This document shows, piece after piece, positions 1 through 64,000 of a DNA stretch of 64,000 bases. Source of the DNA: Diplonema japonicum (lineage: Eukaryota > Protista > Euglenozoa: Diplonemea); the NCBI GenBank assembly GCA_964019335.1, contig OZ025705.1:450407-514406 (forward strand). Direction: 5' to 3'. A model generated the notes under the pieces. The model was given only the letters and a program-made list of their open reading frames with translations. It did not search any database and was not told where the DNA came from. Both the position numbers and the translations under genes were made by a program. Within the stretch, counting starts at the first letter, position 1; every line of letters starts with the position of its first letter.

Positions 1-1
1 C

Positions 2-1933
2 GATATCCTTCCCTAAAGTGTCCCTGTCGGCTGTGAGCGTACAGGCTGTGCAATGGAGTTTCAAAGGGGACACGAGTGTGACATTAGATTGGAGTGGGTT
101 GCACTTCTTCTGCACCCACACCATCTGTGTTCCTGATGCTTCAATTGCAGTGCTCCCAATGACTTGTACGTCACCCGTTTCCACGACAGTCCTGTTCTCT
201 GCACACGTACTTGCGAACTCGACTTGCAGTCCATTGTGCGCATGGACTGCAAACCGACCGAGGTCCACAACAAGCCCTGCACCACATGTAGCTGTGAAAG
301 TGCTGGCGCCTTCAACCCACGGGGCTTGCTGCGCCGCTAAGATGTTCTGCTTATAAGCCTCCAGCGTGACCTCGATGTGGTGTTTGAGCTCAAGCAAATC
401 GCCCTTGTTGCCCACAGAGGATAAGTCCACGCACACCGTGCTAGCTTCCTCACGCGTGACGTCGGTGATAGACCGCAGTGTGATGCCTCCTGCGGTCTCT
501 CGGATAGTGGTTACGTCGGGCAGCAGGTACATCAGTGCGCTTGTACCGTCGCACCATTGCAGCATAAGCCTCGGTGAGTATGGTACAAAGTACACATCAC
601 ACTGGATTGGGGCTTGCTTGTCAAGTACATAAGGAGACGTCACTTGCACGGAACGCAAGCAGAGAGGATCTGGCACGCTCGGGTAGTACAGCAAGTGTAT
701 CAAAGGATAGGCTATGTCGAGGATGAGGTGATGAAGGGCGGCGGTCGTGAGGCGTACAAAGACGTTGGGGGGTACTGTGAGGTGCGTGGCTGACGCAGAA
801 TACTCGAGGCTTATCCGCTGCCTCTCCGTGAGGATGGTCGTGCCGTCCATGACAACAGTGGTGCCCTGAGAGGCAACAGCAAGGATTCCGTTTTCCGCAC
901 GAAAACTGACCTCTTTACAGAGTGTTGCAACAAGTACCTTATCGAGGGAAGGAAACTTCACACAGACACCGCCCTCCAAAGCCATATGAAGTGCCAACGA
1001 TTCTGATTGGGACCCTCTCGTCAGCCCAGCACCGAGCGCACCAAATGCATCTTTCAACTTCATGAGAACCGGTATATCAGTGGACACTTCTAGTTGTTGC
1101 TTCACACGCACACGCACGCCAGAATCATCCATTCCTACCCACAAAGAGGTGTTCTTCAGAAGGGGCTCAGCAGACAAGTCGTGGAAGGCGATGCCACCAT
1201 CACACCACTCTGCGAGCCTACACCGCAGAGACACTGCTTTAAACAGTTCAATGTGCACTCCCTGAAAGGCCTGCGGACACTGCACGGCTTGGGGTGCACC
1301 GTGGCAAACGGAAACAGTAGCACCAGTGAAGGAGTGCGAGACTATCGATGGGGCAACCGGGTCGCAGATACACGTTAGAATGGGAGGAGAAGGGGTGCTA
1401 GCAGATATAACGTCCGTTGCACTGGTAAGAGTGATGGTTGTTGGGAGGGAGAGAGAGAGCAGGTGATGAGGTGGCGTCGGGAGTGTACACGGGAGGTGTG
1501 TATCAAGAGACAGAGAATCAAAGTGGACTGTAAGAGCGAGGCCGTGCGGGTTGTGTAAGGTCACATTGTGCAACTGTACAGAGAGGTACTTCAAAGCTGG
1601 ATGATCAAAACAGAGGCTATGCCGCTCCGTTCCGCCACTACTCTCTTCGACTACGCTACCCAGAGAAATGGCCAGTCCCCTGACCGTCACAAGAAGGGGC
1701 CGAGGGTGTGCAGGACGCAACTCAACTCTGACCCACTCTGCCTTCATCCCATGAGCCTCGCATCCAAATATGTCCACCCAGCTGAATCCTGTTCCCCATT
1801 GCACTTTCGTCACCTTTACCCCAAACACCACACGGATCAGGATCACATAAAGAATCCACAAAGCGGTCTTCACCACCCACATCACCACAGCCGCCAGTGC
1901 TGCGAGCACGTGACGTAACGTATCAGCAACCAT
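2..1933 (-). CDS. Large protein, 5' part only (>=644 aa, runs off the left edge); N-terminal hydrophobic anchor followed by a V/L/T-rich, probably beta-rich body
   Basis: Manual translation from ATG at 1933 (MVADTLRHVLAALAAVVMWVVKTALWILYVILIRVVFG...) finds no stop down to position 2. Absent from the ORF track because the stop is outside the window. Confidence 0.75.
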   Translation of the reverse strand, partial: MVADTLRHVLAALAAVVMWVVKTALWILYVILIRVVFGVKVTKVQWGTGFSWVDIFGCEAHGMKAEWVRVELRPAHPRPLLVTVRGLAISLGSVVEESSGGTERHSLCFDHPALKYLSVQLHNVTLHNPHGLALTVHFDSLSLDTHLPCTLPTPPHHLLSLSLPTTITLTSATDVISASTPSPPILTCICDPVAPSIVSHSFTGATVSVCHGAPQAVQCPQAFQGVHIELFKAVSLRCRLAEWCDGGIAFHDLSAEPLLKNTSLWVGMDDSGVRVRVKQQLEVSTDIPVLMKLKDAFGALGAGLTRGSQSESLALHMALEGGVCVKFPSLDKVLVATLCKEVSFRAENGILAVASQGTTVVMDGTTILTERQRISLEYSASATHLTVPPNVFVRLTTAALHHLILDIAYPLIHLLYYPSVPDPLCLRSVQVTSPYVLDKQAPIQCDVYFVPYSPRLMLQWCDGTSALMYLLPDVTTIRETAGGITLRSITDVTREEASTVCVDLSSVGNKGDLLELKHHIEVTLEAYKQNILAAQQAPWVEGASTFTATCGAGLVVDLGRFAVHAHNGLQVEFASTCAENRTVVETGDVQVIGSTAIEASGTQMVWVQKKCNPLQSNVTLVSPLKLHCTACTLTADRDTLGKDI

Positions 1934-2055
1934 TGCACGACGTCCTAACCCTGGTGGTTGACCATCAGCAATAAGCTACAAAAGGTAATAATACTACTTA
2001 CTGTGTACGGGCAACATTCTTTGAACCTTCTTGAAAAAGAAGGGACATGCTGCGT

Positions 2056-3027
2056 TTAAACACCCGCCACGTTGTACATCCTGTCGGCTCGCATGGGGTG
2101 GTTGGAGCGCAGGTGCTGTTGATTTTCAGTTGCACGGAGACGGAAGGAACGGGTGAGACTGTAAGAGAGGTTTGTGCGTGGCCTCGCAGTGGGGGGGCGG
2201 GGCTTGTTGGGAGGCGTGTACCACGACAGGATGTCAGATGTGTTGAAAGTGGACTGGAGAGATGGCTTTTGCAGCAAGTTGAGCGAATAATACTTCAAGA
2301 ACTTCACCACTGAGATGCATCCAGTGTGGTCGGGTTCTAACTTTTCAACGATATCGGCTACCTGCTGCCAAGACAGCTCTGCAGGGTGTCGGCACACGAG
2401 AGCGTTGCTTTTGAGTGCCGAATAGAAGACCGACACGGGGACCCTGTCGTTCCCATCCGTGAGGGAGAGGAACAACTTCTTCAACCCGTCAACTTTTTTT
2501 TTCAAATCGGTATTTTCCAACGCTGTCATCCGCTCACTGTCACCCAGCACTGCATATGGCGGCGGGGCCCAAGAGGCGCCCAGAATGCTTTTAGGTCTTT
2601 TCTCGCCCAACCCGACATCTGACTTATTCCCAAGCATGGTTTTCCGCATAGATTTATTCAAAGGTCCACCGTAGCAGAACCTGCTCACTTCCTCCTTCTC
2701 GCTCTGCAGGGTGTTGGTGGTGGTGTTGATGTTGGTGTCGGTGGTCTCGGGTTCTCGTCGCACGAGTGCTTTGGGGTCCACGTACCCGTTCTCCGACTTG
2801 CTTTCTACCAGGTCGGCAAGCCATTTCTTATCTCGCATTGTCTTCAAGCCAAGCACTTTGCGTAATCTTCTTGTTGCATCTTCCACCTCTACGACGTCGT
2901 CCAGTGCGAACTCCTTCCACACACTGAAGCTCCGAGCGCGCATGAGGTTCCGCAGCTTGGTCTGCACATCTGTCACAGTGCTCACAGTGGTGCTGACACA
3001 GCTTCCTGATTGGGTTACAAGTGACAT
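2056..3027 (-). CDS. Hypothetical protein (323 aa) with possible degenerate EF-hand pair
   Basis: ATG ORF on the same strand as neighbours; loop-like segments LTDGNDRVPVSVF and LEPDHTGCISVVKF. Confidence 0.6.
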   Translation of the reverse strand: MSLVTQSGSCVSTTVSTVTDVQTKLRNLMRARSFSVWKEFALDDVVEVEDATRRLRKVLGLKTMRDKKWLADLVESKSENGYVDPKALVRREPETTDTNINTTTNTLQSEKEEVSRFCYGGPLNKSMRKTMLGNKSDVGLGEKRPKSILGASWAPPPYAVLGDSERMTALENTDLKKKVDGLKKLFLSLTDGNDRVPVSVFYSALKSNALVCRHPAELSWQQVADIVEKLEPDHTGCISVVKFLKYYSLNLLQKPSLQSTFNTSDILSWYTPPNKPRPPTARPRTNLSYSLTRSFRLRATENQQHLRSNHPMRADRMYNVAGV

Positions 3028-3616
3028 CTTTCCCCTTAGCCCTTTTTTTTCTTTTTTTTCTTATCTTACCTGTGTTGTAAAAAGAATGTCACAACCTGTA
3101 ACATTGCACCCCAATAGTGTTGTGCTTTTTTTTTTTTTTTTTTTAATTATATCTTTTACATGTAAGCCCCCATTCCCAGTGTAGGCCTCTGACCAGAGCT
3201 GGATGGTACGTGTGCCTTGGGGTTTGCTCCTGAGTTGAACCCCACGTGGTTGCTTTGCGGTGCTGCCTGGCCGCCTAGCTTCTGCACAGCATGGGCTGGA
3301 AGGGTACCGGTCATCTTGTATTGTGTAATGCTGAGTAACTAACGTTGCATTTTGAAGAAGAAGAGAAAAAGGGGAAAAAGATAAGAGGGTTCACAACCCC
3401 ACAGGGCCACGAGAGAAACACGAGTAACGAGATAAAAACCACAGCCGAAGAGAAGAAAAAGAGAGCAAATAAAAAAAAGAAGAAGAAGACGCGCGATGTA
3501 CCTACCCATCAGGACCCCTCAGAGGGGCCCATGCAGGACAGAGTAACGGAGAATTAACGTGGGCAACGGGGGCAAGGAGAGCGGGAAGGAGGGTTTTTTT
3601 TTTTTCTTTTTTTTTT

Positions 3617-4801
3617 CTAGTTGTGGTTGGCGAGGGCGAAGCCGACCCTGTTGTTGGCCGCGTCGAAGGTGGTGTAGAACTTCCTCATGAAGACGTCACC
3701 GAGGATGGCACCAAGGTTCTCTGGGAGCTCACCGGGGAAGCCCATGATGCCAGAGATGCACTGGGTGGGCGCACCAGGCTCCTGCACCTGCAAGATGTAG
3801 TCCTCACCAGTGAGCACGTAGGGCTTCCCTGCAAGGGTGACGGTCATGTTGGGGAGCTTCGCGAAGTCAGGGCACGCCTCGAAGACGCACTCGATGCCCG
3901 CGTCAATGCAGCCCAGCTTGCTGTTGATCTTCACAGCTGTGGCCAGGGGGAAGGCAAGGAGAGAGGTGCCGGAGTCCACCACGGAGTCGAAGTGGCTGTG
4001 GACGGTCTCGTTGCCGATGGCAAGGCTGTCGGTGTGGATCTGCCAGTACCCATCCTTGGAGATGGGGACGTACGAGAAGGACCCAGTGTAGTGGTCGGTG
4101 TTGACACCGCCAAGAGCCAGCTCGGAGGTCTTCTTGTGGGGCCACGCCTGGGCGGACAGGTAGAAGGAGAACTGACCAGCATCCACAAGCTTCTGCTGCA
4201 TCATGCTGAAGAAGACGGGGGTGATGCCGTTGACGGAGATCTCGACCCAGCCCATGCCGAGGATGCCGTCGAAGCGGCCCACCACCCAAGGCAGACCGGG
4301 CTCGGCAGTGGTCTCAGCGAAGACCTGCTTCTGGACCTTGATGCCACCGAAGGTGACGGTGTCCTCATCACAGACGCCCCTCACAGCACCGGACCCATAC
4401 AGGATGCTGAAGGCAGTCCCGTTGTACACGTAGCTAGACGACGCGGAGCTGTTGTACTTCTTGTGCACGCAGCCGGAGCAGTTCGCGCCCGGCACCCACA
4501 GGTTCGAGGAACCAGTGTCGTAGATGACCTTGAACTCCTGCTCTGGTGTCCCTATGGACACGGGTCCGTAGTACTGTGCGTTCATGAAGTCAGTGATGGG
4601 CACCTTGGGCACGGCGGTCACAGATGGGGCGTACTTCAAACCCAGCTTCAGAGCCTCGCCCGCGAAGACCTTCCCGCTCAACATCACCTCCTTGAGTGGC
4701 TTGTTGCTTCTGGACTCGATCTTCATCTCCCCCTGCAGAGGGATCTTCACAAGCTCGGCGCTAGCGAGAGCAGCGCACAGCAGAGTACAAAGAGTTCTCA
4801 T
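3617..4801 (-). CDS. Pepsin-family (A1) aspartic protease, cathepsin D-like, with signal peptide
   Basis: Catalytic motifs DTGSSNLW and DSGTS; QYYG.V.IGTP.Q.F, FDGILGMG, ILGDVF..KFYT.FD..N.RVGFA. Confidence 0.96.
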   Translation of the reverse strand: MRTLCTLLCAALASAELVKIPLQGEMKIESRSNKPLKEVMLSGKVFAGEALKLGLKYAPSVTAVPKVPITDFMNAQYYGPVSIGTPEQEFKVIYDTGSSNLWVPGANCSGCVHKKYNSSASSSYVYNGTAFSILYGSGAVRGVCDEDTVTFGGIKVQKQVFAETTAEPGLPWVVGRFDGILGMGWVEISVNGITPVFFSMMQQKLVDAGQFSFYLSAQAWPHKKTSELALGGVNTDHYTGSFSYVPISKDGYWQIHTDSLAIGNETVHSHFDSVVDSGTSLLAFPLATAVKINSKLGCIDAGIECVFEACPDFAKLPNMTVTLAGKPYVLTGEDYILQVQEPGAPTQCISGIMGFPGELPENLGAILGDVFMRKFYTTFDAANNRVGFALANHN

Positions 4802-4912
4802 GGTGTTGTCTGTTGTCTAGTCTGTTGTGTTTATTTTATCTTAACTTTGCTCACTTAAAAGAGGCAATACAAAAAAAAGAGAGAAAGAGAAACGTGTGTG
4901 CCCCGAGCGTCC

Positions 4913-5983
4913 TCAGAGGTAAGATGCATCTATGAAGTCAATGCAGGCAGCCATCTCACACGGCACGTCTTTGTGGTGAGTGAGCTGACCTGCCTCGAAT
5001 TTGAAGATAGCGATGAGATCAGTGTGCTGCTTTTCGAGTAGGGAAGGAGAGATCGCGTGGCACGATGCAAGGAGCCATCCTGAGCAGAAAGTGAAATGCC
5101 TAGGTGTAGTACCGCCAGATGGGGCCCTTGACACAAAGGTTAAACCGCCGGAGGTAGGGTCTCTAGAGAATACAACGATCTCGTTGGTAGTCCTAGTGGC
5201 CGCTAGGACGTAGCCACCACAAGGGGAAGATACGATTTCACTTCCGCCCCTGTGATGCCATCGTAGGGGCGTAACATCAGAGGGCAGCAGCTTAACTTCC
5301 TCACCCTGCAAGGTCATGGTGCGCTCCTCTACCACTGTGATGCCCTGTGTCAGCTCGTTGAGTACATAAATGAAGCCCTCCTGCCTCAGGATTCTTCTAG
5401 GGCCCGCGCCTGTGTGCAGTGTGAGACTCCCCGCAGCCCCGTCCATGTTCCCGCTCGTAAGTTTGATGAAGTCCACACGGTCGGTGCCAAGGTCGCTGAC
5501 GGCAAGGTTCCCGTGGATATCGTAGCACACATGGTGCGGGTGTGGAGCTTCTTGTCTATCCTTCAGAGACGGGTCAGATGGCACACTGCCTGCTGCGGGC
5601 AGAGACACCGCGCTGCATAGCTTGCCCGACTCCAATGTGAAGCATGTGACGTCCCCGCCGCAGTAGTTGGCAGAGTACAGTCGCTGCTTTGTTGTGTCGA
5701 CGAGCAAGTGGCAGGGTGCGCCGCCTACCTCAACAGAGGACACTTGTTCCCCCGTCAGCTTGTACCCCTCGACCCTACCCTGCGGCACTGTCTCGTTTGT
5801 GCAGTACACCATATCGCCGCAGACTGTCACCCAGCTGGGGTTAATTCCCGTGGCCAGCTCCCGCACCTCCTCAGCATCTCCTGTAGCTGTGTCAAACCTG
5901 AACAGCTTCACACTGCGTGCCTTGCTATCCGCTGCCTCGTGCACGTAGTCGCACCTGCCCACCACCAATCCTACTGTTGCCAT
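4913..5983 (-). CDS. 7-bladed beta-propeller lactonase (6-phosphogluconolactonase Pgl/YbhE / cycloisomerase-2 family)
   Basis: Motifs NPSW, GGAPCH, ANY.GG, RQEAPHPH, DLGTDRV, GAGPRR, YVLNEL, GTTPRHF. First ATG is at 5983; the track start at 5989 is a GTG. Confidence 0.88.
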   Translation of the reverse strand: MATVGLVVGRCDYVHEAADSKARSVKLFRFDTATGDAEEVRELATGINPSWVTVCGDMVYCTNETVPQGRVEGYKLTGEQVSSVEVGGAPCHLLVDTTKQRLYSANYCGGDVTCFTLESGKLCSAVSLPAAGSVPSDPSLKDRQEAPHPHHVCYDIHGNLAVSDLGTDRVDFIKLTSGNMDGAAGSLTLHTGAGPRRILRQEGFIYVLNELTQGITVVEERTMTLQGEEVKLLPSDVTPLRWHHRGGSEIVSSPCGGYVLAATRTTNEIVVFSRDPTSGGLTFVSRAPSGGTTPRHFTFCSGWLLASCHAISPSLLEKQHTDLIAIFKFEAGQLTHHKDVPCEMAACIDFIDASYL

Positions 5984-6098
5984 CTTCACGTTCTGTGGCA
6001 GGTGTGTTTACTGAACAGTGCAAACAAACAAAGCTATTTATGAAAGCACAGAAAGGTTAGGTGCAAGCTTTCAGCGGGGGTTCAATATAAAAAAGACA

Positions 6099-7337
6099 TC
6101 ACGCAACCCATGACCTCAGAGGGTTCCTTTCGGGGACATAGTAGTAGCTGGTGGAACAAGGGATGAGCTGCCACCAGATGGGGCAGGAGTCTGGTGTGCC
6201 GTGGAAGACTGCGTTTGAGGGCCCCCAGTGGGGGATGAGCTCACCGAGCGGGGCTCTGTTGATGTGCCAATGGCCAGAGGGAGCACCCTCGCCATGCTTC
6301 ATGAAGTCAACAGAGAAGAGAAGCACCCAATGTGAAGAAGCGTTCTTGTAGTAGATAAGATTGTGGTGCACCTCGAGGGGTGTCTCGTGAGGTGAGACAC
6401 TGACGACCTTGTACCTGTAGGCCTTATCAACACATGTCTTGCTGACGTCCTCGTTGAGGGAGGTGATGGCACAGGACTCGGCAGAGACTCTGCTGAAGAT
6501 GTGAGTGTAGAGAATGTCGTCAAGAGGTTGAGGCTGGAGGATGTCCTTGACGATGGGTTCGAGGGTGGAACCACAGTAGATGTGCTGGAGCGCTTTTGAC
6601 CTTTTGTAGTAGGTGGCGGAGTTCTTGGTTTTGTGCTCTTCAAGGCACCGCATGATGCGGCCGGCATCATAGCGAATAAGGCTCGCCTCCCACTTTACAC
6701 CGACTGTTTTTGTTACAATCAATTCCTGTCCTCCGGCTTCAAGCAGCTTGCCGTCGATGTCGCTGATGTAGCATGACTTGGCGATGGCAGCGTAGCGGGG
6801 CTGGGCGCCTGCCTTTGCACTGCGTGAGAGGGTTGTGATGAAATCGCGCACGTCCTCCACAGACCAGTCTTCCACGTGAAGGTTCAGTTCGGAGATCCAA
6901 TAACTGTCGAAATACTTCTCTTTGCATATCACTTCGACTTCTTCGTCATCGCCGTCGCCTTCTTCTTCAGGGGCGACTTCCTCTGGTTTCACTTCCTCTT
7001 TCACAATAGGAGGCTCCTCTTCTTCTTCTTCCTCTTCCGTTGGTTCTTCTTTGTCAGGGTCGTCATAGAGGTGCATGATGTCTATCAGGATGCCTTGTCG
7101 GCCATGTGTTCGCTCCCATTCCTCGGGGATCCATTTCAAGATCTTTTTCTTGTCCTTCGTTTTCAGGATGTCAGGGGACTCTCTCCTGAACTTGCACCAT
7201 GCTTGCATGGTGGCTTGTTTTCGGGCGGCTTTGGTCGTCGTTGAGTCTTCGTGCTCTTCGTACCAATAATACACATTGAGGAACCATTCAAAGATGGTTT
7301 TGGGGTCAGGGTGTAAGGGGGTCGGTGCAGAATGCAT
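6099..7337 (-). CDS. Hypothetical protein (412 aa) with acidic linker and possible SAM-like segment
   Basis: Long ATG ORF on the coding strand; WSVEDVRDFI resembles a SAM-domain start. Confidence 0.6.
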   Translation of the reverse strand: MHSAPTPLHPDPKTIFEWFLNVYYWYEEHEDSTTTKAARKQATMQAWCKFRRESPDILKTKDKKKILKWIPEEWERTHGRQGILIDIMHLYDDPDKEEPTEEEEEEEEPPIVKEEVKPEEVAPEEEGDGDDEEVEVICKEKYFDSYWISELNLHVEDWSVEDVRDFITTLSRSAKAGAQPRYAAIAKSCYISDIDGKLLEAGGQELIVTKTVGVKWEASLIRYDAGRIMRCLEEHKTKNSATYYKRSKALQHIYCGSTLEPIVKDILQPQPLDDILYTHIFSRVSAESCAITSLNEDVSKTCVDKAYRYKVVSVSPHETPLEVHHNLIYYKNASSHWVLLFSVDFMKHGEGAPSGHWHINRAPLGELIPHWGPSNAVFHGTPDSCPIWWQLIPCSTSYYYVPERNPLRSWVA

Positions 7338-8139
7338 CTCTGCTAGGAACTCAAATAATTTCAGAAAATTTGGGGGGGGGGGGAATAAGAAGGGGGGTGA
7401 AAAAAAAAGCTTGGATAGGCTGGCAGAGGGGGAAAAAAAAGAATTGGGAGAGAGAGGGGGGGAAAGAAAAGAGAAAAAAAAAAAGGGAACAAAACCGAGT
7501 TAAATATTATGCTGCATCTTTCTTTTTTTTTTTTTGTTTTTTTGTTTGTTCTCATTCTCCCTTTAGTTTGGGTACCGGAGCTTCCTCTTTTTTGTCCCCC
7601 CCTTGAGCAATGAAATGCTACAAAAAATATCAAAAAAAATTGTTACACAAAAGAGAAAAAAAAAAGGAGAGAGAAGCTTTTATCCCGTCCCTTCTTTTTT
7701 CCCCCGATATTATGCCTGTACGCAAATATAGATAAAGAGGCGGGGGGAACCATAGGTTTTCTCTTTTTTCTTCTTCTTTTTTTTTTTTTTTTTGCCCGTA
7801 AGTCACACCATGGCTGGCGGCCGTCCGAAAGTAGGTTAGTTTTTCTTCTTTTTTTTTCGATTTTGGAGAAAAAGCCGGCAGAGGTATGGGAAAGCAGGAG
7901 AGGGCCTTTTTTTTTTTTTTTAAATGCAACTGGTTGTGGGAAACTTTTTTTTTCCTTGTAAAAAATGGGGAGAGGGGAACGGGGAGAAGTGAACTTGGGA
8001 GAGAGAAAGAGAGGAGTAAAAAGATTTTTTTTTTCGAAAAAGATTTTTTAAAAAAAAGGGGGGGGGATAGGGGAGAAACAGAAACCAAACACTTTTCCCC
8101 CCCTCCCAAACTTCCAACTGTGTAACTTCCCCATTATTT

Positions 8140-9728
<1,589 letters not shown>

Positions 9729-9898
9729 TGTAACCCTGTTTCTTTTTCTTTCCCCCTTTTTTTTTTTTTTCCCCCTTTTTTTTTTTTTTTTTTTCCCCTT
9801 TTTTTTTGTGTGTTTCCTGTTGTGAGTATTCTTTGGCAAAGTAAGGATCAAAGAATTAAACCAAATTTGTACCGACGACCTAGAAAGGCGACAGGGTG

Positions 9899-12637
9899 TT
9901 AGAACTTTGCATCGTCAACAGTGTTGACCTCTTCCACCATCGCCCCGCTTCTGTTCTCCAAGAGCGTGTCTATCTTCTTGTGCAGCATCGCTAAGGTTGC
10001 AGTCTCTCTCATCTCTTCAATTTCTGTGACGTTGGTATCTTTTGGGTAGTTCTGCTCCACAATATAGACAACGAAGGCAAGGCCCACAGCAATGGCGTAC
10101 CCCACAAAGGCACCACCCATGTCCGCGGCTGTGATTTTCTGCGTGGAGCTTGCAACAGGCCCTGTCACAGGGCACACACCGCTTGTGAAGTATCTGTGGT
10201 ACAGCCCTTTTATATCCGTCTTCGCGATGTCCTGCCCGGATGTTATCTTCACAAGCCTCCTCGACAGTTCTGCCGCGTACCCCCACTGTCTACGCACAGC
10301 CAGCGCATAAGAGACTTGTCCTGTTTTACTGCCAAAGGTTCGCAGCGGGCACCCTCTCGTTGTGCCCCACTCGTTGACTAAGTATTCTGCAATAGGCGAC
10401 TCTTCCACAAGCATTTTCAGTTCACTGTTCATTACTTTCTCAGACAGCTGCTCCGTCACTATTGACTCAAAGTAAGTCCCGCCGTTTGTCTGCGCGCTCA
10501 GCACATCCATTGCCACACTGCCTGTTTCGACGCCCACCTGGTTCGGGAGGATCGTCACACCGATATCAGTTATCTCTGGCCCGTTGCTCCCCGTCGACGC
10601 CACCAAGAAGGCCGCCAGGTTGGCCGTGTAAGCAGCTATCACAAGCATCGTCACAAAGAACAACGCCCACGATGAGATCTTCCCCGCGTACGTCTTGGGG
10701 GTCATGTCCTGGCAAGCGAGAGAGGCTGTGAAACTGAACCAGAGCGACGCAGCAAGGCCTTCCGGAACAGGTACCTCGGCAAGGTCTTCGTGGTCTTTCC
10801 TTTCAAAGACGTAGAATAGGAAACCTGCAAACACCACCCAGCCAAACCACAACAGCCACATGTCAGAGGCAAAGGGACCAACGAAGTGCCACAGGTCATA
10901 TGTCTGAGTGGCATCCGATACACGCCCCACAGCAACTATACCGTCTGTCCAGTAGGGATGTGTGTACTCGACGTTGTTGAAGATCAGCGTCTCAAGTTCT
11001 TTGCTTTCCGAGAACCCTGTTATGGCAGGGTGTAGTGCAATGTGGCCTACCACCATGTCGGCCTCGCCCCTTGCGATCATTGATATAAGCTCGAAATCCG
11101 TGTAGTTTCCCAGCGTGATGTTCGCGGCAAACCCAAGCTGGTCCTGCAGCAGCTTGAATATATCGCACGCAAAACCTTCGGTCGTGTTGCTCTCCTGCGG
11201 GTTGGCCAAGTGGCAGAACGGCCAAAGCGACAGCGAGATGACCACCTGGGCTGTGATAGCCGACAGCGGTGGCCTGTCATTTGGGATTGCGATGTTGGAC
11301 CGGTTCCATGTCAAGCTGTCCAGCCGGAACACCCCTTTTGCGGCGTTCCAGTCATGACCCTCGCCAGACACCTCCCCCGATGGCACCGCAGATAGCTCAG
11401 TGGAGTTCCATACTAGCTGGCTGCCTTTCACTTTCCATCCGGATAATCTGTGATCATCGAATTCTATCTCATTTGTGAGCCCAACGTGTTTTATCTCGCG
11501 CAGCACGTTCCTAAGGAGGGGGCCGTGCTGCCATTTGTGGTGCGATCCTGTAAAGGGCGCAACCGTGCCAAGTTGGTGCCCTCCATCGGAGATCTGGTCG
11601 GCAACCTGCAGAATGGCCTTCCCAGCCAGCATTGCAATATCATACACGGCAACCGTCGATTTGAAAGGTTCAACCATCCCAGCAGGAGGGAACGCCCTTG
11701 CCATCGGAGAGCTCCACTTAGCCAGGAAGTCTTTGCTAATGATGTCATTGTCGAAGATACCGTCCGTCAGCACGTTTTGAAAGACAGGCCCTAATTCGTC
11801 GGGTTCCACCTCCGAGAGTCCTTGCATCATCCAGATGTAGTCCAGGCTCAAGAGCCCCATCGAATGGGCCTCACCTAGGATACTCGTGGCGTGCTGCTTG
11901 TCAGCAACAAGGAAGAACACCGTAGCACCATTGCTTTTGAACCGCTGAAGGGCAGCCTTAATGTTGTCGGGTTTGTTTTGCTGGATAGCAAACGAGCCCA
12001 GCAGCGTGACTCCGTTCTCGAGGCAACGCGAGAGGAAGTGCTGCACGCCGTTGACACCGTCTGCATCCTTCGTGTAGATCACGGCGACGCGCTTGATCTC
12101 AAGCCGCTTCATCAGCTGCTGGAAGAACTCGCTGTGGTGGTCGTCACCCTTGATAGGCTGGAAGAAGTATTCGCTGCCCACAGTGATGAATGGATCGGTG
12201 GCGGCGGGTGTGATCATGGGCACCTGGAAGTAGTCACCGTGCACGCGGAGGTCCAGTGCCACTGCCGAGAAATACGGACCTATCACCAATGCTTGCGGCC
12301 GTGCCTGCAAAGCATCCACAAGCGATGCATACATGTAATAGTCGTTGCCCACCCAGTTCTTGTTGAATGAATCAGGGCCGTACTGCTTTCCAGAACCAGT
12401 TGATCCCTCATTAGCTTCGGGGTACTTTTGGTTTACAATGATGGATGTCAGCACCAGCTTGTGCTTCCCGCCCTGCGTCAGCACCGTGTCGCGGTTGAGT
12501 TCTTCTACCGCGAGATTTGCGGCTGCAACAGCAGTGCTCCCATGAGGAGTGTCACTATATTCCAAGACTACAGCAATGCCAAAGTCTGTTGCGCAGCAAG
12601 GCACCACTATCGAAAGCAGTGCACAGAGATGTTTCAT
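9899..12637 (-). CDS. Ionotropic glutamate receptor-like channel (amino-terminal periplasmic-binding domain, ligand-binding domain, 3 TM plus pore loop)
   Basis: Signal peptide; VIGPYFS and VPMIT amino-terminal-domain motifs; GF.CDI and EYTHPYW; PF...MW; gating motif AYTANLAAFL; final TM after MGGAF. Confidence 0.9.
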   Translation of the reverse strand: MKHLCALLSIVVPCCATDFGIAVVLEYSDTPHGSTAVAAANLAVEELNRDTVLTQGGKHKLVLTSIIVNQKYPEANEGSTGSGKQYGPDSFNKNWVGNDYYMYASLVDALQARPQALVIGPYFSAVALDLRVHGDYFQVPMITPAATDPFITVGSEYFFQPIKGDDHHSEFFQQLMKRLEIKRVAVIYTKDADGVNGVQHFLSRCLENGVTLLGSFAIQQNKPDNIKAALQRFKSNGATVFFLVADKQHATSILGEAHSMGLLSLDYIWMMQGLSEVEPDELGPVFQNVLTDGIFDNDIISKDFLAKWSSPMARAFPPAGMVEPFKSTVAVYDIAMLAGKAILQVADQISDGGHQLGTVAPFTGSHHKWQHGPLLRNVLREIKHVGLTNEIEFDDHRLSGWKVKGSQLVWNSTELSAVPSGEVSGEGHDWNAAKGVFRLDSLTWNRSNIAIPNDRPPLSAITAQVVISLSLWPFCHLANPQESNTTEGFACDIFKLLQDQLGFAANITLGNYTDFELISMIARGEADMVVGHIALHPAITGFSESKELETLIFNNVEYTHPYWTDGIVAVGRVSDATQTYDLWHFVGPFASDMWLLWFGWVVFAGFLFYVFERKDHEDLAEVPVPEGLAASLWFSFTASLACQDMTPKTYAGKISSWALFFVTMLVIAAYTANLAAFLVASTGSNGPEITDIGVTILPNQVGVETGSVAMDVLSAQTNGGTYFESIVTEQLSEKVMNSELKMLVEESPIAEYLVNEWGTTRGCPLRTFGSKTGQVSYALAVRRQWGYAAELSRRLVKITSGQDIAKTDIKGLYHRYFTSGVCPVTGPVASSTQKITAADMGGAFVGYAIAVGLAFVVYIVEQNYPKDTNVTEIEEMRETATLAMLHKKIDTLLENRSGAMVEEVNTVDDAKF

Positions 12638-12713
12638 TAAGTGTAATCTGACATAGTTGATTGTGGGCTTTCAGGGAAGCTTGTGTTTAATACAAAACTA
12701 CTGTATGTCACAT

Positions 12714-15700
12714 CTATTGTCTGCTAGGGGTGGAGTACTGAGGGGATTTTAGGATCTCGTTCAGCACTAGCGGCGGCGAGGGCAGTCTCCTGGCAGCTTG
12801 CTCTTCAGCCTCCATTGTGGCATATTGGTGCTGACCATTTTTGTATGCTGCTGAGTCCTGCAGCACCCGAGTCCTTTGTGTTCTAGATTGCTCTACAGCT
12901 TCATTGAAGCTTTCCTGCGTCACAGCAAAGTCACGCTGCCTTCGCAGTTGGTAGCTTTCCGTCTCCCGTGCTTTCAGTTCACGTGCTTCGAACGCTTCTG
13001 CCTGTAAGGCTGCCGCAATGGCTTTCTTCCCAATGTTTTCTTGTGCTTTCCGGATTTTTTTATGTCGTTCAACTTCTTGTCTCTGCACCCGAAGCCTGTG
13101 GGCTTCGATAAGAGCGTGCTCCGTGACCTCATCTTCCATCTGCTGCTGCATGAGGAACTTCTCCATCCTGTAGCGTGATTACCTTTTTTCCTTTGTTTTC
13201 ATACTTCCTCTCTTCCACGGCCTTCACCTGCGCTTGTCGTCGCGCTTCATTCGCCTTCCATTGTGCCTCGCGCTGTGGTGTTGCTTTTTATTGCCGGTTG
13301 TCTAATCAATACCTCATCAGCGGCATTCCTCCGATTTGCGGACTGCGCGAAGTCGTCTTCCATAAGGACACGCTGCGTGTCCAGGGCCAGCATCACCATG
13401 TGCTGGCGGAAGATACGAGAGTCCACGTCGTACTCTGTCTGTGCCCTTGCACGCTCGGTCAGCTGTCGGAGGAGCTTTGTCCTGCATAGCCAACCCCGAA
13501 GTGTCCTTTGTATTTGAGTAGCAGCGTCGTCCAGAAGCCTCTGTGCTTCTTCTTCGCGTTCTATCTTCTCTTGCTCCTCACGTTCCTCCCTCTCAGATAC
13601 CATCTCCTCGATCACCGCAAACATGTTCTCAAAGTCCTCCATCAACTTGGTCCACTCTCTGTGCTCCTGCTCTACAATGTTGTTCCCCGCCGTGTCAGCG
13701 TCGCGCCCTATATTAGCAAGCCCGTCTGCAATGGCAGCCAGCGCTTCCCTCTCCTCGGCTTCCCGTGCTTCCCTCTCAGCCCTCTCAGATTCATATTTTG
13801 CTCGCACCTCGCGGCGAACCTCCTCCCGCATCTGGTCGACGGCAGCTTTGTTCGCGTCGTAGACGACTTGCTGTGATGATGCGTGAAATGATGTGAACGC
13901 CAGTATACCTTCAATCCTATGATGGCGAGATACGCTCTGCAGTGAGCAAGGAACACCACGTTGTGCAGCTCCAGTTTGATCTTCTTGAGCTTCTCGAGCT
14001 CAACGTACGAATCCGACTTCAGGAAGACACGTGCCTTGCCGATCTGTGAACAGTGACATGAAAAAAGGCTTGCATACCTGTGCCGTCTTCGGGTCCAAAC
14101 CTGAATTATTGATGATGGCTTGGCACCGATCCTTCGCCTCAGTGCCCGTGGTGCCTATGATGCTGTACGCTTCGACGAAATGCTCGAACTGGATGCGGAC
14201 AGGGAAACCTGCCTTTCGTATCTTTACAGTGCCAAGGACACCCGAAGAGGCCAGCTGCTGCATGGTCTTAACGCCATGGAAGCTAAGAGGCTTCTTGGCA
14301 GGGTGGGGCTTGACACACCTAATCCAATGAGGGTTCGTGCTGTTGATGAGATCCATCAAGTCAGCCACTTGGCTTTTGAAAAACCCACCGACAGTCATTT
14401 TTTTGGACTGTGCGGGGGGGAGGAGGGTGCAGATCAGAGCGTCAGAAGAAGCGCGCATCAAGTTCACAAAAGCAATCTTGAGAGTGTCCCTGTTCTTGTC
14501 AAGGAAGTTGGCGATTTCATAGGACACAGACCCTGCGTAGTGGTGGATGATGAAGGACGCTTTTGCGAGCGTTTTCTTCGTGAAGAACTCTTTGTAGGCA
14601 TCGCCAGAGCACGCGTCCACTGTCTTGGAGAGGAACGACTCGTCCGAGCCAGTGCCTAGAGCACACTCTTCATCGAGCATGGCGAATATGCCACCCTTGC
14701 CGGTGATCATGCGCAGGCAGGGGCCGTTGTCAGGGAATTCGACAGCAGTGACATCAATACCCTCAGTACGGCACTCATCCATGTCCTTCTCGAAGATGTA
14801 TTTGTTGTAGTGGTTCTGAAGGGACTCGTTCGCAAGGTTGATGCACAGCTGCTCGAAGGAGTTGATCTCGAAGTCCTCAAAGCCGAAGATGTCAAGGAGA
14901 CCAATCCACCTTCCGTCGCCTTCCACGTTGAGGGTATTGTTACATGTTTCGATGATCCACGAGAACTGGTGGTCGTAAAGGGTCTTCGTCAGTGCCGACC
15001 GCCCATCCCTCGCCTTCATGGGGTTAAGCAGTGTTTCCACAGGCCCGTCACGAGTGTCAAGCGTTGTGGTGATTAGCTCTTTTGTAAACACGGCTCCGTC
15101 TATGCTCCACGCCTTCACCGTCTTGTCTACCCACTGCTGGCTGTTCTTCCCGATCTGCGACCCCTCACCACTAGCTTCGAAGTCAGCGTTTTCCAAGTTA
15201 AGAACACCCGCTACCACCTTCCAGATAGACTCGATAGTCTCTACCGACACGCCTAGTGTTTGCAAGTTCGTGTTGATCTCGACAAATTCTTCCGCAGTGT
15301 CGAACTCTTTGTTCGCAGACTGTTTCCCCGCTGATGTGCTTCTGTAGTCCGTGTCGCTGAGGATGTCCCACTTGGCCTTGTCCGATGCGCGGCATAGACA
15401 GTAGAAGGAGTGGTACACACGCTCTCCTGGTGATGCTGTTACGATCCTGCTCTTCTCCAGCAAGTACTTCGTGATGTGCGCACCGACAAGAAACCCCGAA
15501 TCGTCAAACTGGACTTTCATCCACTTCCCGAAACGACTGGAGTTGTCGTTTCGCGCTGTCCTGGCGTTTCCGAAGGCCTCCAGCGGCGCCGACGTAATGT
15601 TGATGTTGCTGCCTACCGCGACCGCCGCTTGCTTCTGCGCGTCGGAACCGCTCTTGCATGACAATGCTGCTAAATATTTCATGACGATTTTACTGGCCTC

Positions 15701-16264
15701 GGTTTTACCGGCGCCACTTTCACCAGACACCAGGATGCACTGGTTCACAGGGTCATGCGTTGCGTTGCGCATCTCCCAAAAAGTATTGTGCGCGGTGGCC
15801 CAGGAGTGAGGGATATTTTCCTCGATCCTGTCTCCCTCGGCGAGGTACTTTCCCATGTTGTCGTCGGTGTACCAAGGGATCTTGAAGTTGAAGGGGTTCA
15901 GCGCAACAGTAATGGCACCGATGTTGGTGTAGATGTAGTCGGAGAAGTATCTCTTTCTCAGGACATTGAGGAGGGTCGAGTCGTGCAGCACTGTGAGGCT
16001 CAGCAGATCCAGCACGTTCTCATCGAGTACTTCTTGGTTGCAGCAAAAGACGTCCTCCGCGGAAAGCTTAGCTAGCTGTTCACCTGTCTCCCATGTGAAC
16101 AGTGGATTGGTGTTTTCGTGAGCCTTGCAAACAGCGGTCTTCCCATCCCACGATATTACCTTACCATAGCTCCATGCATGCTCTTCGTGGTTGAACAAGC
16201 ACAGCGAACCCACCTCAGGGTCGAGTACCGCTTCTTTTTTCTTCTCATTTTTCTTCGGTGGCAT
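12714..16264 (-). CDS. Myosin heavy chain (head, IQ motifs, coiled-coil tail), 5 exons
   Basis: GESGAGKTE, LEAFGNA.T.RNDNSSRFGK, LLDIFGFE, NSFEQLCIN, HYAG.V.Y. Introns 14044-14077, 13871-13908, 13273-13312 and 13168-13204 restore QIGKARVFLK and link ORFs 13247-13831 and 12714-13166. IQ motif IQRTLRGWLCR. Confidence 0.92.
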
Positions 16265-16402
16265 ATTATCACCCACCACCCCCCCCCCCCCCCCCCGACC
16301 TGCAGTGGTTCAGTTTTGCAACAACAAAATCGTAACTAAGAGGGTAATAGACATGGTGTCAAGGGTAACAATAAGCAATGTTGGTGGTGAGCACCGAAAG
16401 AA

Positions 16403-19204
16403 CTAATTGACCGTCACCCTGTTTTCCACGCTCATGCAAGGGGAGGATTGGTCACCCATTTGAATAGAAGTGGGGGACTGTCGTAAAAGATACTCCTCTT
16501 CTTCAGTGTCCACCTCCGAAAACCCGAGCAGTTTGTGTTCATGCAGCACCATTCCAAAAGTAACCAACACTATTCCAACCCAAAGAAGGCTGTAGGTGGT
16601 ACCGGGGTTGCCCCCCATCAGGGTGTCGTTGGATAGGATGACATTCAGAATGGGGAGAGAGATAAGTAATGCAATAAACTGGCACGACGGGCCACCACGC
16701 ATCACCACGACTGTATTGATGATAATGTAAGCAACATTACCAAGATTGAAACCCAGGACCCACACCCAAGCGTATTCACACTGGGTTGTGAGCCACCAAT
16801 CACCACTGCCACCAAGGTTCATAGACGAAGACGTGTTTCCTGTGGACAGACACACCATCCCATCGCCATAGTCCTCATTAATAAGGGAGTTAACATCCGT
16901 TGTGGCCACCAAACCGAACAGCATCGACACCAAAGGGGCTAGCAACACCGACCCGAGATTCATGAGCAGAACCAGGTACAACACATCCAGCATTGTGACC
17001 GGCCTCGTTGCTTCTCCAAAGAGTCTTTGTGTTACAATGTCGAAGCATGCCTGCACAAGACATGTGATGCTGTACGTTACGATCCAAATAGAAAACGTGC
17101 TCATGGACAACCCCTTTTCAGATGGTTCGCGCCCAACGAACACCACCACACCACTCACTACCAGCGAGCAGCCAATGATCTGCAAAATTCCGTAGCGCGA
17201 CTTGTTGAACAAGTACCCACCGATAGCAGTGAAGGGCACCGTGAATTGGTTCAGCAGCGTGGCAACGTTCACGTTTGAGGGGCCCAGGGCATCGATGGCG
17301 GCGACCTGTATCACATTCGTGATGGCGAACAGTACCCCGAGCACCATGAGGGGCTTCATCGGGAGGGTTAAAAGAGCGGATCGCCGCATTTCAGGATTGC
17401 TGCTAGAGTATCCCCGCAGTACCAGGTATAAGACACCACTGATTGCGAAGGACAGCACTGCGTTCACGAGGGAGGTGAGGTACGGGAAAGGGTGCATCAC
17501 AAAAACCTCTCTGTAGAACAAGAACTGTGTCCCGGTGAAAGTGAAGGCATTGAGAAGCGTGTAAGCTGCAGCGCATAGGACGTCGCGAGCTGTTCTTGGC
17601 CGAGGTTCCTCATCATCCGACTCAGGCTCCAGATCAAGACCAAACATACACTCGTTGTTCTTACAGCTGGCGTTCAGAGAAGGCTCCTCAGCACAAGTAT
17701 CCACGTACCACTGCTTGCGCTTCTGTTCCTCCTGTGCGCGTGTCAGCTCGCCTTGCAGCCTGCCCAAGTGTCTTTGTGTGCGCTGTAGTTGTAAGGCTGC
17801 CTGCTCAACCTGAACCTTCAGCGTGGGAACTGCCAGGATAGCCTGTTCGCGCGCAGTAGCTTGTTGCTCCGTTCGCACTTTCAGCACTTTCGTGATGAAT
17901 GCCGACACCGAGGCAGAGTCCGTCAAGTCGTCTGTGCGCAGCCTTACCTGTGTCTTAACTGCTTGCAGGGCAATACTCTCCAAGGCCGAGTTGCCATTGA
18001 CCATAACCAAAGCAGCAACTAGTTTTTGGTTCTCCAGCCATGCAGCAAATATGTGGGAATCAGTGTATTTGTACTCCACCGTGCAGTCGGGGGACACGAG
18101 GCCGCAGAAACGCCAATTCAAATCGTACAGAGTGTTTCTTAAATCAGGAAAATAAATATACGGCACTGGAGCAGTTGCACAACGCATGGTCCTTGCTAGG
18201 TGTTTGGCCATCATCTTCGCAAACTCCGCGTCTCGGCAATTCATAGTTTGCGAAGTATCCGTATAATTCGGCCTCACGTGCAGCACTGCCACCTCACCAA
18301 TGGCATACACACCCTCAACAGAAGTGCACATGTTCTCATCCACCTGTATGCCCGGTGGTTCGTTGATGTACTCCAGTTGGTCACCGAAAAGGTCGATGTT
18401 CGGCATGGCGCAGTTCCCGTAGATCAGCACATCGCATTCGACCCCTTTTTTGTTGGACAGCTGTACACCTATGATGGTGGAGTCCTTCGATACAACCTGT
18501 GTGATGGTTGTTTCTTTGTATATTGTTGTTCCCATCTCTTCCAGTTTGTCTTCGTACACTTTCGAGATCTCCTTTGTGAACAGTGCGGGGAAGAGCTGCG
18601 ATTCCTCAAGCACACAGGTCACTGACATGTCCCAGGAAGTCGTAAGCGCTTCCATAATGTCCATGTGTAGACACTCGCCTCCCAGAACTACGGCCTTGCC
18701 ACCACGACACTTCTCGAGTGTGTTTCGTAAGGACAGTCCGTCGGTGTAGTTCAGTAGCTTGTGGCATCCTTTGGTATGATTTCCGGGAATTGAAATACTA
18801 GGGGCCGTCTTTGAGCCTGTTGCAATCACAAGCCCCTTCCGCCACGAGACACCAACCACCAGTCCATTCTTATCTTGGTAATGAATGGTTTTGTTCTTGA
18901 TGTCCACCTTCGTGCAAGGACTGTTCAGCAGCACAGTGATCCCATGTGCGTTGTACCAGTCCTCTGTCTTGGACGCGGTGTGGTGCTCTGCAAGCTTCTC
19001 GGCTGTGAGGAGGAAGCCTTTGCTGAGGAACGATCTTTCGTAAGGGTAGACACCCTCAGCAGACACAAGACAAATATCAGTACCAGAGCCTCCCTTCTCG
19101 ATGTACTCTGCAATGAAGTGCCCGCCGGCAAAACCCCCTCCGAGGACTACGATCTCGTACTCAGCATTTCCTTTCGCGGAGTTGCTGAGCTCAAGTGTTG
19201 TCAT
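16403..19204 (-). CDS. Fusion: FAD/NAD(P) oxidoreductase (monodehydroascorbate/ferredoxin-reductase-like), coiled coil, ~10-TM CRT-like (DMT superfamily) transporter; paralog 1
   Basis: IVVLGGGFAG, PYER..LSKG, LVIATGS, GIQVDE...TSV.GVYAIG.VA; the C-terminal half has about 10 hydrophobic helices with LLNQFTVPFT and G..C..GN...C..AW. Start placed at 19204 by comparison with the paralog. Confidence 0.8.
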   Translation of the reverse strand: MTTLELSNSAKGNAEYEIVVLGGGFAGGHFIAEYIEKGGSGTDICLVSAEGVYPYERSFLSKGFLLTAEKLAEHHTASKTEDWYNAHGITVLLNSPCTKVDIKNKTIHYQDKNGLVVGVSWRKGLVIATGSKTAPSISIPGNHTKGCHKLLNYTDGLSLRNTLEKCRGGKAVVLGGECLHMDIMEALTTSWDMSVTCVLEESQLFPALFTKEISKVYEDKLEEMGTTIYKETTITQVVSKDSTIIGVQLSNKKGVECDVLIYGNCAMPNIDLFGDQLEYINEPPGIQVDENMCTSVEGVYAIGEVAVLHVRPNYTDTSQTMNCRDAEFAKMMAKHLARTMRCATAPVPYIYFPDLRNTLYDLNWRFCGLVSPDCTVEYKYTDSHIFAAWLENQKLVAALVMVNGNSALESIALQAVKTQVRLRTDDLTDSASVSAFITKVLKVRTEQQATAREQAILAVPTLKVQVEQAALQLQRTQRHLGRLQGELTRAQEEQKRKQWYVDTCAEEPSLNASCKNNECMFGLDLEPESDDEEPRPRTARDVLCAAAYTLLNAFTFTGTQFLFYREVFVMHPFPYLTSLVNAVLSFAISGVLYLVLRGYSSSNPEMRRSALLTLPMKPLMVLGVLFAITNVIQVAAIDALGPSNVNVATLLNQFTVPFTAIGGYLFNKSRYGILQIIGCSLVVSGVVVFVGREPSEKGLSMSTFSIWIVTYSITCLVQACFDIVTQRLFGEATRPVTMLDVLYLVLLMNLGSVLLAPLVSMLFGLVATTDVNSLINEDYGDGMVCLSTGNTSSSMNLGGSGDWWLTTQCEYAWVWVLGFNLGNVAYIIINTVVVMRGGPSCQFIALLISLPILNVILSNDTLMGGNPGTTYSLLWVGIVLVTFGMVLHEHKLLGFSEVDTEEEEYLLRQSPTSIQMGDQSSPCMSVENRVTVN

Positions 19205-19859
19205 GTACCTGTTGTAAGGTGGGATGTGAGAACAATGAAGGACAATAAAAAGCGAACAGTTAATGCAATGCAGAACCAAGGGGATGACCCCACAGGGGCA
19301 GTAATTAGTCATTCAGATGCGATACCAAGTTCGTATCTTAGGTACTGGTCAACCCTCTCTTTTATTCCTCCACGGGGCCACAGGTGTAACAAGCTAAAGT
19401 AAACCCATCGAATACTAAGTCGAGGGGCAAAGTAAATTAAAAAAATATCGAAAAGGGTGTTCAAAAAAGGGGAGGGGGGCGCTTAAAGAAAATATAAAAA
19501 AGAGTATCGGGTTATCTGACAAAATTATCAGGCATATTGGGTTCTGGCCCTGCTCCCTTGACGCGGTCTTCAAGTATCGTCCATGTTCTTGGAGCCCATA
19601 TTGGCAGCCTTCTCAACTTGCAGCATAGCGGCTTACTTGTTGTTGACAATAGGTGAATGACTAAGGTTAATTAGCCTTAAAAAAGGGAATAAATACCATA
19701 TTTTGCAGAGATCCGGCAGAAGAACAACAGCTTGCTTATCAGCTGCTTGACAACGGCAATAATAATTTTAAAAAAAATGGACTAAAAGGACTTGTTGGCG
19801 TTGTTTTTAAAGACTTGTACGTTTTTTTTTTTCCCTTTCTCCCTTTCCCAAACTATTAA

Positions 19860-22628
19860 CTATAAGTTAAGTTGCACGTGTAAACCAGATGAAGGAGAGT
19901 GTAAGTTGGGAGAGGACACAGAGCTGCGAGGAGAGCGCGCGTGGCACAAGAGGGACGCGCGCTCCTCATCAGTCGCCTTCTTCATGAAGTTGCCATGCTC
20001 ATGAATCAACAGGCCCACGCAAAACATCGCAACGCTTGCCCAGAGGAGACCGGATAATGATCCAGCATGGCCGCCCATCAGGGTGTCGCTACCAAGCAGT
20101 GCATTGAGTACTGGCAGTGCTATTAGCTGTGTAAAGAATTGAGCCGTGGTGCCGCCCTTCATGAGGATCAATGTACTGATCAAGCAGTATAGGACACTGC
20201 TAAGATTGAAACCCAGGACCCACACCCAAGCGTATTCACACTGGGTTGTGAGCCACCAATCACCACTGCCACCAAAGTTTCTGGATGAAGACGTGTTTCC
20301 TGTGAACAGACACACCATCCCATCGCCATAGTCCTCGTTCATAAGGGTGCTAACATCCGTTGTGGCCACTGACCCGAACAGTATCGACACCAAAGGGGCT
20401 AGCAACACCGATCCGAGATTCATGAAAAAAACCAGGTACAACACATCCAGCATTGTGACCGGCCTCGTTGCTTCTCCAAAGAACTTCTGTGTCACAATGT
20501 CGAAGCATGTCTGCACAAGACATGTGATGCTGTACATTACGATCCATGCCACGTACTTGCCGGTGGAAATGTCGGTGGGCCCATCGGCAGAGAAGACAGC
20601 AAGACCACCTACCATTAGCAAAGAGCCCATGAGCTGCACTACCTTATAAGGCGACTTGTAGAGCAGATACCCGCCGATAGCAGTGAAGGGCACCGTGAAT
20701 TGGTTCAGCAGCGTGGCAACGTTCACGTTTGAGGGGCCCAGGGCATCGATGGCGGCGACCTGTATCACATTCGTGATGGCGAACAGTATCCCGAGCACCA
20801 TGAGGGGCTTCATCGGGAGGGTTAAAAGAGCGGAAAGCTGCATCTCGGAATGGTCGGAGTATCTCTGCAATGCCAACAGCAAGACACCACTGATTGCGAA
20901 GGACAGCACTGCGTTCACGAGGGAGGTGAGGTACGGGAAAGGGTGCATCACAAAAACCTCTCTGTAGAACAAGAACTGTGTCCCGGTGAAAGTGAAGGCA
21001 TTGAGAAGCGTGTAAGCTGCAGCGCGCGCGCTAAAAGGCACTTTGTTCTGGATCTCGGGGAAAACACTATTGACTACGTTCTCCCCTCCCGTGTAACCGA
21101 CCGAGAAGGAAAGGTCTTCCTTTTGCAGGATATGGTTAGTGAACCAGGTAAATGTTTGTTGGGCTTCAAGGACGTTAGTTAACTCTCTTTTGAGCTTCTG
21201 CACCTGTTCCAGTGCCCGTTCCACTTGATAGGATGCCTGCTCGATCTCCATGTTCAGCACAGGTACTGTTAGGACGGCTTCCTCACGCGCTATCGTGCTC
21301 TCTCTTATTTTGTCCCGTAGAATCTTTTTGACAAACACCTTCACAGGGGAATTGTATGCCATTTCTCCCGGTTGCAGATTCACCTGCATCTTGACAGCCT
21401 GTCGGGTAACGAGCTCCATTTCAGTATCTCCCCTGCCTTCTACAAAAGCAGCAACTAGCTTGTCATCCTTAATCCACACGACGAAGAAGTGCGGTTCGGT
21501 TAGCAAATACTCTATCGTGCAGTCGGGGGATGTGAGACCGAAGAAGCGCCACTTCATATCATACAGAGAACTGTGGAAGTCAGGAAAGTACATGTACGGG
21601 CTCCTTGACACGACGCCAGTCAAGACAGCAGCTAAGTGCGTGGCCATCATCTTGCTGAGGAATTGGTCAGCACATTTAATTGTTTGCGAGATGCCTGCTT
21701 CCTTATTGTTAATGTGCAGCACTGCCACCTCACCAATGGCATACACACCCTCAACAGAGGTGCACATGTTCTCATCCACCTGTATGCCCGGTGGTTCGTT
21801 GATGTACTCCAGTTGGTCACCGAAAAGGTCGATGTTCGGCATGGCGCAGTTCCCGTAGATCAGCACATCGCATTCGACCCTTTTTTTGTTGGACAGCTGC
21901 ACACCTGACACTTCTGAGTCCTTTGTAGTCACCTGTGTGACGGCTGTTTCTCTGTGAAGATCTACACCCATCTCCTCCAGTTTGTCTTCGTACACTTTCG
22001 AGATCTCCTTTGTGAACAGTGCGGGGAAAAGCCGTGGTTCCTCAAGCACACAGGTCACTGACATGTCCCAGGAAGTCGTAAGCGCAACAATGATGTCCAT
22101 GTGTAGACACTCGCCTCCCAGAACTACGGCCTTGCCACCACGACACTTCTCGAGTGTGTTTCGTAAGGACAGTCCGTCGGTGTAGTTCAGTAGCTTGTGG
22201 CATCCTGGGGCGAGGATGCCAGGAATTGAATCAGGGGCCGCCTTTGAGCCTGTTGCAATCACAAACCCGTTCCGCCACGAGACGGTGGAAGGCAAGCCAT
22301 CCTTGTCGCAATAGAAAAGAGTTTTGTTCTTGATGTCCACCTTCGTGCAAGGACTGTTCAGCAGCACAGTGATCCCATGTGCGTTGTACCAGTCCTTTGT
22401 CTTGGACGCGGTGTGGTGCTCTGCAAGCTTCTCGGCTGTGCGGAGGAAGCCTTTGGTGAGGAATGGCCTATCGTAAGGGTAGACACCCTCAGCAGACACA
22501 AGACAAATATCAGTACCAGAGCCTCCCTTCTCGATGTACTCTGCAATGAAGTGCCCACCGGCAAAGCCCCCTCCGAGGACTACGATCTCGTACTCCGGAC
22601 CCTCCCCTGCGGCATTCATGGTAGTCAT
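19860..22628 (-). CDS. Fusion: FAD/NAD(P) oxidoreductase plus CRT-like/DMT transporter; tandem paralog 2
   Basis: Same architecture as 16403-19204, with long near-identical nucleotide blocks. Confidence 0.8.
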   Translation of the reverse strand: MTTMNAAGEGPEYEIVVLGGGFAGGHFIAEYIEKGGSGTDICLVSAEGVYPYDRPFLTKGFLRTAEKLAEHHTASKTKDWYNAHGITVLLNSPCTKVDIKNKTLFYCDKDGLPSTVSWRNGFVIATGSKAAPDSIPGILAPGCHKLLNYTDGLSLRNTLEKCRGGKAVVLGGECLHMDIIVALTTSWDMSVTCVLEEPRLFPALFTKEISKVYEDKLEEMGVDLHRETAVTQVTTKDSEVSGVQLSNKKRVECDVLIYGNCAMPNIDLFGDQLEYINEPPGIQVDENMCTSVEGVYAIGEVAVLHINNKEAGISQTIKCADQFLSKMMATHLAAVLTGVVSRSPYMYFPDFHSSLYDMKWRFFGLTSPDCTIEYLLTEPHFFVVWIKDDKLVAAFVEGRGDTEMELVTRQAVKMQVNLQPGEMAYNSPVKVFVKKILRDKIRESTIAREEAVLTVPVLNMEIEQASYQVERALEQVQKLKRELTNVLEAQQTFTWFTNHILQKEDLSFSVGYTGGENVVNSVFPEIQNKVPFSARAAAYTLLNAFTFTGTQFLFYREVFVMHPFPYLTSLVNAVLSFAISGVLLLALQRYSDHSEMQLSALLTLPMKPLMVLGILFAITNVIQVAAIDALGPSNVNVATLLNQFTVPFTAIGGYLLYKSPYKVVQLMGSLLMVGGLAVFSADGPTDISTGKYVAWIVMYSITCLVQTCFDIVTQKFFGEATRPVTMLDVLYLVFFMNLGSVLLAPLVSILFGSVATTDVSTLMNEDYGDGMVCLFTGNTSSSRNFGGSGDWWLTTQCEYAWVWVLGFNLSSVLYCLISTLILMKGGTTAQFFTQLIALPVLNALLGSDTLMGGHAGSLSGLLWASVAMFCVGLLIHEHGNFMKKATDEERASLLCHARSPRSSVSSPNLHSPSSGLHVQLNL

Positions 22629-23626
22629 AAGCCTGTGCTAAGTGAGTACATTCAGGACTAAAAAGATATATTCATTATATGGCGTGTGGACAATGCCGAC
22701 AACTTACAATATTAATTTAATAATAAAAACTGCTTGTTAAGGTGGTCCTAATAGTTACTTCACACAATGTGGTCCAACAATCCCGCATTCGGGAGGGCTA
22801 TCGGATGTTAGCGTTACCAAAGGGGAGGGGGGGAGGGGGTGTTAAATAAATATAATGAGTCATACTACACTATATATAACTCAGGATTCTGGGGCTCCCT
22901 TTTTTTTTTCCTGCCCTCGGGTCGGGCAATAAGCAAAAAAAGGAAACGAGTGACAACGTTGCAATATAAAAACTGAAAATACTAAGAAAAAGAGCCAGAT
23001 TCGTGCCACGGTAGGCACCAAGGAGAGTTTGACCGAGACACCACCGCCTCTTGTCCGCCGTCATTCAACAACGCTGACATAGTGAAACTTCATTATGAAG
23101 TGCTTCGTGTCGTTGAATGAAAAAGTGCTGTAAAAAAAAGGGGGCTTCTTCACCTGCCCTGTCCGTCCTGGTGGGGACGTCCAGTTACCGGTTCAGGCCT
23201 TCGAAGTTGCGTGAAAGAAAAAGAAAAAACTAAAAAAGGAAAAAAAAAAAGAAAGAAATCTAAATATCACCTGCTAGGTGTTAGCAATGACTCATCAAGG
23301 GGGGAGGGAACATGTCACATTGATCACGAGGGCAGAATGTGATTAAGAATAGCTATATTCATCATTGGTGTGAGAACTAGTCTTTATATTTCCCTATAAA
23401 CTGAAACAGAAGGGGCGGGTGTGTAAAGAAGGAAGAAAAAGAGAGAGAAAGAGACTATTTGTGTGGCAAGGCGCCCTGCTCAGCATCGTCTACTTGGACG
23501 ACGTGGAGGTCAGCACATCTGATGTACTTCTTTATATTTCCATATTTCTGTGTTATCCCCACCACCCAAAGAAAAAGAAGAAGAAAAAGGGGAATACTTG
23601 AAGCAGAAACAAAGCCACAAGGTATT

Positions 23627-25519
23627 TCAAAGAGAAATGCGGCGACCGCAGTACTGTGAAGACGGGGTGGACACAAGCTGGGAATGGGAGGAGGTTGCAG
23701 AAAAATAGTTCTGCAGAACTTGCAGTGTCGTGGTAGCATCATAGAGGCACAGGTGGTCGTCTGTGTCCTGCTGTGTCTGAGGCCTACGACTCCTTCTGCC
23801 TGTAAAAAACACGATGATTTCTGTGATGATATCCAAGAGGACCTTCAGCAGCAAGAGAACCATTGCCAAAAAAAACAACACAGCAGCAACGTCAAAGGAC
23901 CAATGCCCGTCGATATCGTGACCCAAGTAGAACCCCACAGCCATGAGGTACAAGGCCACACTTGTGATGCCCAGTGTTGCTAGGTTAATAAAATTGTCCC
24001 TCATCCTTACATGAGACCACAGGTGCATCTCAAGGCACAGCAGTGTCGTGAAGACCAACGCGCAAGCAAGCTTCACCCCCCCCGCACTGCACCACGGACT
24101 CTGTAGGAACAGACGCTGCAGCAGCAACTGCAAAGCTTGCTGCGTACTCTACAAACCCAAACCACGCCAGCTGCTGTTTATAATACCTCATTTGAGATGC
24201 GTATCTATTAACCCAATGCTCAGAAGGATGCAGGCTTACCCACTCACCAGGTCCTATTATCGTTGTGTATAGCCAACCCTTCTTTTGGGAATCCCGTAAA
24301 TACACGGCTTTGGAGGGTACAGAGGACACCACCTGTTTGAATATCCAGACAGGGGCTAGCAGGCAGAAGATAAGAACCACCGCACCCACGCAGGCGTGGT
24401 ATCCTTCAGCAGGGAAGCTGACAAGGACTATTCCTGCCAGGATGGTGCCTTGATATAACCACTTGAACACAAACAGCTGTGCCGACGGGAACCGCAATAC
24501 CCCCTGGGCATCCAGACTTTTCAGCAGGCCTCGCTTTTTGTTTACTTTGAGCAGGTGCAGCGCTGCGTAGCACAGAAGTGTGAACACCGCTATGATGCTG
24601 GCGTTTCCTACTATTGCGCCTAGCGCGTGGCTCCCCCCCAGCTGCAGCTGGGTTGGGTGCAGTGGACGGGGCATTTTTCTATCGCCCGTTTGACATGCGC
24701 TGCTCACCACTATCATTCTTGTTGCAGAGGCAGCCGCCGAGGCGGCACCCACGCCTGCTGCTACACTCACAACGCCTCCCACAGCAACGAACTGCTTCTC
24801 GTTTGGCAGCTGTGCGACGGTTGCAGGTACTTCAGTTGGCTGTGGCATTGTCTCTTGAGGTGCTGTATTGGGGTGAAGATCTGGGCTTGGTTGTGCAGTT
24901 GGATTGGTGGCAGGTGGGCTGTGGTGTTGGGTGCTTCAGTGGGAGTTTCTGTCGAAGCTACAAGAGGCACTTTTGTGGCTGTCACAGGGGTGCGGGGTAC
25001 AGCTGTGGAAGGCGTGTTCGTTGGAACAGCAGTTGGGGCTGCAGTAGGAACAGCAGGAACACCAGTAGTAGGGGCGACACTTGGTAGGCCCACAGCCGTG
25101 GGCACGATTGTGACAGGAGCAGCCGTGGGCGGTGCCTCAGTTGTGTCACAGTTGCAGACTCTCTGCACCGCAACGTGGACAGCATCGCAGTCACTAGTGA
25201 CAGGAATGTTTTTGTACCCCAAACACTGCCCTACGTTCGGGTCAAAACCGCTTACGAAGCACGGTTGGTCATTCATCCACCAGTTGCCGTTCTGTGCAAA
25301 GAACCCTGGAGGTGATGGACAGGTGATGCCAAGTGTCATAAATACGTCCGTAGTATCTCCAAGATCAATACTTGTGTTGCAGGTTACCCCTACTCGGGAG
25401 CACACATCATTGCAGTGCTCTCCCTGGCGGCCCAACAGAAAAGCGGCAGCAACCATGTTGGCCAGAAGTGAAAGCATGGACACTGCCATTATTTTCGCCC
25501 CATTCCTGAACGTGGTCAT
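23627..25519 (-). pseudogene. Frameshifted surface/membrane protein gene (signal peptide, Cys-rich domain, TxAP mucin-like stalk, multi-TM C-terminus)
   Basis: Three overlapping ORFs (24767-25519, 24030-24848, 23627-24133) read as one protein with shifts near 24920 and at a G homopolymer near 24080. No GT-AG intron repairing them was found; sequencing error is possible. Confidence 0.6.
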
Positions 25520-25587
25520 TTAACTGATAAAAGAGAGAAAAGGAATAAACATGGCACAGCAACGTATTGCTACTCTTTCGGTGTAAT

Positions 25588-26385
25588 CTACGCCACAAGA
25601 AGAGTCAGCCCTGTCGTGGTCAGCACGCAGGCCAGCACGTTGACAGTGTCGTTGCTGAGGTAGCCGAGGCCGCTAATGTGCTGCGCGTGAGGCCCAGCCG
25701 TGTTGGTGACCATATCAGCAACAGGGTGCCAGCCTGAGTATTCGAAAACCTGCCCGAGCGCACTGTCGAGAAAGGAACCCACGAGCCCAGCACCGGTGGC
25801 AAGCAGAAGGATGCTCGGTGTGGAGGCTTTTAAAGGGGAAAACAGAGCTGACGCACAACCTACGGAGAGCCCTCCTAGCGCACTGGCCAATGTGCCCATG
25901 GGGGTGATACCACCATTTGTGCCATGAGGGACCAGTCTCCCCCCAAGGACAAGCCGGGGCTGTGATGTGCTGAGGATGCCGAGTTCAGAAGCCCATGTGT
26001 CGCCTGCTGCGGCTGCATAGCTGATGAGGTGTGCATAGAGGAACCTCTCGTTGTGGGTGATGAGCCAGGCAAGCGCGGCAACAGTGCCCACGCCGCCGTT
26101 GGCCGCCACCTGCCACGCGTTGCGGCCCTTGGCACCTCCGTAGCCTTCTTCGCGTGTTGCCTTCGTCTTCTTCCCAACTTTGGTCATAAATGTGGACCCA
26201 AAGAAGAATGCAAGCAAAGCAGCAGTGTGCCACCCACCTGCAATCCATGCTACCCACCCTACACCCCACGCCGCCATGCCTCCTGACTTGTTAAGAGAAC
26301 CTCGCTTCACGGCATACCCCGAAAGCAGCGTCGCGAACACTGTAGCATTGCCCACAGAGGCTGGTGTCGCAGTTAGCAAGTTCAT
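25588..26385 (-). CDS. DUF92 / TMEM19-family integral membrane protein
   Basis: R.AWQVAANG, DTWASELG, GTNGGIT..G, DS.LG, LSND.VN. Confidence 0.9.
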   Translation of the reverse strand: MNLLTATPASVGNATVFATLLSGYAVKRGSLNKSGGMAAWGVGWVAWIAGGWHTAALLAFFFGSTFMTKVGKKTKATREEGYGGAKGRNAWQVAANGGVGTVAALAWLITHNERFLYAHLISYAAAAGDTWASELGILSTSQPRLVLGGRLVPHGTNGGITPMGTLASALGGLSVGCASALFSPLKASTPSILLLATGAGLVGSFLDSALGQVFEYSGWHPVADMVTNTAGPHAQHISGLGYLSNDTVNVLACVLTTTGLTLLVA

Positions 26386-27403
26386 ACCCTGTATAAAGGT
26401 GGCAATAGCATGAAGGTTTAACTGCTTGGAAAGAGAAAAAAAAATGAAGGAGACAAAAGAAAAAGTGAAAGAAAAAAGAGAAAAGGGGGTATTTTGAGAT
26501 CAGAAATGCGGTACACGCACTTCCTTTTATAAAATAAAAAAGGAGATTGAAAAAAAAAAGGGGGAAGAGAAATAAAAAACCAGTAAAGAAAACAAGGGAG
26601 GAAGCAAACATGGGGGGGAGGGGGATTTTTAAAAAAAGGAATGATAATTTTCTTTCACGAAGTTTTTTTTTTTTTTTTCTTGATATTTTTTTGGGTTATT
26701 TTGCCTTGTCATTTTTTTTTATTTTATTATTTTTTTTTTTTTTTTTTTAAGGTTCACTTTTTTCTTCTAAAGAAATGCCCATCTATTTTTTTTTTTTTTT
26801 AAATCCTCAATTTTCTTTCACACACGCCAGAACCAACTGGTATGAGAACGAAGGGGGGGGCACAGTCAGCTATCAGCCGCGTATGCAGAATAAAAAAGAG
26901 GGTTTATGTAAAATTGGCCAAATATGAGAGCAAAAACGGAGTAGTAGGGGTAACGGGGAAATGGTTTAGGGGAACGAAAAAAAGGAAAAATGTTGACTAG
27001 CAAAAAATAACACACAGATTCGGGTTATTTGGTCTTCTTTTTTTTTCTCTTTTTTTTCTCTCATGTCTCTTCTGCTTTTTTTTTTTTTTTTTTTCTTTTT
27101 TTTTTTTTTTTAGATTTAAAATAAGACATCTTGTCTACATTTGTTCGCACCTTCACACCTCAGGTCAAAACAGATATTAAAAACGAATTTGAACGAAAAT
27201 ATATCGAGAAGAAAAAAATGAAGAAAAAATGCTCAAAAATGAAAAAAAAAAATGTAAAAAGCGGAAGAAAAAAAAAAGAGAATAAATAAAAAAAAAACAA
27301 ATATATGTAGAAAAGGGGTGGGGGGAGTTCGAAATGCTGGTGAGGAAAACAAGGGAAAGAAGGAACTCAACTAATAGTGTTGTACATGCGTGACCCCTCC
27401 AGC

Positions 27404-30400
27404 TTATTCCTCTTCGCTGCTGGACCAGTGCTCACCGAGCTCCTTGGCCTTCTTCTTGGCGAGCTCACGCTGCTTCTTCTCCTTACGGGTAAGCTTCTTC
27501 TTCGCCTGCTTAACCTGTGGGGGGAAAAGGGTTCATTTTAATAATAATAATAATAATTATTTTTTTTTTCTTTAAAACATACCTTGGTAACGTTACCAAG
27601 TGCGTCGACCATCTCCTCCATGGCAACGCTCTCTGTCTTCTCCTTCATGACGGCCTCCATCCAGTCAGCGTCACCCTGACAGTCGAGGCGGCCGATACCG
27701 TCGTCACCCTTCTCGACCAACCAGGTCTCGGGGCAGAGGGCCTTCGAGAACTGGTCGTTATGGGTGATGATCACGACTCCTCCCTTGAACTGCTCGATGG
27801 CGCCGGCGAGGGCGGCGAGGGACTCCCTGTCCAAGTAGTTGGTGGGCTCGTCCAGGATGACGATGTGTGGCTGGTCCCACATCGCAGCTCCGAGCACAAC
27901 CTTCACCTTCTGTCCACCGGAGAGCTGCGACATCTGGGTGTGGGTAGCGTGTTCCCTTTCCATCCCGACGTCCACGAGGAGCTTCTCGACGTTGGACTGG
28001 GTCAGAGGCCTCTTGAACCTGTTATGAAAAGAAAAAAAATAGTAATATTATACTTTTTTTTTTTTTAATATACCTCCCCTCCTCAGCAAGGATCTTCTCA
28101 GCAGTCTGCTTAACGTGCTTGCCCCAACCACCTTCCTCAAGCTTGTCCTCGTTGATGAAACCAGTAGGACCCTCACCGCTGCCCTTGGTGGCGAACCTAA
28201 CCTCGTACATGTACCCAGCCCTCTTCTGGTTCTTACGGACACCGGTAAGCTTCTCGATGACGTGCTTCTGCCTCTTCAGACCCTCGTCGTCGGTGAACTC
28301 CCAGGTCCTCACCTCCAAGAGCTTCTTCTCCTCCTCCTCGGTGAGGATCATGGTGACCTTCTCCAAGGCCTCCTTGTCGGTACCGTATTCGTACCTCCAG
28401 AGGATGTACTCGGTGGGGGTCATCTTCAAGTGCTTCTCAATGTGATGGAAAGCGTGCTGGGCAACGTAGGCGACCTTCGCGTTGGGGTTCTTCCAGGTCG
28501 TACCCTTGTCCGGGTTCAGCTCTCCGGTCAACAGCTTGATCATGGTCGACTTACCGGCACCGTTGGGACCGAGACAGGCGACCCTGCTTCCCATGGACAC
28601 CCTCACGGTGAGGTTCACGACGGTGGGCTTCGGGTTCCCGGGGTAGGTGAAGTCAACCTTGTCCATCTTGATAAGCACCTTACCCCTCGAGCTCACGCCC
28701 TCCAAGAAACCAGGGTCCGGGAACCTGAAGGAGAGACCCTTCGACGACTTCAGCTCGAAGTAGGACTTCGCCTCGGGGAACTCCTCCACGAAGGCCTTGA
28801 TGCTCCCCTTGAAGTTGTGGAGACGGAGGTTGTCGATGTGGATGATCCTGCTGCAGCAGGTCTCCAGGAGGTGCGCGTTCTGCGACACGATCATGCAGGT
28901 CACGTCCTTCAGCCCCCTGATGTAGTCCTCCACCCAGGCAACGTTCTTCACGTCCAAGTGGTTCGTGGGGTCGTCCATGAGCAGGATGTCGGCCTTCTGA
29001 AGCATCGCCCTTGCGAGGGCGAGCTTCATCCTCCACCCACCGGACAGCGAGGACACGGGGTCCATGATCCTGGCGGCCTTCCCGCCCTGCTCGCCGGTTC
29101 CTGCGAACCCGACCTTGTCGAGGGCCGAGATGACGGCGTCCTTCGAGATGTTCGCGGCCTTGATCCTGGAGTCCTCGAAGATGTACTCGAGGCAGGTCAA
29201 GTGGGACAGCTCTCCGAGGATGTCCGCCTCGACGAACACGGTCCTCACCTCTGTGCTGGGGGGGAAGCCCTCCACCTGGTCGTTTGCGATAGCCTTCAGG
29301 AGCGAGGTCTTCCCGCTGTCGTTTCCACCGAGAAGCCCGTACTTCGCACCCTTCAGGAGGCGAAGCTGCGTGTTCTTCAGAAGGATCTTGGTACCGTAGG
29401 CAAGGGTGAAGCGGCAGTTGCAGAGCTCCGCCGCGTCCTCCTCCTCCTCGATCACGGTCCCGGTCATCGCGTTCTCGCACTGCTTGAACAGCATCTCACC
29501 GAGGGTGTCCGCGTCCTTCTCCGTCTTGCACACGGACAGAAGGTTCTTCGCCCACACCTTCGGCTGCATCACCTTCATCTCGAAGTTCGAGGCGCAGAGG
29601 TCGGCCACGAAGGCGAGGAGCACGGGGTCCGACACCGTCACCCTCTTGTCCTTCTGCAAGACCTCCAGGAACTTCTTCGAGTCCATGGACTGCGACTTCA
29701 AGAGGTCGACGTTCTTCTTCAACTTCTCAATCTGCAGCTGAACCTTCCCGCACACCTCACGGCACTCGGGGTCGGCAACGTGGATCGCCGCCTGCTCCAG
29801 GGCAGGGGTCAGCTTGGGGATCAGGGGCTCCGCCTCCGTCGCCACCTCCACAAGCTTCGACAAGTTGTCCGTGATCTTAGCCGACTGCCTCACGATCTTC
29901 TTCTCACCCTCACGGAAACCACGGACCAACAAGGGGGTGATGATCGCGAGCTCGGGCCTCTCCACCGTCGCCACGAACTTCGTGCACGAGAGCTTGAAGA
30001 TGGAGTCGGGAACGTTGTCCGGCTCCATCAGCGCCTCCACCAGAACGGGGATGAGCTCCTCGACGTCCTTGTTCTTCACCACGTCGGTGATCGCCTTCAG
30101 GGTCTGCTCCGCCTCCTCGCTCACCTGCACCTTGGTGTCGTGGAGAAGGTCGCACACGGCGGGCACGAGCTCGGGCATCGACACGGACACGGCCCCGGGG
30201 CAGTCCCTCGCGAACCTCCCGATCGACTCCAGACCAGCCACCTTCACCTGGAACTTCGTCGAGTCCAAGCAGTGCATCATCTCTGCCATGGTCGAGCAGG
30301 CCACAGCGGGGTTCGACGCCGCACGACCCACGAACTGCATCGCCGCGTCGTGAGCCGCCTTCGCCACCGTCTTCGCCTTGTCACCCACGAGCTGGAAGAC

Positions 30401-30673
30401 CACGGGGAACAGCTTGATCACGTAGGCCTCCAGGTGGTTCTTCAGGTCCGCCGAGAGGGACCCGAAAGCGAGGCACGCCGCCTCCCTCTTCGCCTCAGCC
30501 TTCTTCCCGCCTCCGGTAGCGGTCTCGATGGCCTGGAAGAGACCAGCCTCCGCGAGGGCCGCTCCGTCCACCTCCCTCACCATCTCTGCGAGCTTCTGCG
30601 CCGCCTCCACGGAGGGCTTCGCCTCCAGCTCGGAGAACATCTTCACGGACTCAGTTGCAAGTTGGGGTGCCAT
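27404..30673 (-). CDS. eEF3: Elongation factor 3 (eEF3: HEAT repeats, two ABC domains, basic/acidic C-tail), copy 1, 3 exons
   Basis: ELCNCRFTLAYG, LSGGWRMKLALARA, GPNGAGKST, YVAQHAFHHI, LSGGQKVKV. Introns 28019-28073 and 27515-27582 give RFKRPLT... and a tail ending KKKAKELGEHWSSSEEE-TAA. Confidence 0.93.
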
Positions 30674-30765
30674 TTTTTTTATATAAAAAAAAAGAAGCGA
30701 GTGATAAAAGGGGTTTTTTTTTTGTGTGTTCTTTTGATATTTGAACAGAAGTATCCTTTGATGGT

Positions 30766-30785
30766 GTTGTTGTTGTTGTTGTTGC

Positions 30786-30850
<65 letters not shown>
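30766..30850. repeat. (TTG)n / (CAA)n microsatellite upstream of eEF3 copy 1
   Basis: Trinucleotide run with one CTG interruption. Confidence 0.95.
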
Positions 30851-30851
<1 letters not shown>

Positions 30852-31648
30852 GTGTGTTTGACTTAAGAAAAAATAAAAAAGAAGAAGAAAAAGAAAACCA
30901 GGGGAAATAATAATAATTATTATAAGCCATAAACAATAAGAACAAAGAAACGATAAAAGGAAGAGAAGGAAAAAAAAAGGGGGGGTGCTCTCTTTTTTTT
31001 TGATTTTTATTATTATTGTTGTTAAAAATTTAAGAAGATGGATCAATAATAACCAAAAAGAAATGTGAAACTAAACTATACTTTCTGTCTTTTTTTATTT
31101 ATTTATTTATTTTTTAAAAAAAAAGGCGATGTTTAAGGGCAAATCCCACTCGAGGACCACCCTTGAAAAAAAAAACAAGCCAAGCCAAGCCAAGGTAAGG
31201 TAAGAAGGAAAGGGTTTTTTTAGAAGATGAAGAGGGGTTACTTACTTGCCTCTGTTTTAAGAAAAATAAAATAAAATAAGAGGGGGAAAAGGAAGGGAGG
31301 ACAGAAAGGAGGGGGGGGAAAAGAAGAAGAATAATAAAAATATAAAAATAAAAATAAAAAACGTGCGTTTGTTCCCCTAAGCCCGAGACAAATCACTTTA
31401 TTAAGGAAATACGAATCTATAAAAAAAAGGGGGGGGGGAAAGAGAAAAAAAAAGAATACTGACAAACTCCCGGATGCGAAAAAAGACCTGGGCATTTACA
31501 GTATTCGATTTAAATTTTTCAGTGTGCAAAGATGCTCACTCTTTAAATTAAAAAGAAAAAGAAAAAAAGAAAAGAAAAAAAAACCATGTAGCATCTTTAA
31601 AATAAAAAAAAAACCCCTTAATCTTACTCAATATAATTATATTTTACT

Positions 31649-31681
<33 letters not shown>

Positions 31682-31683
<2 letters not shown>

Positions 31684-33802
31684 AGTCAACCTCCTCCATC
31701 TTAGACTCACCCTCATCCTCAGCAGCAGTGGTGTCAGCCTCAACAGGAACATCTTCTTCATCATCATCATCGATTGACAGCCCCAGCTTGATCATACGGT
31801 GGATCCTTTCAGCGTAACCAGCAGGGTCCTCCAGAGAGAAACCGGAGGTGAGGAGCGAGGTCTCGAAGAGGAGGAGCACCAGGTCCTTCACAGTCTTGTC
31901 GTTGGCGTCGGAGTCAGCCTTCGACTTCAAGGTTTTCACGATCGGGTGCGCCGGGTTCACCTCCATGGTCTTCTTGCTCACCATGTAGCCGCTGCTGGAG
32001 GAGTCCCTCAGAGCCTGCATCTTCATGATCTGTTCCATGTGGGCGCTCCACCCGAACTCCGAGGTGACGAGGATGCAAGGGGCCTGCGCGAGACGGTCCG
32101 ACAGCATCACCTTCTCCACCTTGTCTCCCAGGATGTCCTTCATGGTCTTGCAGAGGGTCTCGAAGGCAGCCTTCTCCTCCTCCTTCTGCTTCTTCTCCTC
32201 CTCCGTCTCCTCGAACTTCAACCCTTCCTTCGTCACGCACCTGAACTTCTTGTCCTCGTACTCCTTCAGCTGCTGCATCGCGTACTCGTCGATCGGGTCC
32301 GTCATCAGAAGCACCTCCAAACCCCTCTTCTTGCACTGCTCGATGAACGGAGAGTTCTCGATCTTGGCCTTGCTCTCCCCGGTGATGTAGTAGATCTCCT
32401 TCTGCTCCTCCTTCATCCTCGTCACGTAGTCCTTCAGAGAGGTCGTCTCCTCCCCGCTCTTCGTCGAGAAGTACCTCATGAACTCAGCGAGCTTCTTCCT
32501 GTTCTGCGAGTCCTCGTGGATCCCGAGCTTCAGGTTCTTCCCGAAGTGCTCGTGAAGCTTCGCGAAGTCCTCCTTGTTCTCGCTGATCTCCTCCACCATC
32601 TCAAGGGTCTTCTTCACGATGTTCTTCTTGATCACCTTCAGGATCTTGTTCTGCTGCAGGTTCTCACGCGAGATGTTCAGGGGAAGGTCCTCGCTGTCCA
32701 CGATCCCCTTGATGAAGGAGAGCCACTCGGGGATGAGGTCCTCGCAGCTGTCCATGATGAACACCCTCCTCACGTAGAGCTTGATGTTGGTCTTCTTCTT
32801 GTTCGGCTCGAACATGTCGAAGGGAGCCCTCCTCGGGATGAAGAGGATCGCCCTGAACTCCAGCTGTCCCTCCACCGCGAAGTGCTTCACCGCGAGGTGC
32901 TCCTCCCAGTCGTTCGAGATCGCCTTGTAGAAGCTCCCGTACTCCTCCTTCGTGATCTCCTTCGGGTCCCTCGTCCAGAGGGGCTTGTTCTTGTTCAGCT
33001 TCTCCATCTCCTTCGTCACCTCCTTCACCTTCTTCGTCTTCTTCTTCTTCTCCTCTCCCTCCTTCACCTCCTCCACCTTCGGTTCGTCCTCTCCTTCCTT
33101 CTTCTCCTCCTCCTTCTTCTTCTCCTCCTCCTCGTCCTCGTCCTCGTCATCCGTCACCTCCTTCTCGTTCGTCTTCTCCACCTCCAGCTCGATGTCGTAG
33201 CCGATGAACTCAGAGTGCTTCTTCACAAGGTCCTTGATCCTCCTCTCCTCCAAGAACTCCAGCTGGTCGTCCTTCAAATGGCAGATGATCTTGGTTCCCC
33301 TCTTCAGCTCCGCATCCTCGCACTTCGTCACCGTGAAGGTCCCCCCCGCAGCGGATTCCCACTGGTGGCACTCGTCGTCGTTGTGCTTCGAGATCACCGT
33401 CACCTTGTCCGACACCAGGTACGCGCTGTAGAAACCCACACCGAACTGCCCGATCATCGACATGTCCGCCCCGGCCTCCAGAGCCTCCATGAACCCCTTC
33501 GTTCCGGACCTCGCGATCGTCCCCAGGTTGTTCACCAGGTCAGCCTTCGTCATCCCCACACCCGTGTCCGTCAGCGTGATCGTCTTCGCCGCCTTGTCCG
33601 TGTGGATCTGGATCAGCATCCTCTCCTCCTCCTTCAGCGCTTCCTTGTCCAGCAGCGACATGTGGCGCATCTTGTCCAGAGCGTCAGACGAGTTCGAGAT
33701 GAGCTCTCGCAAGAAGATCTCCTTGTTCGAGTAGAACGTGTTGATGATCAAGCTCATCAACTGGTTGATCTCAGCCTGGAATGCAAAGGTCTCTTCCGCC
33801 AT
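31682..33802 (-). CDS. HSP90: Cytosolic heat shock protein 90, copy 1
   Basis: [42 protein letters not shown]-terminal MEEVD; euglenozoan-like [12 protein letters not shown]. Confidence 0.98.
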
Positions 33803-34570
33803 TTTTATCTTCTTTTTTTTTGTCTTCTTGATGTCCTGTGGTGGGTGATTGTGAAAGTGTTCATATGGAATGCGAGGAGAGAGGGGAAAAAATAGAATTT
33901 AAAAAAAAAAAAAGAAAAAAAAGAAAAGATGAAGGGGAGGAGTGGGAATTGTTTAACCCTTAAACCGGACGGAGCACCGATACTTCATCAGCTTTTTTTT
34001 TTTTTTTTTTTTTTTTTGAAAACAAAAAAAAAAGAAAAAAAAAAAGAAAAAAAAAACATGTCTTGTATTGTCCTTGGAAAAAAAAAAAGACATGTTGTCG
34101 AGAATTCGAAATTCCTAACACATAACAAAATTGACCATTTAGATGTTTTGAGGATGCTATGGATTATTCTCTCGTGTTGATGAAATTGCCTTTTCCGTCC
34201 TTCAAAGGGTTAAAACAAGAAGAAAAAAGAGAATAAAAAGAAAAAGGGAGGGGGGGAATAGGGTGCTCACCAAGATAGCGTGCCTTGGAAAGAGAATTGA
34301 ATAAAAAAAAAATATAAAAAAAAAAACAAATGAGATGGAAGGTGGAGAACGAGCGACACGGAAACAGAGGTCGGTATGGCGGTCTTTTTTTTTTTTTCTT
34401 GACAGAAGTGATTCCTTTTTCTCTTCGTTTCTTCATTCTGTCAACAATCTACATGTATGACCAGCATCCTTAACAAGCTAAGCTTCCTGAGGGCTCCACA
34501 GCATCAAATAAGGTGCAGCTTTTATTTATTCTTTTGTTTCCACCCCCATTCCTTTTAAATTGTATAACCC

Positions 34571-37500
34571 CTACTCTCCCACCCGTACTGTGGGGAGGTG
34601 GTCTTCTTCAATAGTCGGCATCAGATGGAAAGAGACTTGGGGGCGTAGGTTCCCATGACTCATCTGCCCCATGGAAGGGGCGTTCGGTGACTTCGCTAAA
34701 GATCTTCTCCTGAAACTGCGAGGGGAGAAGGTTGTTGCAGGTGTGCTGGGGGGGCCTTGCAGTGTAATTTGGTTGGCGAGCGGTGTCGCAGGGAGTGTTC
34801 TTGACATCCGTCGCGTCTCGTACAGACCAGCCACGTCAGCTTCATCGTGCTTTTTCGTAGCTTCGCTGTCCACAAAGTGTGCCCTCAGCTTCTTCAGGAG
34901 CTGAGCTGGCGTTATTTTCTCCCTGTCGTGGAGAGGTGTCGGAACGATGAATGATCTTCTCGCAGCAAGCAACGCAGACTTGTTAAAGAACGTTGAGATA
35001 CCCATCACCGATGCTGTTGCACCCAAAGCAGGGCGGCGTGCCTCCTTCTCTTTCCATGTCATCTCTGTCGCCCATGCCTGTTAAATAGGTTTGCCGCTCC
35101 GTAAAAAAAAAAAAAAAACATACCTCGCGAGTAACAACGCGAAGGGTGGTCCCCCAGTTGTTCTTCTCAGCTGCTCTATTCGCGAAGGTCCATGTTTGCT
35201 GTTTGTGCGGACTGGAAAGGAGATCGAACCTGTGGATGAATACGGTCACAAGTGTCACATACTTGTTGGTGGCGGCAGCAATGAAGTAACCATGGTACCT
35301 GAGTACAAAGTCTTCGGGGGTGCCTATCATCCACCCACGTCGCCCATTCCGTATCATGGAAAACAGGTATATTTGAGCATTCCGCCTGTCTTCGTTCCCC
35401 TGTCGTGCCCGCCGGCCTGCAACTGTCGTGCTTGTCGAACCTGTGTCGATCGTGTCGCAGGAGTGATTAGGATCAGCATCCGTGTGATCAGACGCAGGGC
35501 CCCACCAGTAGGGTAGCCCATCCCGCTCTCCGCGCATCAGTTTGAGATGCTTGTTGGTGCCGTTCGCGAACCCCGTTAGTATGTACTCCACAGGCAACGG
35601 CTTGAATCGCCAGTCGCGGATAAATCTCATGAGCTCCTCTTGGTTGCGCAGGAAGTCGGTCCATGTAAGTGGCTCTGAAGGGTGAGTCACACCCAGCATC
35701 GCCCGGAACTCGCTTGCAATGGTCACCACCGTGTCGCCTTCCACGCCTTCGAGTTGGCGCAGCTTCCTTCTCAGGCTCTTCTTATCTCTCAGAACAGTCT
35801 CCAATATTTCACAGGTCAGAGAGCCATTTTTTTGCAAGTCCAGCACGTTGAAGAATTCGTACAAGGGCTCCAGCTCGGGAGCACAGTCGAACAACCTTGA
35901 CGAGCTTGCAGTAGGGATGATTCCAAGGTTTGGGGTTGGAGGGGTTCGAAGTTCAGAGGACATCCTGCGCAGGCTGACGACGTCCAAGGGATCATCTTCG
36001 GCATACTCTGCCAGCAGAAGCAACAATTTGACGAGCGGGTCAAGCTTTTTATCCAAGCTGACAAGGGTTGCCACACCCTGCTGCTCATCGATTGCGTGGA
36101 CAGGAAACTCCTCATTGTCGGCTTCGATCAGCTTGTAGCCGCAGACGGCCTTTGCCACGCTCTTACAATAGATCGTATCGCGATTTGTTACACCGTTTGC
36201 AAATTTCTTTCGCAACCCAACCACCCACGTCATGATGCCCAGAAGGGCAGCCACAACAGACCATGAGAGTGCAACCTGAAAACCACGCTTGAGTCCGTGA
36301 TTGCTTGCAACAATGCCCGTGACGAAGGGACCGGCAAAATACCCAAACAAGTTGAACATCAACCCAGCAAAGCTGCTCGTGATACCCCTGTGCTCGATGG
36401 CCACGGAGCCTACCACAATCCCCGTCATGCCCGGTAGCACCATGCCTCCGAAGAACAGCGTGAACCAAATAACAATGATGAAAGGCCAGAAGCTCGTCAT
36501 CATGAGTGATAGAATAGCGGCAGTAGCAGCACCAACACCTGCTACAGCGGAGAAGAAGGCTGCCTTGTTCGGATGTTCAGCATAGCCGCCCACCCACCTA
36601 GGACTGTCGAGGATATAGCCCCCAAGCAGCACACCCGCAATAGGACCGGTGATGGCCGTAACACCAAACGCCAGTACTATGGTGCTGTAACGGTCCTCCC
36701 TTGTTTCTCCCGGGATGGATACAGGGAGGGGCTCTGTGGTGAGGTAGTCCGTGATCCACAGCTGCATTGAAGTCACCACGAAGTAGAGTGAAGTGATTGC
36801 AAGAACAGCACACCACACAACTGGGTTTGACAACACCTCGTTAAGCGCACTCTGTTCTTCCTTCTCTTCATCGCTACTGCTCTCCTTGTTTTCCTTGTTG
36901 TCCTCCTCAGTGGGGCCAGTGGGCACGTTCATCATGTACGGCGGGATAAAAAACTGCAACACTACCAACGGTGCTAATGCCACACATTGAATGTAGAAGC
37001 TCCAACCCCACTCAAGACTACTGCTCGAAGCGAGCGTGCCTGCACAGATGTAACCTCCCACGATGCCCAAGGGCACCGCTGCTTGGATGAGAGACATCCA
37101 CAGCGAAGCATATTGTGGGATTGCGAACTCGTCGACCCATACAGGAGCATAGACAAGAAGCGTTGCTTGCGTGATGCCAACAAGGAACCGTGTCATAAAC
37201 AGCATCGCTCTGTTGATGGAGACAGCAAACAAGGCCGCGAACACAGCATTCAGCAGCAAACTGAGCTGCACAAGTTTCTGAGGCTTCATATATCTGAACC
37301 CGATCCCCGTCAGGACAGCACCCAGGGACAAACCTAAGTACACGATACTCGACAGGAACCCCTGAAGGTTCTTGTTCATGTATAATTCGTCAAAGTTTGG
37401 ATCATGCAGCAAGCTCTGTTTAAGGTCTTCCATCTCCGTGAATGCACACGTGTAGCTGCCGTTGATGACGGCATCGACGTACGAGCCGAGGGAACGGGCA

Positions 37501-38240
37501 CAGCCCCATGTGACATTGCCAGTGCAGTTTGCAGAATCTGTCAGCTGGTTGCACATAAGGTCGTAAGAGGTGGTGTTGAATAGCATGAATGTGGTAACGT
37601 CTGGGTGGGTCTGTGTAGGGGGGTATGTGGATCCATCGCTTTCTGGAGGAGGGCACTCCCAACTCTCAGCATTGGGTGCATCTGGCGTACATACGACCCT
37701 ATTACCCTGTGGCTTCATCCCATAGATGGATGCTAGAGCGCCACTGTCAAAGTTGGCAACTAGCTGAGTGACTACCATGAGGCTGAAGATGGTGATGCGC
37801 AGCTTGTCGGTGATGACATCTTTGCGTCCCTCTTCTTCATCTTTCTCTTCAAGCATGCCGAACCCGTCGTCCCCGGACGGAGTGGATAGTTGTGATGCTG
37901 CAGAAGAGCTGGCGTCTGACCGCTCGTCGGGACTTGGGTCCATAGGTCTGTAGCCCTTTTCAGGCGGTTCGAAGGGCTCCGCAGTCCTTTCTCTGTAACT
38001 GCCTCGTGTTCCGAAGGGGGCATTGCTGGATCCCATCCTTGTCCCTAGCCTCCCCGACCGTTTCGAGCCATAGGGGATACCTTCGTCACTAGCGCTGCTA
38101 CTCTCGCTTTCAACCCTTTTCGGAGACGATGCATTGGACAGCACTATGCTCTCCCTTCTTGTGTTCCTCCTCTGCAGCGCTGCTGGGTCCATTGGGGGGA
38201 CTCCTTTTTTGTTCATTTTCCTTTGGGTGTCGCTTTCCAT
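34571..38240 (-). CDS. Major facilitator superfamily (spinster-like) transporter with long C-terminal extension (possible EF-hand)
   Basis: NFDSGA, G.LSSIVYLG, RFLVG..QA....YAPVWVDEFA; about 12 TM. Intron 35078-35123 joins ORF 34571-35062; another short intron is likely near 35212-35262. Confidence 0.85.
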
Positions 38241-39034
38241 CTCGTTCCCCCTGAATGGTGGTGGAAAGGATCATGAGACAAAACATTAAAGAAAAAGCAA
38301 ATCAGGAAGAGAAAAAAGAAAACAGAAAGGAAGTAAACAGTAAACAAGACAAAGCGTGTATGCTGATGGCAGCAGCACATGCAACGGGCCCATGCAAGGC
38401 CCTTGGCAACCAATCACTTCATCAAAGTAAACAGGTATCACACCCTATACACAATGCAGCAGGAAGGGAGGGTTCTGCTGGTACCGCAATGTAAGGACGC
38501 CTTCGCGCATTGAAATGGAATGACACTTATCTGGATGGTTTTTTTTTTTTTTTTTTTTTTTTTAAATTCGTGGCAAACATTGGCCAATTTTTTTTCTTGG
38601 GAATTTTCCCTTTAAAAAAAAAAAAAAAAAGAATCTGAAAGTTTTGCTACCCCCCTCCCCTCCCCTAAACAATGTCAAGCCCTCAAAAATAAACGGGTTT
38701 GACTTACCATAATTTATTCTTTCAATTCGCCAATGTGACAACCTGATTAACAGAGTGCAAACAACTAAGGGAAGGGTTGGGGGGTAAGGATAGAAACGGA
38801 AGTTAGGTGTACAGTAAAATTATTCGTACTTTTTTCGTTTTTTTTTCTTTTTTTTTTTCTTTTTTTTTTTTTCAATATTCGTAAGTTGATATCAGTCAAG
38901 AAGAAGACGGCAAGCCGCGCAGGGGATGAGAGCTTGGCACTCGTGCCATCGCCTCTGCGATCAGTGTCCTATGTCTCGCTTTGCATAGCATCGCAAGTGT
39001 GGCGGACACATCATGGCCTTCGCCGAATTCCTGC

Positions 39035-40108
39035 CTAGAATCTGTACACCTCGCCGTCCTTGTAGCCACACTCGTAAAGAATACCCTGCATCATGTTCCC
39101 TTGGTTGTTAGCTGTCGGGGATGCCACCTGCTTCGCCCTCGTGATCGCCAGAGAAGAGTCAGAAGTGTTACGCCAAATGTACGTGTTTGCCATGTTGCAA
39201 CCTCCCACAAGTTCCATCATTTTGTCAGGGCCGGACAGGCAGATGATGTTTTCAGGGTCGGGTTTTGGCATGTTGCGTGCAACCATCGAATGTGTGACTT
39301 TGCCGACCTCGCCCTCCCACCCGAGAGGCGGTTCCTGCAGACAGTACGTGACGTTGAACCTCTCGGGGTGGCGCCTTGCGAGGTCGTCAAGTTCCGCCTT
39401 CATCAGGATGTCCCTGTACTTGCGGTTGCTGAACAGCAGTGTCACCTTTGTCGTATCCTCTTCATCCGAAAGCACAGCACGGATGACCTGAAGCATCGGA
39501 GCAATGCCGGTTCCACCCGCAATGCAGCCAACGCTCTTGTAGTCACCCTTCTTGTACTTCAGCTTTAGATGCTTGATCCTCGCAAAAATCGGGTCGCCGA
39601 TTTCTGCCTTGAACAAATGCGGGGTGAAGCATCCCTGTTGGTACAGCTTGACCACGCACTCAAACCCGCCCTTCGTGTTGTTAGGAGTGATGGGGGTGTA
39701 CAGGCGGTAGGCACCTTGACCTCCAGGGAGCTTAATACCCAGTTCAAGGGTACTGCACGGGGGCAAACTGTACTCGGTCTCGGGGTCGTCAAAGGAGAAC
39801 ACGAATTTAACAGTGTTGTGGTTGATCGGGAGCTTCTCCTCCAGTCTGAAGACTTTCCAGTTGGTTGTCAGCGGCCCTCTCGAAGGGTCAGCTGCTACTT
39901 TCCCATCAGCAAAGAAATTTGGCCAACCATCCCTTTTCAGCTTTGCCCTCTCTTCGGTATCCAGCGAGTACAACGGAGGCCACACCCTTCCGCTGAGACC
40001 AGGTGCGGCCAGCTCTTCGGCGCCCACTTGATTGCTGCCATGCCAGAGACATCCCGCAGTGAACCCCACAGCACCGGCACCCACAACCCTGGAAGCAACG
40101 CGGAACAT
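39035..40108 (-). CDS. NADH-cytochrome b5 reductase family flavoprotein with N-terminal organellar targeting/anchor
   Basis: RLYTPIT, VKLY..G, IAGGTGIAPMLQ, LLFSN...DIL, SGP. Confidence 0.9.
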   Translation of the reverse strand: MFRVASRVVGAGAVGFTAGCLWHGSNQVGAEELAAPGLSGRVWPPLYSLDTEERAKLKRDGWPNFFADGKVAADPSRGPLTTNWKVFRLEEKLPINHNTVKFVFSFDDPETEYSLPPCSTLELGIKLPGGQGAYRLYTPITPNNTKGGFECVVKLYQQGCFTPHLFKAEIGDPIFARIKHLKLKYKKGDYKSVGCIAGGTGIAPMLQVIRAVLSDEEDTTKVTLLFSNRKYRDILMKAELDDLARRHPERFNVTYCLQEPPLGWEGEVGKVTHSMVARNMPKPDPENIICLSGPDKMMELVGGCNMANTYIWRNTSDSSLAITRAKQVASPTANNQGNMMQGILYECGYKDGEVYRF

Positions 40109-40535
40109 GATTCTTATAAACCTTTATGCCATGAAATAGGGAAAAGGAGAAATAAAAGACGCCTGGCCAGTGAAACCGTTGTTGTTGCCAAAAGCCCGAG
40201 GTAGCTATCGGTGTTGACCAAGCAAAGAAAGTGAATCTTGCATTGCACCATAGCACTGCCATCTACAGCGTGGAGAAAGCAGAGAAAAGTCCACCAATAA
40301 GAAGGGACCATAGAAGAAGGTAAAAAAAAATCCCCCTATGACTATGTGTCTCTGTTGTTCGCACGAGCAAAAAAAAATTTTAAGGCTGCTAAGGTTTTTT
40401 GCTCGGGACAAGTTGCTTGTAATAAAAGCATTTTTGAGATCAATATTTGTAACAAGAAAGAAAATATAAAAAGGTTATAAAAAATATATAAACAGAAAGG
40501 GAAAAAAAGGCGTGAGCTCATTGAATAAATACATT

Positions 40536-41189
40536 TCAAGTTTTGCAAACATCTTTGTCGTCGGTAAGCCCGTTGCAGCGGTCAACCTTCGCATAGGAAA
40601 TGCCGCCAACGGGGCGTCGGATGCCGCATGAAAGAAGCAAAGTACCCAGCATCATCAAGGGCTCGTTGATAAAGGCTCCTTTCAAGAAGGAAGGATACCA
40701 GTCACGCAAGACGCCTTGCATGACAGCGTCATCACGGCGAAAGTACACGAAGGCTGCAGATACGGTAGTGACGAACCCAGCCCATATTGAGGCTTTGCGA
40801 GACTGCATGCGTTTACTTTTATTATTTTGCAAGTTGTTGTCAGACTGGAGCTCCTGTTTGCACTTCGCGTAGCCAACAAGATGACTCAAGGTATGCACCA
40901 CCGCCGTGGTCACCACAAAGTCCCATACAAAGGCCACGCGAATCCACATGGCACTCTTCAACCGAAGGTTAAACTCGCTCTTGCAAGCGATGTTGCCCCA
41001 GTACGCTAACAAGATATCTGAGGTTGCTTTCATTACGAGCGCCAAAGTCCGCTCCGTCCTGTTGAATGGGTCCTTGATGATGCCTTCGTTGTCTAGCAAC
41101 CAGCCATCATAGAACCCTGGCAGCATGCCAAACACACTGTGGCCTTCACGGACCACATCACAATATCTCGCCAAGAACCTCGTGAGCAT
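40536..41189 (-). CDS. Hypothetical membrane protein (217 aa)
   Basis: ATG ORF on the coding strand with 2-3 hydrophobic segments; no recognised motif. Confidence 0.45.
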   Translation of the reverse strand: MLTRFLARYCDVVREGHSVFGMLPGFYDGWLLDNEGIIKDPFNRTERTLALVMKATSDILLAYWGNIACKSEFNLRLKSAMWIRVAFVWDFVVTTAVVHTLSHLVGYAKCKQELQSDNNLQNNKSKRMQSRKASIWAGFVTTVSAAFVYFRRDDAVMQGVLRDWYPSFLKGAFINEPLMMLGTLLLSCGIRRPVGGISYAKVDRCNGLTDDKDVCKT

Positions 41190-41629
41190 GTTGGATCACT
41201 GACTAGCATGAAAGGTTGTTAACGTTGAGAACATAATGAACGGGAACAGGAAGAAGTAAAAAAAAGAATAATGAAGAAGGGTGAATATGGGTGGATGGGT
41301 GGGCGGGGCATGGAAGCAGCAAGTGATCTTGCAGTTCCATTGTATGAAACCTGACTCAGGCTTTGCAAACTCTTTGCCGTAGTCCTAATACTCGCCTTAC
41401 CAATACGCAGAAAGTAAGGTGGCCAGGGCCAGCACAAAGGAACATTTCTTGCATGCCAGTGCAAAAAAAAGGGGTGGGGTAAAGTGCGAAATGATAAACG
41501 GAATACAAGAACAGGGAGGAATAATGGCAATCCTATGCGTCGCTGACATGTCGTTGTGCTAAACGGAAAGGCTGGAGTTAACTAAAGAGAGCGTAAGAAG
41601 TTCAAGTTTGAGTATCTGTGCTGTAGACT

Positions 41630-44600
41630 CTATTCCTCTTCGCTGCTGGACCAGTGCTCACCGAGCTCCTTGGCCTTCTTCTTGGCGAGCTCACGCTGCT
41701 TCTTCTCCTTACGGGTAAGCTTCTTCTTCGCCTGCTTAACCTGTGGGGGGAAAAGGGTTCATTTTAATAATAATAATAATAATTATTTTTTTTTTCTTTA
41801 AAACATACCTTGGTAACGTTACCAAGTGCGTCGACCATCTCCTCCATGGCAACGCTCTCTGTCTTCTCCTTCATGACGGCCTCCATCCAGTCAGCGTCAC
41901 CCTGACAGTCGAGGCGGCCGATACCGTCGTCACCCTTCTCGACCAACCAGGTCTCGGGGCAGAGGGCCTTCGAGAACTGGTCGTTATGGGTGATGATCAC
42001 GACTCCTCCCTTGAACTGCTCGATGGCGCCGGCGAGGGCGGCGAGGGACTCCCTGTCCAAGTAGTTGGTGGGCTCGTCCAGGATGACGATGTGTGGCTGG
42101 TCCCACATCGCAGCTCCGAGCACAACCTTCACCTTCTGTCCACCGGAGAGCTGCGACATCTGGGTGTGGGTAGCGTGTTCCCTTTCCATCCCGACGTCCA
42201 CGAGGAGCTTCTCGACGTTGGACTGGGTCAGAGGCCTCTTGAACCTGTTATGAAAAGAAAAAAAATAGTAATATTATACTTTTTTTTTTTTTAATATACC
42301 TCCCCTCCTCAGCAAGGATCTTCTCAGCAGTCTGCTTAACGTGCTTGCCCCAACCACCTTCCTCAAGCTTGTCCTCGTTGATGAAACCAGTAGGACCCTC
42401 ACCGCTGCCCTTGGTGGCGAACCTAACCTCGTACATGTACCCAGCCCTCTTCTGGTTCTTACGGACACCGGTAAGCTTCTCGATGACGTGCTTCTGCCTC
42501 TTCAGACCCTCGTCGTCGGTGAACTCCCAGGTCCTCACCTCCAAGAGCTTCTTCTCCTCCTCCTCGGTGAGGATCATGGTGACCTTCTCCAAGGCCTCCT
42601 TGTCGGTACCGTATTCGTACCTCCAGAGGATGTACTCGGTGGGGGTCATCTTCAAGTGCTTCTCAATGTGATGGAAAGCGTGCTGGGCAACGTAGGCGAC
42701 CTTCGCGTTGGGGTTCTTCCAGGTCGTACCCTTGTCCGGGTTCAGCTCTCCGGTCAACAGCTTGATCATGGTCGACTTACCGGCACCGTTGGGACCGAGA
42801 CAGGCGACCCTGCTTCCCATGGACACCCTCACGGTGAGGTTCACGACGGTGGGCTTCGGGTTCCCGGGGTAGGTGAAGTCAACCTTGTCCATCTTGATAA
42901 GCACCTTACCCCTCGAGCTCACGCCCTCCAAGAAACCAGGGTCCGGGAACCTGAAGGAGAGACCCTTCGACGACTTCAGCTCGAAGTAGGACTTCGCCTC
43001 GGGGAACTCCTCCACGAAGGCCTTGATGCTCCCCTTGAAGTTGTGGAGACGGAGGTTGTCGATGTGGATGATCCTGCTGCAGCAGGTCTCCAGGAGGTGC
43101 GCGTTCTGCGACACGATCATGCAGGTCACGTCCTTCAGCCCCCTGATGTAGTCCTCCACCCAGGCAACGTTCTTCACGTCCAAGTGGTTCGTGGGGTCGT
43201 CCATGAGCAGGATGTCGGCCTTCTGAAGCATCGCCCTTGCGAGGGCGAGCTTCATCCTCCACCCACCGGACAGCGAGGACACGGGGTCCATGATCCTGGC
43301 GGCCTTCCCGCCCTGCTCGCCGGTTCCTGCGAACCCGACCTTGTCGAGGGCCGAGATGACGGCGTCCTTCGAGATGTTCGCGGCCTTGATCCTGGAGTCC
43401 TCGAAGATGTACTCGAGGCAGGTCAAGTGGGACAGCTCTCCGAGGATGTCCGCCTCGACGAACACGGTCCTCACCTCTGTGCTGGGGGGGAAGCCCTCCA
43501 CCTGGTCGTTTGCGATAGCCTTCAGGAGCGAGGTCTTCCCGCTGTCGTTTCCACCGAGAAGCCCGTACTTCGCACCCTTCAGGAGGCGAAGCTGCGTGTT
43601 CTTCAGAAGGATCTTGGTACCGTAGGCAAGGGTGAAGCGGCAGTTGCAGAGCTCCGCCGCGTCCTCCTCCTCCTCGATCACGGTCCCGGTCATCGCGTTC
43701 TCGCACTGCTTGAACAGCATCTCACCGAGGGTGTCCGCGTCCTTCTCCGTCTTGCACACGGACAGAAGGTTCTTCGCCCACACCTTCGGCTGCATCACCT
43801 TCATCTCGAAGTTCGAGGCGCAGAGGTCGGCCACGAAGGCGAGGAGCACGGGGTCCGACACCGTCACCCTCTTGTCCTTCTGCAAGACCTCCAGGAACTT
43901 CTTCGAGTCCATGGACTGCGACTTCAAGAGGTCGACGTTCTTCTTCAACTTCTCAATCTGCAGCTGAACCTTCCCGCACACCTCACGGCACTCGGGGTCG
44001 GCAACGTGGATCGCCGCCTGCTCCAGGGCAGGGGTCAGCTTGGGGATCAGGGGCTCCGCCTCCGTCGCCACCTCCACAAGCTTCGACAAGTTGTCCGTGA
44101 TCTTAGCCGACTGCCTCACGATCTTCTTCTCACCCTCACGGAAACCACGGACCAACAAGGGGGTGATGATCGCGAGCTCGGGCCTCTCCACCGTCGCCAC
44201 GAACTTCGTGCACGAGAGCTTGAAGATGGAGTCGGGAACGTTGTCCGGCTCCATCAGCGCCTCCACCAGAACGGGGATGAGCTCCTCGACGTCCTTGTTC
44301 TTCACCACGTCGGTGATCGCCTTCAGGGTCTGCTCCGCCTCCTCGCTCACCTGCACCTTGGTGTCGTGGAGAAGGTCGCACACGGCGGGCACGAGCTCGG
44401 GCATCGACACGGACACGGCCCCGGGGCAGTCCCTCGCGAACCTCCCGATCGACTCCAGACCAGCCACCTTCACCTGGAACTTCGTCGAGTCCAAGCAGTG
44501 CATCATCTCTGCCATGGTCGAGCAGGCCACAGCGGGGTTCGACGCCGCACGACCCACGAACTGCATCGCCGCGTCGTGAGCCGCCTTCGCCACCGTCTTC

Positions 44601-44899
44601 GCCTTGTCACCCACGAGCTGGAAGACCACGGGGAACAGCTTGATCACGTAGGCCTCCAGGTGGTTCTTCAGGTCCGCCGAGAGGGACCCGAAAGCGAGGC
44701 ACGCCGCCTCCCTCTTCGCCTCAGCCTTCTTCCCGCCTCCGGTAGCGGTCTCGATGGCCTGGAAGAGACCAGCCTCCGCGAGGGCCGCTCCGTCCACCTC
44801 CCTCACCATCTCTGCGAGCTTCTGCGCCGCCTCCACGGAGGGCTTCGCCTCCAGCTCGGAGAACATCTTCACGGACTCAGTTGCAAGTTGGGGTGCCAT
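41630..44899 (-). CDS. eEF3: Elongation factor 3, copy 2 (same exons and introns; TAG stop)
   Basis: Translation identical to copy 1; stop is TAG at 41630-41632. Confidence 0.92.
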
Positions 44900-44991
44900 T
44901 TTTTTTATATAAAAAAAAAGAAGCGAGTGATAAAAGGGGTTTTTTTTTTGTGTGTTCTTTTGATATTTGAACAGAAGTATCCTTTGATGGT

Positions 44992-45011
44992 GTTGTTGTT
45001 GTTGTTGTTGC

Positions 45012-45097
<86 letters not shown>
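44992..45097. repeat. (TTG)n microsatellite, 21 nt longer than in unit A
   Basis: Direct inspection and the change in offset between the two units. Confidence 0.95.
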
Positions 45098-45098
<1 letters not shown>

Positions 45099-45895
45099 GT
45101 GTGTTTGACTTAAGAAAAAATAAAAAAGAAGAAGAAAAAGAAAACCAGGGGAAATAATAATAATTATTATAAGCCATAAACAATAAGAACAAAGAAACGA
45201 TAAAAGGAAGAGAAGGAAAAAAAAAGGGGGGGTGCTCTCTTTTTTTTTGATTTTTATTATTATTGTTGTTAAAAATTTAAGAAGATGGATCAATAATAAC
45301 CAAAAAGAAATGTGAAACTAAACTATACTTTCTGTCTTTTTTTATTTATTTATTTATTTTTTAAAAAAAAAGGCGATGTTTAAGGGCAAATCCCACTCGA
45401 GGACCACCCTTGAAAAAAAAAACAAGCCAAGCCAAGCCAAGGTAAGGTAAGAAGGAAAGGGTTTTTTTAGAAGATGAAGAGGGGTTACTTACTTGCCTCT
45501 GTTTTAAGAAAAATAAAATAAAATAAGAGGGGGAAAAGGAAGGGAGGACAGAAAGGAGGGGGGGGAAAAGAAGAAGAATAATAAAAATATAAAAATAAAA
45601 ATAAAAAACGTGCGTTTGTTCCCCTAAGCCCGAGACAAATCACTTTATTAAGGAAATACGAATCTATAAAAAAAAGGGGGGGGGGAAAGAGAAAAAAAAA
45701 GAATACTGACAAACTCCCGGATGCGAAAAAAGACCTGGGCATTTACAGTATTCGATTTAAATTTTTCAGTGTGCAAAGATGCTCACTCTTTAAATTAAAA
45801 AGAAAAAGAAAAAAAGAAAAGAAAAAAAAACCATGTAGCATCTTTAAAATAAAAAAAAAACCCCTTAATCTTACTCAATATAATTATATTTTACT

Positions 45896-45928
<33 letters not shown>

Positions 45929-45930
<2 letters not shown>

Positions 45931-48049
45931 AGTCAACCTCCTCCATCTTAGACTCACCCTCATCCTCAGCAGCAGTGGTGTCAGCCTCAACAGGAACATC
46001 TTCTTCATCATCATCATCGATTGACAGCCCCAGCTTGATCATACGGTGGATCCTTTCAGCGTAACCAGCAGGGTCCTCCAGAGAGAAACCGGAGGTGAGG
46101 AGCGAGGTCTCGAAGAGGAGGAGCACCAGGTCCTTCACAGTCTTGTCGTTGGCGTCGGAGTCAGCCTTCGACTTCAAGGTTTTCACGATCGGGTGCGCCG
46201 GGTTCACCTCCATGGTCTTCTTGCTCACCATGTAGCCGCTGCTGGAGGAGTCCCTCAGAGCCTGCATCTTCATGATCTGTTCCATGTGGGCGCTCCACCC
46301 GAACTCCGAGGTGACGAGGATGCAAGGGGCCTGCGCGAGACGGTCCGACAGCATCACCTTCTCCACCTTGTCTCCCAGGATGTCCTTCATGGTCTTGCAG
46401 AGGGTCTCGAAGGCAGCCTTCTCCTCCTCCTTCTGCTTCTTCTCCTCCTCCGTCTCCTCGAACTTCAACCCTTCCTTCGTCACGCACCTGAACTTCTTGT
46501 CCTCGTACTCCTTCAGCTGCTGCATCGCGTACTCGTCGATCGGGTCCGTCATCAGAAGCACCTCCAAACCCCTCTTCTTGCACTGCTCGATGAACGGAGA
46601 GTTCTCGATCTTGGCCTTGCTCTCCCCGGTGATGTAGTAGATCTCCTTCTGCTCCTCCTTCATCCTCGTCACGTAGTCCTTCAGAGAGGTCGTCTCCTCC
46701 CCGCTCTTCGTCGAGAAGTACCTCATGAACTCAGCGAGCTTCTTCCTGTTCTGCGAGTCCTCGTGGATCCCGAGCTTCAGGTTCTTCCCGAAGTGCTCGT
46801 GAAGCTTCGCGAAGTCCTCCTTGTTCTCGCTGATCTCCTCCACCATCTCAAGGGTCTTCTTCACGATGTTCTTCTTGATCACCTTCAGGATCTTGTTCTG
46901 CTGCAGGTTCTCACGCGAGATGTTCAGGGGAAGGTCCTCGCTGTCCACGATCCCCTTGATGAAGGAGAGCCACTCGGGGATGAGGTCCTCGCAGCTGTCC
47001 ATGATGAACACCCTCCTCACGTAGAGCTTGATGTTGGTCTTCTTCTTGTTCGGCTCGAACATGTCGAAGGGAGCCCTCCTCGGGATGAAGAGGATCGCCC
47101 TGAACTCCAGCTGTCCCTCCACCGCGAAGTGCTTCACCGCGAGGTGCTCCTCCCAGTCGTTCGAGATCGCCTTGTAGAAGCTCCCGTACTCCTCCTTCGT
47201 GATCTCCTTCGGGTCCCTCGTCCAGAGGGGCTTGTTCTTGTTCAGCTTCTCCATCTCCTTCGTCACCTCCTTCACCTTCTTCGTCTTCTTCTTCTTCTCC
47301 TCTCCCTCCTTCACCTCCTCCACCTTCGGTTCGTCCTCTCCTTCCTTCTTCTCCTCCTCCTTCTTCTTCTCCTCCTCCTCGTCCTCGTCCTCGTCATCCG
47401 TCACCTCCTTCTCGTTCGTCTTCTCCACCTCCAGCTCGATGTCGTAGCCGATGAACTCAGAGTGCTTCTTCACAAGGTCCTTGATCCTCCTCTCCTCCAA
47501 GAACTCCAGCTGGTCGTCCTTCAAATGGCAGATGATCTTGGTTCCCCTCTTCAGCTCCGCATCCTCGCACTTCGTCACCGTGAAGGTCCCCCCCGCAGCG
47601 GATTCCCACTGGTGGCACTCGTCGTCGTTGTGCTTCGAGATCACCGTCACCTTGTCCGACACCAGGTACGCGCTGTAGAAACCCACACCGAACTGCCCGA
47701 TCATCGACATGTCCGCCCCGGCCTCCAGAGCCTCCATGAACCCCTTCGTTCCGGACCTCGCGATCGTCCCCAGGTTGTTCACCAGGTCAGCCTTCGTCAT
47801 CCCCACACCCGTGTCCGTCAGCGTGATCGTCTTCGCCGCCTTGTCCGTGTGGATCTGGATCAGCATCCTCTCCTCCTCCTTCAGCGCTTCCTTGTCCAGC
47901 AGCGACATGTGGCGCATCTTGTCCAGAGCGTCAGACGAGTTCGAGATGAGCTCTCGCAAGAAGATCTCCTTGTTCGAGTAGAACGTGTTGATGATCAAGC
48001 TCATCAACTGGTTGATCTCAGCCTGGAATGCAAAGGTCTCTTCCGCCAT
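45929..48049 (-). CDS. HSP90: Cytosolic HSP90, copy 2
   Basis: Identical to copy 1 from ATG 48049. The track's extension to 48217 runs into unrelated repeat sequence. Confidence 0.96.
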
Positions 48050-48364
48050 TTTTATCTTCTTTTTTTTTGTCTTCTTGATGTCCTGTGGTGGGTGATTGTG
48101 AAAGTGTTCATATGGAATGCGAGGAGAGAGGGGAAAAAATAGAATTAGGTTCACTGCAGCTGCAGGTATGTACATATGTCCTGAAATGTTGTATTTGGAT
48201 GTAATAGAAAAGTACAAGAGGAGGGTATGTGTGTTTATACAACCTGTGTAAACAGATCGGTTCCTTAATCGTATTTAAAAAAAGAAGGGGGGGAAGCAAT
48301 ATATTTTTACAGGTAGGTAATGGGTGAGTGCGTTTATGTTTTGAACAACTGTGTAAAACAGTGC

Positions 48365-50450
48365 TCAGATATCGACCTGTGTAAACAGATCTGTTCCTTC
48401 CTTTCCAAGGTGCTCAGCTCTTTTCGAGCGGCTTGCCTTTTCTTTCTTCTCGCTCACAAAAAAATTAGGTTGAACCAACTTGTAGTTGATAGCAACGCGG
48501 ATTGATGCATTTAGAACATCCGATGACATTCTGCATCTGGCTTTTGACAAAGTCTTTGAAATCACTTTAAAGTGACGCTCCGTTGGTGCCTCAGAGGTTA
48601 AACTGCGCCCAAGCGTCAGCGCAAAGACAGCTAGCGTGTGAAGCATGCCAAGCTTCGACTTCCAAAAAGCAAAAAAGTTTAACGTTGGGCTGCGACCTAT
48701 TGCTAGGTACTCGTCGATCTGCATCCCCAGCTGCTGCCGATCTGCCATCATTTTTCGCAATTCAGTGAACGGGACGAGGTGATCCAGCAGTGTGTTTCGC
48801 AGCGTGACCAAGTCTGAAAGTTCTCCAGTTGATACTTTAGGATTCAGAAAAGAAAACAACCTGATACCGAGAAACGACATGTTTCGTTCGGCCCTTGCTT
48901 CGTAAACCTTGATGACTTCACAGACTGTGGTAGCATTGAGTGACCCCTCCACCTGGGATTCAAGGAATTTCTTCAAGCTCTTTCCAACAATGAAAATTTC
49001 ATATGCCACCATAGCCATGCCAGACGTGTCCCCTTGCACACGATCTGTCGCAACTGCAAAGGGTGTGGAAATCTGTATTGCGAATTCCAGCTCTGAGTCA
49101 AACTCTGCCTCTATGCCTGGAAAGAAGTCCAGGAGATCAGGATGGACTTCATCGTTTCGAAAAACAAATTCCATCTGGTCTTCGTGTACCTCTTGATCTG
49201 TCTCGTCTTTTCACGGCATACTCCATGCGAGACCTGTACGGTGTGGAGTGCCAACTGCCCAGCTTTCGAGGTCCATCTCTTGATCAGCGTTTTCACTTTG
49301 GCTCTAATGTTAGCCAGTCGCTCAATCTTGAAGATGTCACCAAGGGCAAGTTGCATGGAATGTGCAACACAACGATACGCTAGGACACCTTCGCAACTCA
49401 GCATTGTAGTTGTATCGTTCAAAAGCTGGTCCATTCCGGCAGAGAGCTCAGTGTTGTCGGAGTCGGTGTCGGTTTCGGAGTTGGAGTCAAGGTCAGTGAC
49501 ACTTGAAGCGTCACTACTGCTGGTGTTGCTGCTAACATCCTCAGTGTCGTCGAGTGAGAGGTCGTTCCACTTCGAAGTTTCGATGTATCTTTGCAAGCGC
49601 TGCTTGCATCGCACTTGCATTATCAGCACATACTGAAAATACATGTACAACATGGCTCCGAAGTTCCAGTATCATTTCACGGATGTGAGACGAAATGACA
49701 GCAGCAGTGGCACTCACTTTTGTAAGGTCTATCATCTTGCAAAAGTAGCTGTTCTTCCCATCTGACATACTAATGCCAAGGATGCTTCGACGGTTTATTG
49801 CGGCCCTGTCAACAAGGAGGTACACATTCTGCCCTTGTAGCCTGTTTAGGACAGCGTATGTCTCCTGTCCAAGTTCAACAACACGGCTTTGCACGTGTTT
49901 CCTGTTGATTCCTTTCAATTTGCCTGCATCGAAAAAGCTAGAACTTCCGATCACACAAAACGAACGGCAGGTAATACAGGCAATGGAAATAGGAAACACG
50001 ATCCACCATACTCAGAGCTCGCATCTCTTGGACAACACATCTCTTTGCTGCAAGATTTGAGCCTTGAGAATGAGGCGAACACAACCCTGGCGTCGGCTCA
50101 GAGATCGGACTGCACTTTTCTTTCGCCGGCTTGGGGATCTTTGCAGCTGTCTTCTTCTTCAGCTTTTCTGCCAACTTCGCTTTCGCACCAGGGCTGTGTC
50201 TGCACTTCCAGTGCTCCTTCAGTTTCCCCCATCTTGACCTGATGGTCACCGCACGTTCAACACACTCAGGAGCAAGACACGGCCGCTTCTCCATGACCGT
50301 GCCATCCTTATCCTTCGTCACTATCTTGCCAAAGTTGTACTCCTGAGAAGGGTCGATACCATGTGCGTCACTAATAGACCATGTCTTGTTGTCCCAGATG
50401 GATGTCTTGGGTGCTGTTGTAGAACATTCCTTGGCAGGTGCTTCCAACAT
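48365..50450 (-). pseudogene. Frameshifted hAT-superfamily transposase
   Basis: Four overlapping ORFs carry hAT motifs in order: BED-finger-like (TSIW...CLAPEC...KEHWKCRH), LLVD, CADNASAM, RCVAHSMQLA (CxxH), TRWN, and the dimerisation domain FW...LA...TSEAPTERHF...R.RMS. Confidence 0.85.
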
Positions 50451-50912
50451 GACTAGTGCGTTTCCGGACGAGGTGTGTGTTGCCTTAGGTTGTAAGGCTT
50501 CAGCCTTCAGAACCTTGATGGCGTCTTGCAGCTCCGTGATTCGTGCTTTGCAAGACCAAGTTTTGCCACGGTATCACGAAGCTGGTATGGGTTGTGGTTT
50601 ATCGTCTTTATGGCCTCAAGACGATAAACCCGTTCGTCTTCCACATTCGGGGGGAAGTGGTGCAGGTACCCGGGGTCCTGTGCATACTCACACGAAACAG
50701 CCTGGCAAGATGCCAACAATCTTCCCATCTCAGACAGAAACCTGTCGTCCTGTGTTGGTTTCTTGTGTCGCTCCCCTCCGGTGCCCCAGAAGTGGGCTCT
50801 GAAGGTTGTACCTTCTCCTTTCCCCTTCATGAAATACAACATTTCATCATGGCTGAGGCCATTCTTGTTGCCGGTCTGGGTAAGGTCTTGTGTTTTCACA
50901 TATTTCTGTGAG

Positions 50913-51235
50913 CAGTGATGGGTGAATCCGGTCCGGTCCGGTGTACCCAATTTACCAGACTGACCGGACTGACCGGATCGGCTGGACTGACCGGACTCGA
51001 AAATTTTTGCAATTTTTGACACACCTGCAAACACTTTTTTTTCAAATATTTTTGGACAATGATTTTTTTTTTCCTTTTTTTTTTTTTTTTTCTTCTTCTT
51101 CTTCTTCTTTGTACCACAGACATGCACAGCTCCATCAAGCCATTTGCACCTATCTACTCCAGTGCACTGCAGCTGCAGGTATGTACAAATGTCTGGTATG
51201 TACATATGTCCGGAAATGTTGTATTTGGATGTAAC
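50913..51235 (+). mobile_element. DNA-transposon end: CAGTGATGGGTGAATCC terminus, GACCG-type 5-mer subterminal repeats and shared internal sequence
   Basis: Same 17-bp terminus as 52183 and, inverted, 53018. About 50990-51235 recurs at about 53835-54062 and in part at 48152-48203. Confidence 0.65.
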
Positions 51236-51360
51236 CCAGCTGTGGTGATCGACGTGGAACGCAGAAGAAGCTACAACCCGGCCGTGGTGAGAGATATATG
51301 AGTTAAAGGACCTGCACAAGACTACTTGATTACAGGGGGTACACCACAGCTTCTTCTGCA

Positions 51361-52454
51361 TTCCGTGTCGTGTCCTTAATGTGTGCAGTGTTCAGCTCAA
51401 CCCCAGCTGGGGCGTCCTGGGTAACCAGATTCTGCTCATGCAGGGGTGGGTCATTCCAGTCACTGAAAAGTCGGAGCTTGGTGGAACGGTGGAACCAGTG
51501 AACCGGAACTTGGTGGAACAGGGAATTCCTTACCTTTTTTTTTTTTTTTTTTTTTTTTTCCTCTTTGCATCATCAAGGTCGAAAGTGGTGACTATATCAC
51601 CACAACACTGACAGCACAATATTCCGTGTCATGTCCTTAATGTGTGCAGTGTGCAGCTCAACACCAGAGCATCTGCAATATGTTCCTCCACTTGGGTGCT
51701 ACCAGTGATGACCAACGTGGAGGTCAACAGTGAACAACACATCTGATGTACTTCTTATATTTCCATATTTCTGTAATCCCCACCACTAAATAACATGAAA
51801 GAGGTAAAGGAGACCAGTGACAGGGGGTGCACCTCGCATCGTGTCCTTAATGCATGCAGTGTGCAGCTCAACCCCAGCTGGTGCCCTAAGTAGTTTACTC
51901 ACCCTGAGCATCTGCGATTTGTTCTTCCACTCAGGGTGCTACAGGTGATGACTGGCCAAGTGGATGGAGGAAAATGCCTGTTCGTCATGTTGGTGGCACC
52001 TGCACAAGAACTGTTAACTTGATACAGGGGGGGGGCACTGCAGCCAAGTTGTAGCTTCTTTTGTGTTCTGCATTGTGTCCTTAATGTGTGCAGTGTGCAG
52101 CTTAACCCCAGCCAGAGCAACACAACCCAGGGTAACCAACATTCTGTGCTCATGCAGTTTGCTGCCAATTCATCACCCTGAGCAGTGATGGGTGAATCCT
52201 AATTAGGACTAGACCAGACTGGACCAGACCAGACCAGACCAGACCGGACCAGACCAGACCAGACCAGACCAGACCAGACCAGACCAGACTGGACTGGACT
52301 GGACTGAACCAGACTGGACAAGATACAACCACAACACCACATCCCCCCTTTTTTTTTGCTGTGGAATTCAAATGTATAAACAGATGTCTACAAGAAAAGA
52401 TGTTACACAGGTACTGAGAGATGACAACAACAACAAAAACAATGAGAAACAAAG

Positions 52455-52485
<31 letters not shown>

Positions 52486-52620
52486 ACATTTAAGGGTACC
52501 TGTGGTATGTGGCAGGACGCCTGAAGAGTCTCAATCTATCTCTTGATCAAACCTTTCTGCTGTGGTGTGGCCTTCCATGTTGTGTCCTTAATGTGTGTGG
52601 TGTTCAGCTCAACCCTAGCC
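51361..52620. repeat. Five dispersed copies of a ~40-bp core tgtccttaatgtgtgcagtgtgcagctcaaccccagc
   Basis: Copies near 51370, 51631, 51841, 52075 and 52582. Confidence 0.8.
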
Positions 52621-53018
52621 AGGGTGCCCCAGGTAACCAAGATTCTGCACTCATGCGGTTTGCTTGGTGATGACTGATGAGGAGGTCAACAGTGAACACA
52701 TCTGATGTTTTTCTTATATTTTCATGTTATCCCCACCACCTGAAAAAGAAGATATTCGTTTTTTTTTTTTTTTCTTTGTTTCTCATTGTTGTTGTTGTTG
52801 TCATCTCTCAGTACCTGTGTAACATCTTTTCTTGTAGACATCTGTTTATACATTTGAACTCTGCAGCAAAAAAAAGGGGGGGATGTGGTGTTGTGGTTGT
52901 ATCTTGTATGGTCTGGTTCAGTCTGGTCCAGTCTGGTCAGTCTGGCATAATTGGGTCGAAATTCATGCCGGATCTGGTCCAGTCTGGTCTAGTCCTAATT
53001 AGGATTCACCCATCACTG
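52183..53018. mobile_element. Foldback/MITE-like element with ~270-bp inverted arms and CAGTG termini
   Basis: cagtgatgggtgaatcctaattaggactagaccagactggaccaga at 52183 is perfectly inverted, ending at 53018. Inner arms ~52300-52460 and ~52760-52925 are also inverted. No target-site duplication seen. Confidence 0.8.
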
Positions 53019-53280
53019 GACTCAGGGGACTCCAAGGGACAGGACAGGAGTCCCCTGAAATTTTCAGGGGTCTGGAGGGGACTCAGGGGACTGGAGGGAC
53101 TCAAGGGACTCAGGGGACTCTTGGGACCAAAAAATTTCATTGTGTTTTTTGTGTCACAAAGGCCCAAATTTAGGCTGGGGCTTGCATTTTTTTGGCACTT
53201 TTGGTTTCAAAGGCTCAAAAAAAGAGGTCCTAGGTTTGGGTGGGATGTGAGGCAAGGCTCATACTACCTTGTTGTGACTA

Positions 53281-53315
<35 letters not shown>

Positions 53316-53834
53316 TCAGGGGGTTTGGAGACCTGCTTTGAAAAAAATATTAAAAAGAGGCCTTTGCAAGAAAAGTACAAAGCAAAAAAAAAAAAAAAAA
53401 AAAAAAAAGTAAAAAAAAGGGATGGGCAGTGCTTTACACAGGTTGTATAAACATACCCTCCTCTTGTACATATTATTTATTATTTCCCCCCTTTTCTATT
53501 ACATCCAAATACAACATTTGATGTGGAAAGTAGAAACAACAGCTTGGCTTAGGTGTGTGATAAAATGTGAGAAGACAAGAAAAAAAAGAAGGAAAAAAAA
53601 GGTAAACACATCATGTATGTCAAAAAAAAATCAAGGATTTTTTTCTCTTTTTTTTTTCCCCATTTTTTTTTTCCAAAGGGAAAAAAAAAAAAAAAGTTGC
53701 AAAACTATCAAAAATAATGACAGTGTTGGGGAGAGTCCCATGAGTCCTGTGAGTCCTGTCAAGTCCCATCCTGTGGAGTCCCATGAGTCCCATCCAGGCC
53801 TGTATTCCGTTTTAGGGGATGGGATGGGACTGAC

Positions 53835-54062
53835 CAACACTGACTGGACTCAAAAATTTTCTGCAATTTTTGACACACCTGCAAACACTTTTTTTTCAAA
53901 TATTTTTGGACAATGATTTTTTTTTTTTGCTTTTTTTTTTTTCTTTTTCTTCTTCATACCACAGACATGCACAGCTCCATCAAGCCATTTGCACCTATCT
54001 ACTCTGGTGCACTGCAGCTGCAGGTATGTACATATGTCTGGAAATGTTGTATTTGGATGTAA
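53835..54062 (+). repeat. Second copy of the transposon subterminal/internal segment at ~50990-51235
   Basis: Shares gcaatttttgacacacctgcaaacac...gcagctgcaggtatgtacatatgtc...tttggatgtaa. Confidence 0.8.
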
Positions 54063-54066
54063 TATT

Positions 54067-54445
54067 GGGGCTCTGGTCTACAAGCAGGGTGAGAGCTGCC
54101 ACGACCCAAGGTGCAGGACTGAGGGGATGGATGTATGGGGTGACCATGCCCAGGGATGTGGCAATGCCAGGATTGCAAGGCATGACTGGGTGAAGGAGAC
54201 CATCCACAGACACTGTCAGTGGGCTGGGGTGAGTGCAATGATGGAGAAGATGGGGCTGATCCTGGGGTTGTCCCAGTGCCCAGCAGATGTGTTCTTCCCA
54301 GGTGGGGTGGGGGGTTCCCACCCAATGGCTATGGATGTGGTCATTGTGCACCCAAGGAACAAGTCTTGTGTCAACCAGGTGGTGAAGACTGTGGGGTATG
54401 CAGTGGCAAAGGTGGAACACTACAAGTGCCAGAAGTATGAGGCAG
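54067..54445 (+). mobile_element. Decayed fragment of the zinc-knuckle/endonuclease region of the retrotransposon at 56745-64000
   Basis: Gap-free alignment to 62752-63130 at a constant offset of 8685. Confidence 0.95.
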
Positions 54446-55800
54446 CCAGAGTGGAGGCAGCCAGTTGGGGCCTGACACACCTAGGGGTGGGATCCAGATG
54501 CCAGAGGGAGATCAGCTGATGGGAGTTGGGGCACCAGAAAGGGAACAGTGGGTGGAAGTAGGGGGAGACTTTGTTCAGCTTGACCTGATTGATGTGGTGA
54601 TGGGCATCCCAATTCCGAGAGCAATGGTGCCACTGAGGGTGAGGCTGGGGGACCGACTGCTCAAGTTCATCATCCAGTTTGAGGGCTGGGTGGGGATCAT
54701 CCTTGAAGAAGGAACAGACCCTGGAAGGGAGAGGACTGAGGAGATGCTTCTTGTGAAGGCTGAGTTGCTGGGTGTTCCACTGGGTTGGATGGAGAGTGCC
54801 ACAGCCACATTGTGGGTTGTGAGGTGCAGAAGTTGGAAACATACCATGAGTTTGAGTTCCTGAGGATGGTCCAGGATTTCCAGATCACATACGTGTGTGG
54901 GTGTTCGGCAGTGCAACCTGTTTGTTTCAAGGGTGGCGTGCTCAAGGGGACTCTGGAAATGGCATGGAGGGTGGTCAAGTTGCAGACCCAGGGGTGCAGA
55001 CACTGGGGAAGGAAGGGGTAGTGGGCATTGTGGTGGGAGCCAGCACTACCAAGGTGACACTACATGAGTTCTTGGAGAGGTGCAACACAAGGATAAGGGC
55101 CCCAGTGGGAAAGGTCAAGGACCTGATCAAAGTGAAGGCGTGGGTGAGGGATGGAAGGAAGGTCACCCTTGACATCTATGAGGGGAGGGGGCCCTGTGAG
55201 AAGGAGACAAGGTGCACTGTCCAAGACCATCTGTGGAAGATGGGTGTTGAAGAGGTTGACCTGCAGTCAGTGGTGGTGATGGTCCTGGGGTTGTTTGAGG
55301 ATGTCTCCTTTGAGAGGTACCTTGGGCTGTTGGCCTGGAAGAAGGAGGAAGACAGGGAGAGGTGGCCTGAGGTGGTTGCCACAGACCTCCCCACCCTGGA
55401 AGAGCTGAAGTGGAGCAAGAAGGACAAGAAGTGGGCCCAGGCCTGATGGGCCAGTACTGACTTGGATTGTGTGGAAGGTGGCTAGGTATGGGGGTGGATG
55501 GCACCGTGGTCAAAGCCAACATATGCAGGGGTGAGCTCAAGGGGATGACTGGGCCCCAGTTCAAGTTCTTGGCAGAGCACAGGTTGATGGAAGAGCTGGG
55601 GAGTGACAACCTGGTGTGGGACATGGTCAAGGTGCACAACAAGGAGAACTGGGCCCTGGTGAACAGTGCAGTGGCTTGGCTGCAGCTCGAGTCAGGGAGG
55701 GCACAGGTGGGGCCCATACCCCACAAGAAGAGGTCCAAAGGCTTGCTGGCCAGTGGGGGTGTGGGGGGCTGGTCCCCCCCCCCCTGCCATAGGAAGATGT
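54446..55800 (+). other. GC-rich, strongly CpG-depleted relic with coding-like texture, probably from another mobile element
   Basis: Purine-rich plus strand with broken frames (e.g. 54895-55446); fewer than about 10 CpGs seen in ~1.35 kb; no motif recognised. Confidence 0.4.
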
Positions 55801-56432
55801 GAAACTTTTTTTTTTTTTTTTTTCCAAGAAAAAAAAGGGAAAAATAAAAGAATAGGGAACAGGTGCTACAACAGCCAGGCCAGATAGAACCACTTAGATT
55901 TTTTTTTTTTTTCCTTTTTTTTTTTTTTTATTTTTCTGTTTTTCTTTTTCTTTTTGAAGTGGAACCATCTCAGTCAATGTTTTTTTTTTTTTTTTCTTCT
56001 TTTTTCTTTTGTGGTGATGTGTTTTTCCTGTTTTTGATTTTCTTCTTCCCCCACTCTATGCTTTTTCACATGGACATTGGTCACTCTGCCCCTTTCCCCT
56101 TTGTTGATTCTCCCTCTTTCCCCCTCCTAAATTTTACCCCCTGCCCCACTCATTCCTCCCTAGTATGTTTTTGAATTTGCCTCTTCTTCTTTTAAGCCTT
56201 TTTTGAGATTTTTATTTTTGAATTTTTATCATTTGGAGTTGCTTCTTCATCTTCCCCTCTCCCTCCCATAAAGAAAAAGAGAAACCCATGCCTTCCTCCC
56301 AGGTTGGAACTTGATTGTCTGTTTTGGAATATTTTTATTTTCTCTTAAGGTTTATCGTGCCTTGTGTGTGTCTTTTGAAGAAAAAAAAAAAACATTCTCA
56401 AGTCCCCCTTTTTATTTATTTTCTCAAGTCCC

Positions 56433-56464
<32 letters not shown>

Positions 56465-56490
56465 TTCTCAAGTCCCTCTTTTTATTTATT

Positions 56491-56544
56491 ACCAACGATT
56501 CTAAAGCTACAGTTTCTGTACTTTATTGTTTCTGTACTTTATTG
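56491..56544 (+). other. Spliced-leader exon copy (38 of 39 nt, 56491-56528) followed by a 16-nt truncated SL (56529-56544)
   Basis: accaacgattctaaagctacagtttctgtactttattg + tttctgtactttattg. The 3' half matches the conserved euglenozoan SL (CAGTTTCTGTACT.TATTG). Confidence 0.9.
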
Positions 56545-56744
56545 GTTGTTCATGTTCTGCTGGTGCCTGCCACCTCTGCCTGGGTTTGCCACTGTGTCCA
56601 TCGTCCATCGTCACCATTTTCTTGGGGGGTTGTTTTGCCTGTCAGCCTGCCAAACCCGCAAACCTGCAAACCTGCAAACCCGCAAACCCGCAAACCCACA
56701 AACCTGCAAACCTGCAAACCCGCAAACCTGCCTGCAAACCCACA
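56491..56744 (+). mobile_element. Short non-autonomous derivative: SL, truncated SL, ~107-bp element head and a degenerate (GCAAACCC)n tract
   Basis: 56545-56651 aligns with 56784-56890 and then passes directly into the same 8-mer repeat found at 63787. Confidence 0.7.
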
Positions 56745-56783
56745 AACCAACGATTCTAAAGCTACAGTTTCTGTACTTTATTG
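56745..56783 (+). other. Full 39-nt diplonemid-type spliced-leader exon at the 5' end of the retrotransposon
   Basis: AACCAACGATTCTAAAGCTACAGTTTCTGTACTTTATTG is exactly 39 nt and about 2 nt different from the Diplonema papillatum SL as I recall it. Confidence 0.92.
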
Positions 56784-56955
56784 GTCGTTCGTGTTCTGCT
56801 GGTGCCTGCCACCTCTGCCTGGGTTTGCTGCTGTGTCTGTTGTCTGTTGTTGCCATCGTCTGGGGGGGTTGTTTTGCCTGTCAGCCTGCCCGCTGCTTAC
56901 CGAAAGGATCCCCTCCCCCAACACACACTTTAAAAAAAAATAAAAAAAATAAAAA

Positions 56956-59900
56956 ATGGATCCAAGATGGAACGCAAGAGGAGGTGACCATGCAAACCGC
57001 AGGGAGAAGGAACCCCAACAGGCCGCCAGGCTGCACACGATGCCAGGGCCAACCCAACCAGACTATCTGGTTGGGCAGTATGAATCCCCACCCCCACCCC
57101 CTAGATCCCCCCACCCCCCTTTAGAAAAAAAAAATAAAATAAAAAAATCACTAGCAGAGACCGCGGTTTTGACCGCTGCTGCTACAGTTGCAACCACGAT
57201 CCCTGCAGCCGACCCTGCTATTGTTGAAGAGGGAAGAAAAGAGGGAGAAAAAAAGGGGTGGGTACTGGTGTATGGTGAACACCCTCCTGGGTTGAGGACG
57301 GGCCCGGCCCCTGCCTTCCTGAAAGCCCTGCTTTCAGGAAAGTGGGAGGCCCTGTCTGGGAACTCAGGGAGGGAGACCCTCCAATATGGGTACCGGTGGG
57401 AGGGGATGAACGCCAAGGTGTGCCCCACCATGGGGATCCCAGGGGGGGTGGAGGGGTGGGTGAGGGAGGTGGCTGCTGCTGCAGGGCTTGAGGTGGTCCC
57501 CAACCAGGTACTTGTCAACAAGTACAAGTCTGGTTGTGGGATTGCCGCCCACAAGGACGACGTGAGGCTGGGACCGATTGTCCTAGTCCTCTCGTATGGA
57601 GCTGAGACCACAATGGTCATGAGGAGGGGGGACAGGGTGGTGAAATACCTGGTGCCCCCCTTCTCATGGGCATTGTTGGAAGGTGAAGCGAGACACCAGT
57701 GGACGCACCACATCCCGTCTGGGATGTCCACTGGTGTCAGGGTGTCGATCACCCTGCGTGCGGTAGGCCCCAAGCTCACCTGCACACCCCAGGAAGACCC
57801 ATCCCCTGGGTTAACAGACGAACCCCCTTTTTTAGATCCCCTTTTTTGTGGGCAAGGGGGGGTGGCACTCCCAAGAGAGGATAGTGCCCCACCTGCCCCC
57901 CTTTTTTTTTTAGAACCCTCTTCGGAGGAAAACAGACCCTCTTCGGAGGAAAATAGAGAGAAAGGGGAAGAGGTGGCACTCCTGAGAGAGGGTGGTGCTC
58001 CTCCCCCCCATTTGTCCCCCCCTTTTTCATTTTTAGAGCCCTCTCCAGAGGAACCCTCCACGGAGGTAAAAAACAGACCCTCTTCGGAGGAAAACAGAGA
58101 GAGAGGGGAAGAGGTGGCACTCCTGAGAGAGGGTAGTGTTCCTCCCCCCCATTCGTCCCCCCCTTTTTCTTTTATAGAGCCCTCTCCAGAGGGACCCTCC
58201 ATGGAGGTGAAAAACAGACCCTCTTTGGAGGAAAAAAAGGCAGAGGGAGAGACAGCACGCCTGAGAGAAGGTAGTGCCCCTCCCTCTCTGCCCCCCATTT
58301 TTTCTGGACCCTCTATGGAGGTGTACACCCTGGTCCCCAAGGGCCGGGGGCTTTTTTTGAGGGTGGAAGGGAAAGAAAAAAAAAAAACAAACAAGGAGGA
58401 ACCTTTTTTCTTTTCAAACAACCAGGGGGACCCAGCACCCACCCCCACCGCCCGCCAAGGTGTGGTTGGGGTGGAGGCTGCGAGCGACGTGAGAGCACCA
58501 CTGCACACCCTTGTGAGAAGACAGAAAAGAGCCCCCTGGATTGCCATGGGTGGCAGGGAACCTAAGCCAGCGCCCAAGCGGAAGAAGAACAGGAGGAGGC
58601 ACAGGAGCGAAGCGGCCCTTCAGAGGCGTCGGGAGAAGAGGACCAAGGCGAGGGAGGGGGCGAGGGAGGCTGCCAGACAGGAGAAGAAAAGGCACCGTCG
58701 TGCGAGGAAAGAAGGGAGGAGGAGGGCCTGCAGAGAGGAACACGAGGCCGCCCTGGAACAGAAGCCAGATGACCCTGCAATGGGGCTGAAGCGGACCGAG
58801 GTGGGAACGCCTGGAGCCCAACCCCTGGCACCCAGAATCCCGGCACCTGGGGCTGCAACCGGCACAAGGAGGCACCGCAGACGGACGGGACACAGCAAGG
58901 AAGGGGTGAGATGGGAGCACCTGGGGGCGTGGGCCTGGGTCGCCCTGTTCTCCCTCTTGCTGATCCCAGGGGTGAGGCAGGTGCTGGGGGTGGGCATCGG
59001 GATGGCCCCCTCCTTCCTGCATGCGGCAGTGTTGTGGAAGAGGCCGGGGAGCGACAGGAGGACCACCCGCAGGTCAAGGGTACAGGTGGGGCCCCGAGGG
59101 GATGAATGGTCCGCCGGGGAGCTCGCTTGGCTAGCGGTAGGGGGCACTCTGGTGGGAAGCACTTCAGTTTGGATAGGGGGGCTGATGTCGCTCTGGGCCA
59201 TGGTGGAAGTGATGGTGGGGAAAGCTGGTGCTGGCCCGACCCAGAGATTCGGACCGGTAAAGCTGAAGAAGACAAGACGCGGATCGAGAGGTCACTACCG
59301 GCCGGTGTACTTGGGCCCGCCTAGAAGCTCAAGACGCAGAAAAAAGAAGGAGGACGCCAAGCAAGCGGCGAAGGAACGAGCTGAGACGGAGGATAAGCTC
59401 TTTCAGGCCGAACACCTGGACCCCTTTGCGGACTTGACGCTGGCAGGGGACGCGTTGCAAGGAGGTGGTGACCCTCCCCCCATGGATTTGGATGATGAGC
59501 ACATGGAGGCGCAGAAGGAGGGGGAAAAAGAAGGATCAGACAAACATCAATGCCGGATGGAAGACTGCTCTTTCCGCACCAGTGTGGCAAGCTGTCTAGT
59601 TAAACACCTCAATGCGGTCCACCATCATTTTGTGAAACAAGAGCAGGCGAGGAGCATGAAGGTGAACCTCTGTGGAACGTGTGCTGCGGCGTGCTCGTCG
59701 AACCAGACGCACTGTGCACTACACAGGCAGCGGAATCTGTGGAACCCCGACAAACAACCCAGGGCCGGCAAGTCAGTGGACGAGATCATGAAGAGCTTCA
59801 AGCTGACGAGGAGATCGACGGAGAAGGACGGGAACTGCATGTTCCACGCCCTGGCCGGTTCGCTCGGGGAAGCCTACGGCGACCACACCCACATCAGGAG

Positions 59901-62900
59901 CGAGGTTGTAGAATGGATGAAACACCGGGAGGAGCACTATGCCCCGTTTTGCAGTGAGGGTTGGGACCGGTACTTGGAAGGGATGGGCACAGCAGCGACG
60001 TGGGGAGACCACTTGTGCCTGGCAGCCGCAGCACAAGCGTTTGGCCGCACGATACTCGTGGTTGCTGGGGGGAACAACCCAGTCCTGATGATAGGGGAGT
60101 ACAACTCCGACCACGAGAAGGTGGTGGTGCTGGCGTACAACGGCAACCACTACGAGTATGCAGTCGGAGAGGAGGAGTCGATGATGATGCTCCTTGATGA
60201 GTCCCAATCGGTAGCTCTACAAAAGGCAGGTAAGCAACCCTCCGAGGCCCCGGGTGAGGACATCGGGGAGTGGGACATAATAGACCGTGCGATCCCTGGA
60301 TACGGGAAGGCAGGGGTGTTGGACCAGATGGGGGCAAGGAACCAGCAATTCCTGTACTGTCCGGTGGCGAACTGCGCTAGGTCGAAGTGCAAAAGCACGA
60401 CCCCGTTCAACTCGACAAGGGTATGGAAGTGTCACCTGGATGGGCACCTGGAGAGTGATGAGATCCCGGAGAGCGTTCTGAGGAGACTGGACCTCGAGAG
60501 GTGCCTGGTGTGCAGGGGCTGTGTGTGGAAGGGTCAGGGGTGCCACGACGAGTGCAAAAAGGCGGTGCGAAGGGAAGGGGAATACACGACCCCCCCGCCG
60601 GCCCCGACGAGGACCGAGTTACCCAGCCTGGAAGCCATAGCCGCCATGAACGTCACGACCATGGGGTCGATCCCGACGAGCCTTCAAAGACTGTGGGGGC
60701 TTACCCTTAAGCACACTCTGGGCCGGGCGGTGAAGGACAACACAGAGGAGGCTTGGCTGCTGGTGGCGATGCTCCCCAAAGCCTGCCTGTGGAAGAAGAG
60801 GGGAGGGAAGAAGCGGGACAAGGAGACGGAGCTGAGTGTCCAGGCCAGATTGGAGGAGTGGGAGAAGGGAAATTACATGGCCCTCTGGAATAAGCTGGAA
60901 TCAGGTGAGAAGGGGGAACCTAAGAACGACGAGGTCTCTAAGGTCGCCAGGGCCACGGAACTGTGCAGCAAAGGGAGGTTCTCGGCAGGAAACGCGGCGC
61001 TTGTAGCCCAGGGGCTGGCGGAAGACAATGAGGATTGCTGGAGAGCGCTGCAGAGCAAACATCCAGAGCCACTACACCCCCAATGGGACAACCCGGCGAA
61101 GACGAAGGAAGCGGTAGAAGTCTTGCCAGAAGAAGTGCTGGACGCAATCAGGGACTTCCCGAGGGGGACTGCTGCGGGACCGACTGGTCTGAGAGCCCAG
61201 CACATCAAGGACGCGGTGGACGGAGCTTTTGAGTCTCAAGGCTGTTTGATGTCGGTGACGAGGGCAGTCAACGCATTAGCTAGAGGCACGGCCCCTAGGG
61301 AGGTGGCTCCGCTGATGGCAGGGGCGAACCTTGTGGCCCTCAAGAAGAACGACAGGGACGTGCGGCCCATAGCCGTTGGGGATGTGCTGCGTCGGCTGGT
61401 GGGGAAATCCCTTGTGAAGAAGATCGCTCCGGAAGTGGCCTCTTCGTACCTGAAGAAAGGCGGCCAGGTGGGGGTATCGGTCCCTGCTGGAATGGAGGCG
61501 GCTATACACACCATCAGGCAGTATGTGGACAGGGAACGGGGCAACAAGCAGGAAAACAAGGTGATCCTCAAGATCGACTACGCCAACGCCTTCAACAGTG
61601 TTTGTCGGAGGCAGCTGTGCTCACAGGCCTATGAGCAAGCGTCGGGGCTGTATGCGTGGGCCGATTGGTGCTACAGGGTGCCCTCCCAATTATACTACAA
61701 CGGAAAGGTGATTAAGTCCCAGGAAGGGGTGCAACAGGGGGACCCGATGGGACCGCTGCTGTTCTCTCTGGCCATCCAACCCCTGGTGAACAAGATAAGT
61801 GAAGACTGCAACCTGGACATCCTCCAGTTCTACCTGGACGATGGCGTCCTTGTGGGGAATGTGGATGAAGTGAGAAAGGCGTACAACATCTTGTGTGAGC
61901 TGAGCGGAATGATAGGGCTGAAAGTGAAACCCCAGAAGTGCGAGCTCATATGGGTTAGTGGCGACCTCCCCCAGACAGTGGAGGACACAGGCTTCGATGG
62001 CCTGACAGAAGAGAATTTCCACAAAGAGAGGAACTTCATGCTCCTGGGGGCGCCGATAGGATCGCCGGAGTACACGCAAGCCTTTCTGAACAAACGCTTG
62101 GACGCGCTGGAAGAGAACTTCGACATGCTGACCAAGGTGGGGAGGCAGACAGGGTACACACTTCTCCGGTATTGCAGCTCATACAGCAAACTGGTGTTTT
62201 ACATGAGAGTGGTCCCAGACTCGCATGTGGGAGGGGTCATGCACAGGTTCGACGAGATGGTGCGGAAGACGATGTCGAAGGTGTGCGGCATGCAGTTCGA
62301 GAACGGGTCGAAAGAATGGCAGCAGGCGAAACTGTCCGTAAAAGTCGGTGGGCTTGGGATGAGGAGCTGCCAGGAGCACCTGCGCGCGGCCAACATGGCT
62401 TCGAGGGCGTCGACGATGAAGCTGTGCAAGGAGCTGGATCCCAAATACGAACATGGGCTGGAAGGGGGTGTATGGGGGAGCTGGCTCGAGTGGTTCAACA
62501 GGACGAAGGGCGGCATGCAGATTACACCCGACATGGTGGCCAAGGCCCCCCACATCTGCAGCCAGAGGTGGCTCTCTAGGGTGCTTGATGAGAAGGCGCT
62601 GGAGGACCTCTTGGCGAAAGCAGATGCACGCTCGAGAGCGAGGTTGATGTCGGAGTCAATGCACTATGCGGGAGCGTGGTTGACGGCGACGCCTGACTTC
62701 TACAACCAGCTGTCGGACAACGAGTTTGGGGCTCTGATCAAGTGGTGGTTGGGGGCTCCGGTCTACAAGCAGGGTGAGAGCTGCCACGACCCGAGGTGCA
62801 AGACTGAGGGGATGGACGTATGGGGTGACCATGCCCAGGGATGCGGCAACGCCAGGATTGCGAGGCACGACCGGGTGAAGGAGACCATCCACAGACACTG

Positions 62901-64000
62901 TCAGTGGGCCGGGGTGAGCGCAACGATGGAGAAGACGGGGCTGATCCCGGGGTCGTCCCAGCGCCCGGCGGACGTGTTCTTCCCAGGTGGGGTGGGGGGT
63001 TCCCGCCCAATGGCTATGGACGTGGTCATCGTGCACCCGAGGAACGAGTCTTGTGTCAACCAGGCGGCGAAGACTGCGGGATACGCAGCGGCGAAGGCGG
63101 AACACTACAAGCGCCAGAAGTATGAGGCGGAGCTCGCCAAGACACGCGTGGCCTTTGTACCTTTCGCGATGGAGACCTTTGGGGGGTTCGGGGAGGCAGC
63201 AGTCTACCTCACGAAGAAACTGTCCAGGAGCATAGCTGCGCGGGCTCACGGGGACAGAGTCTCGATACACAGGCGTGTGGTCCAAGAGGTGTCAACGGCC
63301 ATGATGAGATCGATAGCAGGGGCGCTGTTAGTCAAAGGGCCTGTACAGTTGGATCCAGGGCCCCCGGTACCGGACGGCGAAGAGGAAAAAAAGGACAACG
63401 AGGAAGCGAACAACGAACCCAACACTGAATCCAACACTGACCTCACAGAGGACTCCTTCGGCAATGAAAAAACCACCGAAGCTGAGGAGTCGTCCGAGAG
63501 GGAAGTGAAGGGACAGGGAGGCGGACCCCCAATCACGGTGGCCCACCAGCTGGATGCCCTTCTGGAGCAGACGAAGAAGGACCTGGACGCCCGAATGCAG
63601 CAGCAGCGAAAGGCGGAACCGGTGGAGGGTGGAACACAAGGGAAAGCGGGAGCAGGACTCGAAGCAGCCTCGCCGGGAGGAGAAGACACGGAGATGGTCG
63701 GAACAGGATCCAGCGAGAGGGCTGGGCAGGGAGGGGAGCTTGACCCGAAGGCCCAGGAAGATGGGAAGAGACAAGGGGCGACTGACGCAAACCCGCAAAC
63801 CCGCAAACCCGCAAACCCGCAAACCCGCAAACCCGCAAACCCGCAAACCCGCAAACCCGCAAACCCGCAAACCCGCAAACCCGCAAACCCGCAAACCCGC
63901 AAACCCGCAAACCCGCAAACCCGCAAACCCGCAAACCCGCAAACCCGCAAACCCGCAAACCCGCAAACCCGCAAACCCGCAAACCCGCAAACCCGCAAAC
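56956..64000 (+). CDS. Retrotransposon polyprotein >=2348 aa: AlkB, Pro/Glu repeats, basic/hydrophobic region, C2H2, OTU, Zn fingers, RT, CCHC, RLE, acidic tail
   Basis: Manual frame +1 translation from ATG 56956 (in-frame TAA at 56950) finds no stop to 64000. Not in the ORF track because there is no stop codon. Confidence 0.92.
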   Translation, partial: MDPRWNARGGDHANRREKEPQQAARLHTMPGPTQPDYLVGQYESPPPPPRSPHPPLEKKNKIKKSLAETAVLTAAATVATTIPAADPAIVEEGRKEGEKKGWVLVYGEHPPGLRTGPAPAFLKALLSGKWEALSGNSGRETLQYGYRWEGMNAKVCPTMGIPGGVEGWVREVAAAAGLEVVPNQVLVNKYKSGCGIAAHKDDVRLGPIVLVLSYGAETTMVMRRGDRVVKYLVPPFSWALLEGEARHQWTHHIPSGMSTGVRVSITLRAVGPKLTCTPQEDPSPGLTDEPPFLDPLFCGQGGVALPREDSAPPAPLFFLEPSSEENRPSSEENREKGEEVALLREGGAPPPHLSPPFSFLEPSPEEPSTEVKNRPSSEENRERGEEVALLREGSVPPPHSSPPFSFIEPSPEGPSMEVKNRPSLEEKKAEGETARLREGSAPPSLPPIFSGPSMEVYTLVPKGRGLFLRVEGKEKKKTNKEEPFFFSNNQGDPAPTPTARQGVVGVEAASDVRAPLHTLVRRQKRAPWIAMGGREPKPAPKRKKNRRRHRSEAALQRRREKRTKAREGAREAARQEKKRHRRARKEGRRRACREEHEAALEQKPDDPAMGLKRTEVGTPGAQPLAPRIPAPGAATGTRRHRRRTGHSKEGVRWEHLGAWAWVALFSLLLIPGVRQVLGVGIGMAPSFLHAAVLWKRPGSDRRTTRRSRVQVGPRGDEWSAGELAWLAVGGTLVGSTSVWIGGLMSLWAMVEVMVGKAGAGPTQRFGPVKLKKTRRGSRGHYRPVYLGPPRSSRRRKKKEDAKQAAKERAETEDKLFQAEHLDPFADLTLAGDALQGGGDPPPMDLDDEHMEAQKEGEKEGSDKHQCRMEDCSFRTSVASCLVKHLNAVHHHFVKQEQARSMKVNLCGTCAAACSSNQTHCALHRQRNLWNPDKQPRAGKSVDEIMKSFKLTRRSTEKDGNCMFHALAGSLGEAYGDHTHIRSEVVEWMKHREEHYAPFCSEGWDRYLEGMGTAATWGDHLCLAAAAQAFGRTILVVAGGNNPVLMIGEYNSDHEKVVVLAYNGNHYEYAVGEEESMMMLLDESQSVALQKAGKQPSEAPGEDIGEWDIIDRAIPGYGKAGVLDQMGARNQQFLYCPVANCARSKCKSTTPFNSTRVWKCHLDGHLESDEIPESVLRRLDLERCLVCRGCVWKGQGCHDECKKAVRREGEYTTPPPAPTRTELPSLEAIAAMNVTTMGSIPTSLQRLWGLTLKHTLGRAVKDNTEEAWLLVAMLPKACLWKKRGGKKRDKETELSVQARLEEWEKGNYMALWNKLESGEKGEPKNDEVSKVARATELCSKGRFSAGNAALVAQGLAEDNEDCWRALQSKHPEPLHPQWDNPAKTKEAVEVLPEEVLDAIRDFPRGTAAGPTGLRAQHIKDAVDGAFESQGCLMSVTRAVNALARGTAPREVAPLMAGANLVALKKNDRDVRPIAVGDVLRRLVGKSLVKKIAPEVASSYLKKGGQVGVSVPAGMEAAIHTIRQYVDRERGNKQENKVILKIDYANAFNSVCRRQLCSQAYEQASGLYAWADWCYRVPSQLYYNGKVIKSQEGVQQGDPMGPLLFSLAIQPLVNKISEDCNLDILQFYLDDGVLVGNVDEVRKAYNILCELSGMIGLKVKPQKCELIWVSGDLPQTVEDTGFDGLTEENFHKERNFMLLGAPIGSPEYTQAFLNKRLDALEENFDMLTKVGRQTGYTLLRYCSSYSKLVFYMRVVPDSHVGGVMHRFDEMVRKTMSKVCGMQFENGSKEWQQAKLSVKVGGLGMRSCQEHLRAANMASRASTMKLCKELDPKYEHGLEGGVWGSWLEWFNRTKGGMQITPDMVAKAPHICSQRWLSRVLDEKALEDLLAKADARSRARLMSESMHYAGAWLTATPDFYNQLSDNEFGALIKWWLGAPVYKQGESCHDPRCKTEGMDVWGDHAQGCGNARIARHDRVKETIHRHCQWAGVSATMEKTGLIPGSSQRPADVFFPGGVGGSRPMAMDVVIVHPRNESCVNQAAKTAGYAAAKAEHYKRQKYEAELAKTRVAFVPFAMETFGGFGEAAVYLTKKLSRSIAARAHGDRVSIHRRVVQEVSTAMMRSIAGALLVKGPVQLDPGPPVPDGEEEKKDNEEANNEPNTESNTDLTEDSFGNEKTTEAEESSEREVKGQGGGPPITVAHQLDALLEQTKKDLDARMQQQRKAEPVEGGTQGKAGAGLEAASPGGEDTEMVGTGSSERAGQGGELDPKAQEDGKRQGATDANPQTRKPANPQTRKPANPQTRKPANPQTRKPANPQTRKPANPQTRKPANPQTRKPANPQTRKPANPQTRK
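63787..64000. repeat. Perfect (GCAAACCC)n array, >=26 units, open at the window edge
   Basis: Direct inspection. Confidence 0.98.

Follow-up and report, generated by a model that had tools for sequence, protein, structure and literature searches.

CG methylation in Cryptococcus neoformans is maintained by Dnmt5, as Huff and Zilberman are said to have described in 2014. In vertebrates, 5mCpG decay affects old transposon copies throughout the genome at about tenfold over background, and CpG change in mammals is about tenfold over other substitutions. To our knowledge, the trypanosomatids, the best-studied relatives of the diplonemids, have no DNA 5mC, and to that extent a preliminary description of the locus analysed here was right that CpG methylation of transposons is not a recognised feature of the well-studied euglenozoans. 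The premise does not carry over to the euglenozoans other than trypanosomatids, in which DNMT5 and DNMT1 genes have been reported (PMC12344493), DNMT5 in euglenozoans having a SNF2 domain (PMC12344493; PMC9998398). The 5mC pathway of D. papillatum was predicted from gene content (PMC10161547), and in the literature that we searched there was no published link between DNMT5 and diplonemids, and no diplonemid or euglenozoan methylome. According to Catania et al. (10.1101/149385), the Dnmt5 of Cryptococcus is CG-specific and maintenance-only, does not spread, and places its mark on centromeric and subtelomeric DNA that is rich in transposons. Repeats are permanently inactivated by C>T change in the RIP of Neurospora, in the CpG/TpCpG RIP-like hypermutation of basidiomycetes (PMC3318451) and by the Dim2 mutator of Zymoseptoria (PMC8016269), and in this respect the decay reported below resembles all three.

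We analysed a window of 64 kb of Diplonema japonicum DNA that reaches the end of its contig; positions below are those of the window unless another contig is named. The genome note of D. japonicum describes a 62.3-Mb assembly from 102x PacBio HiFi reads at QV 59 (PMC13598402), and the assembly that we searched comprised 62.5 Mb in 132 contigs. All element comparisons are pairwise counts. The 379-bp segment at 54067-54445 (+ strand), part of an old retroelement copy, aligned without gaps over 379 columns to its CpG-retaining counterpart at 62752-63130 (+ strand). The 34 differences consisted of 23 CG>TG, 9 CG>CA, no CG>TA and 2 A/G changes outside CpG, so that 32 of the 33 CpGs of the counterpart were converted and a single one remained, the observed/expected ratio falling from 0.86 to 0.04. 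Every count given in the preliminary description was correct. Changed bases numbered 32/66 within CpG versus 2/313 outside it (Fisher p = 1e-25), so that a retroelement copy has indeed decayed in the direction CpG>TpG/CpA. The segment corresponds to residues ~1934-2060 of the open frame of the element, 3' of the reverse-transcriptase domain. A genome search showed that the CpG state of this stretch is common to at least 40 copies, 99-100% identical to the counterpart, while the TG/CA states occur in the decayed copy alone. This distribution makes the polarity of the changes, from CpG to TG/CA, secure.

The decayed bases are also supported by public sequencing runs, examined as contigs, a check of the kind proposed at the outset. 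Unitigs of public run X1 matched them exactly at 54195-54494, 54724-54952, 55235-55327 and 55414-55536, and public run X5, from another study, spans 54572-55107 with no differences listed. A sequencing or assembly artefact, e.g. miscalls at modified bases, has nothing specific in its favour beyond the fact that such bases can bias some basecallers, and its probability is negligible given a HiFi assembly at QV 59 and exactly matching unitigs in public data of two or more studies. Mixed-strand miscalls would not leave almost no CpG and yet no TpA, and the degree of loss differs between copies.

Through a genome search with 50900-56650 and pairwise alignments, we found that 54067-54445, given at first as the whole decayed fragment, is only a part of it: the old copy occupies 54067-56464 (+ strand), and the CpG-poor domain around it extends over ~50.9-58.5 kb. 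The old copy is a 5'-truncated poly(A) retroelement copy. It is truncated at 54067, carries an internal deletion of ~877 bp at 54446-54448, continues with the remaining C-terminal part of the ORF and the 3' UTR, and ends in A25 (56440-56464); in the CpG-retaining copies the ORF runs on through the equivalent regions. When 128 CpGs were scored in the old copy against a CpG-retaining copy, 10 were CG, 76 TG, 39 CA and 3 other. Over 2.37 kb, 115/128 CpGs had thus become TG or CA and none TA, compared with 35/2115 changed non-CpG bases (Fisher p = 9e-95). Non-CpG divergence of this copy was 0.6-2.0%, with 1.2-1.7% non-CpG change alongside the 115 conversions; CpG loss was 92-97%, and C>T at non-CpG cytosines was ~150-fold rarer than at CpG. 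The residual CpGs include those at 54102, 54616, 54654 and 54892.

Both strands were struck, loss was equal with each of the four bases 5' of the C, and no effect of the NCGN context was seen. Equal loss in every NCGN context accords with a generic CpG methylase, DNMT5 for example, but neither with an HhaI-like enzyme nor with GCGC-type or TC/CC-type specificities. The same results bear on an APOBEC-like cytidine deaminase that would edit the cDNA or RNA of a retroelement ahead of its integration. Such editing would act on a retroelement substrate and produce C>T or G>A transitions, but it is contradicted by changes on both strands within one copy (76 TG, 39 CA), strictly at CpG and whatever the base 5' of the C. 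Moreover, flanking repeats outside the element decayed alike, and in an inserted copy of full length the decay is graded with respect to the adjoining chromosomal DNA, as described below. We therefore regard this explanation as highly improbable.

The core of the CpG-poor repeat domain (52-56.5 kb) had an observed/expected CpG ratio of 0.03-0.12, whereas in the gene-bearing other 50 kb of the window the median was 0.77 and the ratio never fell below 0.40; outside such domains the ratio for the D. japonicum genome is ~0.8. Across the CpG-poor zone TpG and CpA were in excess, at 1.2-1.7x expectation. Proximal to the old copy lies a subtelomeric repeat block (50911-54066) of several families and A-runs, which is shared with the ends of contigs C19, C31, C53, C105 and C115 and contains 19 CpGs in the kb-window at 51-52 kb and 1-6 per kb further on. 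We compared these unrelated repeat families (50.9-54.07 kb) with their paralogues on C19, C115 and C53, counting as CpG-type the CG<->TG/CA differences and the TG<->CA doubles, and found that 52-64% of the differences were of this type. Each comparison contained 14-19 TG<->CA doubles, which have no other source than independent decay of one ancestral CpG after duplication. A Pfam search with seven ORFs in or near the CpG-poor zone gave no match.

Eleven chromosome ends, the window's own included, were sampled for a marked CpG-poor zone, defined as an observed/expected ratio of ~0.2 or less over at least 1 kb. Such zones were present at 6/11 ends, and the shared repeat block at 5 of those 6. 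The end of C31 has the shared block with moderate depletion (0.24-0.54). At the ends of C13, C40, C75 and C9, where the element adjoins other DNA, there was no marked CpG-poor zone.

Distal to the old copy, the window contains a relic (CAAACCCG)n array (56651-56728, + strand) and then a full-length terminal element (56745-63785, + strand), which is cut at 63785 and capped by a terminal (CAAACCCG)n array at the contig end (63786-64000, + strand). An open frame at 56953-63999, of 2349 codons and running off the window, encodes AlkB-type 2OG-Fe(II) oxygenase, OTU and reverse-transcriptase domains; the ORF of other copies extends ~540 codons past the point at which the window copy is cut. This AlkB-OTU-RT element is a poly(A) retroelement that occupies mainly chromosome ends, its 3' side pointing outward, and a further copy lies on the minus strand at C13 4343-11122. 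Of the copies of the 379-bp stretch, which number at least 40, nearly all lie within ~1-11 kb of contig ends, and the 3' side of the element faces the end. The relic array is probably a former chromosome end, and the outward order of old copy, relic 8-mer array and younger copy indicates that the end grew by successive additions. Contigs C13 and C19 also begin with this 8-mer repeat. The polarity of the repeat is opposite to that of a canonical telomere, the C-rich strand being the one that reads 5'->3' towards the contig end, and the canonical (TTAGGG)4 had zero occurrences across the assembly. The 3' point at which an element is cut, and then capped by the 8-mer, varies (at 63785 in the window, at the equivalent of 60995 in C13), many element/8-mer joints occur in public-run contigs, and this combination looks like erosion followed by healing. 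As a speculation, part of the 'dozen AlkB-type genes' of D. papillatum that were taken as demethylases (PMC10161547) might be AlkB domains borne by retroelements.

The terminal element carries a shoulder of decay at 56811-58472 (+ strand), in which 44 CpGs were lost (37 to TG, 7 to CA) against 1 other change; 46% of the CpGs within ~1.8 kb were gone. Going distally, CpG loss per 500 bp was 64, 59, 36, 38 and 8%, then 0-9%. The gradient starts at the junction of the element with the domain and fades over ~2 kb. Read-derived contigs agree with the direction of change, with C in other copies where the window copy has T (57288-57449). Within the frame the shoulder changes comprise 14 synonymous and 20 missense, a ratio at which they look unselected. 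The 20 CpG-derived missense changes lie in the N-terminal part (56953-58472), some of them in the AlkB domain (nt 57359-57760), and the frame remains open; judged from the sequence, this copy is probably already impaired.

Two further copies showed the same pattern to other degrees. A copy on C53 with another truncation point had lost 9/17 and 11/23 CpGs where it adjoins a CpG-poor zone and 7% further from it. The element coordinates that are half-decayed there are untouched in the window, and the C53 copy is about half decayed at these positions because they adjoin the CpG-poor zone. In a copy on C115, CpG loss was uniform at 24%, with 0.17% other change. The C53 and C115 copies together thus show 7, 24 or 50% CpG loss with other change of only 0.2-0.8%.

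We then considered whether age alone accounts for the position of decay. If all subtelomeric DNA were methylated, distal copies could be clean through retrotransposition or break-induced replication renewing the ends, an account that would alter the part of our interpretation concerned with position and leave the part concerned with methylation. It agrees with the arrangement of older material proximally and younger material distally (old copy, relic 8-mer array, new element), and the stepped profile of the shoulder (64/59, 36/38, 8, 0%) could reflect conversion tracts. However, CpG-retaining copies are 0.45-0.6% apart at non-CpG positions with ~2-3% of CpGs lost, and the old copy is at 0.6-1% with 92-97% lost; similar non-CpG divergence implies equal age by that measure, yet CpG loss differs ~40-fold. 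CpG-retaining copies far from a contig end, at 40 kb and at 166 kb, are clean as well, and age alone is in our judgement an unlikely explanation.

The preliminary description also suggested active, transposon-targeted or RIP-like mutagenesis, and the data do not support the transposon-targeted or RIP-like part of this. At least 40 near-identical 7-kb copies of the element retain their CpGs; two of them were compared in full. Between CpG-retaining copies, 0/153 and 4/624 CpG bases were changed, without CpG bias. As a negative control from the gene-bearing part we used a 6.5-kb duplicate at 27405-33899 (second copy at 41631-48146), and found zero mismatches, one 21-nt indel and 401/401 CpGs kept in each copy. 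The duplication is tandem-like and encodes an EF3-like ABC protein and HSP90; the window's HSP90 gene matched Diplonema japonicum at 99% identity. The second negative control, paralogues at 16734-22595 that are 85-87% identical, had CpG-type changes in 9-10% of the differences, about the share of CpG among the bases. Neither control showed a bias towards CpG change.

Classical homology-triggered RIP-like defence, in which duplicates are sensed (e.g. before meiosis) and hypermutated, would account for repeats as targets, for C>T transitions and for the favouring of one strand, as in single RIP passages, and CpG-type RIP-like patterns are known in basidiomycetes (PMC3318451). It is nevertheless very improbable here. 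A 7-kb element remains unmutated in at least 40 copies that are 99-100% identical, the linked 6.5-kb duplication, a perfect one with 401/401 CpGs intact, would be an ideal RIP substrate, decay tracks distance from the domain and not element coordinates, and no RID/DNMT4-like gene was found in the search with the PF00145 profile. RIP-type systems share with it a bias towards one strand and a targeted change that far outweighs the background; unlike RIP, this decay has no homology trigger, a CpG instead of a CpA context, a graded and position-dependent form, and no RID-like gene found. Because the element copies and the duplicate are spared, unrelated repeats are decayed and a gradient runs into the neighbouring element, decay is aimed at a domain of the chromosome and neither at the element nor at homologous sequence.

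A search of the genome for C5-methyltransferases with the PF00145 profile found five genes, namely three DNMT2-like, one M.HhaI-like and one DNMT5, and no DNMT1, DNMT3 or RID/DNMT4-like gene. A survey of this kind had been suggested in the preliminary description, with DNMT5 among the candidates. The DNMT5 gene is a 2140-aa ORF on contig C108 (71105-77524, minus strand) with MTase, SNF2 and Helicase_C domains. Against the DNMT5 of Cryptococcus (PDB 7r76) it gave E = 2.5e-234 in five stretches; the motif IV cysteine region reads GTVCKDFS here and GTSCVDYS in Cryptococcus, and ILENV and GNAMTTTVVG are identical between the two. The encoded protein is apparently complete. The M.HhaI-like C5-methyltransferase has a 150-aa N-terminal extension. 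The genome also contains one Tet/JBP gene with an 897-aa frame, as expected for a base-J lineage; the three DNMT2-like genes, the M.HhaI-like gene and the Tet/JBP gene are jointly listed at C74, C10, C36, C11 and C20:468781-469245. No SRA/UHRF1 domain (PF02182) was found in the genome, and no Pfam chromodomain was detected in the genome or in the DNMT5 protein.

D. japonicum thus resembles Cryptococcus neoformans in having an orthologous DNMT5 with MTase and SNF2 domains, in a specificity that appears to be for CpG only, and in the targeting of repeat-rich domains at chromosome ends and not of genes. It differs in that methylation is read here from the mutational footprint alone, in that no SRA/UHRF1-like protein or Pfam chromodomain was detected, and in belonging to a very distant lineage. 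Unlike the Dnmt5 of Cryptococcus, which has no de novo activity or spreading, the decay in D. japonicum extends ~2 kb into newly arrived DNA. The likeness to vertebrate 5mCpG decay lies in the CG>TG/CA changes, the excess of TpG and CpA, and the stronger decay of older copies; unlike in vertebrates, the decay in D. japonicum is restricted to discrete domains of a few kb and runs at ~100-fold over background.

With a DNMT5 gene present in the genome, the spectrum and direction of the mutations, their gradients and their confinement to a domain are best read as the result of CpG methylation of the subtelomeric domain followed by 5mC deamination, which we consider probable. The methylation-driven origin suggested in the preliminary description is plausible in the light of an apparently complete DNMT5 and of changes that are strictly at CpG on both strands. 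CpGs of the domain would be symmetrically methylated, now or for long in the past, and this methylation would most likely be maintained by the DNMT5 of the genome. Deamination of 5-methylcytosine would leave a T:G mismatch, fixed as TpG after an event on the plus strand or as CpA after one on the minus strand; no TpA would arise, because the site is no longer CpG once the first strand has changed. Over time the core would have lost nearly all of its CpGs while other substitutions stayed near 1%, and ~2 kb on either side of it would decay more slowly. The most likely cause is thus a known kind of process, the methylation-driven CpG decay of silent repeats.

Three points count against methylation with deamination as we have described it. 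First, in four separate comparisons the rate of change at CpG exceeded that at other bases by ~60-500-fold per base: ~540-fold in the shoulder, ~80-fold in the C115 copy and, within the old copy, ~174-fold for the ORF and 60-86-fold for the 3' part. This is far above the roughly tenfold excess of mammals, in agreement with the earlier view that the change looks too extreme for ordinary passive decay, and spontaneous deamination alone may be insufficient. Second, sense-strand C>T was 2-5 times commoner than change on the other strand, at 76:39 in the old copy (p = 7e-4) and 37:7 in the shoulder (p = 5e-6), which symmetric methylation does not predict. The sense-ward bias was absent in C115 (17:15) and present in the C53 copy, which lies the other way round with respect to its contig end and thereby makes an origin in replication direction doubtful. 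An origin of the bias in context (RCG versus YCG) was rejected, as C on the plus strand was lost at 25-31% and C on the minus strand at 7-17% with any 5' base. Third, if the enzyme is maintenance-only, by analogy with the Dnmt5 of Cryptococcus, and with no DNMT1, DNMT3 or SRA found here, methylation of new elements would be left unaccounted for. It would call for an enzyme, DNMT5 or a different one, that can act de novo or spread; otherwise the gradient would stem from the renewal of distal parts through recombination or break-induced copying.

The rate and the strand bias are what an enzyme-accelerated, domain-restricted CpG mutator would explain, in which the methyltransferase or a partner catalyses deamination in silent chromatin. 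This explanation still needs methylation machinery and overlaps with methylation followed by deamination. The CpG excess in the four comparisons, the 46% CpG loss against a single other change over ~1.8 kb, and the 37:7 strand ratio, as for a processive or strand-selective enzyme, all argue for it, and the Dim2-dependent mitotic C>T hypermutation in Zymoseptoria offers a precedent (PMC8016269). On the other side, the continuum of 7, 24, 50 and 92-97% loss would equally be given by slow decay, the 60-500 ratio is uncalibrated against the organism's baseline mutation rate, and the PF00145 search found no RID-like or extra DNMT. We regard it as rather unlikely.

As evidence of CpG methylation at work in Diplonema the footprint is strong, though indirect, and it places this methylation in discrete repeat domains of a few kb at chromosome ends. 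Until now, 5mC in diplonemids had only been predicted from gene lists. Silencing here is directed by position, not by homology, which raises the question of how a maintenance-type DNMT5 marks newly inserted DNA. With exact coordinates, residual CpGs and gradients now on hand, the domain-restricted, graded and strand-biased form of the decay is directly testable. As a tentative extension, which we hold to be improbable, diplonemids may possess an active, DNMT5-dependent CpG mutator restricted to chromatin domains, possibly with enzyme-catalysed deamination, that spreads a couple of kb from subtelomeric or other repeat domains and irreversibly kills adjacent retroelement copies. If this were true, a lineage remote from the fungi would have arrived at a RIP-like outcome with no sensing of homology, and the Euglenozoa, the textbook case of 'base J, no 5mC', would ancestrally have used CpG methylation for genome defence.

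Follow-up and report, generated by a model that had tools for sequence, protein, structure and literature searches.

A 64,000-nt stretch of the Diplonema japonicum genome (GenBank assembly GCA_964019335.1, contig OZ025705.1, positions 450,407 to 514,406 of the forward strand; hereafter the window) carries what appears from its sequence to be a SLACS/CRE-like non-LTR retrotransposon with an N-terminal AlkB-family Fe(II)/2OG dioxygenase domain. The domain is catalytically complete and seems to be a selected, conserved part of the element, and our tentative reading is that it demethylates the RNA of the element that encodes it. As the sequence-only reading of this DNA had proposed, AlkB is carried by the element itself; we find that it forms the N-terminal part of an AlkB-OTU-RT-endonuclease ORF. 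In the ORF listing, this single frame (56956..63999, + strand) extends for at least 2348 codons from its first ATG without a stop in the window, and encodes in order AlkB, a linker, a zinc finger, an OTU protease, a reverse transcriptase (RT) and an R2-type endonuclease, with AlkB and the RT sharing one open frame. Over 56956-59400 the AlkB frame contains no stops, compared to 37 and 19 in the other two forward frames. A chance ORF or frame artefact was ruled out, as 0 of 5000 shuffles of the linker stayed open, and so was a host AlkB gene merely abutting the element, as the same fusion is present on separate contigs of Diplonema papillatum.

The remaining parts of the ORF, all on the + strand, identify the type of element. 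The low-complexity linker contains an in-frame internal repeat of 2.5 copies of a 141-nt unit (57929..58284; repeat search), followed by a C2H2-like zinc finger (59551..59628), which was recognized as a motif by eye and aligned with the D. papillatum element. Further downstream are an OTU cysteine protease domain (59827..60150; PF02338, E 4.9e-12) and the RT core (61342..61953; PF00078, E 2.2e-16) with YLDD at 61831, whose closest solved relatives are R2 proteins (E 8e-08). The C-terminal zinc knuckle and restriction-like endonuclease (62620..63360) gave a model with a pLDDT of 96, which matched R2 proteins with Z 16.1 and 15.4, the next match reaching 7.0; in Foldseek, ranks 1-7 were all R2. 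Pfam recognized AlkB, OTU and RT over the whole ORF and nothing else. Both the combination of RT and C-terminal restriction-like endonuclease within one ORF and the zinc finger (a motif seen by eye) with the 141-nt repeat ahead of the RT are CRE/SLACS traits, and the nearest RTs were D. papillatum proteins automatically named SLACS, in a comparison set without trypanosomatid references. Extra domains seen in the RT relatives P0165, P0221, P0231, P0235 and P0251 are OTU, USP-type protease (UCH) and RNase H1 N-terminal domains, while further matches have PHD or Ulp1 domains; the RT clade appears to collect ubiquitin-type proteases.

Translation of 57370-57760 recovered every AlkB motif that had been named from the sequence alone, each in its expected place on the + strand. 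Numbering residues from nt 56953, these are RETLQYGY (57370-57393), the 2OG-binding pair N189 and Y191 within PNQVLVNKY, the iron ligands H200-x-D202 (57550-57558) and distal H252 (57706-57708), and the 2OG-binding R263 and R269 of RVSITLR, an RxxxxxR pattern (57739-57759); the 2OG-binding pair and the iron ligands were also located by alignment. The domain is catalytically complete, as had been claimed, with the H200/D202/H252 triad, N189, Y191, R263 and R269 all intact. Across 125 aligned sequences H200, D202, H252, Y191 and R247 are invariant, and the window copy has a W in place of a lid tyrosine that 119 of 124 relatives retain. The span first assigned to the domain, 57370..57760, does enclose the motifs but starts too late: the fold begins near 57250, and PF13532, the alignment and the structural model together place the AlkB-family domain with its lid strands at 57250..57771 on the + strand. 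Since the PF13532 match in the ORF reached E 6e-14 and 53 bits against a Pfam cut-off of 31, it is not a chance match; NCBIfam AlkB models scored far under their cut-offs on the domain.

An AlphaFold2 model of residues 100-276 (pLDDT 88.4, pTM 0.86; alignment n = 125) contains a double-stranded beta-helix core with N-terminal lid strands, so that the fold expected of an AlkB enzyme is present in the predicted structure. In a fold search of 48,161 chains the best 13 matches were AlkB-family proteins with Z 14.3-18.5, including ALKBH6 (Z 18.5, rmsd 2.8, 165 aligned) and E. coli AlkB (Z 17.4, rmsd 2.6, 168 aligned), and Foldseek gave a concordant result. NgTET1 ranked 25th at Z 11.2, compared to 16-18.5 for most AlkB proteins, and no TET/JBP family produced a Pfam match in the ORF. 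Judged by modelled fold and by profile, the domain belongs to the AlkB family and is not closer to TET/JBP, in agreement with the earlier statement that it is not of the TET type.

We found the same fusion in a second species. The D. papillatum proteins P0155 and P0156 have AlkB, OTU and RT in one ORF and in the same order, and since no contig of the four runs compared bridges the whole D. japonicum element, these ORFs provide independent proof of the fusion. Between the window element and P0155, identity is 40% in AlkB, 50% in the RT and 26% in the OTU region, while the linker aligns with a score of 45 against a mean of 46 for shuffled sequences. The D. papillatum proteins KAJ9442719.1 and KAJ9464152.1, named 'SLACS 132 kDa', form the sister RT group (SH-aLRT 91) and share the AlkB-linker-ZnF-OTU-RT-RLE order, at 40% identity in AlkB and 47-50% in the RT. 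Of the AlkB-bearing models of D. papillatum, 8 were checked and all 8 retain the full ligand motif; most are near-identical copies, seven being the same throughout the catalytic stretch, with P0214 at 79% identity. Two D. papillatum families, each form of which occurs on three separate contigs, have a 531-aa AlkB module that is 99% alike, whereas their RT regions are just 53% identical, which suggests a recent swap of the module between families.

Since AlkB has remained intact at 40% identity next to a linker reduced to the level of shuffled sequence, and since the 99% module is shared between families, the domain seems to be a selected, conserved part of the element. Neutral evolution among copies, which the sequence-only reading had named as an outcome that would count against it, fits neither the retention of the ligands across two species nor the pattern in run X9, where one contig diverging over 57301-57492 has 15 synonymous changes in 51 sites versus 10 non-synonymous changes in 141 sites, counted from 40 of 41 differences listed and after removal of changes common to other runs. 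This corresponds to an omega of ~0.2 (Fisher p 1.5e-4) for a stretch picked after its divergence was seen, on that one contig. The same contig also carries Y145H, Y147H and R269H, the last a CpG-type change that is rare in run X4 (~0.6% of summed depth).

Other RT relatives appeared to lack the domain: AlkB was detected in 0 of 51, of which only 2 have more than 1000 residues ahead of the RT core, and in 0 of 57 cluster members. P0221, P0227 and P0228 are gene models that begin downstream of an AlkB that P0154 shows, and P0251 and P0253, with ~1800-1900 residues before the RT, are without AlkB. A word-based search for the AlkB region in proteins of 1291-4111 aa returned 0 of 917 at low sensitivity, having missed P0030, which lies within that range. 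Element-borne AlkB is found in eight D. papillatum gene models, two of them named tRNA methyltransferases; in P0019, P0030, P0213 and P0214 it is annotated as tRNA methyltransferase or joined to unrelated models.

To place the domain, we searched 1.84 billion representatives and obtained 1407 matches at E up to 0.001. The best 150 of these 1407 include three D. papillatum proteins of ~40% identity that cluster with SLACS-named models, as well as ALKBH8-like proteins; 133 of the 150 are at most 250 aa long, and 17 of 17 non-Diplonema relatives checked among them derive from metagenomic or read assemblies. Among solved structures, the closest by sequence were ALKBH8 (E 2.9e-08) and then S. pombe Ofd2 (E 5e-05), neither of which is a classical repair demethylase, while ALKBH5, a structural match at Z 18.0, was absent from the 37 PDB sequence matches (E up to 1). 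A family profile matched 34 viral loci, of which 10 bear the names of giant-virus MAGs; the top BFVD matches were giant viruses and RNA-virus polyproteins, the first three being Megavirus and Pithovirus proteins, and the four top Atlas clusters listed were 60-100% viral. Two viral-looking relatives, P0061 and P0067, combine AlkB in one protein with a methyltransferase, either of the mRNA cap N7 type or of the FtsJ type.

In phylogenetic trees the element domains fell into a weak group (184 rows) or, in a 34-row tree of BLAST neighbours that excludes P0214, P0133 and P0074, two of them were joined at 91/81 as long branches; neither tree has an ALKBH5 row. Both trees are poorly resolved, and in both the element domains are apart from the two ALKBH8-like rows. 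The RRM-AlkB-methyltransferase layout of ALKBH8 is absent, Pfam having recognized neither an RRM nor a methyltransferase in the ORF. The nearest sequences are virus-associated AlkBs and ALKBH8, and a viral donor of the domain is a lead.

The element is preceded by a spliced-leader (SL) sequence. A 39-nt euglenozoan SL exon followed by GT lies at 56745..56783 on the + strand, and 37 of its 39 bases agree with the row 'Euglenozoa 14' in the accessible part of the SL table of PMC3795323. The exon stands 172 nt ahead of the ORF start, its first four bases overlap the end of a preceding 8-mer array, and its position 4 is C, not U. We take the 'Euglenozoa 14' row to be the Diplonema leader. The interval 56784..56955 (+ strand) presumably represents the 5' UTR of the element, or the start of the SL intron plus UTR, with a boundary inferred from the sequence. 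Rfam returned no SL family over 50000-57300, its seven matches all lying under the gathering score. Sequence comparison identified a short non-coding unit directly upstream (56491..56744, + strand), comprising an SL exon without its first base and with a 16-nt internal duplication, ~110 nt resembling the 5' region of the element, and a degenerate 8-mer array; this is probably an internally deleted copy of the element. At the other end, the ORF runs on into a perfect 8-mer array of 26.9 copies that exits the window (63786..64000, + strand; repeat search) and is a probable 3' tail or target repeat. The terminal bases of the arrays at 63786-64000 and 56651-56744 equal the first four of the SL exon, and in other runs the 8-mer repeat abuts internal points of the element, on either side. 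The 8-mer array could serve as a 3' tail and pair with the target, and the upstream SL exon could represent the target site instead of belonging to the element RNA.

We also compared the window with run X1, from which it differs by 27 T>C, 3 A>G and 2 G>A. Among the 40 of 189 rows listed, all 27 T>C sites are TpG within 56991-58991, while 59321-62323 is identical in both; the window may combine 5' and 3' parts of different age, the 5' part being the older. In the AlkB region (57271-57789), 16 of 31 CpGs carry + strand mutations, 8 silent and 8 non-silent; silent changes are not over-represented (p 0.27), and no ligand is affected. Since the AlkB region of the window copy lost these CpGs, AlkB did not shield the DNA of this copy, and a link between the enzyme and the CpG decay, called unproven in the sequence-only reading, is unsupported. 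A CpG-mutated fragment of the endonuclease region (54067..54443, + strand; 91% identical to 62752-63128) has lost 31 of 32 CpGs and carries just two other substitutions in 377 nt. CpG observed/expected values are 0.03-0.12 across 52001-56000, the affected region spans 52001-59000 with CpG loss ending near 59000, and the CpG changes are strand-biased at 27:3 (p 8e-6) and 23:8 (p 0.01). This looks like a targeted, RIP-like process and not slow decay.

Non-LTR proteins show cis preference for their encoding RNA. By analogy with such proteins, and with slightly less than an even chance in our estimate, the AlkB domain demethylates the RNA of its own element in cis. The polyprotein would bind the RNA that encodes it and so tether the enzyme there; the enzyme would oxidize N-methyl groups, either m1A and m3C, which block reverse transcriptase, or m6A as a host-control mark; and the template of at least 7 kb would more often be copied full length, or would escape sequestration. 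The OTU domain could act on ubiquitin or free the N-terminal part. Demethylation of its own RNA would be the simplest benefit, since the polyprotein is expected to hold that RNA, and the fusion of two relatives to a cap N7- or FtsJ methyltransferase argues for RNA as the target. Structure does not select a substrate, because DNA and RNA enzymes tie: ALKBH6, ALKBH5 and ALKBH3 lie within Z 17.8-18.5, with E. coli AlkB at 17.4. PMC9289625 reports in vitro demethylation of m6A RNA by the AlkB of an orchid Gypsy element and describes the AlkBs of RNA viruses as RNA demethylases. Removal of m6A need not help the element, since in human L1, according to the accessible text of PMC7873242, m6A aids retrotransposition and ALKBH5 suppresses it.

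Other substrates were considered alongside the element RNA. A DNA substrate, with the enzyme repairing 1mA/3mC or removing 6mA on the opened target or the new cDNA, is unlikely, although in structure ALKBH3, ALKBH2, E. coli AlkB and NMAD-1 are on a par with the RNA enzymes, the endonuclease brings the protein to target DNA, and the element CpGs are heavily mutated by the host. Methyltransferases produce 3mC as a by-product. However, ALKBH2 has itself expanded in the host lineage, with four copies in D. papillatum, and ALKBH2 and ALKBH3 are weak by sequence (E 0.013 or worse). We regard as equally unlikely an ALKBH8-/Ofd2-like hydroxylase that would modify a host tRNA or protein, for instance a wobble uridine or a histone, so that the element is translated or inserted more readily. 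ALKBH8 and Ofd2, whose substrates are the wobble uridine of tRNA and histone, lead the solved sequence matches, and ALKBH8-like proteins are among the best 150 of 1407; in addition, the OTU protease here and the USP-type protease in relatives indicate that such elements collect enzymes that modify host proteins. Against this, the ORF is without the RRM and methyltransferase domains, and in both poorly resolved trees the element domains stand apart from the two ALKBH8-like rows.

Trypanosome cap 4 contains m6,6A and m3U, and the enzyme could demethylate bases of the SL cap, allowing the RT to copy through the SL and restore a full 5' junction. The complete 39-nt SL exon directly upstream of the ORF, the SL exon that also heads the short copy, the relatives joined to cap-type methyltransferases, and the removal of m3U by FTO (in the accessible text of PMC11431407) are in line with this. 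We nevertheless consider it a rather poor prospect, as SL position 4 is C and not U, the SL may be a target site outside the element RNA, a diplonemid cap structure was not found in the accessible literature (PMC8061765), and trypanosomatid CRE elements are described without an AlkB domain in the accessible sections of PMC12278014. Its most elaborate form, in which a diplonemid SL-targeting element took a giant-virus AlkB that strips methyls from SL-cap bases so that the RT reads through, and in which the module is valued and swapped between families, strikes us as highly improbable. That the domain is now a non-catalytic or neutral passenger, retained because it binds nucleic acid or through hitch-hiking, is very unlikely: a single X9 contig carries R269H plus two changes in the lid, the element domains are long branches, and AlkB went undetected in other RT relatives, most of which have short pre-RT regions, but the ligands are all kept between species whose RTs are 47-50% identical and whose linker is randomized, and R269H is CpG-type and makes up ~0.6% of summed depth in X4. 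Some AlkB proteins oxidize 5mC weakly or in RNA. Oxidation of 5-methylcytosine that opposes CpG silencing and mutation of the element would accord with the extreme CpG loss around and inside it and with the 5mC methyltransferases that D. papillatum encodes (accessible text of PMC10161547). We think this scarcely probable given a fold that is AlkB-like rather than TET-like and the 16 of 31 CpGs lost in the AlkB region of the window copy.

AlkB within a replication polyprotein is likewise found in Alpha/Betaflexiviridae and Closteroviridae, which were among the structural matches, and some flexiviruses pair AlkB with an OTU protease. In contrast to these RNA viruses, the window element resides in a genome as a retrotransposon that encodes RT and endonuclease, and AlkB identity is ~14-24%. 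The orchid Ty3/Gypsy element (Phalaenopsis paALKBH5-like, PMC9289625) is, like the window element, a retrotransposon with a catalytically intact AlkB motif; it is an LTR element that encodes an ALKBH5/ALKBH9B-type AlkB in a separate ORF, whereas the window element is non-LTR, has a virus-associated/ALKBH8-like AlkB fused in frame to the RT, and is common to two species. With the trypanosomatid CRE clade (SLACS, CZAR, CRE1, CRE2), as presented in the accessible part of PMC12278014, the window element shares a single ORF, zinc fingers, an internal repeat, RT, restriction-like endonuclease and, apparently, a link to SL RNA genes. It differs by the added AlkB and OTU, the full SL exon upstream and, as far as it can be followed, an end in an 8-mer array where CRE has poly(A); the true end of the element lies beyond the window. 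The DNMT retrotransposons of Symbiodinium and Klebsormidium (PMC5890265, in part) similarly captured a nucleic-acid-modifying enzyme that is under purifying selection; their enzymes add methyl groups, whereas the window AlkB would remove or oxidize them.

Capture of AlkB is therefore already known from orchid Gypsy and RNA viruses, and the non-LTR fusion appears to be new. No report of AlkB in non-LTR elements was found in the literature searched, with subscription journals mostly and Repbase entirely outside it, and the available part of a study of AlkB clades (PMC4738411) describes no such fusion. The fusion is publicly annotated under automatic names only: the portion of the D. papillatum genome paper at hand (PMC10161547) refers to SLACS RTs and, without connecting the two, to a dozen AlkB-type genes, and its main text is, to that extent, silent on it. 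Our results would add non-LTR retrotransposons to the known cases of AlkB capture, here involving another AlkB lineage and a fusion that has persisted across species, and suggest that RNA methylation or damage repeatedly limits retrotransposition. The 'dozen AlkB-type genes', read as host demethylases in the same portion of that paper, could include element-borne domains. D. papillatum, described as a model diplonemid, has near-identical copies of the element.

Finally, several other features were observed in the window. Two copies of a 6.5-kb block, 99.7% identical, lie at 27405-33899 and 41631-48146; each holds an EF3-like ABC gene together with one that resembles HSP83, and both EF3-like ORFs end at a homopolymer run and look shortened. 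A MITE-like element with 46-nt perfect inverted ends occupies 52183-53018, and its end motif recurs near 50915, beside broken ORFs in 48365-50950 that gave no Pfam match and presumably resemble hAT transposase. On the minus strand, tandem paralogues at 16403-19312 and 19860-22637 appear by eye to be fusions of flavoprotein reductase-like and multi-pass transporter-like parts, and a 923-aa ORF at 9899-12670, also on the minus strand, looks by eye like an ionotropic glutamate receptor.

Follow-up and report, generated by a model that had tools for sequence, protein, structure and literature searches.

The window analysed here is a stretch of 64,000 nucleotides from Diplonema japonicum (G000:C58:450407-514406), and its end is also the end of a contig, as 514406 is the last base of C58. 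All the features described below lie on its + strand. Its last part, window:56956-64000(+), is a single stop-free frame, and translation gives the 2348 codons in frame +1 that a preliminary description of this DNA had announced; the frame was absent from the list of open reading frames because it runs off the window. The whole length is open, but it is not all coding. Codons 2277-2348, the last 72, are only the translation of a terminal 8-bp array, (CGCAAACC)x26.9, which occupies 63786..64000 at the contig end and is joined to what precedes it through a CGC microhomology. The polyprotein ORF proper thus covers 56956..63785, with 2276 codons, and it is truncated, the intact ORF of the family having 2804 aa.

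The polyprotein begins with an AlkB-type 2OG/Fe(II) dioxygenase (57358..57759; Pfam PF13532, aa 135-268, E 2.8e-12), followed by a 141-bp (47-aa) in-frame tandem repeat found by TRF (57929..58284), two hydrophobic stretches visible in the translation and the alignment (58930..59271) and a C2H2-type zinc-finger motif, C-x4-C-x12-H-x4-H (59551..59625, aa 866-890). Then come an OTU cysteine protease or deubiquitinase domain (59827..60144; PF02338, aa 958-1063, E 4.9e-12), a Cys/His zinc-finger block 5' of the reverse transcriptase (60358..60555), the reverse transcriptase (RT) itself with its linker (61000..62780; RVT_1 core 61342-61953, aa 1463-1666, E 2.2e-16), and finally a CCHC motif with a restriction-like PD-(D/E)XK endonuclease (RLE), recognised by the motif series C..C..H..C, RHD, E, RPAD, D (62782..63330). 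This architecture had been read from the sequence in the preliminary description, and it largely stands: the Pfam models 2OG-FeII_Oxy_2, OTU and RVT_1 all exceed their gathering scores where AlkB, OTU and RT had been placed, the repeats announced after AlkB are the 141-bp ones, and the C2H2 finger (~59550-59625) and the CCHC/RLE region (~62780-63330) were correctly located, the latter with Cys, His and Asp columns conserved across lineages. For the zinc fingers in general, the Cys/His motifs are present and their columns are kept across lineages, but neither the C2H2 motif nor the others receive a Pfam call, so that they are supported at motif level only. The hydrophobic segments do exist in the window copy, but they are confined to family 1 and are not conserved; a role as a general membrane anchor was rejected, as neither families 2 and 3 nor D. 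papillatum have them. The number of 141-bp repeats varies from copy to copy, and the AlkB-to-OTU distance is accordingly either 2343 or 2484 bp, the difference being 141 bp.

Upstream of the ORF, the 5' end of the element is a 39-nt spliced leader (SL; 56746..56784), whose opening AACC is shared with the repeat before it, and a 5'UTR (56785..56955) delimited by sequence reading and by comparison with the copy on contig C9. It is preceded by degenerate (CAAACCYG)n, variants of the contig-end array unit (56651..56747), which separate it from a 5'-end stub (56491..56650). The stub, identified by sequence reading and an SL match, consists of a spliced leader, a duplicated 16-nt SL tail (the 16-bp duplication is detected by TRF) and about 105 nt of 5'UTR, where it is cut off and the terminal repeats follow. 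The duplication, at 56512-56544, hints that the SL may be joined by trans-splicing to read-through RNA, for example at the internal ACAG, a start of transcription at SL +1 being the alternative. Further upstream lies an older family-1 3' fragment, degenerate and internally deleted (54067..56490), with part of the C-terminal ORF, the 3'UTR and an A25 run. It matches F5933-6309, F7186-7520 and F7600-9333 of the full-length C9 copy at 90-94% (blastn), with C>T and G>A overrepresented among the differences. The focal copy corresponds to positions 3-6969 of the intact C9 copy; it is 3'-truncated by 2366 bp, at position 6969 of the 9335-bp full-length element, and the array caps it directly. Truncated in this manner and carrying 37 C>T changes, the window copy is dead. 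We propose that the window records, in this order, an old fragment, a 5' stub, degenerate repeats, the truncated focal copy and the terminal array. An Rfam scan of the window gave nothing at gathering scores. The preliminary description had missed that this copy is both terminal and truncated, and that its family is telomere-associated and headed by the spliced leader.

The family has at least 60 RT matches in the genome, 23 of them 100% identical over 777 aa, and nearly all lie within ~13 kb of contig ends with their 3' end outward. It is found at most contig ends, as head-to-tail chains with terminal repeat between the units. Our close comparison took in 30 RT-centred loci plus a few small stretches. 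An intact copy is found at the left end of C9, where SL, a 2804-aa ORF, 3'UTR and A-run, ~9.3 kb in all, are followed by the array. Full-length copies without AlkB and OTU, or a chimeric join, would have refuted the architecture; neither holds. AlkB, OTU and RT lie in one open frame in five family-1 copies (C58, C9, C16, C31 and C97), ~20 further copies are colinear with equal domain spacing, and a few internally deleted derivatives lack parts of the AlkB/OTU region. The order recurs on dozens of contig ends, and public data agree with it: contigs of four independent public runs cover parts of the element, and one of 3003 bases spans OTU to RT with zero differences. No LTRs were found, the 5' and 3' parts of the full-length copy showing no cross-match. 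After the RLE, the intact copies have a C-terminal extension (aa ~2130-2804) without Pfam match and without similarity to the tails of the other lineages.

The 8-bp repeat in which these copies sit is found at contig termini genome-wide, with 5621 pattern matches to (CGCAAACC)n, on the - strand at left ends and on the + strand at right ends. The arrays begin at base 1-2 of the contigs or finish on their last base, as far as the assembly, without raw reads, can tell. No TTAGGG arrays were found in the genome, which has a TERT-like gene (Telomerase_RBD, 28.4 bits, above cut-off). Neither the sequence nor the polarity of the terminal repeat is usual; that (CCCGCAAA)n is the 3'-ending strand at the physical ends is presumed, in the absence of overhang or raw-read data. 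Both junctions of the element lie in this repeat, and its copies keep to the contig ends. Each of six terminal copies breaks off at a site of its own and is capped by the array, the repeat register being continued at 4 of the 6 junctions. Given the contig-end position and the 3'-outward head-to-tail chains, we therefore class the family as an RLE-type (CRE-like) non-LTR retrotransposon that is associated with the telomere repeat and copied from a trans-spliced mRNA.

This mRNA origin is connected to the 5' end of the element, at which the repeat passes directly into the spliced leader with the AACC overlap. The SL 35-mer occurs 215 times in the genome. The sequence that follows the SL in two dispersed loci and in most read contigs is presumably, judging from its recurrence, the intron of the SL RNA gene, and the sequence after the SL of the element differs from it. 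The possibility that the element 5' end is an SL RNA gene, in the manner of SLACS, was rejected on this ground. Other mRNAs are also present as dispersed SL-headed genomic copies, which implies an RT activity on mature mRNAs. The copying of the element from a trans-spliced mRNA is drawn from this DNA without RNA evidence. Its current expression is likewise inferred only, no run being on record as RNA and only assembled contigs being available.

The AlkB domain keeps the HxD...H triad, NxY and RxSxTxR invariant across the element lineages in the alignment; in domain numbering, H99, D101, H151, N88, Y90, R162 and R168 are invariant or nearly so in 32 sequences. Its AF2 model (pLDDT 93.6) matches ALKBH6/2/8/3/5 with TM 0.71-0.78 and probability 1.00. 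These structural neighbours include enzymes of DNA, mRNA and tRNA alike, with no discrimination among them, and the matches also include the replicases of Grapevine virus T, GRSPaV and an ampelovirus. According to the model, then, the fold is confirmed and the domain looks competent, demethylase activity and substrate being inferred. Its nearest database relatives are small stand-alone proteins at 35-40% identity, and the host homologues reach only 29-36%, on which grounds a recent capture of a host gene was rejected. The OTU domain, whose best homologues of known structure are OTUD5 and OTUD3, conserves a DGNC/GGDC Cys motif and an H-Y His motif in all lineages of the alignment; it too looks competent on these residues, its activity being inferred. 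Further along the polyprotein, the C2H2 Cys/His columns are common to all AlkB-bearing lineages, and the zinc-finger block 5' of the RT is conserved in families 1-3 and in the relative P0004.

The best solved homologues of the RT are R2 proteins (E 8e-8), and hundreds of relatives cover 94-100% of the RT-RLE region; deubiquitinase domains, of OTU or USP type, are present in relatives of the same RT group. Families 1-3, D. papillatum and P0004 all keep the RLE motif series. In family 1, its spacing is 1-3 residues off the published CRE/SLACS consensus, and R-P-A-D stands where the consensus has R/K-P-D; the series thus has P-A/G-D in the place of P-D (PMC12857005). A non-LTR type RT, a CCHC motif with PD-(D/E)XK endonuclease, the lack of LTRs and a 3' A-run meet the criteria of the R2/CRE group. 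Of the traits of the CRE clade, site-specific insertion, which in that clade is into SL RNA genes or telomere repeats, is also seen, with the terminal repeat as target. Placement in the CRE clade itself is no more than hinted at, as it rests only on the naming of the D. papillatum homologues in GenBank, no reference sequences having been compared. No T. brucei or Crithidia protein is among the 120 best listed matches to the RT-RLE region, and a protein atlas offers only unnamed RVT_1 clusters for this RT, with no clade name.

The same combination extends well beyond the window copy. AlkB, OTU, RT and RLE are found in one ORF in three D. japonicum families, whose RTs are 46-47% identical; in families 2 and 3, AlkB, OTU and RVT_1 each exceed the Pfam cut-offs within a single ORF. 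The D. papillatum proteins P0222 and P0223 also carry AlkB, OTU and RVT_1, at 34% identity over 1312 aa and 39% in AlkB. The RT-RLE tree unites families 1-3 in a clade (SH-aLRT 100) whose sister is the AlkB-bearing clade of D. papillatum (SH-aLRT 91). The conserved catalytic residues argue that the AlkB/OTU kit is integral to the element and old, as far as sequence comparison can establish it, and both domains have been kept at least since the split of D. japonicum from D. papillatum. A literature search found no paper on AlkB in any non-LTR element, and we found the combination of AlkB and OTU described for no retrotransposon of the RLE-type class. The expectation that such an element was undescribed is therefore met in the literature searched, but the architecture is present unrecognised in GenBank, where the models of the D. 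papillatum homologues are named only 'SLACS 132 kDa protein'.

We consider it likely that these observations belong to a single model: a multi-copy RLE-type non-LTR family living in terminal arrays, with a cycle through an SL-headed mRNA and with AlkB and OTU as integral parts. The mature mRNA would begin with the 39-nt spliced leader and finish with the A-run, and from it would be translated one polyprotein of ~2800 aa, in the order AlkB, repeat and basic spacer, C2H2, OTU, zinc fingers, RT, CCHC/RLE and a lineage-specific C-terminal part. AlkB would strip m1A, m3C or m6A lesions or marks, which would otherwise block or restrict reverse transcription, from the ~9-kb template RNA, and OTU would remove ubiquitin or ubiquitin-like tags from proteins of the element or of the target site, and/or cut the polyprotein; these roles within the element are inferred, not shown. 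The zinc fingers and the RLE would nick the terminal repeat on its G-rich strand (TTTGCGGG), a nick site that is itself inferred. Chromosome ends would then erode into the element until repeat addition re-caps them, and repeated cycles of insertion, erosion and re-capping would yield the head-to-tail chains.

Several other explanations account for part of these data. The idea that the AlkB/OTU part is foreign, whether it belongs to a host gene next to the element or results from chimeric assembly or from read-through in the annotation, could draw on the frame breaks that some copies have between AlkB and OTU or between OTU and RT, and on the existence of deletion derivatives devoid of AlkB/OTU parts; it is refuted for practical purposes, since the SL lies upstream of AlkB, a single ORF contains all domains not only in at least five copies of family 1 but also in families 2 and 3 and D. 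papillatum, the AlkB and OTU genes of the host show only 26-36% identity and sit at internal positions, and the AlkB-bearing lineages are monophyletic in the RT tree. The near-identity of the copies is less easily interpreted: recent transposition could explain it, and so could subtelomeric recombination or gene conversion. On C99 (period 6021, x3) and C24 (period 10659, x4), identical deleted units stand in tandem arrays, which shows that recombination or duplication does take place. One may then suppose that the elements are hardly or no longer mobile, and that they came to nearly all ends mainly because one block was spread and homogenised by subtelomeric recombination, break-induced replication and gene conversion, a view that would suit these arrays, the 23 copies without a single difference over 777 aa and the mosaic 5' regions (over its first ~400 bp, the C9 copy has 69% identity to the window copy, and it matches family 2 at its N-terminus). 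We hold this to be improbable, however: the SL stands at the exact start of every unit and the A-run of the intact C9 copy adjoins the repeats, individual junctions are found on many different chromosomes, the dispersed SL-headed copies of other mRNAs point to reverse transcription of mature mRNAs, and intact 2800-aa ORFs persist in three families.

The origin of the chains can also be questioned. R2-type RTs are known template jumpers, and jumps within a single integration, in which the RT passes from the 5' end of one RNA to another RNA or to one that contains the repeat, could produce head-to-tail units without any cycle of erosion, re-capping and new insertion. Some junctions do look like this: in runs X2 and X4, 58525>56748 is joined by 'C', 59535>56748 by 7 nt and 62353>56748 with one repeat unit between, while on C9 a 3'UTR-truncated copy is joined to the next SL via 'TGTGC'. 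Yet each of the six terminal copies has a long perfect array as its cap, at cut sites that differ from copy to copy, four of the six with register-keeping microhomology, and such caps fit end erosion and repeat addition; besides, the inter-element repeats of the window are old, being degenerate. Jumping as a substitute for these cycles is thus possible but doubtful, and both mechanisms may coexist. A different question is whom the family serves. The HeT-A, TART and TAHRE elements of Drosophila are telomere elements that serve their host, and a family that occupies most chromosome ends in a fixed orientation, in three coexisting and end-restricted versions, next to a terminal repeat of unusual sequence and polarity, might be a domesticated telomere component of the same kind rather than a telomere parasite. 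This seems improbable to us given that element-free ends exist (C1 opens with the array and has none of the RT matches listed), that truncated copies are capped straight by repeats, so that capping needs no element, that a TERT-like gene is present and that old copies show CpG>TpG decay, which suggests silencing by the host. Finally, we regard as unlikely, without excluding it, a self-contained telomere-building retrotransposon in which all the parts act jointly. Under this joint reading, the DNA-encoded spliced leader would be a portable start or re-splicing signal; AlkB would act in cis on the element's own 9-kb RNA, clearing it of methyl marks that block the RT or are imposed by the host; OTU would counter ubiquitin-based restriction, the flexivirus module having been re-invented convergently; and, with the C-rich strand as the 3'-ending one, the element and 8-mer repeat addition would alternate to maintain the ends.

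Under the model that we favour, that of a mobile family cycling through an SL-headed mRNA, these elements are relevant beyond D. japonicum. To our knowledge, few domains other than RT and endonuclease are known in non-LTR retrotransposons (RNase H, esterase, Ulp1 protease), and here a diplonemid lineage retains AlkB and OTU in its polyprotein, in the domain order of flexiviruses. This makes it possible to test, in a culturable protist, the idea that RNA methylation and ubiquitin tagging are general barriers to RNA-templated replicators, which parasites repeatedly answer with the same two enzymes. It also bears on genome annotation: the 'dozen AlkB-type genes' of D. papillatum have been taken as evidence for regulatory demethylation (PMC10161547), and at least some of the AlkB-type genes of this species are retrotransposon domains. 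In D. japonicum, the family marks and builds the chromosome ends of a genome with an unusual terminal repeat.

The known systems each share some of these features. CRE1/CRE2, SLACS and CZAR are RLE-type non-LTR elements of other Euglenozoa, the trypanosomatids; they also have N-terminal zinc fingers, and they insert into spliced-leader RNA genes; we know of no report of AlkB or OTU in them. Whereas they target SL genes, the diplonemid family has a whole SL of its own for a 5' end, and its target is the terminal repeats. SL exons are among the listed targets of non-LTR elements, and some RLE-type elements have gained a protease for ubiquitin-like modifiers upstream of the RT; these, however, have the Ulp1/C48 fold in place of OTU, target SL or U2 genes and carry no AlkB (PMC4640811). 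MoTeR1 of Magnaporthe, FoTeR of Fusarium and Cnl1 of Cryptococcus are telomere-targeted non-LTR elements of the CRE group, and they resemble the diplonemid family in having a single large ORF with RT, then CCHC and restriction-like endonuclease, in inserting in the terminal repeat with end restriction and fixed orientation, and in having variable repeats in the 5' part (PMC12857005). In both cases, we infer, the sense strand is continuous with the C-rich strand of the repeat. The fungal ORFs, though, have only ~1150-1180 aa against 2804, without AlkB or OTU, and it is their 5' end that faces the terminus (PMC12857005), while in the diplonemid family it is the 3' end, because the terminal repeat has the opposite polarity at contig ends; nor do the fungal elements have a spliced leader as 5' end.

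For the two accessory enzymes, the comparison has to be made elsewhere. Orchid Ty3/Gypsy elements have fixed an ALKBH5-like AlkB, a protein that binds RNA and demethylates m6A in vitro, but these are LTR elements with AlkB in an extra ORF, recent and limited to one plant genus (PMC9289625), unlike the diplonemid family, which is non-LTR, has AlkB inside the polyprotein and is common to two Diplonema species. The parallel with plant virus replicases that had been drawn from the sequence is a documented one: AlkB followed by OTU is the order found in flexivirus replicases, in Carlavirus, Foveavirus and others (PMC544882). The flexivirus polymerase is an RdRp and the diplonemid one an RT, in a protein without methyltransferase or helicase; the likeness is convergent, with no sign of common descent. 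The roles suggested for the AlkB-then-OTU module in flexiviruses are nonetheless the very ones that we propose for AlkB and OTU in the diplonemid element.

We find that frame +1 of the window runs for 2348 codons without a stop (56956-64000), as the preliminary description had claimed, and that the mechanical ORF list omits it because it extends past the edge of the window, which coincides with the terminus of contig C58. The three domains proposed for it were all recovered on the + strand above the Pfam gathering scores, namely AlkB (2OG-FeII_Oxy_2, aa 135-268), OTU (aa 958-1063) and reverse transcriptase (RT; RVT_1, aa 1463-1666). The announced repeats and fingers are also there, as a 141-bp tandem repeat and, at the motif level, a C2H2 motif, a second Cys/His block and a CCHC/endonuclease block, but the hydrophobic segments are not conserved, being confined to family 1 (the family of this element) in the alignment of the element lineages. 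No recognisable relatives were found for the C-terminal extension of the element protein. Nor does the coding sequence reach 64000: the frame is open, but its last 72 codons are non-coding and only translate the perfect 8-bp array (CGCAAACC)x26.9 at the contig terminus.

Our full-length reference is a natural copy, and not a consensus, found at the left extremity of contig C9 and joined from three loci. This intact copy measures 9335 bp and comprises, from 5' to 3', a 39-nt spliced leader (SL) with the 5'UTR, a 2804-aa ORF starting from an ATG, about 740 bp of 3'UTR and a short A-run, after which (CCCGCAAA)n continues up to the contig end. The focal element (56746-63788) corresponds to its positions 3-6969, and 2366 bp are thus missing at the 3' side, with 528 codons and the 3'UTR among them; the terminal array (63786-64000) follows directly. 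The focal copy is thus a dead terminal copy, and its frame stays open through the repeat by chance. Upstream of it lie an older, internally deleted 3' fragment of another copy (54067-56490, 90-94% identical to the C9 copy), a stub made of the SL and part of the 5'UTR (56491-56650) and degenerate terminal repeats (56651-56747), 230 bp upstream of the focal ATG. Compared with other copies, the focal one carries 37 C>T changes and only 5 G>A (57190-59382), all of them confined to its 5' 2.4 kb. At 31 of the 37 C>T changes the context is CpG; a C stands at these positions in every one of the four public runs, which were compared as assembled contigs and of which none is recorded as RNA. In the old upstream fragment (54067-56446) the counts are 81 C>T and 43 G>A. 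This pattern suggests that the elements are methylated at CpG sites and that deamination favours one strand, a bias that remains unexplained.

A query with the RT and the restriction-like endonuclease (RLE) matched at least 60 places in the assembly, 23 of them with 100% identity over 777 aa. For nearly all of them the distance to a contig extremity is at most about 13 kb, with - strand matches at the starts and + strand matches at the ends, so that the 3' end of the element faces outward. Individual copies were read at RT-centred loci and at a small number of contig ends. In places, identical units are repeated in tandem at an end (period of 6021 bp on C99 and 10659 bp on C24). AlkB and OTU queries led to the same contig ends, with order and spacing unchanged: AlkB and OTU are 2343 or 2484 bp apart, a difference of one 141-bp repeat, and OTU and RT 1260 bp. 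The architecture would have been called into question by full-length copies devoid of AlkB and OTU; five family-1 copies (C58, C9, C16, C31 and C97) keep all three domains within one open frame, whereas a few local copies are internal-deletion derivatives without OTU or most of AlkB. At its N-terminus, the intact copy on C9 is closer to family 2, a related family of the same genome, than to the window copy, and the 5' regions are therefore mosaic. The left end of C9 also holds a mini-copy (locus L032, rc 428-1550), flanked by the intact copy on one side and a short repeat tract on the other, in which an internal deletion fuses the SL and 5'UTR directly to the 3'-most ~330 bp of the ORF, followed by the 3'UTR. 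In the public run X4 (organism B), the element reaches an extreme summed depth of 1e5-1e6 over more than 18,000 contigs with many internal joints, which reflects either an enriched or odd library or very many rearranged copies. Away from the ends, at least 8 dispersed internal copies of an open frame of ~1640 aa (C99:159464, C106:13922, C11:169165, C24:291721, C44:459152, C79:171916, C82:172692 and C83:328995) match OTU distantly, all with the same score and 27% identity, and probably represent another repeated element with an OTU domain.

The 8-bp repeat itself lies at contig termini. Searched as a 4-unit pattern, it occurs 5621 times in the genome, where contigs open with an array on the - strand (from base 1-2) and close with one on the + strand (for example C1:2-385, C3:999813-999964 and C4:2-329). 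No TTAGGG array was found in the genome, and one gene matches the Telomerase_RBD family above the cut-off (TERT-like, C41:533974-534300). As judged from the assembly alone, the strand ending 3' at contig ends is the C-rich (CCCGCAAA)n, the reverse of canonical telomeres. The genome note of D. japonicum YPF1604 (62.3 Mb, 118 chromosomes) is silent on telomeres and transposons (PMC13598402).

In the proposed mechanism, a nick in the G-rich strand (TTTGCGGG) would prime target-primed reverse transcription, the T-run of this strand being able to pair with the A-tail of the element RNA. The nicked strand and any current activity are inferred; the junctions fit, because the A-run of the intact C9 copy abuts CCCGCAAA at the 3' side and, at the 5' side of the element, the repeat abuts the SL with AACC common to both. 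Chromosome ends would then erode into the element, and repeats would be added to the strand whose 3' end forms the terminus. Six terminal copies end at six positions (6145, 6486, 6825, 6969, 7710 and 7900), each directly followed by a long perfect array, which is the pattern expected from such erosion and healing, and at 4 of the 6 the repeat register is kept through 1-3 shared bases, as in de novo telomere addition. Besides, in contigs of other runs truncated copies are joined to the next SL via zero to one repeat unit, and one on C9 via 5 nt; template jumping by the RT probably also contributes to such chains, in addition to erosion and healing.

The 5' start of the element is the SL, AACCAACGATTCTAAAGCTACAGTTTCTGTACTTTATTG, a 35-mer of which occurs 215 times in the genome. 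What follows it in the element (GTCGTTCG...) is the element's own which, together with the A-run, indicates that copies are made from a mature, trans-spliced, A-tailed mRNA. Ten dispersed internal occurrences have different sequences downstream. At two of them the SL runs on into GTACCCAATCTGATCC..., which public read contigs also show most often after the SL and which is probably the intron of the SL RNA. These loci, L037 (C2:150530-150730) and L039 (C4:649960-650160), with GTACCCAATCTGATCCATGATCAATAAACC..., the commonest sequence after the SL in those contigs, are probably true SL RNA genes, dispersed instead of forming one array. The other complete SLs (L036, C2:58400-58600; L038, C3:59710-59910; L040-L045 on C6, C7, C10, C21, C3:788220 and C11) often have a T-run upstream and differ downstream, with one further repeated family common to L038, L042 and L043, and resemble retrocopies, headed by the SL, of other RNAs. 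In the stub (56494-56544), the last 16 nt of the SL are present a second time after it (duplication at 56512-56544), as could be expected from re-splicing at ACAG within the DNA-encoded SL.

The accessory domains appear intact. The HxD...H iron triad, NxY and RxSxTxR of AlkB are invariant across all element lineages and in the alignment with 29 stand-alone relatives. Its AlphaFold model (mean pLDDT 93.6) matches ALKBH6, ALKBH2, ALKBH8, NMAD-1, ALKBH3 and ALKBH5 (TM 0.71-0.78), and ALKBH8 is the nearest solved protein by sequence; neither subfamily nor substrate can be assigned. AlkB serves as a laboratory tool for clearing m1A and m3C, which arrest reverse transcriptases, ahead of tRNA sequencing. 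The most economical reading, with the activity inferred, is that AlkB acts on the element's own RNA; m6A influences the fate of retroelement RNA (PMC9289625). The Cys (DGNC/GGDC) and His (HY) motifs of OTU are conserved across element lineages, with OTUD5 and OTUD3 as the nearest solved proteins, and this domain may process the polyprotein, remove ubiquitin-like tags, or both, its activity being again inferred. The latter, deconjugation, would be favoured as the selected activity, because relatives in the same RT group carry either OTU or an unrelated USP fold (gene predictions on short metagenome contigs) and NeSL/Utopia elements carry Ulp1 (PMC4640811). The endonuclease series C..C..H..C, RHD/N, E, P-A/G-D, D, also conserved across the lineages, resembles the CRE/SLACS/MoTeR consensus with small spacing differences (PMC12857005).

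Families 2 and 3, also confined to contig ends, each encode AlkB, OTU and RVT_1 in a single ORF, with all three domains passing the Pfam cut-offs. Their identity to family 1 is 46-47% for RT-RLE, 70% and 54% for AlkB, and 34% and 38% for OTU. When the AlkB domain served as query in an exhaustive search without profiles, the closest match reached 40% identity, and Diplonema papillatum clusters were among the long matches. As for other diplonemids, the same order was indeed found in D. papillatum, in KAJ9442719.1 (2635 aa; 34% identity to the window protein over 1312 aa, plus 39% in AlkB) and KAJ9464152.1. GenBank names these homologues 'Retrotransposable element SLACS 132 kDa protein' or 'tRNA ... 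methyltransferase'. A maximum-likelihood RT-RLE tree of 32 regions (midpoint rooting only, no named reference elements) unites families 1-3 in one clade (SH-aLRT 100), the sister of which is a D. papillatum clade (SH-aLRT 91), and the OTU-only and USP-bearing relatives fall on other branches. Judged from these comparisons, the AlkB-OTU-RT architecture is integral to the element and old. The D. papillatum genome paper interpreted a 'dozen AlkB-type genes' as pointing to demethylation with a regulatory role (PMC10161547); at least the AlkB clusters seen here in that species are retrotransposon domains.

In full-text literature searches, of incomplete coverage and not extending to Repbase/Dfam, no description was found of AlkB in any non-LTR element, which agrees with the earlier statement for the CRE clade, nor of these diplonemid elements. 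OTU domains have reportedly been seen in Helitrons and Ginger transposons. AlkB is known in orchid LTR elements (PMC9289625), and fungi have telomere-targeted CRE-type elements (PMC12857005). SLACS and CRE are inserted in SL RNA genes, whereas the diplonemid element is not. The parallel drawn with plant RNA viruses is borne out, since the AlkB-then-OTU order is documented for flexivirus replicases (PMC544882), and viral AlkB domains are among the structural neighbours of the element model. As far as sequence alone can tell, this likeness is convergent, because the sequences nearest to the element AlkB are small stand-alone proteins.
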